DNA of 64,000 nt. Origin: Oculina patagonica (lineage: Eukaryota). A model generated the notes under the pieces. That model was given only the letters and a program-made list of their open reading frames with translations. It ran no database searches and had not been told where the DNA came from. Positions 1 through 64,000 of the stretch are shown one piece after another. Each line of letters begins with the position of its first letter. The first letter of the stretch is position 1. Where the stretch lies: positions 434,001 through 498,000 of the forward strand of contig NC_135760.1 of the NCBI RefSeq assembly GCF_052425735.1. The letters run 5' to 3'. The position numbers and the translations under genes are program-made.

Positions 1-36
1 TGCATGCAAACACTTGATACATCAATCTGCTCTTAA

Positions 37-269
37 GAGCGAATTTCACTTGAGTGCCGAAAGTAATTCGCGCCTTGGTTTGGTTTTGCATTAGTAAGCT
101 TAGTAATTGGTTTAAAACCCCGCGCCTCTAAAGCGCCTCTTTTTCAACCAATGTAAAACCAAAACCAGTCGCGACACTTTCGCGCACGTTTTTCCGCGCT
201 TTGTGCTGGCTACGTGTATTTGCTTCGAATATTGATTGGTTTGGCTTAACGACACTCAATCGAAAACTG
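37..269. repeat. Interspersed repeat (MITE-like), related copies at 36372-36650 and about 61850-62025
   Basis: Shared motifs AACCAAAACC, AAGCGCGGGAAAACGT (reverse complement here) and GATTGGTTTTGGTTTTAC across three loci in the window. Confidence 0.6.
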
Positions 270-281
270 ATTTGGTCACTC

Positions 282-545
282 GGGGAGCGGGGATGGCGCA
301 GTGGTGAGAGCGTTCGCCTCCCACCAATGTGGCCAGGTTGGAATCTCGGACCCGGCTTCATATGTGGCTCGAGTTTGTCGTTGGTTCTCGTCCTTGCTCC
401 GAGGGTTTTTCTCTCGGTTGTCCGGTTTTCCGTCCTCCCTCCACGTGCACAAAAACAACGCTTCTAAATTCCAATTCGATCCATCCTGGAAACAGTGGAT
501 GATATGAACCGCCACTCTGTGGATGTGCCACTGAAAACTCCTATT
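282..545 (+). mobile_element. tRNA-derived SINE
   Basis: A-box-like TGGCGCAGTGG, degenerate B-box GGTTGGAATCT, body GAGTTTGTCGTTGGTTCTCGTCCTTGCTCCGAGGG. A related inverted copy lies at about 9790-10027. Confidence 0.7.
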
Positions 546-682
546 ATAATTACAACCATTTACAAACAATTTCAATCGATAAAATAATAAGAAGTAAACA
601 GATAACTTTTTACATGTGTGTAAACTCGTTAGTGACCCAAGACATTCTGACAAAATATTTTTTTGATTCCTTCAATTTTCAG

Positions 683-3600
683 CTTGCTGCTTCTAAAGGT
701 AAGACATCTTAGTCATTTTAACTTCCGTTAATCAGGTTTACGTGAATAACGTTGAAGGGGATTTTGGGGAGTAACATAAAATTGTTATTTGAAACTTTCT
801 CGTTTTTCAGCTTAGGATTATGAATTGTGCTGTTTGAACTTTCGAATATCAGGTCTTACTAGTAGTTACATTGACACTACGGGTCTTCATCTTATTAGGT
901 TGCATTGCTGGAGACTTGAGATACAAGGAACACGATGGAACTTACGTGGACTGCAAGGATAAAACCTCGGTTTGCAGTCTTTTTTGTTTGTTTGTTCATC
1001 AGTGTTTGTTGTTAGGGTTTAAGCTTCTTCCAAGCAGGCAGGAGAACCCAAAACATTTAGAACTTGTGTCACGGACTTTAGCCAAATTTTGACATAAGAA
1101 AATGGCCATCAAATTGAGTGAAATATAAAAATAACCATTTAAATGAAACAGTGAAGGAATATTTCAATAAAACGGCAAATACAAGGAAGGTACGGATGGA
1201 CAAAAATTGAAGAAGATTAAAACGGATTGCGATGTGGATATTTAAAAAACTGTAGGCTGAACAGTTTCAAAGTTAATTTCGTTTGTATGTGCTTGACATC
1301 CCCAAAAACGGCTGCGAAGGAGACTAGTTTGTATGTAACTTTAACGCCCGGTAGACATATTTGTTTGTAATAAAGGTATGGTTTTGTCATTTTAATCCAT
1401 AGATTTCTGAAGTAATTTCTTCGCTAACACAAATCAAATCGTAATAAAATAGACTAAACTAAGCCGGCCCTAAAACAGTTCCTTTAATAAGATAACTCTT
1501 TCCCATGTATCTAAGTTATTTTGCTAACGTTTGACTTATTGACCCCCCAGGGTACAATGGTGTCCTCGCACGTGCAGGGAATATACGGTATCCTTGTAGA
1601 CTCTTAGCTTGTAGAGTGATTTAGAAAGTACTGCTCAATTGCTTAATTTCATTTAAATGGTCATACACTAAAGTTTCATCCACAGACTTGAAAGTAAGAC
1701 CCACATTAACAAACAGTACCGGATGAAAGTCAGTATACTGCTCACAATATCGAGAAGGTATCTCGGATGAACTTTCCGGAAATCTTTTATCCTCATTTAA
1801 CTAAATGCATGAAAATTCATCATGTAACAATTTCAGTTCGCCAAAAAGTTGTAAATATTGCCGTTGATGATTTACGGGTTGTTTGTTCTTGACATTGACC
1901 AGATATACATTCAGATGCAAAGTTTGTGTTAGTTGTTGAAAAAGAGGCATCCTTTCAGAGACTTATGGATGACAATGTATTACAGAAGCTACATCCGTGT
2001 ATTGTTATCACTGTAAGTTCGTTCTTACTCTTTTACCCCTTTTAATTTCTTTTCCTAAATCTTGTATGTAAACTGTCATGATTTTGACCCTCAGGGTAAA
2101 GGCTTCCCGGATGTAAATACCCGTATGATGGTCCGTCGACTGTGGTGCACTCTTCAAATACCAATCCTAGCCTTAATGGATGCCGACCCACATGGTAACT
2201 GAGAACTTTCTCCTTCTTTACCTCTGACCTTAAGAAAGTGCTCAGCCAAAATACGAATGACTTTGTTGTTGTATCGCCTTTTCTTTCAATTTTCTTGCAC
2301 GGCGAGCCACGAGTTAGCGGTTGCCAAAATTCTTGGCCAAGTAAAGAATCGTTTTAAAATATGTATTGTGAAACTTGTGTCCTAACAAAATTGCGAGACA
2401 AGGCTTGGTGCAATCCGTTTCAATGTTACTGTTCCCTTTGTTCTTTGTTCTGTTCTTTGCTTTTTTCGCAAAGAACACCCCCCTCCCCCCCCAATGTGAT
2501 GTCAATGGTTATTCCTTTCTTATTTGCAGGTATCGAGATCCTTAGTGTTTACAAGTTTGGTTCTAAGGTAGGTCACCTCAACAACTTTTGTTCAGACTGC
2601 AGATTTATAGCTTTAGATTGAGCTTTTATTAATAAGGTTATGAGGGTCAGGATCGATCGGAAAGTAACGAATGCTTCATTGTCCTACAGGCCCTGTCGTT
2701 TGACGCACACAGTTTGACAGTTCCTGTAATAAAGTGGCTTGGTGTGTTGCCTAGTGACATCAATAGGTATTATCACAACAACTACTAAATCATCTCAGTC
2801 TGCTGTTTTGTAAACAGGTGTCTTTTTAACTTTATCCAGGGCTCGAGACTAACTTTTTTGCTAACTAGCCTAGTGGCTAGTGACACCTTTGATTTCACTA
2901 GCCAAAACCAATATTCTACTAGCCAGAACTTTCAAGCATGGTTTTCTTTTTTTTTTTTTCTCCAAAGCCAACGGAGACAAAAGACAGTGACAAATCGGAC
3001 AAAATAGGTTTATCTTCCCAAATCCTTGCAAATAATAATTAATTGAGCAATTCATGGACGGCGGAGCCGGGGGGGCTGGGGGGGCTTTAGCCCCCCCAGA
3101 ATTTCCGAAAAAATAAAGACTTACTAAGAGAAGAGTATTTTAAGCCCCCCACTTTAAGTCACTAGTCAGCCCCCCCAGTTGGAAAAATGCTCCGCCGTCA
3201 CTGCAATTTGAGCACGTAGTGTAGCTTTATTCCTAGTTGTTAATTGAAACTTTCAAAGGCTTTTTGTCTTATTTCAGGCTCTCCATTTCGCATGACAAAC
3301 TGATACCGCTGACCGACCGAGACAAGTGCAAGGCTCGTGAACTTCTTGAAAGAGCATACATCAAATCACAAGAAGCCTGGGAACAAGAGGTATTTAACGA
3401 CTCAAAAACTTGCATTAAATTTAGCTTGGACGACCAAGAATATGATTAGCTAATAATCAATTGTTAGTGAATGCAACGCTAAAAAACCAGCACTCGAGGC
3501 ACTGAGCCTATCAAATAGTTTAGTCCAACATTTGTTTGAACCTTCTTTGAGTCAGCATTCTACTGTTTTCAGAAGTAATTTTAAACGCATTATGAATGAC

Positions 3601-3931
3601 ATTTAATAAGCAAAATTAACCACGCTTGCAAGCTTGCCATTACAGCCCTGATAGTGACATTTAAAATCCCAGAATTACAAGGCAGATTCTTATAAGACTC
3701 TATAAAACTCAACTCGTATCTCATCTCTTAGTTTAAATTTTAAAATATGATGATGCCGTATCTGATGCCGATCGTTTAATTAATTTAATTAAGTTCCATT
3801 TGTACTTTCAGATTCGGACCATGTTGTCCTTGGGATACAAGGCAGAGATTCAAGCTCTTTCTTCCATTTCTTTTGAGTTTCTCACAGATACTTATCTTCC
3901 TGTCAAGATCAAACACGGCAGATGGATCTGA
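683..3931 (+). CDS. SPO11: Meiotic recombination protein SPO11, 3' part (9 exons; 5' exons upstream of window)
   Basis: GT-AG exons 683-698, 899-969, 1551-1587, 1903-2012, 2095-2194, 2530-2567, 2690-2766, 3278-3389, 3812-3931 splice in frame. Product: LAASKGCIAGDLRY...DAKFVLVVEKEASFQRL...CIVITGKGFPDVNTR...LMDADPHGIEILSVYKFGS...IKWLGVLPSD...KAEIQAL...YLPVKIKHGRWI*. These are the Toprim motifs VEK, GKGxPD and DADPHG of Spo11/TopoVIA. Confidence 0.96.
3053..3203. mobile_element. Small TIR MITE with 5-bp TSD (CAATT) in SPO11 intron
   Basis: CATGGACGGCGGAGC...GCTCCGCCGTCACTG, flanked on both sides by CAATT. Confidence 0.7.
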
Positions 3932-4383
3932 CGTCACCAGCATTTACCCTGCTAAAAATCGCGAATCAGTTCCCCTAATAGCATTCAATTTCATTGGGAA
4001 CAAAATAATGTTTTGATATATTTTTATATAGATCAACTATTCAGTAATAAAGTGTTCTCTTAGCGAGTGCTCGCAGTTGCTCGTATTCATTTCTGGACCA
4101 AAATGAATCGTAAAAAAACGTCACGTTTCCTCTCGACTTGGGGACAATCAGATGGGGACAATCAGATCTTGTTGACGCATTTTTTACCCTTGACTTATCA
4201 GTCTCGGGAGAAAGCAAGGAAATACTAGGCTTTGTCAAGGTCACTTGCGATTGCCTTTGCCTCTGTCGTGTCTGTTTCAAAACAAGGCACAAAACACACT
4301 TTATTTCGAACGAAAGGCAAAAGGGTGGCAGGGACGATTCTAAGCCCAGTTTATTGAACATTCTTTCAAATAGGTCACCGTAC

Positions 4384-4742
4384 TCTTTTACTAATAAAAT
4401 CACTTATGTCCAGAAATGCACGCAATTACGGTTTTTACAAATTTTACGACTTTTCGTTACTGCGCTTTGTTTTGTTAATAACAACACGTCAGGAAAGCGG
4501 CGCTGCGGATTTTACAAAATTTGCGAAAATTGCGAATTTTACCATTTTAACGATTTTCACGATTTTTCGTTACCGCGCTTTGCGGTTTTTACAAAAAGTT
4601 TCGTCCTTTGTTATGTTATTAAAACAGAATATATCTCGATAAAATGGCGATTTTCATTCACCTCTCTAGCGTATAAAGAAAAAGCCACCATTTTTAATGT
4701 GCGCGCTAATCGCGCGTTAGATTATGCACAGTAAAAGCCAGT
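4384..4742 (+). mobile_element. Possible non-autonomous Helitron-like element
   Basis: 5' TCTTTTACTAATAAAA, internal short tandem repeats, subterminal GC hairpin GCGCGCTAATCGCGC, 3' GCCAGT. No TIRs seen. Confidence 0.3.
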
Positions 4743-5248
4743 AAGGATGTGTAATGCAATACTAAGGAATGAACGTACGTTTTCAGAAAATGTATACTTA
4801 AAAGAAAACTTTTATCCATTTAAGTCCACTGAAAAGATTACAAAGCGGTGTTTTAAGCTAAGGCTGTACAAATAAAAAGAATAAAAAATGTGTCTCGTGT
4901 CGTGATATTTATTATATTCAAGTTCTGCCTTTACTCAGCCTTTACTCTGCCTTGTACTAGAGACGTTCCAGTATACTTCTAATCTACTTGAAAGATAAAG
5001 TATTTCACAATCTCAATTCTTCCTTTTATTGCTATGAAGTCTTCTGGTATTAAACGCCATTTTGATGTTCATAGATACTTTCGTTTTATTGTAAGTAAAT
5101 TTGTTGAACTTAAACCCGAGTGAAAAGTAAGCTATTTACAACTGTTATAGTGCCGTTCAAAAAAATTTAACCACAGTTCCTACATTTTGCTGTATTAAAC
5201 TCTCTAATAAAAATTCTACTGATTTCCTACTACAAGCTTGTTGAATAA

Positions 5249-8200
5249 CTAAGTATGCTGAAGAGATCTATTAAATGCATTATAAGCTTGCTCCAGATCA
5301 AATAACATCTGTCGCACTTGTTCCTCGGTAAGTTCATCACTTGCTTTCATACTGCTCAGGGTTTCATACCTGCGATTCACAGGGTAAGCAAGTCAGTAAT
5401 CAATAAGCAAAACTTACCTACTCGCCAAGTGGCAGGGCTGTGGTTTAGCAGAGCCCGGGTGCCTCAGGGGACTTACTTTGCCTTCGGGCGACCTGTACAT
5501 CTTTTCTACCATGAAAGCTTCTAAGAGCTGGGCACCCAAGAGCACAGCTTTGAGTGGTTTGGCTTTTTCTCACTAACATCTTGTTTTTACACTTTTAACA
5601 GTTGCATAAATTTTTTCTTGTATAATGTATATGTAAAACAATTTCTTTGAACTGTTTTTGCTATTGTAAACGCTTGAATTATGGTGTTTCATCAAATTTA
5701 TTCATAAGAATTTATGGGTTTCTGGTTACATAAAAAAATTATATTACTATAAACAAAATATTTTGAAGAGTTAAATTTTAACAATCTGTGTGAATACTCG
5801 TAGAAAATTTTTTGGAAACTCGGGATATTGCATGGGATATCGTTCAGTTTTGACTTTGTTGCGGGATCATGCAGTAGAAAAAGTATCAATGTGTTACAAA
5901 GGATAAAAGGAAACCTTATTTGGAAATATTTCCTTTTCTTTTCACACACAGGTAAAGTTTGTCCTTAGTTGTCACTTTATTCAGTGGTGTAAGCAGATAG
6001 GACTCTTTTTAAACCTTGACACTGTCACAGATGAAATGCAGCTATCAAAGGTTACCAAATTCCTCCCCTGACAGTTTTATTACCGTAGGTTTTCCTGGAT
6101 TAAGCCAGCACCCATTTTATACTTTAAGTTAAGTTTATTAGTTACACAACCATCACTTCTAACAAGTAAGACTTAAGTTCAAGTCTTATTGCAATTATGT
6201 CCCCAAAGTGCTACAAAGTTGCAGGTCTTTGCATACACTGTGGTTTACATGATACTAGGTAATAAGGGTTCCATGCTCCCTGCTGTATCTGACCTAAATA
6301 CATGTAGCAAAATTACTAAAGCCTTACCATTGGTTGACTTTGACTTTCCCCTCAAAATCTTCAGGAAGTGCACTTAGGCTATTCATGGTATCCATCAGGT
6401 CTCTAAGATCTGGATGAATCTGTTTAGGAAATTACAATCACAAGCTGTTAGCATTTGAACAATTTACAAAGAATAAAATGGAAACAAGAATTATAAATGT
6501 AACAAATGTTGAATGAGAGCTGAATTGCTTGTAAATTCAGGTCTATGGAAATGAAACTTGCTGATTTTCAGTGGGAAGAACAGTCTGTTTTAATTCAGGA
6601 ATTGAAAGAAACTGACAAATTGTCAGTAGCAGCGTTGAAATCAGTGAATATGATGACTAATAGGATCATTAGCAGCTATAACATAAAAGCTAGAGCTATT
6701 AAGCCCCACTCCCCACCCCACTGCTTATTTCTTTTCAAGACCTATCGGGGTGTGGGCTTATAACAGAGAAAGGAGGGCTTAATTCCAAACCATTTGTCAT
6801 TTAGGGTATGCATAAAAGTTAATGTGGTTGTTGAAAAACTTTAAAACCATAACGTTGCCTTGTTTTCTTGTTCATAAATTGTTGCAATCTTCCATCTAGG
6901 AAATGGGGAGAGTGGGCTTATTTAAAGATATTAAGAACTTACAAAGGAGGACTAAAAGAGCAAGGGGGTGGTGGGCTTAGAAAAAGCTTTTATGATAATG
7001 ATGCTTGTTACCTCATCCATTGCTCTGATTTGAAGTCGTAGTTTATCCATAATTGTTATAAAAAGCTGAAATGAAAGGTATTTATTTAATGTTGTGACAT
7101 AAGGAAGTAGGCCCTACTGGAAAACATGGCTTATAAAACTGACCGACTGACTATCTGAGAGATGTAATTATGATGAATTGGATTAGGAATATTCAGGGAA
7201 TGAACCATGCAGAAAGTACTAAGTGATGATAAAGCAATATTCACTCACTGAAACTGTGTCTGCAATAGCTTTACTTGTGTTCCCTTTGTCGTCCTTAATG
7301 GTGATTGGTCTGCCTTCCTTTATTCTCTCTAATGCTGCAGGACAATCCAGCTAAACAAACACAATCATGAGTTTACTACAATTAAAATGTGTTTATTACT
7401 GCACTTTTCAAAATCATGCGGACTCTTGCGATTTCTGCTGCTATCAGTCATCTTGGCAGTCCTTCCAGGAAAGTTCACTTCAACAGGTTCAAAAGGTCAA
7501 GTCTGTGGGTTGTGATTGGTAGATGTGATCCATTTTGTTTGCTTTGTTTTCTAAGTTTGTTAATTGTCATTGTCACTATGATTGACGGTAACAAAAATGC
7601 AAGCCTAGTTGGATTTTGAATTTCAGATGTCAGTATGACAGAATCATGAAAAACACTGTACTAATACTTATTCAGTTGCGTGTGCTGTGTATCAAGCTAA
7701 TAAAACTAATAAAATCAATGAAATTGCCTTAACCATTCTTTTCTTTATTACAAAGCATACAAGAGAGTAACAGTTTAGCACAATAGACCATTTGCATTAT
7801 GACGTAAAAGTGCAAAGACTTCTGGTAGTTGTAGTTAAGTTCGCGGGAAAACACCATTTCTGCCTTATGATTGGCTAAGGGCAGCCAAGCGTGAAGGTGG
7901 ACATCCAAGACTTTTATTTTGATCTGAAGTTGAGCTGCAAAGTTTACGCTCTTGTTGCTTCGAAATTTGTTTATACATTTATTTTTTCAGTTACCTGTCA
8001 AAAATATAGAAAACAGGATGATAGCTTTGGAATGAAAATTGACTGAGTTCTGTGTTTTAACCAAGACAGACAAATGTTGTTTGTGTTCAAGTAAGTTTGA
8101 GTGTGGCGGAGTTGACTTGCTAGGGATTCATTCATCGCGGCCGACAACTTCTCTTCGTAAATAATTTTAGCCTAATATCACAGCTTCAAAAAAAAGCGCA

Positions 8201-11200
8201 CTGGAAACAGATTGCTTGAAAGGACGAGTCGAGGATATAACTAAATTTGTGTGGAATCAAGTGAAAGCAAGGCAAGCCATTGACTTTGTTCTTAATCGAT
8301 TTTCAGACGTTCAACAAACGATCGCTTCCATCGATCACAGGTGAATTAATTCTTCACTGAAAAGCTTAGAAAATTTACCATATATCATGATTTCTCGGCG
8401 GGACGGTCAGTTCAGTTTATTTTTACAGTGAGACAGAGAAACGAGTCAAATAATTTTCCTCGTTCAATCGAGCTTCATCGATAAATCATGAAGGGTCAAT
8501 CATAAAGGATTTTCAAGCTGATCAATCAAAACTTCCCTGTGCAGGTGAATACAGATCATTTGTTTTTATCTTAAAATTGAATTTTTTCGTCAAATTAGAA
8601 CTGCAATTGCAATATTCTTTAACAAAGAAGTTTTCTTGTTTTTGTACTGGAAATGTCAACTCGTCGAGTAGCAGTTGTGGTTTCAATCCGAGCGAGGGCC
8701 GTGCGAGCAAATATAATTTTATTTCCATAATCTTGTTGATGAACGATTACTTGTGCGACTCGAAAGGTGAGCCTCAAAGATTTTTACGAGTGTAGAAATC
8801 ATGTACTGTGCTCCCCCATGTTTAGAAAGGGTAAAATATTGCGTCTTCGTATATTATTTGAAAATACCTGGTAAGCAAAAGTTTTAGGAATTTAACTAAA
8901 TAACCGCTCGACTGAGACTTGGAGGAAACATGTTGAAACTTCACTACAAAACGCAACCCAGCAAATATACAATTTCTTGCATAGATTTTTTTTTTTTTCA
9001 ATTTAACGGACTTGGTTTTATACTGAGAGGTTGTTTTTTGCCCTTTAAATGAAGCCACAGGGACGTCTTCTTCGGTGAGAGTAATTTTCTTTACCTCCAT
9101 CACGATTTTCTTGGGCAAGCGAGCTTGATGACGATTCAACATGTTCAAAATTTCCCGCGAACCTAACTACAACTACCAGAAGTCTTTGCGCTTTTACGTC
9201 ATAATGCAAATGGTCTATTGGCTTTGACTTACAAAAATATGCTGTCCAGTAAAGAGTTGAAATGTACATATGTTTTATAAACAATATTTTCAAGCAAAAA
9301 ATACTAAGATTTTGCCCTTAGCAGTGCACATCCACGTTAAAATAAAGTAAAGCTCTTTGAAAATGTAACTCATTGTTCTCTTACCCTGAATTTTTTCATA
9401 AAGGCTTCTACTGTTGGATACTCGGCTGATTGCACAAGCTTGAAGGCTGCCTAAAGTAGCAAATAATATGAATAAGTTATTTTTTTAAATGTAATTCTTT
9501 TTTAATTAATTATATGCCACATGAATGATTGGTCTTCAGAGCAAGCCACTTACTATAATTATTGTTATAACAATAATAAATAAACATTAAAAGCTTTACT
9601 CTGTTAAACCAGCATAATGATCAGCACCTGCTGATTGTGTCGGCAGAAAATTTCTAGGATTTTGAGCACTTTCTCGTTACCACAGAGCAGGCCTTTGTGT
9701 TGTAAGCACTAGCTATATTTTTATACTGCAGATGTTGGTACAAGCTCCATTAAATAAATTATCAACTATGTTTAATGAGGTTGCACGTTACAACATTCTT
9801 GCAAGTTCTGACAAACCTGTGGCCCTCAAATTCCCAATCAAATTGGAATTTAGAAGTGTTGGTTTTTGTGAAGGGAGGAAAACTGGAGAACCCAGCGAAA
9901 AAACCTTAGAACAGGAACAAGAACCAGCAACAAACTCAACCAACATATGATGCTGGGTCTGGGAATCAATCCCGGCATATTGGTGGGAAGCGAGGGCTCT
10001 CACCACTGTGCTATCCAAGTTCCCCTATTCCCTTGACAGCCTTTTACTATTGTTAGTTGGGTGGATGTCTCTTAGACTGAAATAATTGACACAAGGCTAA
10101 TAATTATTTATCTACTACCCCACAAGGGAAACATACTGATAAAGCAGGGTTAGACATCTTTTTAACTGGCCTATACAAATAGCCACTAGGCTTGTATAAG
10201 CAGTTTAGGTTAACTCACCCACATTAGTGAGACATAATGCTTTAATGGCAGTGCTCGACACTTACTTTTTTTGATACTAGGCCTTAGGCTAGTAAGTTCA
10301 AATAATCACTAGCCCAAAAGGACAAGTCACTAGCCACCCCCCTCCCAAAAAAAAATAAAATTAGAAAGCCGAGTTTGAATCAGCTTATCCCTCAGCTAAA
10401 CTCTTAGAGTCCTCCATTGAATTGCAGAAACGGATATGCTTTCTTCCAACTCGTTTGAAAATTTCTTGACCGCTGATTGCACTTCTTTTTCTCTTCATGA
10501 TGTGTGTGGTCCTTTGGTGAACAATGTTAATTTGGTTCAGGATTATCGGCCCTTGGAGGTCGTTGCAAAAAGCTTGAAATCTCCTTCATGCTTGCAGTGA
10601 CACAGTGACTGCTCGCGCGAAAAAATCCAAGATGGTGGACCTATGGTGGCTCTCACGGAGGTCCCTTGTGAGTGACATGGAAGCAAGGACGGAGAGCCTT
10701 TTCCAAGATGGCGTCAGGTTTGTGTTTGCGAGTCTATCGTAAAACCGATACAATACGATATGGATCGAAAGCCCTCTGGTTTTCGATTGCTCAAGCCATG
10801 GAAACTAGATCCTGATGATGGTTTCTAGGAGAAATACTTCCCAAGTTATAGAGTTGTAGTTAATTTATTTTTCCACGAAGCCAACTAGTCTAGGGGCTAG
10901 TAGGAGCGTACTTTCACTAGCCCAGCATGAAGTCTTACTAGTCCTTGGCTAGTGTACTAGCGTTAGTGTCGAGCACTGTAATGGTTATGCTAGCAATATG
11001 AATGGTGCTAATCTTACCTTGTATTGAACCAGCAACTTTGAACAGGCAGCAGTGTACCTAAAATACGGAAAGTAAGAGTATAGACTAAGTTCAAATAGAG
11101 ACCTACTATAAAGGTTAAAGTCTGTTACAGTGTAATAATAGAGAGCTCAAGCACAGATGTTTTTGAGTCACAGAAAGCGTATGCCAGTCACCTCGCCACC

Positions 11201-12289
11201 AACCAACTCAACACCAAGGGAAGTCACCTCACCACACTTAAAGAACGAGAAATATTCAGGGTCTCACTCCCTTGGTAGTTGGATTTGACTTCTCTCGGTG
11301 GCGAGATGACCAGATACCCCGGAAGGCAACCCTGAACGCAACTGTTATTGTAATCCCAGCGGGTACCAAGTCTGAAGTGAAATCTACTTACTCTCTTGGT
11401 GTCACAACATCTCTGATGTAAGCTTTCTCTAGACACTGAAGAGTGTTGATAATGGAAAACAGATCTGCCATGTTGTCATATCTGTAAGACATTTGTTTGA
11501 ATAATTTGTATAAAAAAAAGCCAAACTATGTTATATGCATAGTCATCCAGCTAGTATTCCATACAGTCAACTCTCGCCTTGCGGACACCTCGCTATTACA
11601 GACACCCCATTATTACCGTCAGGAGTTGAAGTCGCAGTGAATAAGAATTACTGAAAATAACTCTGTTACTACGGAATTCTAGTATAACATACACCAAATG
11701 GTGGTCTTGAAGGTGTCCCTTATAGAGAGAGTTAACTATACTTGGAATACTGCATAATGATCTTTAAGTCAGTGGTAAAAATAGATATATTACAGTTCAC
11801 TTACGTTTCTCTTTCTCTTGCATTCTTAAAGAGCTTCACCTCCTAATTAAGTTAGAAGAACAGCTTTCAGTATGCAACTTAAACGATACAGTGAAAGCTA
11901 AAATTTTTAACAGAATTTAATACTCGCAGCTGTTTATACTCGCGCAGACAACATAAGCTTAAATATGTCTCTTTTGCGGAAAAATGCTAATAAAAACAAA
12001 TCGACAGTAGATTCCTACCTCAAACAACTCTGGCCTCATTGCTATATGAAACATAAAAATTAACAATAATTATTCAATTAAGCAAGCTAAATATACATTT
12101 TTTTTAAGTCTTTTTATAAGCCTTTAGTTGCTGTTCAAATTCAAAATGGAGTCTTGCAAATGTACGTTACTTTCCTAAAGATTTCCAACTTCTTACCACT
12201 AAAATTCATGCTTTTCTCAAAATTACACTTGTACAACACGCATACAAACCTTGCTGAGATGGCTGATTTCCAGAAATACCTGCAAACAT
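5249..12289 (-). CDS. VPS28: Vacuolar protein sorting 28 (ESCRT-I subunit), complete, 10 coding exons
   Basis: Exons 12250-12289, 12019-12041, 11805-11842, 11392-11481, 11018-11057, 9385-9450, 7249-7350, 7012-7065, 6328-6419, 5249-5369; all phases compatible. Product: [58 protein letters not shown]...YTAACSKLLVQYKAAF...LDCPAALERIKEGRPITIKDDKGN...LFITIMDKLRL...QVRQMLFDLEQAYNAFNRSLQHT*. Confidence 0.97.
7781..9220. mobile_element. Non-autonomous DNA transposon with ~70-bp TIRs in VPS28 intron
   Basis: CAATAGACCATTTGCATTATGACGTAAAAG...TCGCGGGAAA at 7781-7850 is inversely repeated at 9151-9220. No transposase ORF. Confidence 0.85.
9790..10027 (-). mobile_element. tRNA-derived SINE (same family as 282-545)
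   Basis: Reverse complement shows the same head (GCACAGTGGTGAGAGCCCTCGCTTCCCACCAAT) and body. Confidence 0.7.
10249..10978. mobile_element. hAT-like non-autonomous element with 6-bp TSD (TAATGG)
   Basis: TIR CAGTGCTCGACACT...AGTGTCGAGCACTG with TAATGG directly on both sides. A related single end (CAGGGCTCGAGACTAAC) lies at about 2837. Confidence 0.8.
11563..11740. mobile_element. Tc1/mariner-type MITE (degenerate)
   Basis: TA-CAGTCAACTCTC...GAGAGTTAACTA-TA termini. Confidence 0.55.
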
Positions 12290-12620
12290 ATTTAAAATTG
12301 AAATATTGTGCTTTGACAACCTATATTGAGCTGTGAATCATTTGCTTGTTTTAGTCTTACATGACGTAATTTCAGCGTCTCGCTTAGTAGCCTGGCCGTG
12401 GCGCGTTATTCGCGTTTCACGCTCTCGTTACGTGCTTCAGACCTTTCTAACTTGTTTACCCTCCCTAACAAAATACCATCACTAACCTCAACCAGCCTAC
12501 TATAAGCCCTTTGGGCGTTGGAACACTTGGCTTAACACCACTGTGGGGAATATGCAAATGACTGCCCCAAAAAGTAGCTCATCGGAGTGTAAATAAAGCA
12601 CCGTAATCCAACAGAACAGG
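12290..12620. promoter_or_regulatory. Probable bidirectional promoter between VPS28 and the GT14 gene
   Basis: Divergent ATGs 332 bp apart. CpG-richer tract at 12360-12440. A minus-strand GTAAG donor at about 12360 suggests a VPS28 5'UTR exon. Confidence 0.5.
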
Positions 12621-15600
12621 ATGAGAAGAAGCAAAATCAAAAGGATTGTGATCTGGGTTTTCCTTGTTGTGGCGACAAGTTATACTTTCTGCTTGTTGAT
12701 GTGCCAGTATAACAAAAAGGTAGGATAAATGCTTCATACTCTATGGCACAATAAAATTTATTAGATATACCCCTAGCTAGCCTGATGTGGCAGGGAGTTA
12801 TAGACTCTACTATACTAAGTACCCCCCTCCCCCCTTCTCTAAAGATCGACACACACTAGGGGACTAGTCACAGGGACTTGTCGCAGGGACTTGCTTCAGG
12901 GACCAGTCCCCTTGTGTGTACTCGTATTTTACATCAAAATTTTAGTCGCAGTGAACCACATCAGTAACCTGGTTTGATTCTGAGGCTAGTCGCAGGGACC
13001 AATAGTCCCACAAATCGGTCAATTTTCTAGTGTTTGTATCAGTTTTCATCGTTCATGGGATCGGATTCTTGTGTCTCCCAAATTCTAGCCAATGAAAAGA
13101 CGTCATTTTAGAACCCAGCTTCCATTGCGCCCTTTTTGAAAATGGCAGAAAATGAAGCAGAATGTGATGCTGAAACGGTGTAAACAGGATGGAGCGTTTC
13201 CTTGTTGCAAATCCTCATCCAGTTTAACAATGATGGGAAAAAAATAAAATCACAAAAATGCTGAAGCCTTTGTTTGCAAAGCTTGAAAAGAGCAAATCAA
13301 TGGCTTGATTTGGTCTAGTGTGTACCATACATGCCACCAGTCCCTGGGACTTATCCTTCACCAGTACACACTTAAGCCCTGGATAAGTCCCTGCAACTAT
13401 TCCCTGCGACTACAGTTGAACCCCTAGTAAGCGGCCACCCTCGGGGTGGCCGCTTTATTGAGGTTGGCCGCTTAATGGGTGGCCGCTTAATAGGGGTTCG
13501 ACTGTAGTTTCCTAGTGTGTGCCTAGCTTAATGAGCCCCCTTTTCCCTTTTCAAGATGGCCGATTATGACAATTTGTGAACAAAACAACAAGCCAACTTT
13601 ACATTCTAAAGTTCTTCATCCACCATGCTTACTTTCTCAAGTAACTATTCTGAGAAAATATCACACACAAAAAAAGTATTATAAAAATTCCACTTCATTT
13701 CATTTAAAAAAAGGCTTGAAATTAGCCTCTCCCCCCCCCCCCCTCCACTCTTTTCCTATAACAGCGGTTTCAAAGCCCTTATTTAAAAGGCCTTGAATAA
13801 AATAAAAATAAGTTTCCAGGGGGTAATAGAGCTTTTATGGTAATTTGGGTCCCTTGTAAAGTCTTGTAAAGGGCAGTATAACTTTTAATTCATTTATTTA
13901 TATAACAGTTGCAATACAGGCTAGCAGGTATAAAGCTGGATGAAAAGCATCAGCGAATTGTTGTGTTGTTCCAGAAAATATCCACACCCTCTTCATGGAA
14001 GGTCATTGAAAACTACAAGGGAGTTGTGGGTCCCAAAGGCTAATTTTTGAAGGGAACTATGGAGTTAAACTGGAATTTCCTAAGAGGTGGAGAGGGGAGG
14101 GGTCAAACCAGAAACCAGACCGTTTGGATATATTCTGGAAAACACATAATTACTCATCCAAGTGATGCTTTTATGCAAAGCACCTCAGTTAATTTACAAG
14201 TCATACTTAGCCTTTTTCATTACAGCAGTGATATGTTCATCCTGTGATTTGTCATTTAGTGTAGACCTTCAGATATGATTGACTGTCTCATGAAAACGAC
14301 CAGTTTTAGATGGTCATGATGTAAACTGTCTTTTTACCACAAGGGGGGGGGACTCCTATATGAAAGGGATGGGGATGCTTGCTGTCTTGTTTAGGGGTGT
14401 AAATTAAGGATTTGGTCTCACTAAGGTATTCAGGACAGGACACCGAATTTTTTTTGCTGTCAGGTCTCCTTAAGGGTTGGACATGAAGAAATTAAAAACA
14501 CTGTCATACTGTGTTGACTATGGGAGGCACGGTGGCCTAATGGTTAATGCACTGGTATCCAGATCGAATCATCCAGGTTTGAGCCCTTGCCGGGGCACTG
14601 TGTTGTGTTGTTGGGTAAGACACTTTACTCTCATAGTGTCTCTCTTCACCCGTGTGTATAACTGGGTACCGGCAAATTTAATACTGGAGGCTAACCCTTC
14701 GATTGACTAGCATTCCATTCTAGTTGCTTCATGCTATGGAAACCAGGATAAGCTTAGGCCTGATGGGCTACTAGGCTTGTATGTAGACAGACAAAGTAGA
14801 CACTGTAGACACCATAGGCCCAGTCATAATATTTATTGGTTTTGGTTTGCTAGTCACTGGTGAAAAAACTGCATAATTATTTGCTCTAGTGACACATGAT
14901 AACAAATGACCCATTTTTTATGACAAATTGACGCTTATAATCAACGGCTTACTGGAAGACTTCAGTAGAAATATTAAAACTAAAGTTGTCCGACATTTCG
15001 ATGTAACTAACATCATTATCAAGGTAAAATGTTGTATCGTGGTGTGAATATAAATTAGTTTGTGGAAAATATTAGACATTTGCTGCATCATTATGTGAAT
15101 AGTTTCGCGCGGATGGAGTCAGTTTGCACGTTTAAAGTTGGCTTTAGGTAAAGTTGGCTTTAGGTCATTTCGTTGATGAGACAATCGAATTTGCTGCGGC
15201 ATTTCTTTAAAACTGAGAAGTTGTTAATTAGCTCCGGTTTTGAGATCCCGTGCGTGTTCAACATGTGCTTTCCAATTGACGAATTCTGAGAACTGTGTTC
15301 GGCAACACGTTAGTGCAGGTGTCGGTTGGTATAACCGACATAGTCCATATCGCATTGACCACATTTGAAATAGTACACCACGCATTGTTTGCTCACGATT
15401 TTAGGTTTCTCTTCCCTGAGTTTTAGAAGGTCTCCTATTTTCCGGCTTGTAAAAACTGGTTGTAGGCACACGCCGATTTTGCTGCCCAGTGATTAAAGTT
15501 GTTTTCTTGTGTTGTCAGCTGATCTCTGGTCTTTGAACGGGATGTGCATCCTGATGGGTTCTTCTTTTGAGTTTTCGTTAGACACACTGGACCTGTTTTT

Positions 15601-18226
15601 GATGGTTTGGTCGTGAATAAATGCCTTAATTGTTGAGTCAATTAGTCGAGTTGGATAACGAAGTTGTGTAAACGTGGTCTTAAGAATCTCGCACTCATCG
15701 GTGAAAGCTTTCCAAGTAGACGATATTCGGTTGGCTCTGTATAGCATCGTTTTTATTAGGCCGACCTTGTATCGGTGGTGGACATGGCTATCGTAGTGCA
15801 GATAGAGGCCAGTCAACAACCTCCTTTCTTGATGTTCTGAACTCCAAGCACCCCTCCTTAACCTTCACCATGGAAACTGCTACAGGCAACACCCTTCCTT
15901 TTCTGGGTATGAAAATATCAAAAAACGGCACAAATCTCATCGTAAATGCCAACAAATACTGGCCTCTATCTGCACTACGATTGCCATGTCGACCACCGAT
16001 ACAAGGTCGGCCTAATAAAAACGATGCTATACAGAGCCTACCGAATATCGTCTACTTGGAAAGCTTTCACCGATGAGTGTGAGATTCTAAAGACCACGTT
16101 CGCACAACCTTGTTATCCAACTCGACTAATTGACTCAACAATTAAGGCATTTATTCACGACCAAACCATCAGAAACAGGTCCAGTGTGTCTAACGAGAAC
16201 TCAAAAGAAGAACCCATCAGGATCCACATCCCGTTCAAAGACCAGAGATCAGCTGACAACACAAGAAAACAACTCCAATCACTGGGCAGCAAAATCGGCG
16301 TGCGCCTACAACCAGTTTTTACAAGCCGGAAAATAGGAGACCTTCTAAAACTCAGGAAAGAGAAACCTAAAATCACGAGCAAACAATGCGTGGTGTACTA
16401 TTTCAAATGTGGACTATGCGATATGGACTATGTCGGTTATACCAACCGACACCTGCACTAACGTGTTGCCGAACACAGTTCTCAGAATTCGTCAATTGGA
16501 AAGCACATGTTGAACACGCATTGGATCTCAAAACCGGAGCTAATAAACAACTTCTCAGTTTTAAAGAAATGCCGCAGCAAATTCGATTGTCTCATCAACG
16601 AAATGCTAATTATTCAAGACCTAAAGCCAACTTTAAACGTGCAAACTGACTCCATCCGCGCAAAACTATATACATAAGGATGCAGCAAATGTCTATTATT
16701 TTCCACAAACTAATTTATATTCACACCACAATACAACATTTTACCTTGATAATGATGTTAGTTACATCGAAACGTCGGACAACTTTAGTTTTAAAATTGA
16801 CTCTTCCAGCTGAAATGTAGACCAGCAGGCAGTAGACCAGCTATCTGCCTTTGATACTAGTCAAGCTATCTGCACGCATTGCAAGCCTATGATATAAGTC
16901 TAGATGTACCTGTTGACAGTCTTGCTGTATCTGCACACATTGCAAGCCTATGATATTAGTCTAGATGTACCTGTTGGCAGTCTTAATCTGCACACATTGC
17001 AAGCCTATGATGCACGTTTATTCAGCCTCAACAACACCATCCTTCCTAAACTCTGCCCTAAAACTCTTTCCTACTAACACTAATGTATGTTGTGCCTCTA
17101 GGATCCTACAACGTGGTCAGAATGCCAGGAGATCATTAATGAAAGTTTTCTCTCATCAATCCTACAAGACTGGATATGTAGCACTGAAAAACCGAAGGAC
17201 GAGGAAGTGTTATCAAAATACACTGGAAAGGATTGCGGCATATTGAGAAGGAAATATTTTCCTCACCCTACCCCCACACCGGAAGAAAAGAACTTCCCCA
17301 TTGCTTATGCAATGGTTTTATTTAAATCCGCTGACTTGGCAGAGAAAGTTTTACAATCAATTTACATGCCTCACAACATCTATTGTATCCACGTGGATGT
17401 AAAATCACCAGATACTTTTCGCAATGCAATGCGTGCCATGACTAGTTGCTTAGATAACGTTTTCTTCACCAGTAAACCAGTCGATCTAATATGGGCCCAC
17501 GTTAGTACGCTTTACGCACAGCGGAACTGTTTAAGTGAGCTAATCGAGAGTCCCATTCAGTGGAAATACTTCATGCACATTTCCGGTCAGGAATTACCCC
17601 TGTATACAAACGCTGAAATCGTTCGCGCGCTGACGATGCTGAACGGTTTCAACAACATCGAGAGCTTTACTATTCCTGAAAACAATTTGGGTCGAATGCT
17701 TTATTCTCATGAGGTAAAAAAAGTAAAAGGCCTAGAATTTCATCTAAACTACATAATGATAAGGACTGATGTGACTAAACCGCCGCCACCGTGGGAAATT
17801 AACCTCCAAAAAGGCTCCAACTTTATCGCCATTACACGAGAAGCAGCGAATTACATTCTACATGACCAAGTGGCAATAGATTTTTTAGACTGGCTCAATG
17901 ACACTGCTAAGCCTGACGAGGCGTTCTATTCATCTCTCCAACAACATCCGGGATTCCCAGGCGGTATCCATGGTGATCAGCCCGAGTGGATTCTGCGCGC
18001 CGTGAGTTGGCAGAGAGAGAACGCGTGTTATGGCAGGTGGATCAGGGGTGTATGCTGGGTCACAACACGTGATATGTCCTGGATTCTGGGTTCAAGTATG
18101 CGGTGGAAACTCTTCGTTACTAAGATCCCGTTTGAGTATAGAGATGATCTGCTCAAATGTTTGTCCATAGCGAGAAGGACAAGGAAATATGGCCAGGATG
18201 TATTCAATGCTTCTGCGGTGTTATGA
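12621..18226 (+). CDS. Glycosyltransferase family 14 (core-2/I-branching beta-1,6-N-acetylglucosaminyltransferase, GCNT-like), 2 exons
   Basis: Exon 12621-12719 encodes a type II membrane anchor (MRRSKIKRIVIWVFLVVATSYTFCLLMC..., phase 0 donor GTAGG). Exon 17102-18226 (phase 0) carries FPIAY, IYMPHNIYCIHVD, WKYFMHISGQELPLYTNAEIV, KGSNF, PDEAFYSSL and CYGRWIRGVC, all typical of GT14 Branch enzymes. Confidence 0.9.
12842..13531. mobile_element. MITE with subterminal GGGAC repeats, carrying a nested Tc1-type MITE (13413-13504, TA TSD)
   Basis: Outer element: ACACACTAGGGGACTAGTC...CCTAGTGTGTG inverted ends. Inner element: TA-CAGTTGAACCCCTA...TAGGGGTTCGACTG-TA. Confidence 0.65.
14521..14780 (+). 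mobile_element. tRNA-derived SINE (second family)
   Basis: TGGCCTAATGG A-box, GGTTTGAGCCC B-box, body GTGTTGTGTTGTTGGGTAAGACACTTTACTCTCA. A degenerate relative lies at about 47170-47310. Confidence 0.65.
14974..16794. mobile_element. Penelope-like retroelement (PLE) remnant: two inverted 3' ends (RT thumb + GIY-YIG endonuclease), defective
   Basis: Arms 14974-15813 (-) and 15958-16794 (+) are near-identical inverted copies around a 144-bp spacer encoding LNSKHPSLTFTME...LPFLG (PLE RT C-terminal motifs). The arms encode PTNTGLYLHY, RAYRISS and CVVYYFKCGLCDMDYVGYTNRHLH*RVAEH...EMLIIQDLKPTLN (GIY-YIG). Stops and a frameshift are present. Confidence 0.9.
16744..16778 (+). ncRNA. Minimal hammerhead-ribozyme-like motif at PLE terminus (U3-A8 core variant)
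   Basis: CC-TTGATAA-T-GATGT-tagtt-ACATC-GAAA-CGTC-GG: core boxes, 5-bp stem II, palindromic stem III (ACGT) and a GUC site. A mirror copy lies on the minus strand at about 14990-15024 (GAAATGTC). Confidence 0.55.
16866..17011. repeat. ~60-bp tandem repeat (about 2.5 copies)
   Basis: ATCTGCAC.CATTGCAAGCCTATGAT...TCTAGATGTACCTGTTG repeated just upstream of the GT14 acceptor. Confidence 0.8.
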
Positions 18227-18876
18227 GTGCACTATAAGCTAAAGCTAAACTCGCACATAGGCCACAGGCATAAACTCACCCACGACTCGGAGCAGCGCCC
18301 CTCGATCCGCAGTTCATCGTGCTACCTGAACATTAGCACACCGTGCCTCCCACAATTTACTATAAGGACCTCGCTATACAAGGAAACAGTGTTGCAGAAA
18401 CAGTTAGCTAAGATAGTTAAGATGTATATTTATCACTGGACAGATATATCCAGTATAAATAAAGTATTTATTGAATGTTTGTTTTCCGTGTTCGCGCTAT
18501 TTTGCTCAAAAATGTTTTTTTTAATTGTAAAGGCCTGGCAAAACGAGAAAACATGTTTCCAGAAACATAAGTAGCGTTGTTCGAGTTTATGTGACCTGCA
18601 AGTCATTCTTAGATTACATAGACTGCGAGTAGTTTCTTTCTTTTGCTAAAAGCTGCGGGCTTAACCCGGCGAGTTTTCCTTCGTTGGCTTTGCAGATGGA
18701 AAAAGGTTTTTTCACCTATAAGAAGGGAAAATAGCAAACGATCGCAAAACAGCCTTGTTATATTAACAAATTTATAAATTTTATTTCAAAACTCATTTAA
18801 TTCGCACTCAAATAAATAAAAAACATGACAGCAGTCAAACTATGTACAATTAACCATTTAAACAAATTCAGCCGAA

Positions 18877-21800
18877 CTATCTTTTCTCGAAGAACACGTC
18901 GCGTATACGGCGAGTTTCCACGGACGACTTGGCTAGCGGTTCGACCTTCATTGTCCTGTAGACTCTGTTGGCGTAAGCTATGGCTCTCTCCTCGTTTGCA
19001 GTCTTGCCCTCTCTGCTTGGAAAGAAAAATAGCAAGAACTGATCAATCACGAGATCGAGTATCTACATGCAATTGAATTAAGGAAAGCGCACTTAACCGT
19101 GTAACCTTCAAGCTGCGTCAGGGATTGCGCAGATTGAAAAAAGTAGGCTAAAGTTTTCAAGGTGGTTGTCCATAATCCCCTTTAATCTTTTTCGATCTTT
19201 CCCTCTTTCTTTGCAACATTCTTTAAGGTAATGTGCTCTTTCCATTTCTGGTGTTCTTTAGGTAAGTTCAGGCAATTGCCTCCGTTGGATTTTATTTTTT
19301 GCCTCCCTTCAAGACAAAACTGAAAATGAAACATGCTAGTCTACAGCTGCCGATAATAATTATAATGCATACTTACGCTGGTATTCTGTGAGACTTGGTA
19401 TCGTGATAAAGTTTTGGCAGAATGAATACTCTCACTGGCGGGACTGTTTCTGTTCTGTCTTTGTAGTGATCTCTGTGATATTGGGCAGCCTATTACAAAG
19501 ATTGACAACACAAACAGTGAGTATAGGAATGACCGCATAACTACACAAGGGATGTTTCCAGATTTGGCGGACTATGTACGAGCAGTTCTACTTTGGTATG
19601 GGCTACTAAGCTCATTATCTTAGTAAACTAACGTCTCTCAAGGTGCGCTTATTTCATCCTCCGCGAGCTAGCTCGTCACCAGGGGTAAAGGGCAGGAAAA
19701 CAGAGGGTGTGGGGCTAATGAGAAGAAGGCGAAACGCGAGGCAGTCACTTGAAGGGTTGACGCCTGGTGAGGCCCGCCAGAGAGATAAGATCAAGAGCGC
19801 GTGAGATTATTTTCAGGCCCTTTCTCTTCCTCCTGCAACTTTGTGAGGTAAAATGGCATTCTGAGATATTCTAATGACGAAGTGCCTCCGAGATCAGATC
19901 AATTTTCTCTGATTGATCAGGGGCTTCCAACAGACCGTTTCAGTTAATTTCTGTTCTAATGGTAAAATTTCCTCGTTGGGTGCCCCTGATTGATTGTGGC
20001 TCTTTTTCTAAAAAACATACAAGAGTAGTCAATAAAATATAAAGGAATATCGCTCAATAAGAAGAATCGCAATTTCGATTTTCAATTACTTACTTAAGCT
20101 ACCGAAGACAGAAAACTTACCTTGTCGTATTTTTTAATAGCTCCGTCCCTGTCGTCTAGGTTCAGAAGCTTGTATTTAGGCGCCGCAAGCCATCGGTCAC
20201 GTGAGCTCGTGCGTGCCCCTAACACGTGATCAGGGTTGTTCGTGTAGTAAGTTGGAAAGGGCAGAAATTTGTCCCCACCCCTCCCCATACGTTCTTTACT
20301 TGTGTTCAGTGTGGCAGCGCGGTAGTCTTGGAACCAGCGGCCCGTTGTGTTTCCAAACGTTTCACCGTACGTGTATTTGACGCGCGGCGTGTACCCAGTG
20401 TAACTAGAGAGAAACAAAAGAATTACAGTGAAAAACTATCTACAGTCAAAGCTTCACTAATAATGGCCGCCTGCAACGGCTACTGGGTATTTTCGTGTTG
20501 TTTCTAACCGCAACATCCTAACTGAAATACGCTGTACCTTGACTATACGTACGGGTAAAGCTTTTTATTTCCTTTTTTTGGCCAACCAGCCTTGGTTATA
20601 CCGTGGAACATCGATATAACGAAGGGCCAAGGGACTGGCAAAATGTGTTCGCTATAACGAGGTTTCGTTATATTGAGGTTCTTTTCCATATGTTTTACTG
20701 TTACTGGGGCGAAGAATATCGTTCGTTATATCGAGGTATAGTTAATCAGTTTTTAACAATGTTACGCTGCACTACGAACCCAGCATTTCCGGGTATTAAC
20801 GATTTCTGAAAATAACATTTATAATGTCTAATATATGCACATAGATATGGACATACGTATTTGAACTTGTTCTCTTGTTACAGGAGTAAAGGATTTTCAT
20901 CCTTGTTGGTCTGTTCCGCATTTATCTTTTGTCGGGTGTAGACATTTTTTCGTTTGGGTCTCTGGATTGTGTTCGTTATAACGAGGATTTCGTTGTATCG
21001 AGGTTCTGTTCCATACATTTTACTGTAACTTTGGACGGGCTGAAGAATATCGTTCGTTAAACCGAGGACTTCGTTATATAGATGTTCGTTAAATCGAGAT
21101 TCCACTGTACCTGCTCACAGAAATTATTCTTAGGACTGCGAAGTAATAAAAAATGGAAAGCGGCGAGATTGTTTTCATGGTTTACAGCTGAACCATCTCG
21201 GGCATCGTTTAACCTAGGCCTGTCCCGATTGTGCTCGTAAAATGCCCCCTTTTTAAAAGCCCGGGCGTTTCTTGGAGGTACCCTCGCCCTACCATAATGT
21301 TACTGCTGTTAAATTTTAATTCTAAAGTGGCTAATAAAATGAAAGTTGCTCGCTGGAATGCCAAAAATCCAAAAAGTTCCTTCATAAATTTCTTGATATT
21401 TCTATATAAACGTAAATTAAAAAACTTTAATTTTCGCCTTTTACATCGGTCAAGAAAAAAAGCTTGAAACTGGGCGAAATTTAGGGATACTCTTAAGTCT
21501 AACGAAACGAAATAAATTGAAGTTTTCTATGAAATCGTCGACTTTTTCGTGCTTGCTCAGTGCTCAAAACCTATATTTTGCTCAAAAATTGCTCACAAAG
21601 GCAAAACTTGCTCGAGGTTGCTAGAATTGCAAAAAGTTGCTCCAAACGCCAACGGTTGCCGAGCACAATCGGGACTGGCCTAGTAAAACCTACCACAAGT
21701 AAAAAATTTGAGAAATTATATATATTCTTAANNNNNNNNNNNNNNNNNNNNNNNNNNNNNNNNNNNNNNNNNNNNNNNNNNNNNNNNNNNNNNNNNNNNN

Positions 21801-23008
21801 NNNNNNNNNNNNNNNNNNNNNNNNNNNNNNNNNNNNNNNNNNNNNNNNNNNNNNNNNNNNNNNNNNNNNNNNNNNNNNNNNNNNNNNNNNNNNNNNNNNN
21901 NNNNNNNNNNNNNNNNNNNNNNNNNNNNNNNNNNNNNNNNNNNNNNNNNNNNNNNNNNNNNNNNNNNNNNNNNNNNNNNNNNNNNNNNNNNNNNNNNNNN
22001 NNNNNNNNNNNNNNNNNNNNNNNNNNNNNNNNNNNNNNNNNNNNNNNNNNNNNNNNNNNNNNNNNNNNNNNNNNNNNNNNNNNNNNNNNNNNNNNNNNNN
22101 NNNNNNNNNNNNNNNNNNNNNNNNNNNNNNNNNNNNNNNNNNNNNNNNNNNNNNNNNNNNNNNNNNNNNNNNNNNNNNNNNNNNNNNNNNNNNNNNNNNN
22201 NNNNNNNNNNNNNNNNNNNNNNNNNNNNNNNTCAATTGAAAAATAAATCTAGCACACAGGTGGCGCTCTCTGTTGCTGCGGGCCGTTAGAGGTGCCGCCA
22301 ACGCCTTTTTTGCAACTCGTTTCGCGAGAGGGGTAAGATAGGCGTCTTGCGTTCCGCACACACATGTAAATTAGGAGTTGTGGACACAAATTGTGACAAG
22401 GAGCGAGGCGAGCCCGGGCGAGCCGAGCGAGTTGTCACAATTTGTGCCACAACTCCTAATTTACATGTGTGTCAAAGGTTGACTGTACCATGCCAATTCT
22501 TATATCGCCATGAGATTTTGCTGACATATGAGAACCAGGCTTACATTGTAAAGATATAACAAATTAAAACAAATATTTTGAAAATTAAAATCAATAAAAT
22601 ATTTGATAACTCATATTTCCTTCACACAACGAGAACAATAATGAAAATTGAGAAAATTTAGTATAAGTGTTCCTAAAAGTTAACTTAAATATTAAAACTG
22701 TTCAGGAAATTAAGGATATCATTTTATCGTGGCAACGTCATGTACATGTATGATCTGATTCATGTCAAAGTTCATTTTAAAGTCCAGACAAACTAAACCC
22801 TCTTACAAACACTCTAACAAAACAAGCAATGCAAAAAACAATACCATATTGGAAAGCTCGTTCTTCTTTTTCCCTTCTTGTGGTCGAGGGGGTTTCTTTT
22901 TCCTGCTAAACATTTTGCCAAACGTTAGCAAAATACACCAGAATTTTGCAAGTTGATGTTCGCCTTTCGCCTTTCCGCGTTGCCCGGCAGTAGTCCAGCG
23001 GACTTCAT
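18877..23008 (-). CDS. CIMIP2C: Ciliary microtubule inner protein CIMIP2C / FAM166C (C2orf70)-like
   Basis: Secure in-frame exons: 20121-20403 (YTGYTPRVKYTYGETFGNTTGRWFQDYR...SSRDRWL), 19377-19489 (AAQYHRDHYKDRTETVP) and 18877-19015 (...RRIRDVFFEKR*), recognisably like human C2orf70. The 5' end is tentative: ATG at 23008 (MKSAGLLPGNA), possible small exons near 21110-21134 and 20780-20805, and further exons may be hidden in the N gap. Confidence 0.8.
20598..21109. mobile_element. Two partial Tc1/mariner-type MITEs
   Basis: TACCGTGGAACATCGATATAACG at 20599 and CGTTAAATCGAGATTCCACTGTA at 21109, with repeated CGTTATA motifs. Confidence 0.55.
21215..21682. mobile_element. TIR MITE with TAGG...CCTA ends (hAT-like)
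   Basis: TAGGCCTGTCCCGATTGTGCTCG...CGAGCACAATCGGGACTGGCCTA. Flanks GTTTAACC and GTAAAACC form an imperfect 8-bp TSD. Confidence 0.75.
21732..22231. other. Assembly gap (500 N)
   Basis: Run of N. Confidence 1.
22358..22472. repeat. Near-perfect palindrome/hairpin element
   Basis: ACACACATGTAAATTAGGAGTTGTGG(A)CACAAATTGTGACAA-GC-rich loop-TTGTCACAATTTGTGCCACAACTCCTAATTTACATGTGTGT. Confidence 0.85.
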
Positions 23009-23157
23009 TTTAAAGTAAAATACCAAGATGCATTGCGAGCCGGTGGTGATGAAAATATGGCGACTTTGGTTCCTGCAAAGGAAAACAGTTCGATGTAAAC
23101 TTGTTTGTATGTTGTCATCGCTTGAGAAACGGCTGTAATTTTAAGCAGGGAGAAAAA

Positions 23158-26100
23158 ATGCCTGTTCTGCTCAAACGGAGTCGCCCGACAAAAGACCAAC
23201 AGAGAGCCGTACACGCGTACATTCGGCGACAAAGAGAGAAGGGGAAACAGGCTCTGGCTGAAAGCAAAGCTAAAGAGGAGGAAGAAAAAAAGCGAAAAAA
23301 GGAAGAAGAGAAAAAGAAAGAAACCGTGGAGGATGTGAAAAAGGAAATCGCTGAATTAGAGTCGAAGCTGGAACAATTGAAGCAGAAGAAACACGAGCTT
23401 TTTTCGCAATTCAAGAGAGCTTTAAATTATGAAAATGAAATGAAGAAGCAACAGGAGAATCAAGCTGCATTAAAGGCATCTGTTCATGTAGCAAGCAGTC
23501 CAAGAGGCGTGCAAGATTTGTCAGCAGGACAACCTACATTGACGCCCAATGTACACCCACAAACTACACTTGTGAATGTTGCCTCGAGTTCAGGTGTGAT
23601 ACAATGTAAATATACACTAATTATTATCAAAACCATCAACATTTCCCCAGGCAACCACTCTTGCCCGGATATACGGGTTATTGACCAAGCAGGAGATCAT
23701 AAATGGCTTGCTGTTGGCCAAGAACAAGGCCAATATCAAGTCATGTTGACTGAACAAGCTTTGCCAATAAATGAGCTGTATATAGTGTAAAGAACACGAA
23801 ATACTTTTCAAAATACTGAAATGCTGAAAAATCAGTAAGCTATTAACATGGCAAATTGAATATCCAATCGACCACAATACCTCATAACCCCACTAACCAC
23901 ACTTGAAAGTTCGTATTTGATACGCCGAAGTCTTACGCCAAATCCCTATGAAATTCGCCATAAGTTGGCGTAAATTATCGAGCTCCACGCCGAAGATCTT
24001 CGGCGTAACTAACATGTTTTCCAGACTGACCCACTTACTCTAACTGTTTTTCATTTCCCTTCAGAGTTCCAGTTACCAGGGTTCTACTGTACTTTTTTGG
24101 CGATTTTAGTTGATTTCCTTTGATTTCTTCACAAAAACTAATTTTGAGATGGCTAGCCTCCTTGAAAAAAATTATTTCATTTCATGTGCCTATTGTTTAT
24201 TAACGTTCTTATATGTCTTGTATTCAGGTGTGATCAGAAGGCAGGGAAGTCCTCCACATCCCCTCTCAGGTTTTATTCAGGCACAAATCCATTCTCAGCA
24301 TTTGCAAAACGTTCCAATGCCACATGTTCCTTACCCAACACCAGCAGCAAAGATGCATCCATCAGCAGCCCAAGAGAGATTTCCTGGATTTCAACACGGC
24401 CAAACACAGGCACCTGTTGTTCCAGGCAATCAGGTAATATTGGTAACTAACTGGACAGCTAAGGAATAGAGTGTGGATATGGAGTTCACTTGTTCAAAAT
24501 CGTGGAATATTGTGACTGTTTTTTAGTGCTGGAGATAAAAAATTAAAGATTCTTAGATTAGGCTGTTTCTAAAGGCCGAAGAAAGGGTGTAAAACATCTG
24601 AAAATGATGACAAACAATTGGGATGTGAAGTTGAAAAAAAAAATGGGCAAACATGCAGTACCAGGGATCAAACACTCCTTTTCCATACATGTTGCTGAAA
24701 AAACAAAAACAAAAAAAAAAAAAAACTGGGGTTTCTCTTGGGTTTCTCACATCATTCATGCCTGACTGAAATGCTTGGAAGTTCTGGGCAAAAAAATTTA
24801 CTTAGTCTATACAGATCTCTGTATGGGACTTCATTATCAGTATTGGATTTTTGAACTTTTGAATTTCAGATATGTCCCTCTCTGTAATTCAATCCCCTTG
24901 TTAATACACAGATTTATCATATCTTAAAACATAATTAATTTTGGAACAGAAAGTACGGTACATTTACTTTGTACTGAAAGGGAGAAATAAGGAAACTAAA
25001 ACTGACAACCTGATATCTAACTCTTGTAACTTTGCCGCAGCCTGAAAGCCAGTTTCCAGGAAAGCACCCTGCCCCTCCTCAGCTCACCCCAACTGGTACA
25101 ACTTCAGAGCCACAGCCTCAGTTTAACAGGCAGCCACTTCAACAAGGTGGACTGCCCCAGCAGGTAAACACATACTGTAATCAGCACAACATAACCTCTT
25201 GTCTGGCTACATTTTAAATGAAGTCTGTCCATTGCAAAAGTTTGTTTGTCTAGCTCAACCCTCCAAGTTAAGACCATTTTAGTCACCACGGCAACTAAAT
25301 TTTGGACTAAATTGGCTGGCGACTAAATTGGAACCAATGTCGCAAGCCTGGCGACCAAAATTGAGAAGAAGGATTGAAAGCATGAGCTATTTACAGTACC
25401 GCTCAGAAATAAGCGTCCATCACATACGCACCTTATGCACATATACGCACATACGCAGACGTACATACGCGCACGCACATACGCATACGCGCGTATGCAA
25501 CGAAACATAAACACATACGCAGTTCTTTGTTATTCATTCCTCTAAGTTTTCTTTGCGTTGTATTGTTGGGAAAAACAAAAGAAAAATCTTTGCGAGAAAA
25601 ACTTTAAAAGGCGGCAGACGATCGAGTAGTGTTTGTCTTGCCTTGAAGTACGTAGTTTTAGGACGATTATCGTTCGGCATTTCGAGACAAACAGACGAGA
25701 GTTTTGTTTACGTTACATGTATTGTAACAAGATTCAGCTGCTCATAAGTGTTGAAACAAAAGAAAACGATGTGCTTTTATTCGACAACAAACCGATTTAG
25801 TCAGTCTTCCTTGTATTTTACATGTAGCAATGTTAGGCCATTGAAAGAACAATCAACTATGGACAAAAGAAAAAACAATAAGCTAGCTCATGCATACTAA
25901 TTAAAAGAGCATACGCAGAGTATACGCGCATACGCATACGCAGATACACACATACGCAGACGCGCGTATGCAAAAAAGCATACGCGTATTTCGGGTATAT
26001 TTTAGGACGCTTATTTCTGAGCGGTACTGTAGCAACTAAAATTTTTCACTGGCGGCCAAACTTGAGCAGTCGGTGGCCAAATGGCCACTAAGGGAAAAAA

Positions 26101-28354
26101 TTGAACTTGGAGTGTTGTAGCTACATGACAAATGACATCTGACTATTGGAAAACTTGGTTGTTACTGTCATTTCCATTCTCTAGATTTGGAGTTTTTTGA
26201 GTTATCATTGATAAAGAATCCAGTAGACCCTTTTTATTACAAGACTAAGTTTGTCAGGGGGCCATTGCATTGCTGGTCCAATATTTTTTGGGTATTTGAC
26301 CAGGTACTTTCCCAAATGATCCTGCATGAGCAAGCTTCATAATTTGTTCTTTTGTAGGAAAATCAGCAGGTATTTCCAGGACACCAGTTACAGCAAAAAC
26401 AGCAGCAACAGCAATTTCCTTACCATGTGCAACAACAACAGCAACAGCCACAACAACAGCAGCCAGGTTACCAGCAGTATGCACAACACAACAGTCACAA
26501 GCAACCTTTCCAGCCGCCTGCACACCCACAAACACAACAACAACCAAGCTCAGCACAGCATAACCAAGGACCTCAGCATGGGTACCCTGCACAGCATGCC
26601 CAGGACCAACCACATCTTCAGTCTTATCCAGTTCACGGCTCTAACGTGCACCAGATGCAATCACAGCAGTCTTATCAGGTGCATTCTCAACAACAGGGAT
26701 ACCAAGCAAAGCAGCAACCTGGTGCTTACCAAGCTCAGCAAGCACCACTGAGTGGCCAGCAGCATGGATACCATCCACAGCAACAGCAGCAACAGCAGCA
26801 GGCTGGGCAGTACCCTGCAGCACATGGACACCAAGGGCAGCAGCCCGACCAGATGCCACACAGGCAGCAAACAATAGTGCCACAGCAGTTTCACCAACAG
26901 CAGGGAAGCCAGAGCCAAGGTCGACAAGTGCCATATGATGCAGGGCATCAATCCCAGCAGATGCCTCCACCACCGCAGCAGCAGCACCAGAAGCCAGAAC
27001 AGAGGCCAGGCACAGGTCTTGGGTATTCCCAGCACTACACAGTAAGTTCATGACTCGGGTTGTGTGCAATACCAATAGGATTAGGTCCCAAAATGTTAGG
27101 CGATTCTGTCTGATTCTGTCTGTTGACATGAGCCTCCAGCGTGAAAAGAAGTGCATGTCCGAATGCCTGGGGCTAGGGGATTTAACAGTTGGCAGGAAAA
27201 ATTTTTTTTAATGCTTATAAGGATTTTTTTGGGCTTGTCAAAATGACTTTTGGGTTGGTACATCCTGGCTACAGCTTTCCAAAAGGCACCCTGGCCTCTC
27301 AGTAATGTTGTCTTGAATTACAACATGTACATGTTTGTGTTTTTGTTGCACTATTAAGTGGAAATATCTCAATTGTATTTTTTTTTTTTTACAAAATGTT
27401 CTGTTATTTTCCACAGCATGATTATCAACAGCACCATCCTCAGGGACCTCAGTCAGTAAAGAGACCCAGTCACAAATTTAGTCCTTATCCATACTCTGGA
27501 TCAAAGGGCCACCATCAGGGAAGTGCTGGGAAGAAATATCCAGAAAAGTACAAAAGCTCCATGGAAGGAACACCATCTTCAGGGTCATACTCAGGTAACT
27601 TCAAATCTAGTAATCTTGGATCTACAGTAAATGAGACCTAGATATAATTTGTGTTAATTGTAAGGATTACAGTTCGCAGCAGGTAAGCCAATTTTAGTCA
27701 CCTGATGAAAAAACAATCTTTACTAGTTTCCTTTGTAGACATTCATAGACAAGTCTATGAGTGGAGCAGAGTTTGTTGGGCAGTGTTGGCCATAATAGAT
27801 CATGTGACAGCTTCAGAGGGGCATTGTTGTCAGCTAGTGAAAATAAAACGAAATTGACATCTGGCAGGACTCATGCACAATGAAAACACTAGTAAACATG
27901 ATTGCAGTAACCTTAGCCAGTGCCTTCTGGTATGCAATCTTAATCAATAATGGCATTGCTTTAGCCTTACCAAGCTGAGATAGTTTTAGTGTAACCAACA
28001 GGAGGTTGAGCACAGGGTTGGAAATTAGCACTAGCCTGCTCACCCAAAACTGATCTAAGCGGTATCAGGCAAGTGGAGATCTAAATGCCCAAATAAGGAG
28101 TGCTCTCAAATTGATGTTTCCTACTGCAAAGCTTGTAAAACATGTTGGTCAACAAGCACTTTCTTTGTGAGTCTTCAGTATGCGGTTAATAAATGTTCAT
28201 AAAATGTTTATCGGGGTGGTATGTTTTAACGTCCACAGGACCTTCAGGAGGTTCCTCACACTCAAGACACCATCATCATCAAGGCAGGAGTCACAAGGCT
28301 GGAACAGGTTATGGTTCCTCCAGCCAGCAGAAGCCATCCAGGTATTATCAGTAA
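23158..28354 (+). CDS. GPS2: G protein pathway suppressor 2 (NCoR/HDAC3 complex subunit) with long Q/P/H-rich C-terminal region, 6 exons
   Basis: Exons 23158-23593, 24228-24433, 25041-25163, 26358-27041, 27417-27594, 28239-28354 are phase-compatible. The N-terminus MPVLLKRSRP...RAVHAYIRRQRE and the coiled coil ...LEQLKQKKHELFSQFKRAL resemble the GPS2 N-terminal domain. The C-terminus PSRYYQ* resembles the vertebrate ...PRFYHK end. Confidence 0.85.
25256..26117. mobile_element. hAT5-like MITE (5-bp TSD TAGCT) with nested Tc1-type element 25394-26029
   Basis: Outer element: CAACCCTCCAAGTT...AACTTGGAGTGTTG flanked by TAGCT. Inner element: TA-CAGTACCGCTCAGAAATAAGCGTCC...GGACGCTTATTTCTGAGCGGTACTG-TA, with CATACG subterminal repeats. 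Confidence 0.85.
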
Positions 28355-28765
28355 GAACACACTAGATGCCTACTGCAGAATCCAAGCTGACCAGGTATTA
28401 CCAGTGAGGATTCAACAAAAAAGGCTGGCCAGGTATTGCCAGTGAAGATCCAGCAAAGGCTGTCCAGATATTTCCAGAACACACCAGATGCTTACAGCAG
28501 AATCCAAGCTGACCAGGTATTACCAGTGAGAATTCAACAAAAAAGGCTGGCCAGGTATTGCCAGTGAAGATCCAGCAAAGGCTGTCCAGGTATTTCCAGA
28601 ACACACCAGCTGCGTACAGCAGAATCCAAGCTGTCCAGTCATTACCAATCAGGATTCAACTACGGATTCAACAGAAAAGCTCGCCATGTATTACCGTTGA
28701 AGATTCAACAGCAACTGTCCAGGTTTTACGAGTGAACATTCAACAAAGAAAGGCTGTCCAGGAAA
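28338..28765 (+). repeat. Degenerate tandem array derived from the GPS2 terminal codons (11 units; 122-bp higher-order repeat)
   Basis: CCAGGTATTACCAGTGA-like cores at 28338, 28391, 28429, 28464, 28513, 28551, 28586, 28635, 28684, 28719, 28758. Confidence 0.9.
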
Positions 28766-30059
28766 GGGAATCTGCCCAGCACTTTGAGAAGTATGAATTT
28801 GCTGGATTTTGAAAAAACAACGAAAAACAATAATCTGGAAGAGAAAATAATCAGTGAGATTCTGCGCATGAGAACAACTTTGACACAAAAAAACACTAAA
28901 AAAATAGTTACGTAATGTTTGAGAAGTAGAAAGTGAAATCTATATGGCAAATATGGTACAAAGTGAAAAGTGGTCACGATTTCTTCTGGGACTGGCCTGG
29001 GGTAAAATGTGAGATAAACATGACATCTATAGAGGCTACTCCAACTAGACTTATCATTGTAGGTTAACCATCGTTAGTTTTTGCCAGTGTTAATGGGTGA
29101 CAATCAAAGAAGACAGGGAGACCTCAAAAGAGGTCAAGTCTTGATAATTGAACGGATGGACAATTACTAGACTTTCTCAAAGTCCTTTGACGCGCGGTTT
29201 AGTTCGTCGCGCTTTTCGGCTCTCTTCGCTCGCCAATAGAGGGCGACTTGGTGCAAGTCTAGACAATTACATGTAAGAGATAATGATGTCCAGAACAGTG
29301 TTTTCAAAAATGTGTTATCTTGAATTTTTATCCATTACCGGTATTTTAGTTTTTTAATTTTAATCTCATATTCAAGTTCTTAATATCTTTTCTCTATGAG
29401 CCTATCAATTGTTTACAGCAGTTTGGAAAAATACATAATTATTAATTTTCCTCTTCTATGCTTTCCTCTCAGAACGTTTATAATGGAACATTGCAGTTTG
29501 TTTTTGTTATGTAACATTTCAGTAAAAACTGATGTTAGCATACATTGTGATATACCATAACAATAAAGCATCCCATTAAATCAAAGGCTCTTCGAGCAAC
29601 CTCATGGTAATCTGCAATTCGATGAAGTGCCGACCGCCAATTTTCCAAATAGCGTCCATAGTCGCTCCACCTCGCCCCGAGAGACACGTGTGTGGAGCTG
29701 CTACACGTCACACTGCAAGCGTACGCGCGCGCCGCACACGTCACTCTCACTTGAATCCGCCGGATGACCGCGCCTTTGCCCCCACGAAGTGCGAATGCGG
29801 CCGCCACACCGCAAATGACCCCGAGTGTCGCGAGCGGAGAGGAAAGAGAGAAGAGTGGGGACCAAGACGCGGACGCGAACGCCCCCGGGCGCGGCGAGCC
29901 TGAGGCCGACGGGCCCGACATCCCCAGACCCCGAGAGAGACGGGAAGAAGAAGTGTGAAGGAGAACCGAGCACGACTGATGAGAGCGGAGAAGGAGTGAG
30001 CGAGGGCGAGGGACCAGGACACTACACCTCAACCATTCGGTAAAAATGACAGTGTACTT

Positions 30060-30441
30060 TGTTTGTGCGTTTTCGATAAATTCTCAATAATGTTTTAAGA
30101 CTGCTTTGTAACTTCATCCAAAATTTTCTCGAAAACGCTCTCATAGAAATCCTTCAAATTGCGCAGACGTTGACAAAACTATGTCAAGTCCAAGATCTAG
30201 AAGCCTTTTTTCAAAATTATATTTCTATTACAAGAAAATCGGTCTCCTGTTAAATCGGTGGTGACGTCACTATGTTGCTATGGTTACTCCGATTTCGATG
30301 AAACTTATATCATTCGAAACTTTTATCTTTCTTTAGTACAGCTGTACTGATTGATTTTCAGTCGGATTGTTTACGGTGGCGTACAAGTTGCTCAAAGTTG
30401 AAAGGTATCGTCACTCAAAAATCCGATCGAGCCACCTTTAA
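30060..30441 (-). mobile_element. DNA transposon end at TTAA (Kolobok-like), partial
   Basis: Minus strand reads TTAA-AGGTGGCTCGATCGG. The opposite end was not found. Confidence 0.3.
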
Positions 30442-30537
30442 GGTACCTGACCGGGCAATTTTTTTTACGCCCACTTTAGACACTTAGTTTTTTTTTCGAA
30501 TTTTATGAAAGAGGAAAGAGGAAAATGTTCAATACAA

Positions 30538-30590
30538 TGTGCCCCGGGGTGGAATCGAACTCGGGTCGTCTGCCTGAAGAGCGAGTGGGA
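30538..30590 (-). pseudogene. tRNA-like 3' half (SINE head or tRNA fragment)
   Basis: Minus strand CCCGAGTTCGATTCCACCCCGGGGCA contains a B-box/T-arm. No complete cloverleaf. Confidence 0.4.
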
Positions 30591-31925
30591 ATTAGTAAAT
30601 TTTAACTATATATCGTGTTTTCCTTACAAATATTTGAGAGTGCCAGGATTTCCAAGAGAGGATACAACAATGTCCGAAGCCTCCCGAAGACGTCCGAGGT
30701 ATTCCGAAGACGTTCCGAACATATCCCGATCCTAGTGCGTGGATGTGTTTTGCTTAACACGACCCCATTCCAAATGCGTTTCTCATCAAAACTCTGAGAT
30801 TTCGGAGAAAGTATCGTCATTTACTCATTTTCCATGGAGTTTTTGTTTCTCACATTGGTTTTAGTTTACATTTTTTGGGAAAGTGTGTCCGTTTTGGTTG
30901 TAAAAGCTCACATTTTTCGACCAGGCGTGAGAAATTGGTTCGTAAGCGTGAGTTGGCGTGAGATTGAAGTTTTCAACTCGCAGGCGTGAGACTCACGCCC
31001 AAGGCGTGAGAGTTGGCAGGTATAGGCTTACCTGAGTGAATAGTAGGCTAACCAGAGTGCATAGATTAGTGCATAGCAGGCTAACCGATACTAGTTACCA
31101 GTCGACGACCGTAAGTGGCAGCCATCTTGAAGTGGGCGTAAAAAGGAACCAACCAGCAGGTCCAACCAAATGCAATAAATTTATGTTTGCATCCCTCAAA
31201 TCCCAATTAAAGCACAGCTTTAACAGTACTGGTTCAAAATCGCCCCCTTTCGGGTGTTCCGGTAAAATCTAAGATGGCAGCCACAGCGAGTATATGGCTC
31301 CCGGTGACGTCACTTTTTGTGGCAGCCCGCGTCACGTTTTCCCGCCAATTTCCATGCATTTTACCATTTTACCTATATCCTATTTTCTCGGATTTTCTCG
31401 TTGCAGTTGGTATTTTAAATTTTTTAAGCTTACGTTTTTCGCCTTTTTCCACAGCTTTTGTCGGTTTGTCTCAAACGAACAGTCTATTCAGTTTCGTATG
31501 TTATGTATTGCACATAAGAAAGTGCATAGAACTGAACTTTGTAGATTTAGAAACTTCTGGGGCTGAATAAGCTTAGATCAGTACAGCTCACTGGAAATGT
31601 TTTGTGAAATAATCGTAAGATACAAAATGTAGTTTTTGTGGGAGTTTAAAGACCCTGTATTAAGCAGACGTTTTTAAAGGTAAGAATTTTTTTTTTCTAT
31701 CTTTCTTATCACTCTTTACTTTGAATATCTGTGCAAAGTTAAAGCTAGTTCTGTCTAGCTACAATTCCCTTGCTATAGGCTTGGATTGTTTTCAATAAAC
31801 TAAACTTGGATCGTTTTTAAGTTTAAACTTAAGCTTAAGCTTAATTTTCTGTTTTGTTTTCTCGATTGCAGTAATAACTGGAGTGAAGATTTTTTTGGAA
31901 AATATCCTTTAAGCTGAACTTTAAC

Positions 31926-34900
31926 ATGGATGAATCATCACAGAACTCATTTTACGAAGGTAAGCAACTTGTACTTGGACATTGTTATAAAAAGATAACG
32001 AACGATTCACACAGGTTCATTTGGCTCTGTGTTGTCCTTTGTTTCAAAGCTTTTTTTCGCTCGGTACTGTTTTGCCCTGCTTTTTTGTAACACATTCCAT
32101 AAGCTCATTGCTTATACAGGCTGGTATATTAAACTTGACGCTGCGTTTGACGTGGAAATCCAATTTCGAAAGTGACCAGTAAAATTATCAGTTTTCTGTT
32201 GGGCTATGATAGTAGTTCTTTTTAATTTTTCAACTCTTCAAAATTCGTGGTTTGTAATCTACTACTTATTGACCAGGAATATGTCGCATAATTTTACGTC
32301 ACGATTTTAGGATTTTTAGTTTCAGTGAAATTACGGAATCAGTAGAAATAGTGACGTCATAATTAAAAGGGACTTATGACGTCACTATACTTGTTAGTTA
32401 ATTACCTTGCTGATCACGATCTCGCCGAGGTAGAACCTCAGCCAATCACAGGAGTTGTCTTACATACAATGTATTGAATTTCACCAGATAACCTCCTGGT
32501 GAGCGGCATAACAACCGAGGTTAAAGGCCACCTGAAGGACGAAAGGCTCTCCACCTTTAAAAGCATCTGTCAGCAGTTAAGAGTGGAAACACCAGAACCA
32601 ATCCAAAATGTGCTGCGCGCAAACGATGCGTCTGATTTTACAGTGCCCGATTGTGATGATCAAAAATGCCAGTTAGAGATTCAACAAGATATCAATCACA
32701 CAACAACAATGTCAAACTCCCTGCCCCGTGAACATCGAACAGTTCCATCCATAGAGATGTGTGGTGAAAGATCTTCGATAGTTGATAACTTCAAGGATTT
32801 GAGGGTCATCTCACAAGAATATTCTACAGAGTGTGCACCTCATATTTTGCCACTGGGTAAAAGCTTACACGATAGCCACGCGTCCAGTCAAGACATCACA
32901 GGAAAACCAGAAGTTTCGCAAGATGAGGTATACCTTGTTTGGAATGCCCAAGGCCAGTCGAAAATTGAACTATCGAACAAAGGTAAGTGCTTGTTTAGAC
33001 GTGATGGGTTAAGGGCAGGGGCTTACAAAAGAAGGGAAGACTCAGAATTAGAGAGTTTTCTCCTATCATATGTGATCCATAACCAGCCCACCGTCTTCAA
33101 TAAAGCCGTAATTAATCTTGAAATTCGCTAGCTAATATCGACAACTATTTCCGAACAACGAGCTTACACGGAAATAAAAATTCATTGATTATACCCCGAA
33201 TCCCATACTGTGTAAAAAGTAAAAAGCAACGCGTACTCTTATCTTGCTATCTTTTCAAATATTTTTACAGGTTTTTTTGATATAAGTCGATGGAAAGAAC
33301 TACTTTTAGAATTTTGTTAAATTTGCTGCCTAGCCAATAGTATTGCGAGTTTGCTAATAGTCAGGTTCATTTAGGGAATATGCAATTTTAAACCATTTTA
33401 AAAAATTTCATATTCTTGACATTGTGAACTCAAAAGTGTGACTCCACAGTCAAATGAGTTGAAGTTACAAGTATCATATTTTCATTTCAGTTCCAGCAAG
33501 TTGGCCAGCCATTGGAGTAAAATCAATTGTAACAGAAGATAAAGGTGTGTGTTATTACGTCAATTATTATGACGTATCTCACTTAACGACGATAATTAGC
33601 GAGGAAAAACTGACTCATAACGAGCGCTTATTGAAATCCTAGTAAGACTTAATTACTGTACTAGTAATAATTGGAAATTAGTGAAGTACGTTCGATAGGG
33701 AGGGGTGATAAGGGAGAGGGGAGGAGGAAAAGTTGGAGGCAATGGGGTGCAAGGGGTGGGAAGTACCAAGTAGCCGTATCGGCTTAATTGAATTGTTTTT
33801 GCGCGCGCTGTCTTTTCGGCTCAATGTCATTGGTGACGTTGCTGTGACGCAATTAATTGCTCTCTTATGTTTTCTCACATGAGATCAAGGCCATCTGTGC
33901 CAGCTTGTCAGTCCAAAATGGCATCAAACTGTGAAATCGAATGTCTTTGAATAATATGCGTTCGACGGAGGAGAACGCAACGAAGTTTAAACTTGAATTC
34001 CCCACCTATAACTTAAAATATTGCAAACCAAGGGAACGGCCGATGAATAAACATAATGACGAACGCATACGTTTAGTCTCCAACCTCGTTCCCATGCAGG
34101 GAAACAAGGGAAAAAACACTCTCCTGCTAAGCAGAAAGTTTGCAAATTTTACACAATGTTGTAATTGCCGTCTCAGTATTTCGAACAAATACATAAGATA
34201 TGTTTTACCTTTTAACAGTTACACCCGATCAACCAACCTTGTCTTTCTTCACATTGGTCAAGCAAGCGCAACTGCTGTCTGATGAACAGCTTCAACAAGT
34301 AAAAGGGCCGGAACACATGCCGGAACACAGTGACCACTCTGACCAGTGTACCAGATCAATCCTGAAGAGAAACACCACCTTAAATGAAACATTTGGTTCA
34401 CCTGCCGAGAAGTTCGCTAAAATGGACTTTGATACTGAGATAGAAACTTCCAGTGAAGATCGCGAATTCTTTTCCCAAGAGGAGACAATTAACGATGACA
34501 ATGATCACTCTCGTACTAACGCTGACCAGGAAGTACCTTTTCAGGAAGAAAATAGCGGCTCTAAGGAACAGGCTGTTGTAGAAGGAAAAATGCTTACCAA
34601 CGCTATTTCGACCGTGTCCTCTTTCGGTGAGAGACCATCCTTGAATTCCGAAGATAACATCTTGGACTGGCAAGGTTCAACTGAAGACCATTTTCACATT
34701 AAAAAAGCACCATTCCACGAAGAGCCAAACACTACAGGACCATGTACTGAGTCGTTTTGCTTGAAATTTTCCGAGAAGGACCATGGTAAAGAGACACCCA
34801 GGAAAGAAGGTTTGCCCGTTGTTGAAGAGGCTGGAGCCTCGTCAACGAACGCTAAACATGGAGGAGGTGAACCACGCCTAACCGACCAGCTTAGGAAAAA

Positions 34901-37900
34901 CTCAGAACACTTAGAGGAACAGCAAACAGTGATTATCACAAACGAAAAAAATTCACGATCAAGTCATAATGAGGTCCATGTGGTGCCGAATCCCTCACCT
35001 GTCATTTTCAACATCGCTTGCAAGTATCCTCCATTACCTCAGAGAACGCCTTACGACGCTGGCCTGTGCTCATCTCTGCGCGCGATAGATGAAAGAGATT
35101 ATATTACCGGTGTAAGTATTTACATTAAACCGAAGAAAATAAATTTCTAGCAGAATGCGTTTTGATGTCTAGAAAAGCACCTCGTTGCACTCACATGGCG
35201 TGCATGCATCAACTGCCTTTTAGGGGGGGGGGGGGGGAGAGGGGGCTTAACCGTGTATCATTTTGTTACAGAGCATAAAAAGCCATCTTCTATTAGTTTC
35301 AGTGGTAAATGGAAACACGGGAAAAGTTTTTTTTATTTCCATATTGTAAACTGTACATGGTAGTAATATCGTTGTTACTCCAAGAGCCAACAGCAAAGGA
35401 TTGATTATACCCTGATTTTTTTTCAAATTTGGATACACTCTCCGACGACGAAACCAAATTTAATTAAATCGAAAATTTAAAAGCTGCTAAGCTGTGGTCA
35501 TGTTGTTGAAATAAATTCAAAACGGTTTATGGCAGGATTGCAAAACTGCTACACCGCTTTCTCCTCCTTATAAAAAAGAAAGAAAGGAAAAACAACAACA
35601 GACCGTTGCTTAGCTGTTTGACAAGAGTACATATAATACTACTCAGTTTGTTTTGTTACGACAGTTATAGGTTTCTTTGTTTCCTTTCACTACACAGTGT
35701 TTCGATGACGTGGATTGTAGTCCAATACAGTCCACAAACGATTTACTCACGGCAGAAATACCGTTGCTGTACGAGCGAGAAGAGCTGCATGACTGTGTGG
35801 ACTGTGATGCCTTTGCACCTAAAACAACATCTCAAGACCTCGAGAGGTTTAGCTTCTAGCAGCCCAGCGGTTGAACCTCAACGACGCGTCTCCTTGGGAA
35901 GCCGAGTGTTTTGATAAAGTCCGACTGAGTGAGTGTTCAGACAACTTGATAAATGAACAACCCACTTCCTTGACAGAAAGAGCTCCAAGCCCGACTAACA
36001 GCGTTTGCTTAGCATTGGAGAACAATGTAGAAAATGTAAACTTGTTCAGTGATGTTACACCGGAAGTGGAAAATTGTCATCTTCAAGCTACTTGTGAAAA
36101 AAATCCTTCCGAAGGACCTTCGAACCAAGGTGTAGAAATGCAAACAAATTTTCTTGGCCAAGGAAACGATGTTATAATTACAGCAGCTCTTCCAGGCAAC
36201 ACACACAAGGCTGTTAATGTGACAACACAAGATGACAGCGTCTCGGTGCACGTGATGGACAGTGATAACGATAATGAAGAAAACAAGAGAGAATTCAACC
36301 ATTGTCACGAAGAAAATAAAAATTTGGGAGAATCATCAGGTCAGTTACTGCATAATCCACTATATTTTACTGCAGTTTTCAATTGAGTGTCGTAAAACCA
36401 AAACCAAAGTTATTACTCTGGCCAATCACAAAGGTCACAGACAATCCAGGGAACCAACGAAAACTCGAAGCAAATACACCTAGCCGGCAAGAAGCGCGGG
36501 AAAACGTTCGCGAGCGAATCACGATTGGTTTTGGTTTTACTCCTTATTGGCTGAGAAAGTGGCGCGAGTTTTTTGAGCCAATCACTGAGCGTAGTAGTGC
36601 AAAACCAATGCAAACGCTAATTACTTTCGACAGTCAAGTGAAAACCGCTCTACATAGATCGTATAATTCATTAAACTCAAGGAAAAGTCTTCTTATCTGG
36701 CCTGTGGCTTTTTAAGCTCTGATATTGATTTGAGCACATTTATTCGATTTCCCAAAGGGATATTCAGTGGCGGATCTAGGGCAGGGCCTCGGACCCTCTC
36801 CTTATTACGCTAAAAACTTTACGGGTGTACACACATACAAAAGGGCCCCCAACTTTAGTTCAAGGTCTGGATCCGCCACTGGTATTTCAGATTTAAGGCC
36901 AAGTTTAAATGCCCAAACAAGGGTAATGTCATTTTATTCCGATCAATTTTCACACCTTCCGGTATAGTTTGATCAACTGTAACAGTAAACTGGTTCGAGG
37001 CTGTCGTTGTTTTTTTTTTGCTTCTTTTTGGTTTTACTTCCTGGACTGAACAAAATAGTGCAATTCTTTTTCACCAGGGATAAAAGATGTAAAGAAAATT
37101 ATTAACAGTCATCCGGACGAAACTGTTCAGTTTCGAACCGAGATTGAGAGTAAGATGATTGACCTGGATGGGCCTGAGCTGCTACAGTTTGCTATGATCT
37201 TTGTCCAAGGCGCGCTGGAAAAATCTCAGGTTGGTGATCTTTTACAGCAAGGAGCCGAAAGGGTGTGTCCAATTTTAATTCATTCATAACCTTTCGTGCA
37301 GAATTAATCCAACAAAGTCAACTGGAATCTTTCCTCGGCTTATGATTGGATAATGACTGCACAAAATAATGTGAATTTATTAAAAGTAGCCATACGTCTG
37401 GGCTGGCTATATACATAGACAAGCAGTGTTTGGTCCAACCTAACGAGCATCCATATTGCTTTATAACAAAAAATGCCACGCGACAAGATTGCAAGATAGT
37501 ACACTTGGCATCGGTTAAAGAATATTGTGACAATAAATGCCGAAAGCAGTTCGTGTCGAGAGACATACTAACATTACAAGAAATGTTTGGCAATATTGCA
37601 TTACGTGAAAAAGTGGCACGCAAAAGCAGGTTTATTAACACGTTGCTAATTCGCCAGCAAAGCACACATAAAACAGAAAAACTTTTCGATGCTATTTCTC
37701 TAACTTTACAGATTGTGCCTAGCTGCAGTGAACAGCTGAAATTTGACGAGGATAACAAGAACATGTCCAGGGCAGCACCAGCGTTCCCGTGGAAAAGAAA
37801 AATTTCTTATTACAGCCAGCAAACACCGTCCTTGGGAACTACCGATGATGAGACATTCTCAAATGAAGCAGGTATGATCGGTTTTTTAAAGATTCATTTC

Positions 37901-38549
37901 GTAGCGAAACCCACAAGTAATGCATGCACTTCTATGGCAAAACTAAAATCTTAGATTTTTGACACTTCGTTTGAGAAGAAGAAATGCACTCTAATCACTA
38001 CAGGACAACTGGATGGCAAAATTAAAGGTTTTGTTCACTTTGTACAATAGCGTTGAATCTTCAGTTTCAGCTTTTCTATCGAGTATTCCTGGAGTGAGTC
38101 TGCCCCCACCCCTTGGGTAGCACGTGACCCAGTCAAAGAAACGCTCAGGACTAAGCTAGAATATAATTACCGTTTTGGGTTTCTTCACCAAGGAACGTGA
38201 TTTATGATTTTTGGCCCAGGCTGCATCCCACCAGGGGCGACCAATAAACCTAGACTCAGATGCTTCAAGTAATCGTCTCTTTTAAACCGTCAGGATTATT
38301 AGAATAACCGTTTTATCTGTGGAACGTGTTAAGCCTATTGTCGACTATTGTTGTTTAATTTAAGGGAGTATTGACGATGAAAATGGCTTTAACGGGGACA
38401 CTGACAACAAGGAAGGGCCACCACACCTAGTCATGCCTTTGCCCAAGACTTCATGCAATCGACCCCTTCGCCTTGGACTATCACGAAAGCACAGAAATAA
38501 ACCATTACATCCTTACTTAAAGAAGCACTCCAATGCGAAACCGAACTGA
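31926..38549 (+). CDS. Long low-complexity protein with C-terminal RAD51-interacting motif (RAD51AP2/RAD51AP1-like); one frameshift in exon 5
   Basis: Exons 31926-31959, 32488-32982, 33491-33544, 34219-35111, 35698-36339 (frame break at about 35850-35859), 37078-37229 (donor uncertain), 37712-37871, 38365-38549. The last exon encodes RPLRLGLSRKHRNKPLHPYLKK, matching the R[LIV]GLSR..R.K.LHP motif of RAD51AP1/2. Confidence 0.65.
36765..36881. mobile_element. Small TIR MITE
   Basis: CAGTGGCGGATCTAG...CTGGATCCGCCACTG; flanks ATATT and GTATT. Confidence 0.7.
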
Positions 38550-39183
38550 TGCTGACATTACTCAGGTCAACGGAAAGGTTGAACAGTAAACGCCCATATC
38601 AGAGTTTTGTCTGTTTGACCCCGGTGGAGTACCTTTGCTGACACTGAGGCTATGTTCGTGCTCATTCTAGTCAGAGTTCGAAGGAGGTATTTTTAACAAT
38701 ACATTTGGTCACTCTCCAACCATTTGAATTTAAGAAGATTGTATCAGCAATGTGAAAGGATGGTTTTCACACGGCCACAATTAATAAATTGTTGAAAAAG
38801 GTTGGCGTCGTCTTTAAGTGAGTACTGCAAGTAATGCCTTCATCTTGTAAATATGCTCTAAAGTTTCCGCCTTCGCTTTCGTCCACAAGAGATTTGGGAA
38901 CACGATTGGTTAACTGCAGGGCGCTGAGGGTTAACAATTACAGCTTCCCTTAGAAGTACAATGCCATACAAAAATAGATTTATTATCTTTTTGTGCTCAA
39001 AGATCATTTCCATTATTCGCTGAATACAAAGTGTTTTCTAACAAAAATGATAAGGTGGTTCCAGTAATTTTGAACTCCTACTGCGAGTTATTACTTTAAA
39101 GGTAGACTTGATCGATTTGATCAATAATTTCAATGTCGTTGTTGTGGATACAATCTAGAGTGGATGTGCTACCGAACACAGGC

Positions 39184-41719
39184 TTATTCAATATGAACGA
39201 AGGTGGCATCTGTGGCAACCCCACAGTTGTTATCCTTCTGAGACATGAGTACGTAGCCGGCATTGCCCCAGTGTGTGGACCAGGAATTCTTCACTAGCCA
39301 GTAAGCCTGATCGTTCATGGTGCCGTAACCAACGGCGAGTACCGCGTGGTCTAAATCGTCCGGTTTATTTCCTAGCAGAGAAAGAAACACACAGAAAGTC
39401 TTTTATAGTCTCCTTCCACGACCTTTTTAAACCTTTTCAAGTTAAGTGGAGAGGAGCGTGGGACCTACATTCGCGAAAGAGGTTAATAAATATTCCATCG
39501 TACTTTTTTTTTGTTTAACTAAAGAAAATGGACAAGAGTGATCAAAGACAGCGTAACCTATTATCTATACTTTAACGTACCACACTGGGGCTCGTAGTAC
39601 ACTCCAAAGGAGTAGAAAGCGAATGATTTGTGTGACGCATCTATCCCCACTGCCACTGGCCCGTTTTGAAATATTGCAATCTTGAGCGCGTTAAGGTCTC
39701 CTGAGGTTACGTTCACATAACCTGAAATCTTTGCACCGATGGTCCCGTTGTGACAGTACCCATCCTAAGCAAAGAGTTAGACGCGAATTGTTAGTGAAAT
39801 TGTAAAGGTTATTAGTATTTCAACAGGAATGGATCCAATGAAAAGGTACTATTCTTGTCACATGAATGCACTATTCATCCTATTCATATTATTAATATTT
39901 CGAAAGGAAGGATGATATTAGGTCAAATGAAAAATGATCAACTTTATTTATAGAGGTCACATTTGAATGCAATGTAAACCCCAATAAAGAATAAGCATTT
40001 TGTAATTTTAATACAGAATAGGCATTGTGTAATTTTGATACAGAACGGGACTGATTGATTTTAAAAATCAATTTACTGTTTGAAGCCTAAAAACAACAAT
40101 AATAACACATTTATTTCACAATTCGACTCGCCATTTTAAATACCCATACAGATCGGCCACGAATATTGGCGGTATCTACCACACGATGAGACCAGTCTGC
40201 CAAAGGACAGGGCTGTTGATTTGACACGTACCTGGGCCAAATACTGACCATAGCTATGCTCTGTAGCTATTCCGCCATGCTTCATTACCCACTGATACGA
40301 CCGAAACTCCTCTCCGCCATCACATCCATTGTTACCAAAACCCCAGCTGCAATCCATCAAGTTTTGTTGAGAAAGGCGAACAAGATTCTTTGTCTGTAAG
40401 AATCAAACATACACAATACTGTAATCATCATGAAACCCATGCAACCAAAGCTTGCCCTAAAGTTACTTGGTAGAGGAGAATAAAAAGGGAGGGAGGGAAG
40501 GGCAGCAAAAGAGTTTTGCTGATATTCGCAGTTATAGCAGTTTTGGTAGAGGCAAATTTTTAACCGCTGATAGTTTTTGGGAATACTTTTTAAATGGTTG
40601 ATGGGAGCAGTGGGAGGGTTTGAATCGAAGGTGAAGTGTTGATCCCTGTACCTCCACGGGTATAGGTATATGACAAGACAATTCTCATTACTGACAGAGC
40701 TAGTCTGCCTCTTTGCAGCAGTTAATAAGTTCGTCAAGCAACGCCGCCGCTTGTGAGAAGTCACTGTGCAGAGCTACCAGTATTGGATGGAAATGTTCGA
40801 CGCGCCAACACTACGAGTCATCGAATTTTCCCTCTGGAAAAATCGTACGGCCAGTGAACACTTACCCAACCTACAGGCAAGCTATATGTAAATGAAAAGT
40901 ATGTGGGAAAGGCCCGTCATGTAAAACTCCAATAGCATTTCTCTCTACTAAACCTGGACTGCAATCAGTACGGATTCCCCATAGTACACCTACCTTAAGA
41001 AACAGAGCACCCTCGATGGCTCCAGTGGAACCAAAGCTCCAACATGAACCACACACTGCTTGGTCTTTTACTGGAGTCACTGCACCTAAAATGAACAATC
41101 AATGCTACAGCAAACGGTCTGTTAAAATTAAAATCTCACTACTGACGACTAGAACTTTACATTAACCCAGCGCCCCTAATAAAGACAAAAGGGCAGTCAG
41201 ATGTAAATTAGTTACAGACATGCCTGTGAACAGGCAGCCTATCTTAAGGTTTCCCATCAAGTTAGTCAAAAAAGAAAATTGGGTCCAAATAAGTTCGCAT
41301 GCAAGTTTTGTGAGTTTGTGTTTACATATATAAAGACTTTTGAGTCCTTCTATACTCACTCTGGCAGTAATTTTGCATGTCTCATTTTCCTTAAACTTAA
41401 AGTAACAGATTTCTTTTTCCCTTTGAAATGAAATTTGAAGTCGAAACTGTTTTACTGCTGAGTTTAAATTGTCTACGGTTCACCATAAGAAAGCATTGTC
41501 TAACCAGCATGTATGTTGCTATTACCATAAAGACGCCAGTCCAAAGTGTCTGGGACATCATTCACAGTTGACAAGTCTGGATGAAATGGAAGACCACCAT
41601 TATAACCATCAGAATGTGTGCGCCCCCTCAGTACTCCAAGCTCCTTGGGTGAGCGGTCTGCTAAATGGTTTACAGCAACTTGGAAACTAACATGCTTACG
41701 ATTGTGCGAGTTGATGAAC
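39184..41719 (-). CDS. Papain-family (C1A) cathepsin-L-like 26/29-kDa-type cysteine protease, 3' five exons
   Basis: Exons 41526-41719 (end of I29 prodomain VNHLAD...DWRLYG), 40994-41085 ([18 protein letters not shown], catalytic Cys), 40232-40393 ([22 protein letters not shown]), 39581-39764 and 39184-39371 ([11 protein letters not shown]...[17 protein letters not shown]). [14 protein letters not shown] is characteristic of the 26/29-kDa group. The 5' exons were not found in the window. Confidence 0.93.
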
Positions 41720-43148
41720 CTAAAACAAGAAATAAAGGCCCCAAACGAAGATGTTAGTAAGACTTGCTTTCAATACATGGAAATCATTTCAGTTTGGTTA
41801 AGTCGAGGAGAACAAGTGTCGTTTGTGGACAATCTTCGTTGAAGAACTATTACGGATATTTATAGTAATGCCATGCGGTCTGCTGGGGGATAAAGCATTA
41901 AAAAAAGACCGTTCTCGGAAAAGTCGTTCCAAAATCTAGCATCTGCGTTCCAAAAATTAAAGTTGAGAGCCAAATTTCATTATTATGGTTGTTTGAAATA
42001 GTAACTCGATATCGGCGCAGCCGTTTTTTTGTAAATCACCGAAATTACCTAAAACTTGGAATACTTCTTACTACATCAATGAAATCCTAGCATAGCTACG
42101 ACTGAACATTTAGCAGAAATAATAAGAAACGCCAGTTGAAGTTTGTCCGCGCAGAAATCACGTGCCCGATTTGCATATAATGTGAAAACCAACATTGCGG
42201 CTGTCGTGAAAACTGACTCCTTATTAAATTCCTCAAAATAAACAACAGCAGCTGCAAGGTGTTTAACTTTTGTAGTGTGGCATGGGTTGCGTTTTTGCTG
42301 TTAACTATAACTCTACATGAACGCTTGCGGTTAGGTAACCATCTTTCAGGTAACGTTAATGTAATGTAGTTCTAGTTCTTCAAACTTTACCAAGCGCGCA
42401 GTGTAGTTTTATCCACAAGAGGAACGCTGACCATGGCGCGAGGGTGTTTCGAGGGATTTTGTTTCACTGCAGTTGTCATTGAAACGAAACGAAGCTTGGC
42501 CAGTATGAAATAAGTGATAACGAGAAATGGGCGATACTTGTAAAATCGAGCGCTCGATGGGGGGGGGGGATGCTTGGAAAAGTTGACGAAAGACTCTCGA
42601 TTCAGATTCTCGCGCTTGGCAAAAAAGTTATGTCTCTAGACCCACGGCGAGTGTCACAATTGACAGTGCTCAGCAAGCTAACTAAATAAAATTAAAAATA
42701 AAGCTTTTCAAAGCAGTCAATGTGCAATTAAAAAACGTGGAATAACGCTTGGAAAAACTAAGGTATACTGACAAAACTTAGTAACAACTAAGTAAGGGAG
42801 AGAAAGATCCCTCTCACGTTGTGGTTTTATAGAAAAGATGATTATATAAAACCCACCAGATTGCAAATAAAAAGCTTTCAGGCAAATAAAAGCTTAAAAG
42901 CTTTTTATTTGCAAAGCATTAGAGCTTTTTTATTCATCAGAAATTCCAAATAGCCTTTCGTTAGCTCCCGTGATTGCGATTTTAGGCCCTAAAACTATAC
43001 TTTCTAATCAACAGAAAAAAAAACCTCTAAACCAGTTTTAAATCCACACGATTAAGAACTGAATAAAGAGAGTGTTGGAGACATCCTCGCGACGAAAACT
43101 GATAACGAAGCAAAGGAACATTAGCTCTTGTCATAAAGCTCCAGACAA

Positions 43149-44075
43149 ATGGCGAACTCAACTAAAGATGGAAACCACACTACTATTCAAGAGTTACTTT
43201 GCCTGACCAGTCTTAATGGCACACATCAAAAGATATTGATTTCAGCACTAAATATTCCTCTCTCCATCACGGCATTTCTAGGGAATGTTCTCATTATTGT
43301 TGCTCTTCGCAAGGTGACGTCCGTTCATCCACCATCAAAAATTCTCTTAGGCTGCCTTGCCAGCACTGATCTGTGTGTGGGTCTCATAACACAGCCCCTC
43401 TTTGTGGCTTATAAACTGTCTCCAGAATACTCGAAACGATGTCATTATTTAAGAATCCTTTCTGACACAATAGGTTTAACATTTTGTGGAGTATCTTTGT
43501 TAACACTGACTGCAATAAGTATTGACAGACTTCTCGCCCTGTTGTTAAGACTAAGATACAGACAGGTAGTAACTTTGATGAGAGTGTGGGCATTTGTTGT
43601 TTTTGTTTGGCTTTTTAGTGCTGCTGTTGCAATCCTACGTTTTTACAACTTTCTTATCCCTTTAACTTTTGCCTTCATAGTACTGTTTCTGTGCATAGTA
43701 ACCTCATGTTTCTGTTACACGAAAATCTTTCTTACACTTCGCCATCATCAAACTCAAGTGCAAGACCATGTTCAGCAAGGACAACAGAATGGAGGAGGAA
43801 TTGCACTGAATATAGCACGATACAGAAAAACAGTGTCTAGTGCACTGTGGATACAGATGACATTACTGGCTTGTTATCTTCCATATGCTATATTCGTAGC
43901 TGCTGTTCTTATACCTGGATTACATACACCATCTCTCAACTTTGCTTGGGCTATAACAATATCTCTGCTTTTGTTAAACTCATCCATTAATCCATTTTTG
44001 TATTGCTGGAAGATGAGAATGGTACGACAAGCAGTGAAGGAGACAATCAGACAGTATTGCTGCTTCTCAAGTTAA
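43149..44075 (+). CDS. Intronless class A (rhodopsin-like) GPCR, copy 1 (melanocortin/adenosine-receptor-like cnidarian orphan family)
   Basis: 308-aa ORF with 7 hydrophobic segments and motifs GN (TM1), LASTD (TM2), SIDRLLAL (TM3), CYLPY (TM6), NSSINPFLY (TM7). Confidence 0.95.
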   Translation: MANSTKDGNHTTIQELLCLTSLNGTHQKILISALNIPLSITAFLGNVLIIVALRKVTSVHPPSKILLGCLASTDLCVGLITQPLFVAYKLSPEYSKRCHYLRILSDTIGLTFCGVSLLTLTAISIDRLLALLLRLRYRQVVTLMRVWAFVVFVWLFSAAVAILRFYNFLIPLTFAFIVLFLCIVTSCFCYTKIFLTLRHHQTQVQDHVQQGQQNGGGIALNIARYRKTVSSALWIQMTLLACYLPYAIFVAAVLIPGLHTPSLNFAWAITISLLLLNSSINPFLYCWKMRMVRQAVKETIRQYCCFSS

Positions 44076-44470
44076 CCGTTTGAGAAGGATGTTATGAGAA
44101 ATCAGTGGAAAGATGCTTCGCTTGATGTATTTGTTGACTTGATGTTATATTACTGATACTTTACATAATAATAAGGCAACATATTTTATTTACATAGCTT
44201 TAGTAAGAGAACTTTTATAACTTCTCAAAGTATTGCAGCTCTATAGGCGTGTTCCCCAGTGTCTCACTGCACTTATTTATCACGACGAGCACTCGTGAAC
44301 GCTTTTTCCAAGATTAAATTGACGAGTTTTGTTGCACTAGTGAATGTTCGTCCATATTCCGTGTGGTTTATTTTAGATTCGGAATTCCTTCGGCAATTGA
44401 ATGTGACTCCGATTGTAAAACGAAATATTTGTTTACCTCGAAAATAACGATTTATAGATATTTATAAATA

Positions 44471-44729
44471 CAGTAAAAACCCGCGTGTAAGAACCTGCTT
44501 TTTTAGAGTTTGGCAAAACAGGTTCTTATATTTTGGGGTACTACTGGCATTTTTTAGCTTCCCTGTGCAATTCTTGATCTCTAAAGACATCCTTTTTGAT
44601 AAAATACAGTTATTGTATTATAAATAAAATAGTTTAACCCCACATATAAGAACCTTTTGGGGTATTAAGGAAGCAAATTTCTGCCAGGAGGTTCTTAATT
44701 TCTAGATTCTTACACGCGGGTTTTTACTG
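44471..44729. mobile_element. Tc1/mariner-type MITE (TA TSD)
   Basis: TA-CAGTAAAAACCCGCGTGTAAGAA...TTCTTACACGCGGGTTTTTACTG-TA. Absent from the paralogous spacers. Confidence 0.85.
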
Positions 44730-46672
44730 TATGTATTGTACTCTGACTTATAAATATTTATTTTGTACTTTGTTACACGATATACCATCGTTGTATGGCG
44801 AGGAGAGAGAGTGGAAGGCAAGTTACTCTAATTCGGAGCGAAAATAGATGAGGGATGCCATCTTTCTTTTGTTCTCTTTTTCACTTGTTAGTTGTTAATT
44901 TAATGTAGCTGATAACGAGCAATTTGCATTCAGAAGACTCTAACCAATGTTGCTTATTGCAGGTGTTTGCCTTGTTCAGTTGAGTTGACAGGAAGAATTA
45001 AGCACAAGATAATTAAATGCAGCGCAGTTCAAAACATTCGTGTGAGAATAATAAGGTTCAGCTGACCTTCTTAGCTTAATGGTGCTTTGCATTAATGCTT
45101 TGAATAATTGAAGTATGCATTTTCTTGAAGCAAGCAAATAATCAAGGAATTCAACTGTGTTTCAAATAACGAAAAATTGTGTTTTTTGGTAATAATGCGG
45201 TAAGAAGCGAGATTCGTCATTTCGCCTAATCTTGTCCGTTTCGACGCATGGGTCTTTCCCTCTCAAAGTTCAATCTTTCACAACAAACTGAAAATTTGTA
45301 GTGAGATCAAATTTCAAAAACCAGAGACATCGTTTTGTAGAACTATTGCCCGAGAACATTTCAGCCAAATCGGTCGAACTTACAATGTCCGGACCAAGTA
45401 CAGTAATTTTCTTTTCTAGAAAAAGACAAGCGAGGCTTGGGAGTGAAAAAGTCTGACGCAGACATAAAGTTGCCAGAATCGTAGCTGTTTACCCCGCCAT
45501 CGCGTGAGTTACGATTTATAAATATTTATAACTGATTGTGCTCTGTTTTACGTAATTCATGTATACACTGTCGGAGAGAGCGAAGAAAGAGATGTGAATC
45601 TAATTGCCAGCGTGAAAGACGAGATTTGACATCTTTCTTTCCTATCTTTTTTTGGTTCTTTTACTGTTTCTCACTTACTGATTTGAGTCAGGCTTCCCAA
45701 CTATTGACAGCAGGGCCCAGTGATGAACAGGTATCTACTGGATAGCACAGTTTGTTATTTAATGACTGACACTCATCCAGTGGCAATGATTTATCAAATG
45801 GATAACGTTATCCACCCTTTGATTAACTGGAGCCTGATTGCTACCAATTCACATTTAGGGGACTTTTACCACTTTTGCTGTATTACAGGTGTTTGGTTTA
45901 AAACGGGAAGTCGGTCACTTGAAAGGTGGAGACACGCAAAACAATACAGTGTGCAGCTCAGACATGCTTTGTGTGATAATAATCAGATTCAGCTGACCAT
46001 CTCAACTCAGTTAATGGCGTTTTCCACTAATGCTATGAATAATTAAACGTGTTTATTCTTAAAGCAAGAATTCGAATAATTGAGTCTTTCGAATATCGAA
46101 AATTCAAGTGTCTTTATTTTGTAGTAACGCGGTAAGAGGCGAGATTGGCCATTTCGCTTGGTCCTGTCCGTTTCGACGCATGGATATACATACCCTTCAA
46201 AAGTTCAATATTCTCATAAATTTTAAGTGAGATCGAATTTCAAAACAGGAGACGACGTTTTGAAGGAGTATTATCCAAGAAAATTTCAGCCAAATCTATC
46301 GAACTTACAATTTCAGGACCAAATACATAATTTTTCTTTTCTAGAAAGTCGTTCGGGTGCTGTTTGCTCAAATAACACTTCAAATGTGCCATAAATAATT
46401 TAGTGACATTGTCAGACAACCTGCTGCGCAATTCAATAGAAAGGACTGAAGTATCTTTATTAGGAAAAGTGTAAAACAAAATTAGTTCCACACTCTCAAA
46501 TCGACGCAAGAATTCACTCGACGTGGTCAATCAAGAGTTAGAAAGAAACGCACCATCTCCAGCAGATCAAAACACAAGGTGAGTTTTGCAATGAATATTT
46601 TGCTTACCTTGCACCACCCAGCAAGTAGCAGTAACAAGTTAAAAACTTGTCTTTTCAAAGCAGTGCATTTCA

Positions 46673-46860
46673 ATTAAAAATTAAAGTTGCTCTCTGTTTT
46701 TCAGAATTCTTCCGAGGTTAAAATAGTTTCCAAACCGACGTTTCGGCAAAAATAACTTGCCTTCTTCCAGACTGACTGAAGGCAAGTCAAACTTGTCGAA
46801 ATGAAAACAATTTTAACCTCGGAAGAATCCTTAAAAACAGAGAGCAACTTTAACTTTTAA
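46673..46860. mobile_element. Inverted repeat with degenerate hammerhead-like cores (solo PLE terminal remnant)
   Basis: Arms TTAAAGTTGCTCTCTGTTTT...CTTCCGAGGTTAAAAT and ATTTTAACCTCGGAAG...AAAACAGAGAGCAACTTTAA. The centre reads CTGGAAGAA-GGCAA..TTGCC-GAAACGTC on the minus strand. Confidence 0.55.
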
Positions 46861-47824
46861 TTTTAAAGATGATAGGTGAAAATTTTAGAGATACAGTCAG
46901 TACATTATATTTCAAAAGTGGAAAACATAGTTCTGGAGAAACCTCATATCGAAAACCATTAAAATAAAAAGAAAACATTCAAATGGAGGGAGGGGAAGTT
47001 TCAAGAGAGATGTGTCCAGTTTCAGAAATGTGACATGTTACGCGTCGCCCCATTATCACTTCAAAACAAATAACGAAATTAACAGGAAATAAAACAAAGT
47101 TATCCATTTCGGTGAATGTTATTTGCTGTAATGTTGCTGTTAAGAGGAGCAGTTATTCTAAGGTGACTGTATATTGAGAGTGCGGGTTAGAGCCTCGTCA
47201 GACTCCTTGTGCTGTGTACCAAAGCAAGACACTTTGCTCTCACAGTGCCTTTCTCCTCCTAATTGACTCGCATATCATTGTATAAATGCATACCAGCGAA
47301 TTCTCAGGGCAACATAACAAAAAGCTTAAGGGCAAAAACATTTATTTCGCCAACAAATGATACTGTTTACCGCTGGAATACGACTATCGCTGTGCCTCAA
47401 ACTGCTCCCAGGTATTTTTGGAGTTTCCTCTGCTGTTAATGTCACAGACAAATGCTCTAGACCAAGCGAAACTTGCCATGAGGCGAAACAAAAGTCTCAA
47501 CAACTTCCAATGAGCTATAAATGCGGCATGCTTGTCGTATACGATCTGATGTTTCATTGTTAGATGCTCCGAAAGAATATCGTGTAAGGTAAACAAATTT
47601 GAGTGCTTGCATTTTGACAAACTCGAAATAGCCATTCGTTAGTCCTCACCACTGTGATTTTCTGCACTAAAACTATACGTTTTAATCACCAGGAAAGACA
47701 ACAGTTGCAGTAGACTGAAGAGTATTGAAATCGTCTTCGTTACAGATCCTGGACTTTCAAAAGAGAACTGATAACGAACTAAACTGAAGTACATTAGCTC
47801 TTGTCATAACTAGCTTGAAACAAA

Positions 47825-48751
47825 ATGGCGAACTCGACTAAAGATGGAAACCACACCACTGTTCAAGAAATACTTTGCCAGACAAGCCTTAACGGAATGC
47901 ATCAGAAGATATTTATTTCAGCACTAAATATTTCTCTATCTGTCACAGCATTTCTAGGGAATGTTCTCATCATTGTTTCTCTTCAAAAGGTGTCGTCCGT
48001 TCATCCGCCATCGAAACTTCTGCTAGGTTGCCTTGCAAGCACTGATCTCTGTGTGGGTCTCATAACACAGCCTCTCTTTGTGGTTTATAAAATGTCTTCT
48101 CAACCCTCGAAACGTTGTCAGCATCTTGGCATTCTTTTTGACACCATAGGTTTAACATTTTGTGGAGTATCTTTGTTAACACTGACTGCAATAAGTGTAG
48201 ACAGACTTCTCGCCCTGTTGTTGGGACTAAGATACAGACAGGTAGTAACTTTGAGGAGAGTGTGGGCCTTTGTGGTTTCTGTTTGGCTTTCTTGTGCTGC
48301 TGTTGCAATCTTACGTTTGTACACCTTTCGCATTTCTTTAACTTACGCCTTCATAGTACTGTTTCTGTGTATAGTAACCTCAACCTATTGTTACATTAAA
48401 ATCTATCTTACACTTCGCCATCACCAAACTCAAGTGCAAGACCATGTTCAGCAAGGACAACAGAATGGAGGAGGAATTGCACTGAATATAGCACGATATA
48501 GAAAAACAGTGTCTAGTGCACTGTGGATACAGATGACATTACTGGCTTGTTATCTTCCATATGCTATATTCGTAGCTGCTGTTCTTATACCTGGATTACA
48601 TACACCATCTCTAAACTTTGCTTGGGCTATAACAATATCTCTGCTTTTGTTAAACTCGTCCATTAATCCATTACTGTATTGCTGGAAAATGAGAATGGTA
48701 CGACAAGCAGTGAAGGAGACAATCAGACAGTTCTGCTGCTTCTCAAGTTAA
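47825..48751 (+). CDS. Intronless class A GPCR, copy 2
   Basis: 308-aa paralogue with the same 7TM motifs (SVDRLLAL, CYLPY, NPLLY). Confidence 0.95.
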   Translation: MANSTKDGNHTTVQEILCQTSLNGMHQKIFISALNISLSVTAFLGNVLIIVSLQKVSSVHPPSKLLLGCLASTDLCVGLITQPLFVVYKMSSQPSKRCQHLGILFDTIGLTFCGVSLLTLTAISVDRLLALLLGLRYRQVVTLRRVWAFVVSVWLSCAAVAILRLYTFRISLTYAFIVLFLCIVTSTYCYIKIYLTLRHHQTQVQDHVQQGQQNGGGIALNIARYRKTVSSALWIQMTLLACYLPYAIFVAAVLIPGLHTPSLNFAWAITISLLLLNSSINPLLYCWKMRMVRQAVKETIRQFCCFSS

Positions 48752-49345
48752 CCGTTTGGTATCCTTAGTTGCATGTTATGAGAAATGGTAAAGATGCTTA
48801 CACTTGATGTAATTTAGTTCGGTCTACTTGATCCTATATTACTTTTACTTGAGTTAATAATACGGCTACATATTTTATTTACATAGCTTTAGTAAGATAA
48901 CTTACTAAAGTATTGCAGCTCTGTAGGCGTGTTCCCCAGTGTCTCACTGCACTTATTTATCACGACGAGCAGTCGTGATCGCTTTTACCAAAATTAAATT
49001 GATGAGTTTCGTTGTTCTAGTGAATGTTCGTCCAATATTCCGTGTGGTTTGTTTTAGAATCGGAATTCCTTCGGCAATTCAATGTGCATTCGATTGTAAA
49101 ACGAAATATTTGTTTACCTCGAACGGCATATATATTTACCCCGGAAATGACGATTTATAGATATTTAGTAAATAAACCCCTTCAGGCGGCTGGTATATTG
49201 GAGGATAATGCCCGAGGCTGAACTGAGATTGTCGAAAAATGAACCACGTGATGCGTTTTGTCCAATGAGCGCGCGCAAAAATTAATGGGTGGGTTATAAA
49301 TATTTCTTGTACTCTGACTTATAAATATTTATTTTGTACTTTAAA

Positions 49346-49405
49346 ATACAATACAATACAATACTTTAATTTGACACTCCCCTTACGGGGCTTTTCAGTG
49401 ACAAT
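49346..49405 (-). mobile_element. LINE/SINE 3' tail fragment with (GTATT)n tail, duplicated at about 52929-52988
   Basis: Minus strand ATTGTCACTGAAAAGCCCCGTAAGGGGAGTGTCAAATTAAAGTATTGTATTGTATTG: stem-loop plus microsatellite tail. Confidence 0.5.
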
Positions 49406-51410
49406 AAATTACAGTAGAAATTACAATTTTACATTTTATCATTTTACATGATATACCATCGTTCTATGGCGAGGAGAGAGAGTGGAATGCAAGTTAATCT
49501 AATTGGGAGCGTAATAGATGAGGGATGACATCTTTCTTTTGTTCTCTTTTTCACTTGTTAGTGAAAAAAAAAAAACTGATATCGAGCAATTTGCATTCAG
49601 AAGACTCTAACCAATGTTGCTGTATTACGGGTGTTGGCTCGTTCAGTTGAGTTGACAGGAAGAATTAAGCACAAGAAAATTAAATGCAGCGCAGTTCAAA
49701 ACAATCTTTGTGTGACAATAATTAGGTTCAGCTGACCTAATGGTGTTTTGCATTAATGCTTTAAAAAATTGAAGTATGCGTTTTCTTAAAACATGCAAAT
49801 TATCAAGGAATTCGAATATGTCTTTCAAATATCAAAAATTTAACTGTCTTTATTTGGTAATAATACGATAAGAAGCGATATTCGTCATTTCACCTAGCTT
49901 TTTCGACGCATGGGTATACATACCCTCTCAAAGTTCAATATTCTTGTAACCAGACATGCTCTCTTTCACAAACAAACTGGAAATTCTTCAGGAGATCAAA
50001 TTTCAAAAACTAGAGACGCCGTTTTCTAGAAGTATTTTTTTTATCCGAGAACATTTTAGCGAAATCGGTCAAGTTTACAACGTCCAGCCCAAGTACAGCA
50101 ATTTTCTTTCCCTGAAAGAGACAAATAGTCGTTCTGGTGATTTTTGCTCAAACAAAGCTTAAAATTTTCCATAAATACGTTATTGACATTGACAGACAAC
50201 CTGCTATCGTAATTCGATAGAGAGGAAGTATCCGCAGCCAATCACGACTCAGAAAAAAGCACAACATCTGCAGCAGAACAAGACGCGGTGCCGGAATAAT
50301 TTGCATAACTTGACAGCACTCGGTAACCTAAGATAATCTTTCGAAACAGTCCATTGTCATAACAGCAAAAGTGGTCACAGTTTGGAGAAATCTCAGACCA
50401 AAAAATCCTTACGCAGGGCTAAATTTATCTGACAGAGAGATTACAACCTCGCTCAGTAGCGGAGAGATAAGAAAGTATTAGAAGCAGACCTAGAACGTGA
50501 CAAACACTACCACCTGCATGGTACTTGTAAGACTATAAACACTTCCTCTTTAAGACAGTTGTGCGACGGCAAAGTCTTCTTCTTTAGTGGTTATAAAAAA
50601 TTGCCTTTCACTGAAAAAGGAAGGTGAGTAAATTTAAAATTAGCTAAATTATTATGAACATAACGTGAATTTATGTGTCAGAAATGTGACCTATAACGCG
50701 GATAGATCACTTGCTATAATCTGAATTCCAAAACAAACAATGAAATTTGCTAGGAATTATGAAAAGAAAGTTATTCATTTCGGTGAATGTAATTTACTGT
50801 TAGAAATTGTAAGCTATAATACTTTGAAAGGAGTGGTTAATTTGAAGATGAGAGTCCGTGTTCCAAGGCAAGACGCTTTACTCACACAAGTGACGCGTTA
50901 TTGTATAAATGGGTTCCAGCGAAATGTCAGGGCGACCTCAAAAATGATTGGGAGCAACAAATTCTCTTTCGCCGACAGATTATACATAATATAATTGTAA
51001 AATCTTCTGTTTGCCGCTGGAATACGACTTTTGCTGCTCCTCAAACCCGGCGCTCGCAGATATTTCATGGAGTTTCCTCTGCCGTAAATGTCAAAGTTAA
51101 TCTATTTTAGACCAAACAAAACTAATTTGCCGTGAGCCTAAGATACGTCTTGACATTTGGTAGTCGCTTGGAAACAAACCATTAAATAATTCCTAGTACC
51201 CGTGTTTGGGAAACTCGACTGAAATGGCCGTTCGTTAGCTTTCATGATTGCGATTTTGTGTAGTAAAAATATACTTTCTAATCAACAGGAAAGACGATAG
51301 AAGCGGTGGAAGAGTATTGAAAACGTCTTTGTAACAGATCCTGGGCCCAGTTGTTCAACGGGTCTTCTTAAACAAATCTGATAAAAGCGTTTTATCTGGC
51401 TTGAAACAAA

Positions 51411-52334
51411 ATGGCGAACGTAACAAAATATGAAAACCTCAATATCGTTCAAGAGTTATTTTGCACGATATCTCTTGGAAAACATCAAAGGATGTTTCTT
51501 TTCATTTTAAGTATTCCTCTCTCCATCACGGCATTTCTAGGGAATGTTCTCATCATTGTTGCTCTTCGCAAGGTGACGTCCGTTCATCCACCATCAAAAA
51601 TTCTGCTAGGTTGCCTTGCGAGCACTGATCTGTGCGTAGGCCTTATTACACAGCCTCTTTACGTTGCTATAGCAATGTCTCCAGAACACTCCAAACGTTG
51701 TCACCACCTTACAATCCTTTTTGAAACCATAGGTTCAACGTTCTGTGCAGTATCTCTGTTAACACTGACTGCAATAAGTGTAGACAGACTTCTCGCCCTG
51801 TTGTTGGGACTAAGATACAGACAGGTAGTAACTTTGAGGAGAGTGTGGGCCTTTGTGGTTTCTGTTTGGCTTTCTTGTGCTGCTGTTGCAATCTTACGTT
51901 TGTACACCTTTCGCATTTCTTTAACTTACGCCTTCATAGTACTGTTTCTGTGTATAGTAACCTCAACCTATTGTTACATTAAAATCTATCTTACACTTCG
52001 CCATCACCAAACTCAAGTGCAAGACCATGTTCAGCAAGGACAACAGAATGGAGGAGGAATTGCACTGAATATAGCACGATATAGAAAAACAGTGTCTAGT
52101 GCACTGTGGATACAGATGACATTACTGGCTTGTTATCTTCCATATGGTATATTCGTAGCTGCAGTTCTTATACCTGGATTACATACACCATCTCTTAACT
52201 TTGCTTGGGCTATAACAATATCTCTGCTTTTGTTAAACTCGTCCATTAATCCATTACTGTATTGCTGGAAAATGAGAATGGTACGACAAGCAGTGAAGGA
52301 GACAATCAGACAGTTTTGCTGCTTCTCAAGTTAA
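51411..52334 (+). CDS. Intronless class A GPCR, copy 3 (chimera: copy-5-type N half, copy-2-type C half)
   Basis: 307-aa ORF. TM1-3 match copy 5 and TM4-7 match copy 2. Confidence 0.95.
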   Translation: MANVTKYENLNIVQELFCTISLGKHQRMFLFILSIPLSITAFLGNVLIIVALRKVTSVHPPSKILLGCLASTDLCVGLITQPLYVAIAMSPEHSKRCHHLTILFETIGSTFCAVSLLTLTAISVDRLLALLLGLRYRQVVTLRRVWAFVVSVWLSCAAVAILRLYTFRISLTYAFIVLFLCIVTSTYCYIKIYLTLRHHQTQVQDHVQQGQQNGGGIALNIARYRKTVSSALWIQMTLLACYLPYGIFVAAVLIPGLHTPSLNFAWAITISLLLLNSSINPLLYCWKMRMVRQAVKETIRQFCCFSS

Positions 52335-54889
52335 CCGTTTGGTGTCCTTAGTTGCATGTTATGAGAAATGGTAAAGATGCTTACACTTGATGTAATTTAG
52401 TTCGGTCTACTTGATCCTATATTACTTTTACTTGAGTTAATAATACGGCTACATATTTTATTTACATAGCTTTAGTAAGATAACTTACTAAAGTATTGCA
52501 GCTCTGTAGGCGTGTTCCCCAGTGTCTCACTGCACTTATTTATCACGACGAGCAGTCGTGATCGCTTTTACCAAAATTAAATTGATGAGTTTCGTTGTAC
52601 TAGTGAATGTTCGTCCAATATTCCGTGTGGTTTGTTTTAGAATCGGAATTCCTTCGGCAATTCAATGTGCATTCGATTGTAAAACGAAATATTTGTTTAC
52701 CTCGAACGGCATATATATTTACCCCGGAAATGACGATTTATAGATATTTAGTAAATAAACCCCTTCAGGCGGCTGGTATATTGGAGGATAATGCCCGAGG
52801 CTGAACTGAGATTGTCGAAAAATGAACCACGTGATGCGTTTTGTCCAATGAGCGCGCGCAAAAATTAATGGGTGGGTTATAAATATTTCTTGTACTCTGA
52901 CTTATAAATATTTATTTTGTACTTTAAAATACAATACAAAACAATACTTTAATTTGACACTCCCCTTACGGGGCTTTTCAGTGACAATAAATTACAGTAG
53001 AAATTACAATTTTACATTTTATCATTTTACATGATATACCATCGTTGTATGGCGAGGAGAGAGAGTGGAATGCAAGTTAATCTAATTGGGAGCGTAATAG
53101 ATGAGGGATGACATCTTTCTTTTGTTCTCTTTTTCACTTGTTAGTGAAAAAAAAAAAACTGATATCGAGCAATTTGCATTCAGAAGACTCTAACCAATGT
53201 TGCTGTATTACGGGTGTTGGCTCGTTCAGTTGAGTTGACAGGAAGAATTAAGCACAAGAAAATTAAATGCAGCGCAGTTCAAAACAATCTTTGTGTGACA
53301 ATAATTAGGTTCAGCTGACCTAATGGTGTTTTGCATTAATGCTTTAAAAAAATTGAAGTATGCGTTTTCTTAAAACATGCAAATTATCAAGGAATTCGAA
53401 TATGTCTCAAAGTTCAATATTCTTGTAACCAGACATGCTCTCTTTCACAAACAAACTGGAAATTCTTCAGGAGATCAAATTTCAAAAACTAGAGACGCCG
53501 TTTTCTAGAAGTATTTTTTTTATCCGAGAACATTTTAGCGAAATCGGTCAAGTTTACAACGTCCAGCCCAAGTACAGCAATTTTCTTTCCCTGAAAGAGA
53601 CAAATAGTCGTTCTGGTGATTTTTGCTCAAACAAAGCTTAAAATTTTCCATAAATACGTTATTGACATTGACAGACAACTTGCTATCGTAATTCGATAGA
53701 GAGGAAGTATCCGCAGCCAATCACGACTCAGAAAAAAGCACAACATCTGCAGCAGAACAAGACGCGGTGCCGGAATAATTTGCATAACTTGACAGCACTC
53801 GGTAACCTAAGATAATCTTTCGAAACAGTCCATTGTCATAACAGCAAAAGTGGTCACAGTTTGGAGAAATCTCAGACCAAAAAATCCTTACGCAGGGCTA
53901 AATTTATCTGACAGAGAGATTACAACCTCGCTCAGTAGCGGAGAGATAAGAAAGTATTAGAAACAGACCTAGAACGTGACAAACACTACCACCTGCATGG
54001 TACTTGTAAGACTATAAACACTTCCTCTTTAAGACAGTTGTGCGACGGCAAAGTCTTCTTCTTTAGTGGTTATAAAAAATTGCCTTTCACTGAAAAAGGA
54101 AGGTGAGTAAATTTAAAATTAGCTAAATTATTATGAACATAACGTGAATTTCTGTGTCAGAAATGTGACCTATAACGCGGATAGATCACTTGCTATAATC
54201 CGAATTCCAAAACAAACAATGAAATTTGCTAGGAATTATGAAAAGAAAGTTATTCATTTCGGTGAATGTAATTTACTGTTAGAAATTGTAAGCTATAATA
54301 CTTTGAAAGGAGTGGTTAATTTGAAGATGAGAGTCCGTGTTCCAAGGCAAGACGCTTTACTCACACAAGTGACGCGTTATTGTATAAATGGGTTCCAGCG
54401 AAATGTCAGGGCGACCTCAAAAATGATTGGGAGCAACAAATTCTCTTTCGCCGACAGATTATACATAATATAATTGTAAAATCTTCTGTTTGCCGCTGGA
54501 ATACGACTTTTGCTGCTCCTCAAACCCGGCGCTCGCAGATATTTCATGGAGTTTCCTCTGCCGTAAATGTCAAAGTTAATCTATTTTAGACCAAACAAAA
54601 CTAATTTGCCGTGAGCCTAAGATACGTCTTGACATTTGGTAGTCGCTTGGAAACAAACCATTAAATAATTCCTAGTACCCGTGTTTGGGAAACTCGACTG
54701 AAATGGCCGTTCGTTAGCTTTCATGATTGCGATTTTGTGTAGTAAAAATATACTTTCTAATCAACAGGAAAGACGATAGAAGCGGTGGAAGAGTATTGAA
54801 AACGTCTTTGTAACAGATCCTGGGCCCAGTTGTTCAACGGGTCTTCTTAAACAAATCTGATAAAAGCGTTTTATCTGGCTTGAAACAAA

Positions 54890-55813
54890 ATGGCGAACGT
54901 AACAAAATATGAAAACCTCAATATCGTTCAAGAGTTATTTTGCACGATATCTCTTGGAAAACATCAAAGGATGTTTCTTTTCATTTTAAGTATTCCTCTC
55001 TCCATCACGGCATTTCTAGGGAATGTTCTCATCATTGTTGCTCTTCGCAAGGTGACGTCCGTTCATCCACCATCAAAAATTCTGCTAGGTTGCCTTGCGA
55101 GCACTGATCTGTGCGTAGGCCTTATTACACAGCCTCTATACGTTGCTGTAGCAATGTCTCCAGAACACTCCAAACGTTGTCACCACCTTACAATCCTTTT
55201 TGAAACCATAGGTTCAACGTTCTGTGCAGTATCTCTGTTAACACTGACTGCAATAAGTGTAGACAGACTTCTCGCCCTGTTGTTGGGACTAAGATACAGA
55301 CAGGTAGTAACTTTGAGGAGAGTGTGGGCCTTTGTGGTTTCTGTTTGGCTTTCTTGTGCTGCTGTTGCAATCTTACGTTTGTACACCTTTCGCATTTCTT
55401 TAACTTACGCCTTCATAGTACTGTTTCTGTGTATAGTAACCTCAACCTATTGTTACATTAAAATCTATCTTACACTTCGCCATCACCAAACTCAAGTGCA
55501 AGACCATGTTCAGCAAGGACAACAGAATGGAGGAGGAATTGCACTGAATATAGCACGATATAGAAAAACAGTGTCTAGTGCACTGTGGATACAGATGACA
55601 TTACTGGCTTGTTATCTTCCATATGGTATATTCGTAGCTGCAGTTCTTATACCTGGATTACATACACCATCTCTTAACTTTGCTTGGGCTATAACAATAT
55701 CTCTGCTTTTGTTAAACTCGTCCATTAATCCATTACTGTATTGCTGGAAAATGAGAATGGTACGACAAGCAGTGAAGGAGACAATCAGACAGTTTTGCTG
55801 CTTCTCAAGTTAA
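54890..55813 (+). CDS. Intronless class A GPCR, copy 4 (near-identical to copy 3)
   Basis: 307-aa ORF; the only visible difference from copy 3 is VAIA versus VAVA. Confidence 0.95.
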   Translation: MANVTKYENLNIVQELFCTISLGKHQRMFLFILSIPLSITAFLGNVLIIVALRKVTSVHPPSKILLGCLASTDLCVGLITQPLYVAVAMSPEHSKRCHHLTILFETIGSTFCAVSLLTLTAISVDRLLALLLGLRYRQVVTLRRVWAFVVSVWLSCAAVAILRLYTFRISLTYAFIVLFLCIVTSTYCYIKIYLTLRHHQTQVQDHVQQGQQNGGGIALNIARYRKTVSSALWIQMTLLACYLPYGIFVAAVLIPGLHTPSLNFAWAITISLLLLNSSINPLLYCWKMRMVRQAVKETIRQFCCFSS

Positions 55814-58027
55814 CCGTTTGGTATCCTTAGTTGCATGTTATGAGAAATGGTAAAGATGCTTACACTTGATGTAATTTAGTTCGGTCTACTTGATCCTATA
55901 TTACTTTTACTTGAGTTAATAATACGGCTACATATTTTATTTACATAGCTTTAGTAAGATAACTTACTAAAGTATTGCAGCTCTGTAGGCGTGTTCCCCA
56001 GTGTCTCACTGCACTTATTTATCACGACGAGCAGTCGTGATCGCTTTTACCAAAATTAAATTGATGAGTTTCGTTGTACTAGTGAATGTTCGTCCAATAT
56101 TCCGTGTGGTTTGTTTTAGGAGCGTAATAGATGAGAGATGACATCTTTCTTTTGTTCTCTTTTTCACTTGTTAGTTGTTAATTTAATGTAGCTGATATCG
56201 AGCAATTTGCATTCAGAAGACTCTAACCAATGTTGCTGTATTACGGGTGTTGGCTCGTTCAGTTGAGTTGACAGGAAGAATTAAGCACAAGAAAATTAAA
56301 TGCAGCGCAGTTCAAAACAATCTTTGTGTGACAATAATTAGGTTCAGCTGACCTAATGGTGTTTTGCATTAATGCTTTAAAAAAATTGAAGTATGCGTTT
56401 TCTTAAAACATGCAAATTATCAAGGAATTCGAATATGTCTTTCAAATATCAAAAATTTAACTGTCTTTATTTGGTAATAATACGATAAGAAGCGATATTC
56501 GTCATTTCACCTAGCTTTTTCGACGCATGGGTATACATACCCTCTCAAAGTTCAATATTCTTGTAACCAGACATGCTCTCTTTCACAAACAAACTGGAAA
56601 TTCTTCAGGAGATCAAATTTCAAAAACTAGAGACGCCGTTTTCTAGAAGTATTTTTTTTATCCGAGAACATTTTAGCGAAATCGGTCAAGTTTACAACGT
56701 CCAGCCCAAGTACAGCAATTTTCTTTCCCTGAAAGAGACAAATAGTCGTTCTGGTGATTTTTGCTCAAACAAAGCTTAAAATTTTCCATAAATACGTTAT
56801 TGACATTGACAGACAACCTGCTATCGTAATTCGATAGAGAGGAAGTATCCGCAGCCAATCACGACTCAGAAAAAAGCACAACATCTGCAGCAGAACAAGA
56901 CGCGGTGCCGGAATAATTTGCATAACTTGACAGCACTCGGTAACCTAAGATAATCTTTCGAAACAGTCCATTGTCATAACAGCAAAAGTGGTCACAGTTT
57001 GGAGAAATCTCAGACCAAAAAATCCTTACGCAGGGCTAAATTTATCTGACAGAGAGATTACAACCTCGCTCAGTAGCGGAGAGATAAGAAAGTATTAGAA
57101 ACAGACCTAGAACGTGACAAACACTACCACCTGCATGGTACTTGTAAGACTATAAACACTTCCTCTTTAAGACAGTTGTGCGACGGCAAAGTCTTCTTCT
57201 TTAGTGGTTATAAAAAATTGCCTTTCACTGAAAAAGGAAGGTGAGTAAATTTAAAATTAGCTAAATTATTATGAACATAACGTGAATTTATGTGTCAGAA
57301 ATGTGACCTATAACGCGGATAGATCACTTGCTATAATCCGAATTCCAAAACAAACAATGAAATTTGCTAGGAATTATGAAAAGAAAGTTATTCATTTCGG
57401 TGAATGTAATTTACTGTTAGAAATTGTAAGCTATAATACTTTGAAAGGAGTGATTAATTTGAAGATGAGAGCCCGTGTTCCAAGGCAAGACGCTTTACTC
57501 ACACAAGTGACGCGTTATTGTATAAATGGGTTCCAGCGAAATGTCAGGGCGACCTCAAAAATGATTGGGAGCAACAAATTCTCTTTCGCCGACAGATTAT
57601 ACATAATATAATTGTAAAATCTTCTGTTTGCCGCTGGAATACGACTTTTGCTGCTCCTCAAACCCGGCGCTCGCAGATATTTCATGGAGTTTCCTCTGCC
57701 GTAAATGTCAAAGTTAATCTATTTTAGACCAAACAAAACTAATTTGCCGTGAGCCTAAGATACGTCTTGACATTTGGTAGTCGCTTGGAAACAAACCATT
57801 AAATAATTCCTAGTACCCGTGTTTGGGAAACTCGACTGAAATGGCCGTTCGTTAGCTTTCATGATTGCGATTTTGTGTAGTAAAAATATACTTTCTAATC
57901 AACAGGAAAGACGATAGAAGCGGTGGAAGAGTATTGAAAACGTCTTTGTAACAGATCCTGGGCCCAGTTGTTCAACGGGTCTTCTTAAACAAATCTGATA
58001 AAAGCGTTTTATCTGGCTTGAAACAAA

Positions 58028-58936
58028 ATGGCGAACGTAACAAAATATGAAAACCTCAATATCGTTCAAGAGTTATTTTGCACGATATCTCTTGGAAAAC
58101 ATCAAAGGATGTTTCTTTTCATTTTAAGTATTCCTCTCTCCATCACGGCATTTCTAGGGAATGTTCTCATCATTGTTGCTCTTCGCAAGGTGACGTCCGT
58201 TCATCCACCATCAAAAATTCTGCTAGGTTGCCTTGCGAGCACTGATCTGTGCGTAGGCCTTATTACACAGCCTCTTTACGTTGCTGTAGCAATGTCTCCA
58301 GAACACTCCAAACGTTGTCACCACCTTACAATCCTTTTTGAAACCATAGGTTCAACGTTCTGTGCAGTATCTCTGTTAACACTGACTGCAATAAGTGTAG
58401 ACAGACTTCTCGCCCTGTTGTTGGGGCTAAGATACAGACAGGTAGTAACTTTGAAGAGAGTGTGGCTTGTTATTGTCTCCATTTGGCTTTTCAGTGCTTC
58501 TGTTGCAACTATGGTGTTTTTTAACTTTCTTATTGCTTTAAGCATCGCCTGCATAGTACTATTTCTGTGTATAGTAACCTCATCTTTCTGTTATATTAAA
58601 ATCTATCTCGCGCTTCGCCATCACCAAACTCAAGTGCAAGACCATGTTCACCAAGAACAACAGAATGGAGGAGGAATGTCACTAAATATAGCACGATACA
58701 GAAAGACAGTGTCTAGTGCACTGTGGATACAGATGACATTGCTGGCTTGTTATCTTCCATATGGTATCGTCACATCTACTGTTGTTATCACTGGATTACA
58801 AACACCATTTCCTACTCACGTAACAATATCTCTAGTTTTGTTAAACTCCACCCTGAATCCATTTCTGTATTGTTGGAAGATGAAGGAAGTAAGACAAGCA
58901 GTGAAGGAGACAATCAAGTGCTGGTTATCATGTTAA
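58028..58936 (+). CDS. Intronless class A GPCR, copy 5
   Basis: 302-aa ORF. N half as copies 3/4; distinct TM4-7, shortened ECL3 and a different C-terminus (KCWLSC). Confidence 0.95.
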   Translation: MANVTKYENLNIVQELFCTISLGKHQRMFLFILSIPLSITAFLGNVLIIVALRKVTSVHPPSKILLGCLASTDLCVGLITQPLYVAVAMSPEHSKRCHHLTILFETIGSTFCAVSLLTLTAISVDRLLALLLGLRYRQVVTLKRVWLVIVSIWLFSASVATMVFFNFLIALSIACIVLFLCIVTSSFCYIKIYLALRHHQTQVQDHVHQEQQNGGGMSLNIARYRKTVSSALWIQMTLLACYLPYGIVTSTVVITGLQTPFPTHVTISLVLLNSTLNPFLYCWKMKEVRQAVKETIKCWLSC

Positions 58937-59811
58937 CTGTTTGGTATATTTGACAGCAAGAATCACAAGTTGAAAGCAAGCACAATAAATACAACTTGTG
59001 AAGCACACCAAAAAAAGTACCAACACGAACAACGCTTCTTGGTCTAAACACGAAGAAGGTGACAGTTTAATCTGGCCAATGAAAATGGAGACTTCCTCTG
59101 GATGGGTTTGTTAGGATTTGAAATGCTTAATTTTGTTATTAACCTATTTCCAAGAAGGAAAGCGGTTATAAAAGGCGGAGAACCACAGCACTAAGCTAGG
59201 ACTATAACACACCAGCCACAAAATCTTAGAAGTGTTTTCAGCTATTACTATTACTTTGAGTAAATAATTGATCTTAATTGTAAAGTTTGTTGTTTTTTAA
59301 TGAAAAAAAAAAAAAATAGAAAGAAAAGAGACAATAAAATAAACAGCAGCTGTGAAAGGTTCTAACTTCTCCCCACGAAATAATTCATTATTTTTTTTGT
59401 TGGTAGCTACGACTCGACTCGACACTACAACACATCTTTCAGCTAAGTTTTCTTAACACAACTTTTATAACTTGTCAAATTGAAGCATTGAAGTTCTATG
59501 AGCGTGTTTATCACAGCCACGGCCGGCGTTCACTAAGCGGTAAGCTTTGGTGTACTTGTGAATGTTCAAGCAATCTTCTAATTCGTTTATTGACCCTAGG
59601 AGACAATGATCGATGGAGCGCTAGTAAAATTATTTCAGATTTCACCGAAAAGTGTGTATGAAAGACGTGTGTATTTGCTTGATCGAATCTAAACGGAATC
59701 GTGATGTGAACATCGGGAAAAAAGAAATCAGAACCGTTTTTCATCACCGAGTTTTAGCCGTCCGAACACATGAATTTTCACTTCCGGTTGCGTCCAAAAA
59801 CCGCGCAACGT

Positions 59812-59891
59812 CTGACTCGACCCAGTCGTCTTTTGAGTCCGTCTTAACTGAACCCGGAGGGAATCATAAGAGACGACTGGGGACGAGTCAG
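59812..59891. mobile_element. Mini-MITE
   Basis: CTGACTCGACCCAGTCGTCT...AGACGACTGGGGACGAGTCAG inverted ends. Confidence 0.65.
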
Positions 59892-62628
59892 GCGTAAAGT
59901 GGGGATATAGGGCTGGTGGAGGTGTGACGTAGGAACAAGAATACTTGAATACGACTACTAAGAATACGAATAAAACGCCGTGGTGAAAAAACGATTTTGA
60001 TTCTTTATTCGATGTTCGTATTAGGTTCCCACGTTGGTTTCAAAATTTCTGTTTCTCTTTAACATTTCATCAATTCCCAAGAATAGTCGGACAAGTATGT
60101 TAATAAGTAGGGAGAATTTGTATTTTGTCATGTTTTACGTCATATAAATTTAACATATGTGATACCAGAATCTCCATACATATAACGAGCTTGCTTATAT
60201 TCATGTCATGTGTTATGGACAAAAAAAAAACACCCAAAACCAATAATTTTTCAATCATCCCAGCGTTTTAAATAAAGAAAGCATCTGTTGAGGTGTTTCT
60301 GAAATTTTTTCTTTGTTCGGTCGGCACTAACGTTGTGTGTTGCCAACAAAACGTCACTTAAAACAGTAAATTCCACGGCGTTGAATAAAATTAATTCACA
60401 TCGAAACAGGAACACACTCAAAAATTAAAACAAGGCAGCTGCGAGGTGTTAATTTTTGTCCGTGTGGAATAATAATTTGAATTTATGTTGCTAGCAACGA
60501 GTGGACACTACAAGAGGAGCTTTGGATTAGGTCAATATTTCTCAGGTAATTTCAATGTAGTTAATCACTTTTAAAAGCAAGCCTCATTTATTCAAGCGTT
60601 TTTTAAAAACCTTTTAAGGCTTTTTATATATCCACAAAAGAAAAACCACTTTGACTTTTGCAACACACATCCAAATAGAACACTGGCATGTCTCTGATGA
60701 TACTGAAACAAAACCAAACGAAACGACTGAACGAAACGGTTCGCCAGCTTTCAATAAGTAATGGCGGAAAACGCGCAAGACTTGTAAAATGAGGTGCTCC
60801 ATTTCTCGGTGATTGAAAGGGTTGACGCAAACGTTCGATTCTCATTAGCAAATAAAGTTTCGGCGAAGAAAATAGGTCTCCAGTAACGCGACGAATTACA
60901 ATGGATATTTTTCCCGACTGGTATATCTTGACAGCGTTCAGCATGCTAAAAAATAATAATTTAAGATAGCGTCTCTAAAAGCAGTCTATGTTATAGCTAT
61001 AAAAAGTTTAAAATCACACTTTTGGACAAGCTGAGGTCAGTAAAATGACAAAAAAGCGAGAGGAGTTCGCCCCCCTTTCGTGTAAAGGGGAAATAATTAT
61101 GTAGGTATTTATGTATGTAAATAAAAGAGGGGATTAGAAACTGATCTGGAAAACAAAAATCAAGCGGTTTGCTAAAATAAAAAGCCAAAAGTTTAAATAA
61201 TCATGAATTTACTAATTCTGGCAAACATAGCCATCTTTAATATATTCTTTGAGATTCGCAAACTAGAAATTCAAACAACGCCCTCTTTAGCAAAACTTTG
61301 TTACTAGGTTTGCTCCAGACAACGTTTATCCTACACTACTAATGTGTTGGGGTTTTTTTACACTAAAGCAACCCCAAGATAGCCCAGCAGACCAATTTAG
61401 AATTAACGATTGCTCGCGATAAACAGGTGCCACTCTCAAGAAATTAACGGTCTAACTAATTGTGGTTATTGTCACTGGGTGAATAACTGAAATATAATAT
61501 ATGGTATCCATGGGATCGCTGCTGGTGCCGCCGTAACCATTGTTATTTTTTCACTTAATTTGTCGTAACAAATGCATTTGAAATTCTCATAAAAACCAAA
61601 AGTGAAACAGCTTATCTGTTGAACAAGCTATATAGTTATAGTTATAGTCTCATGTAGAAGAAAAATAAAAGAGAGGATAAGAAACTGATCTAGATAGAAA
61701 CAGATCTAGAAAACAAAAATCCAGCTATTTGCCAAAATAAGAAGCTTAAAGCTTGAATAATCATGAATTTAGTATTTCTACAAAAAAAAAAACAAAGCCA
61801 CCGTTCATATCTTCTCTGAAACTTGCGAACAGGAAATTCAAACAAAGTCCTCTGGCCAGTCACAAAGTACGACAATACAGTGAACCAATCAAAACTCAAA
61901 GTAAATACAGGAAGTCGGCAAGAAGCGCGGGAAAACGTGTGCGAAGGAGCCACGATTGGTTTTAGGTTTACTTCTGATTGGAACAAATTCTGAAATTCTA
62001 CCTCGATTCTACAGTGAAAACCGCTGTGTGTTCATAACACCGTCGGCTGAACGACTGCACAATGATAAAAACAACACCATCACAGGATTTGAGACATCAT
62101 ATTAAAAAATAATAATATAAAATTAAGCCCTTTTTACGATTAATTCGACAAGTGGCTGAGTTAGAAGGGAAAATTTACTACAAATAAAACACTTTTCGCT
62201 GCAGAGACAAAAGATTACAATGATAGAATGGACGGCAAAATTATAAGAGCATATTTATTTATTGCAATTTTCTGGGACAATTATGTCCAAGGGGGAAAGG
62301 TGAAAATATGAAAAGTAATAGAACAGACCAATTTTCAGCCGTGTTTCGTTGCTAGATGCTAATTACCATGGGTAATTAGTGGATTCACCACAGCTGCTCC
62401 GGCGCGTGCTTGGAAATATTATTCAATTACGATTTTCTCAACTGAAACCCCTTTATCATTTTCTAATCACCAGGAAAAAAGACATCTGAACCAGCCTTAA
62501 GACCAGCATGATGAAACAAGTATAGAAGATTGTTGGAAACGTCTTTCCTGACAGCCCTGCCCTTTTAAAAGGAAACTGATAAAAAAGTAAAGGAACACTG
62601 AGTCTTGTCATAACAAGCTTAAAACGAA

Positions 62629-63552
62629 ATGGCGAACTCAACAAAAGATGAAAACAACATTACAGACCAAGAGTTATTTTGCACGACAGGTCTTGGAACA
62701 CATCAGAAGACATTTATTTCAGCATTTAATATTCCTCTCTCCATCACCGCATTTCTAGGGAATGTACTCATCATTGCTGCTCTTCAAAAAGTGTCGTCCC
62801 TTCATCCACCATCAAAAATTCTGCTTGGTTGCCTTGCCAGCACTGATCTCTGTGTGGGTCTCATAACACAACCTCTTTACGTTTCTATGAAAATGTCTCC
62901 AGAACACTCCAAATATTGCCTCTATCTTAAAATCCTTTTTGAGACTATAGGTTCCATGTTTTGTGCAGTATCTTTGTTAACAATGACTGCAATAAGTATT
63001 GACAGACTTCTCGCCCTGAGGTTGCGACTTAGATACAGACAGGTAGTAACTTTGATGAGAGTGCGGCTTGTTGTTGTTTCCTTTTGGCTCTTTAGTGCTT
63101 CTGTTGCAGCTATAGTGTTTTACAACTTTCTCATTGCTTCAAGCATCGCCTGCATTATAGTGTTATTGTGCATAGTAACCTCAACCTTCTGTTATACGAA
63201 AATCTATCTTACACTTCGCCATCACCAAACTCAAGTGCAAGACCATGTTCACCAAGGACAACAGAATGGAGGAGGAATTGCACTGAATATAGCACGATAC
63301 AGAAAGACAGTGTCTAGTGCACTGTGGATACAGATGACATTACTGGCTTGTTATCTTCCATATGCTATATTCGTTGGAATAATTGCAGTCACCGGATTAA
63401 CTAAATCATCTCTCGACATCGCTTGGGCTATAACAATATCTCTGCTTTTGTTAAACTCGTCCATTAATCCATTACTGTATTGTTGGAAGATGAGGGAAGT
63501 GCGACAAGCAGCGAAGGAGACAATCAGACAGTTTTGCTGCTTTTCAAATTAA
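62629..63552 (+). CDS. Intronless class A GPCR, copy 6
   Basis: 307-aa paralogue with the same motifs. Confidence 0.95.
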   Translation: MANSTKDENNITDQELFCTTGLGTHQKTFISAFNIPLSITAFLGNVLIIAALQKVSSLHPPSKILLGCLASTDLCVGLITQPLYVSMKMSPEHSKYCLYLKILFETIGSMFCAVSLLTMTAISIDRLLALRLRLRYRQVVTLMRVRLVVVSFWLFSASVAAIVFYNFLIASSIACIIVLLCIVTSTFCYTKIYLTLRHHQTQVQDHVHQGQQNGGGIALNIARYRKTVSSALWIQMTLLACYLPYAIFVGIIAVTGLTKSSLDIAWAITISLLLLNSSINPLLYCWKMREVRQAAKETIRQFCCFSN

Positions 63553-64000
63553 CTATCTGGTGTACTTAACAATAAGTATCCCAAGTTAAAAGCAAGCCAC
63601 AAAAATGCAATTTGTAAAGAAAAACAACAAAACAGCAACAGCACGAACACAAACAACCCCCTTGATATCGATGCTGTACATGAAAGGAGGGAAGCAGTTT
63701 AATCTGGTCAATGAAAATACGGACTTTCTCTGGGCAAGATTTTTAGGAGTAAGTTCTTCCATGGCAATGCAAAGTGAAGCAGACAGGTGACGGAAACAGA
63801 GATCATTCACTACAGGATGTGTAGTAGCCTAGACCTACCCCGACCTTTCATAGTAACGTGACATCAAAGAGACCCAATGGGTATCTCGCGATGGAAAGTC
63901 ATGTATTCAAGGGACAAAGCACAAACCGATGGCAGCGACTGGTACGAAATTGTGTGAAGTTAATTTGCCATTGTAAGACAAGCACACATATTAAACGTTG

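Follow-up and report, generated by a model that had tools for sequence, protein, structure and literature searches.

Two chimeric receptor genes in a tandem class-A GPCR array of the coral Oculina patagonica, very probably formed by unequal crossing-over between neighbouring paralogues

A tandem array of intronless class-A GPCR genes on chromosome CM126637.1 of O. patagonica contains two hybrid genes, c3 and c4, lying between the two genes from which they are composed, c2 (gene A) and c5 (gene B). Both hybrids switch from B-type to A-type sequence within a 52-bp interval, a block that ends at this same tract is present three times in succession, and A and B are the parents. On the basis of this arrangement, we consider it very probable that the hybrids arose by unequal crossover (NAHR) between the neighbouring paralogous genes A and B. 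The window, that is, the whole stretch of 64,000 nucleotides that was analyzed, includes six members of the array, all on the + strand. The array runs on beyond the window end, where c6 is followed by c7, which is truncated, and c8, so that there are at least eight copies; further family members were looked for upstream of c1 in the window and none was found. An earlier note on this DNA had described all frames as intact, and a check of the six ORFs bears this out, at the same coordinates:

43149-44075, + strand: c1, ORF of 308 aa; the first member of the array and the closest paralogue of gene A, pairing with c2 in both half-trees.
47825-48751, + strand: c2, parental gene A, ORF of 308 aa; class-A GPCR (Pfam 7tm_1, 99.4 bits).
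51411-52334, + strand: c3, hybrid gene B/A, 307 aa; identified by site pattern, maximum chi-square, AU tests and AF2 topology.
54890-55813, + strand: c4, second hybrid gene B/A, ORF of 307 aa; identified by site pattern.
58028-58936, + strand: c5, parental gene B, ORF of 302 aa; single-copy in its 3' part, which starts at column 402.
62629-63552, + strand: c6, ORF of 307 aa; the next member of the array, outside the hybrid-forming event.

The mosaic structure of the hybrids is evident in a six-way alignment of the coding sequences. Up to column 349 (window position 51756), c3 and c4 have the c5 state at all 78 ungapped informative sites and are c2-like at none, and from column 402 (position 51809) onwards they have the c2 state at 88 of 90 such sites. 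These counts agree with the earlier claim that the two copies combine the N-terminus to TM3 of c5 with TM4-TM7 of c2; more exactly, in c3 gene B contributes the sequence from the N-terminus to TM3 and gene A that from ICL2 to the C-terminus. The two c5-like exceptions inside the A-type part of both hybrids, at columns 740 and 789, need either a small later conversion or an allelic difference in the donor. The maximum chi-square for the switch is 160.2, a value equalled by none of 10000 shuffles. Separate trees for the two halves, which the earlier note had proposed as a check, are in conflict: the 5' part joins c3, c4 and c5 with support of 100/99, the 3' part joins c2, c3 and c4 with support of 98/98, and AU tests reject the congruent alternatives (p = 9.9e-7 and 3.0e-35). 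The 5' part of c2, to column 349, is single-copy, and in the 3' part c2 shares 99.2% identity with c3 and c4. The hybrids themselves differ by two nucleotides (columns 252 and 262) and one amino acid.

The switch had been placed in an identical tract at 51757-51808, and exactly these coordinates were recovered. Two of its copies mark the junctions:

51757-51808, + strand: junction interval in c3; c2, c3, c4 and c5 are identical over these 52 bp, which encode LLTLTAISVDRLLALLLG.
55236-55287, + strand: the same junction tract in c4, an exact sequence match.

The tract begins at 48174 in c2, 51757 in c3, 55236 in c4 and 58374 in c5, and the encoded peptide, LLTLTAISVDRLLALLLG, covers residues 116-133, from the cytoplasmic half of TM3 through the DRL (DRY-type) motif into the beginning of ICL2. 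The reading frame is kept across the junction, which lies at homologous positions of both parents. Genes A and B are approximately 80% identical (187 of 927 columns differ), and the 52-nt tract is the longest run of identity between them, the runner-up being 38 nt; it was probably chosen for exchange because it is the longest perfect match. Since c3 and c4 share one junction by descent, they attest to a single event between A and B and not to two uses of the joint.

The repetition extends well beyond the coding sequences. Three blocks, whose boundaries lie exactly at the tract, follow one another head to tail and are collinear, with spacers of 2.2-2.7 kb:

48174-51756, + strand: repeat block P1, 3583 bp; the tract, the A 3' half, the full-length spacer and the B 5' half, ending with the first 346 nt of c3.
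51757-55235, + strand: repeat block P2, 3479 bp; lacks 105 bp between 53404 and 53405, a loss private to this block.
55236-58373, + strand: repeat block P3, 3138 bp; lacks 449 bp between 56118 and 56119, a loss private to this block, and has a small complex replacement at 56176-56191.

The A-B spacer was thus duplicated together with the gene halves, the unit being bounded by the breakpoints in A and B, and because this tract-to-tract block is present three times, each hybrid has a copy of the spacer on both sides, as unequal crossover predicts. The segment of 449 bp that is missing from P3 is ancestral, since parts of it are found downstream of c1 and in a short unplaced contig, L001. In a MAFFT alignment of the three blocks, P1 differs by 14 substitutions from P2 and by 11 from P3; overall, the blocks differ from each other by 7-14 substitutions over approximately 3.0-3.5 kb (0.2-0.4%, or an identity of 99.6-99.8%), and the private changes number 9-11 in P1 and 4 each in P2 and P3. 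As the hybrid copies differ by only 0.2-0.4%, their intact frames are uninformative on selection.

Under the proposed origin, the locus would have started as A (c2), one spacer and B (c5). Gene B of one chromatid would have paired with gene A of the other, and the exchange would have been resolved in the shared 52-bp tract, with a gain product consisting of A, spacer, B/A, spacer and B. The B/A gene would have received its promoter, N-terminus and TM1-TM3 from B and its ICL2, TM4-TM7, tail and 3' flank from A. The increase to three blocks and two hybrids would then have come from another unequal exchange, this time between near-identical blocks, or alternatively from template switching during replication within the same episode; the blocks have, in our judgement, too few private changes to tell two successive steps from one triplication. 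We infer that the exchange was a meiotic crossover rather than BIR-type repair, that the two steps occurred in this order and that the age of the event corresponds to roughly 0.2% divergence per lineage. The earlier note had already ascribed the order A - B/A - B/A - B to unequal crossing-over, an explanation that the triplicated block of A 3' half, spacer and B 5' half strengthens.

Hybrid number (two) and locus structure were read from one assembly, and the hybrid protein is on record, in the protein collection, from one contig only. If the true locus were A-B or A-B/A-B, the extra blocks would be haplotype variants or mis-stacked copies of collapsed or expanded repeats, an artefact that would be in keeping with a divergence between blocks (identity of 99.6-99.8%) below typical coral heterozygosity and with the existence of the unplaced contig L001, whose c1-like gene indicates that some sequence of the region or family is unplaced in the assembly. 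Such an artefact is nonetheless quite improbable, because three block versions with private substitutions and two different private deletions are more than two alleles can account for, so that one haplotype must carry two or more of the blocks and with them a hybrid gene. By the same reasoning, one diploid cannot supply all three distinct spacer versions as alleles, from which it follows that at least one B/A junction is real. There are also no N runs or contig joins across 40-64 kb, the sole gap of the window being at 21732-22231, and the whole repeat, at 10.2 kb, is of a length that ordinary long reads can span. In the metagenome collection, a hybrid-specific pattern (in the window, confined to c3 and c4) and a B-type control were both without a match, which indicates that the collection contains no Oculina DNA of this locus and leaves the blank without weight for or against the junction.

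Gene conversion without crossover would require four old genes, with c5 sequence written over the 5' halves of the middle two, or c2 sequence over their 3' halves. Conversion and older exchange have evidently been at work in the array, as c1 is B-type at 13 of 13 sites in columns 109-225, the 3' parts have been homogenised in c1/c2 and in c6/c7, and silent sites have been homogenised within the array in the TM3/DRL and ICL3-TM6 blocks. However, the near-identity around the hybrids spans the entire spacers of 2.2-2.7 kb on either side of each of them, with a repeat unit bounded exactly by the tract, whereas the spacers of the older neighbours (c1-c2 and c5-c6) are merely 75-88% alike where they can be aligned. 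A conversion patch would have recipient sequence on both sides and would leave the number of genes and the spacers as they were, a pattern that c3 and c4 do not display. As the spacers were triplicated along with the gene halves, we reject conversion as the main mechanism and hold it to be very improbable that it produced the hybrids. An earlier conversion between A and B, considered as the source of the identity of the tract itself, was dropped as unneeded; the tract states of c2 look ancestral, since genes of other corals have them too, and c1 is the changed one.

The direction of the event has also to be considered, as unrooted data by themselves provide none. With the polarity reversed, B/A would be the ancestral gene that was then amplified, and c2 and c5 would have diverged by acquiring a foreign 5' half and a foreign 3' half, respectively; no near-identical donor would be required if these two halves are simply old. 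What makes this course of events scarcely credible is the affinity of both halves of c5 to one and the same foreign gene, P0009 (locus L002) of another coral: P0009 joins c5 in the 3' part with support of 98/96 and c3, c4 and c5 in the N-part with support of 84/85, and L002 has upstream spacer homology with the O. patagonica locus. As another coral also has the B-type combination, B is parental and not derived. In addition, c2 joins c1 in both half-trees, and any tandem amplification of a block that runs from tract to tract must have begun with one block, in the arrangement A-spacer-B, the starting point of the unequal crossover that we favor.

Haemoglobin anti-Lepore, which involves the delta and beta globin genes, is a known product of this type: the gain product of an unequal crossover keeps both parents with the hybrid between them (A - B/A - B), and the hybrid takes its promoter from the downstream gene and its 3' end from the upstream one. 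The coral locus shares with anti-Lepore both this order and the combination of a downstream-gene promoter with an upstream-gene 3' end, and differs from it in the gene family and in the second round, which led to two hybrid copies; the product seen in the coral is the gain haplotype, not the reciprocal Lepore-type A/B deletion. A parallel within the receptor superfamily is provided by the L and M cone opsins (OPN1LW/OPN1MW), where NAHR between tandem paralogues alters copy number and gives in-frame hybrid receptors (PMC9271157). The coral array is, like that of the cone opsins, a tandem class-A GPCR array in which a hybrid consists of the 5' part of one gene and the 3' part of another. The opsin units, however, are 37-38 kb long, with several exons and an identity above 98% over their whole length, and exchange takes place mostly in introns, whereas the coral genes are intronless and their parents approximately 80% identical, so that the exchange was confined to an island of identity of 52 bp in coding sequence. 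A functional effect, spectral tuning, is known for the opsins.

In corals, the rhodopsin-like GPCR is the commonest domain among tandemly amplified gene families (PMC10236652), and recurrent NAHR has been proposed as a driver of tandem expansions in Acropora (PMC12314368). In the worked example for Acropora, exchange between transposon copies that flank a gene leads to the duplication of whole genes, paralogous copies are also named as possible substrates, and the authors present the NAHR model as a hypothesis still to be tested (PMC12314368). The Oculina locus differs from that example in that the exchange was gene-to-gene and inside the ORF, with a new chimeric coding sequence as its outcome, and it presents the coral tandem-expansion process with parents, product and breakpoint all readable. 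The hybrid pair is a very clean example of a well-known route of gene family growth, by a textbook mechanism that will not surprise the specialist. A stretch of 11 kb contains the two parents, the product in duplicate and a breakpoint narrowed to 52 bp, and the event is young (0.2-0.4% divergence), with nothing overwritten yet. The locus provides evidence, taken directly from its structure, that gene-to-gene NAHR gives rise to new coding sequences in GPCR arrays of corals.

The further claim of the earlier note, that the TM3-ICL2 tract acts as a recombination joint, does not follow from these data, as the junction of c3 and c4 represents one event and the boundaries of older exchanges in the array, located by triplet scans, lie elsewhere, in a TM1-TM2 tract (c1) and in the ICL3 block (c1/c2 and c6/c7). 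Breaks at the same tract were also looked for elsewhere in the family, as that note had suggested. A change-point scan of 598 protein pairs from 108 sampled family members detected 27 significant pairs, which we read as about 8 separate mosaic events; their breakpoints scatter (residues ~25, 60, 89-113 and 247-259), and the 3 events of these ~8 with breakpoints in residues 89-142 are too few for a hotspot. The best foreign case is the pair P0032 and P0038, identical over 1.2 kb upstream and the first 305 nt and diverged from there on, with a switch ~40 nt upstream of the tract; the two were assembled from short metagenome reads, each in a different sample, and chimeric contigs are a real risk in such assemblies. 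Within the array, silent-site identity is 0.93-1.0 in the TM3/DRL and ICL3-TM6 blocks and 0.55-0.68 in TM2, which is equally conserved at the protein level. A broader possibility, though an unlikely one, is that the blocks of the cytoplasmic face (the bottom of TM3 with DRL, and ICL3-TM6) act as recurrent joints between which extracellular-facing helix modules are routinely reshuffled. If this is true, coral GPCR arrays hold a built-in combinatorial diversification rather than the results of an occasional accident, and c3 and c4 are its freshest product.

The assignment of the genes to the class-A (rhodopsin-like) GPCRs is based on profile, fold and the DRL and NPxxY motifs. Each of c1-c6 matches Pfam PF00001 (7tm_1), with 99.4 bits for c2, 98.5 for c3 and 95.5 for c5 against a cut-off of 30.5, and D125 and R126 of the DRL motif as well as N280, P281 and Y284 of NPLLY are invariant across 46 family members. 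The AF2 model of c3 (pLDDT 71, pTM 0.68) has seven TM helices and helix 8, at residues 24-54, 60-89, 95-139, 142-165, 167-210, 217-253, 260-287 and 289-302, and its Foldseek TM-scores against the A2A, MC4R, MC5R and beta-1 receptors are 0.70-0.84. A family search returned more than 7900 matches, of which the best 120, at 52-88% identity, are all from corals or metagenomes, and the family is a coral-lineage expansion. Variable columns peak in the N-terminus, ECL1 with the top of TM3, TM4-ECL2-TM5 and TM6-ECL3-TM7, and dN/dS reaches 0.5-0.9 in variable regions of the extracellular side vs 0.17 in the cytoplasmic blocks. The array and this extracellular-side variation would fit a candidate chemosensory family, without being specific to one. 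For such an orphan cnidarian family, A, B and B/A, distinguished solely by the halves of the helix bundle that they combine, form a natural set with which to ask whether TM1-3 or TM4-7 sets ligand specificity. The best sequence matches among solved structures are TAAR9, MC4R, MC5R and the A3/A2A receptors (E about 1e-13). The orthology with melanocortin, trace amine (TAAR) or adenosine receptors that automatic annotation names imply is not supported, as identities are 18-23% and the matches fall on several receptors for amines, peptides and nucleosides that are unrelated to each other; no ligand should be assigned from the "-like" names. The coral receptors share the class-A fold with those named in these annotations and, like the melanocortin receptors, have a very short ECL2.

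The window lies on Oculina patagonica chromosome CM126637.1 (assembly GCA_052425735.1), at about 434001-498000 according to its overlap with locus L004, and carries six intact, intronless open reading frames (ORFs) of a G-protein-coupled receptor (GPCR) family, each encoding 302–308 amino acids on the + strand:

43149-44075, + strand, ORF of c1
47825-48751, + strand, ORF of c2
51411-52334, + strand, ORF of c3
54890-55813, + strand, ORF of c4
58028-58936, + strand, ORF of c5
62629-63552, + strand, ORF of c6

A tblastn search of the whole window revealed no further receptor copies or fragments besides these six. The array runs on past the window end with two more members, contained in the fetched locus L004:

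L004:10001-10858, about 3 kb past the window end, c7, 285 aa, without helix 8 and C-tail
L004:15860-16783, c8, which with its flanks forms a 3.7-kb block 94% identical to the c6 block (window 60038-63762)

The stop codon of c7 directly follows NPFLYC, and this gene is likely a decaying copy. All three array copies tested match Pfam 7tm_1 (95–99 bits), and the AlphaFold model of c3 (pLDDT 71) displays seven helices plus helix 8 and superposes on the A2A, MC4R, MC5R and beta-1 receptors with TM-scores of 0.70–0.84. At the sequence level the match to any solved receptor is only about 20% identity, so RefSeq's "melanocortin receptor 5-like" and "trace amine-associated receptor 9-like" are to be read as placeholder names. 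In corals this family is very large (more than 7900 matches). An opposite-strand public gene model for a cathepsin-L-like protein (549 aa, Inhibitor_I29 and Peptidase_C1) spans L004:1-20858 (-), a range that covers window 57012-64000 and beyond; either c5–c8 lie inside intron(s) of this gene or the model wrongly joins distant exons. The sole assembly gap of the window, 500 Ns at 21732-22231, is distant from the receptor array.

Two of the array genes, c3 and c4, are mosaics of c2 (hereafter A) and c5 (B). In a six-way alignment of the coding sequences (CDS), both have the c5 state at all informative positions through column 349 (window 51756) and then switch to the c2 state, which persists from column 402 (51809) up to the stop codon except at columns 740 and 789; the 52 nt in between (51757-51808, the tract) are identical in c2, c3, c4 and c5. 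Ungapped informative sites are 78 c5-like and 0 c2-like to the left of the break and 88 c2-like and two c5-like to its right, with a maximum chi-square of 160.2 that was equalled in 0 of 10000 shuffles. The tract codes for residues 116–133, LLTLTAISVDRLLALLLG, which comprise the lower half of TM3, the DRY motif in its DRL form and the beginning of ICL2, so that each hybrid (B/A) joins the N-terminus and TM1–TM3 of c5 to ICL2 and TM4–TM7 of c2. The earlier note had arrived at the same switch interval and the same hybrid make-up, and the site pattern and tract topology bear out both. The separate trees of the halves that it had suggested as a check disagree with high support: in maximum likelihood trees built for the 5' and 3' parts, with four outgroup genes included, (c3,c4,c5) is recovered at 100/99 in the former and (c2,c3,c4) at 98/98, within a 100/100 clade with c1, in the latter, and AU tests rejected the congruent groupings (p = 9.9e-7 and 3.0e-35). 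The c5 states within the A part, at columns 740 and 789, one of which changes PYAI to PYGI, may stem from a later conversion of short extent, or the donor chromosome may have carried a different allele there.

The comparison was extended from tract to tract to include the spacers, whereas the genes only had been considered before. A whole block, which runs from the tract through the 3' half of A and the intergenic spacer to the 5' half of B, is present in three head-to-tail copies that are collinear end to end in the tract-to-tract alignment:

48174-51756, block P1
51757-55235, block P2
55236-58373, block P3

The blocks differ by 14 (P1 vs P2), 11 (P1 vs P3) and 7 (P2 vs P3) substitutions, one 1-bp indel, private deletions of 105 bp in P2 (53404/53405) and 449 bp in P3 (56118/56119), and a small complex replacement in P3 (56176-56191). 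The spacers of older neighbors (c1–c2, c5–c6) are alignable in part only, at 75–88% identity. The repeat is flanked by single-copy sequence, the 5' 349 nt of c2 on one side and the 3' part of c5 on the other, which is the layout expected for A5'-(block)x3-B3'. Repetition of a block that extends from a point in A to the homologous point in B, with the A–B spacer inside, is the hallmark that an unequal crossover of A with B leaves behind; this was the mechanism originally proposed, and it is upheld by a threefold block bounded at the tract. Gene conversion, the other mechanism considered, was rejected, as it would alter neither copy number nor spacers, whereas here block and spacer are repeated together.

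Both hybrids are read from one assembly, and an error in copy number or stacking could in principle have produced them; we regard this as improbable, and a false B/A junction as much less likely still. The receptor-array region is free of N runs, and P1, P2 and P3 all differ in sequence: every one of them has SNPs of its own, and P2 and P3 in addition have different private deletions. If the block were single-copy, one diploid individual could contribute no more than two versions of it; unless the sample was chimeric, one haplotype must accordingly carry two or more blocks, and with them at least one B/A gene. Searches for independent data found neither the hybrid junction nor a B-type control sequence in the metagenome collection, a blank that carries no weight either way, and among protein records the hybrid protein comes from a single contig.

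The genes c3 and c4 have a common junction and a CDS difference of 2 nt; one A x B exchange plus one further block duplication is enough for both hybrids, and the second step could have taken place anywhere within 3.5 kb of near-identical sequence. Scattered along the block are 9–11 private changes in P1, 4 in P2, and 3 plus one complex event in P3, with P2 and P3 slightly closer to each other than to P1; these counts look too small to exclude a near-simultaneous origin of the three blocks, e.g. by one replication-based triplication. Divergence of about 0.1–0.2% per lineage, under typical coral allelic diversity, implies a very recent event, for which intact frames are the default expectation and carry no information on selection. 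At 56176-56191 in P3, a poly-A run present in P1 and P2 has given way to a 16-nt string similar to the last part of the 449-bp segment, whose deletion site lies 57 nt upstream; this suggests one complex deletion/repair event, not two mutations.

Tandem amplification of a tract-to-tract block implies a one-block ancestor, A-spacer-B. A Tara metagenome contig of another coral, L002, encodes the family protein P0009; the 3' part of this gene falls with c5 in the DNA tree (98/96), and the protein tree places the N part of P0009 with c3, c4 and c5 (84/85); the upstream region in L002 has 78% homology to the spacer immediately upstream of c3, c4 and c5, and c2 groups with c1 in both half-trees. Taken with the one-block ancestor, these groupings indicate that A and B are the old combinations and B/A the new one.

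As to the position of the junction, 187 of 927 columns distinguish c2 from c5, and the tract is their longest identity run (the next are 38, 35 and 30 nt); together with the following 28 nt it makes 81 nt with one mismatch. The simplest reading is that the exchange was resolved at the longest homology. Between c2 and c5, dS is 0.155 in TM3-bottom/ICL2, 0.92 in the adjacent ECL1/TM3-top and 0.53 in TM4-ECL2-TM5.

The idea that the tract serves as a recombination joint stood in part: recombination is common among array members and conserved blocks are plausible exchange points, but older exchanges are bounded elsewhere, and a dedicated TM3/DRL hotspot would be a stronger claim than the data carry. 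In c1, all 13 sites of columns 109–225 (window 43257-43373; TM1-ICL1-TM2) that are informative against c2 agree with the B type (c3/c4/c5), the remainder of the gene being c2-like, and the B-like gene in L002 lacks the states that c1 shares with B at columns 161, 162 and 169; this stretch looks like an older exchange with the B lineage within Oculina. Moreover, divergence between c1 and c2 is 10–15% as far as about column 570, after which the two are almost identical up to roughly column 810 (c1 ~43720-43960 vs c2 ~48400-48635), and c6/c8 and c7 are near-identical from about column 510. With 0–4 differences per 60 nt in the 3' parts and 10–18% difference in the 5' parts, c1/c2 and c6/c7 represent older half-homogenisations with a boundary in the TM5/ICL3 block, not the TM3 tract. 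A separate observation on c1 concerns L001, an unplaced 3269-bp contig of the same assembly (JBPAPT010001646.1), which carries a c1-like gene with an ORF shortened to 292 aa, is 93% identical to window 42365-44470 over 2.1 kb and has c2-type bases at CDS columns 431, 444, 455, 467 and 469; the contig represents either a second, divergent haplotype of c1 or an unplaced paralogue.

A change-point scan weighted by site variability, covering 108 family proteins from several corals, yielded 27 significant pairs, in our own reading some eight distinct events, whose breakpoints fall near residues 25, 60, 89–113 (three events, that of c3/c4 included) and 247–259. The clearest foreign case is P0038 vs P0032 (L006:1-2159 vs L007:1615-3773), in which identity extends over 1.2 kb upstream and 305 nt into the ORF, followed by about 12% divergence. 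Both contigs were assembled from short metagenome reads of separate samples from other corals, a setting in which paralogue chimeras are a known risk, and the pair represents either another half-swap in TM3 or a chimeric contig. As to whether other clusters break at the same place, the P0038/P0032 switch point lies outside the tract, about 40 nt upstream.

Silent sites were compared as the share of same-amino-acid codons that are identical over pair comparisons among five distinct array lineages; the figures are descriptive, the pairs being non-independent and the sample small. Silent codon identity is 93–95% in residues 115–129 (TM3/DRL) and 94–100% in residues 198–247 (ICL3-TM6), and only 55–68% in TM2 (residues 63–83), where conservation at the protein level is equally high. 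When the comparison is with genes of other clusters or species, the figure for the TM3 block is at background (0.69–0.73; overall 0.68), and that for the ICL3 block still reaches 0.80–0.92. The TM3/DRL block thus looks locally homogenised in the array, and the ICL3 block is conserved more widely at the DNA level. In the latter (codons 198–247, e.g. window 52002-52151 in c3, HHQTQVQDH...ARYRKTVSSALWIQMTLLACYLPY), silent-site identity amounts to DNA- or RNA-level conservation beyond protein constraint.

The anti-Lepore type is the gain product of an unequal crossover, and the c2–c5 locus is of this kind. Among GPCRs, its nearest parallel is the L/M cone-opsin array, in which non-allelic homologous recombination (NAHR) changes copy number and yields hybrid receptors (PMC9271157). 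Unlike the cone opsins, the coral parents A and B are only about 80% identical and intronless, so that the exchange needed a short identity island within the ORF and directly swapped halves of the helix bundle. Rhodopsin-like GPCRs are the most frequent family in tandem amplification in corals (PMC10236652), and NAHR has been proposed as the engine of coral tandem expansions, a proposal that its authors describe as still to be tested (PMC12314368); the c2–c5 locus provides a concrete, breakpoint-resolved case of NAHR in coral GPCR expansion.

Array members vary mostly in the N-terminus, ECL1/TM3 top, TM4-ECL2-TM5 and TM6-ECL3-TM7 top, and dN/dS in these regions is 0.5–0.9 in some pairs vs about 0.17 in cytoplasmic blocks. 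This pattern fits a ligand-facing side that has diversified and a G-protein-facing side that has stayed constant, and a putative role in sensing or in symbiosis/immunity would be plausible. The upstream 2.2–2.7 kb are essentially common to c3, c4 and c5; with the same spacer in front of them, the hybrids, if expressed, should follow the regulation of B.
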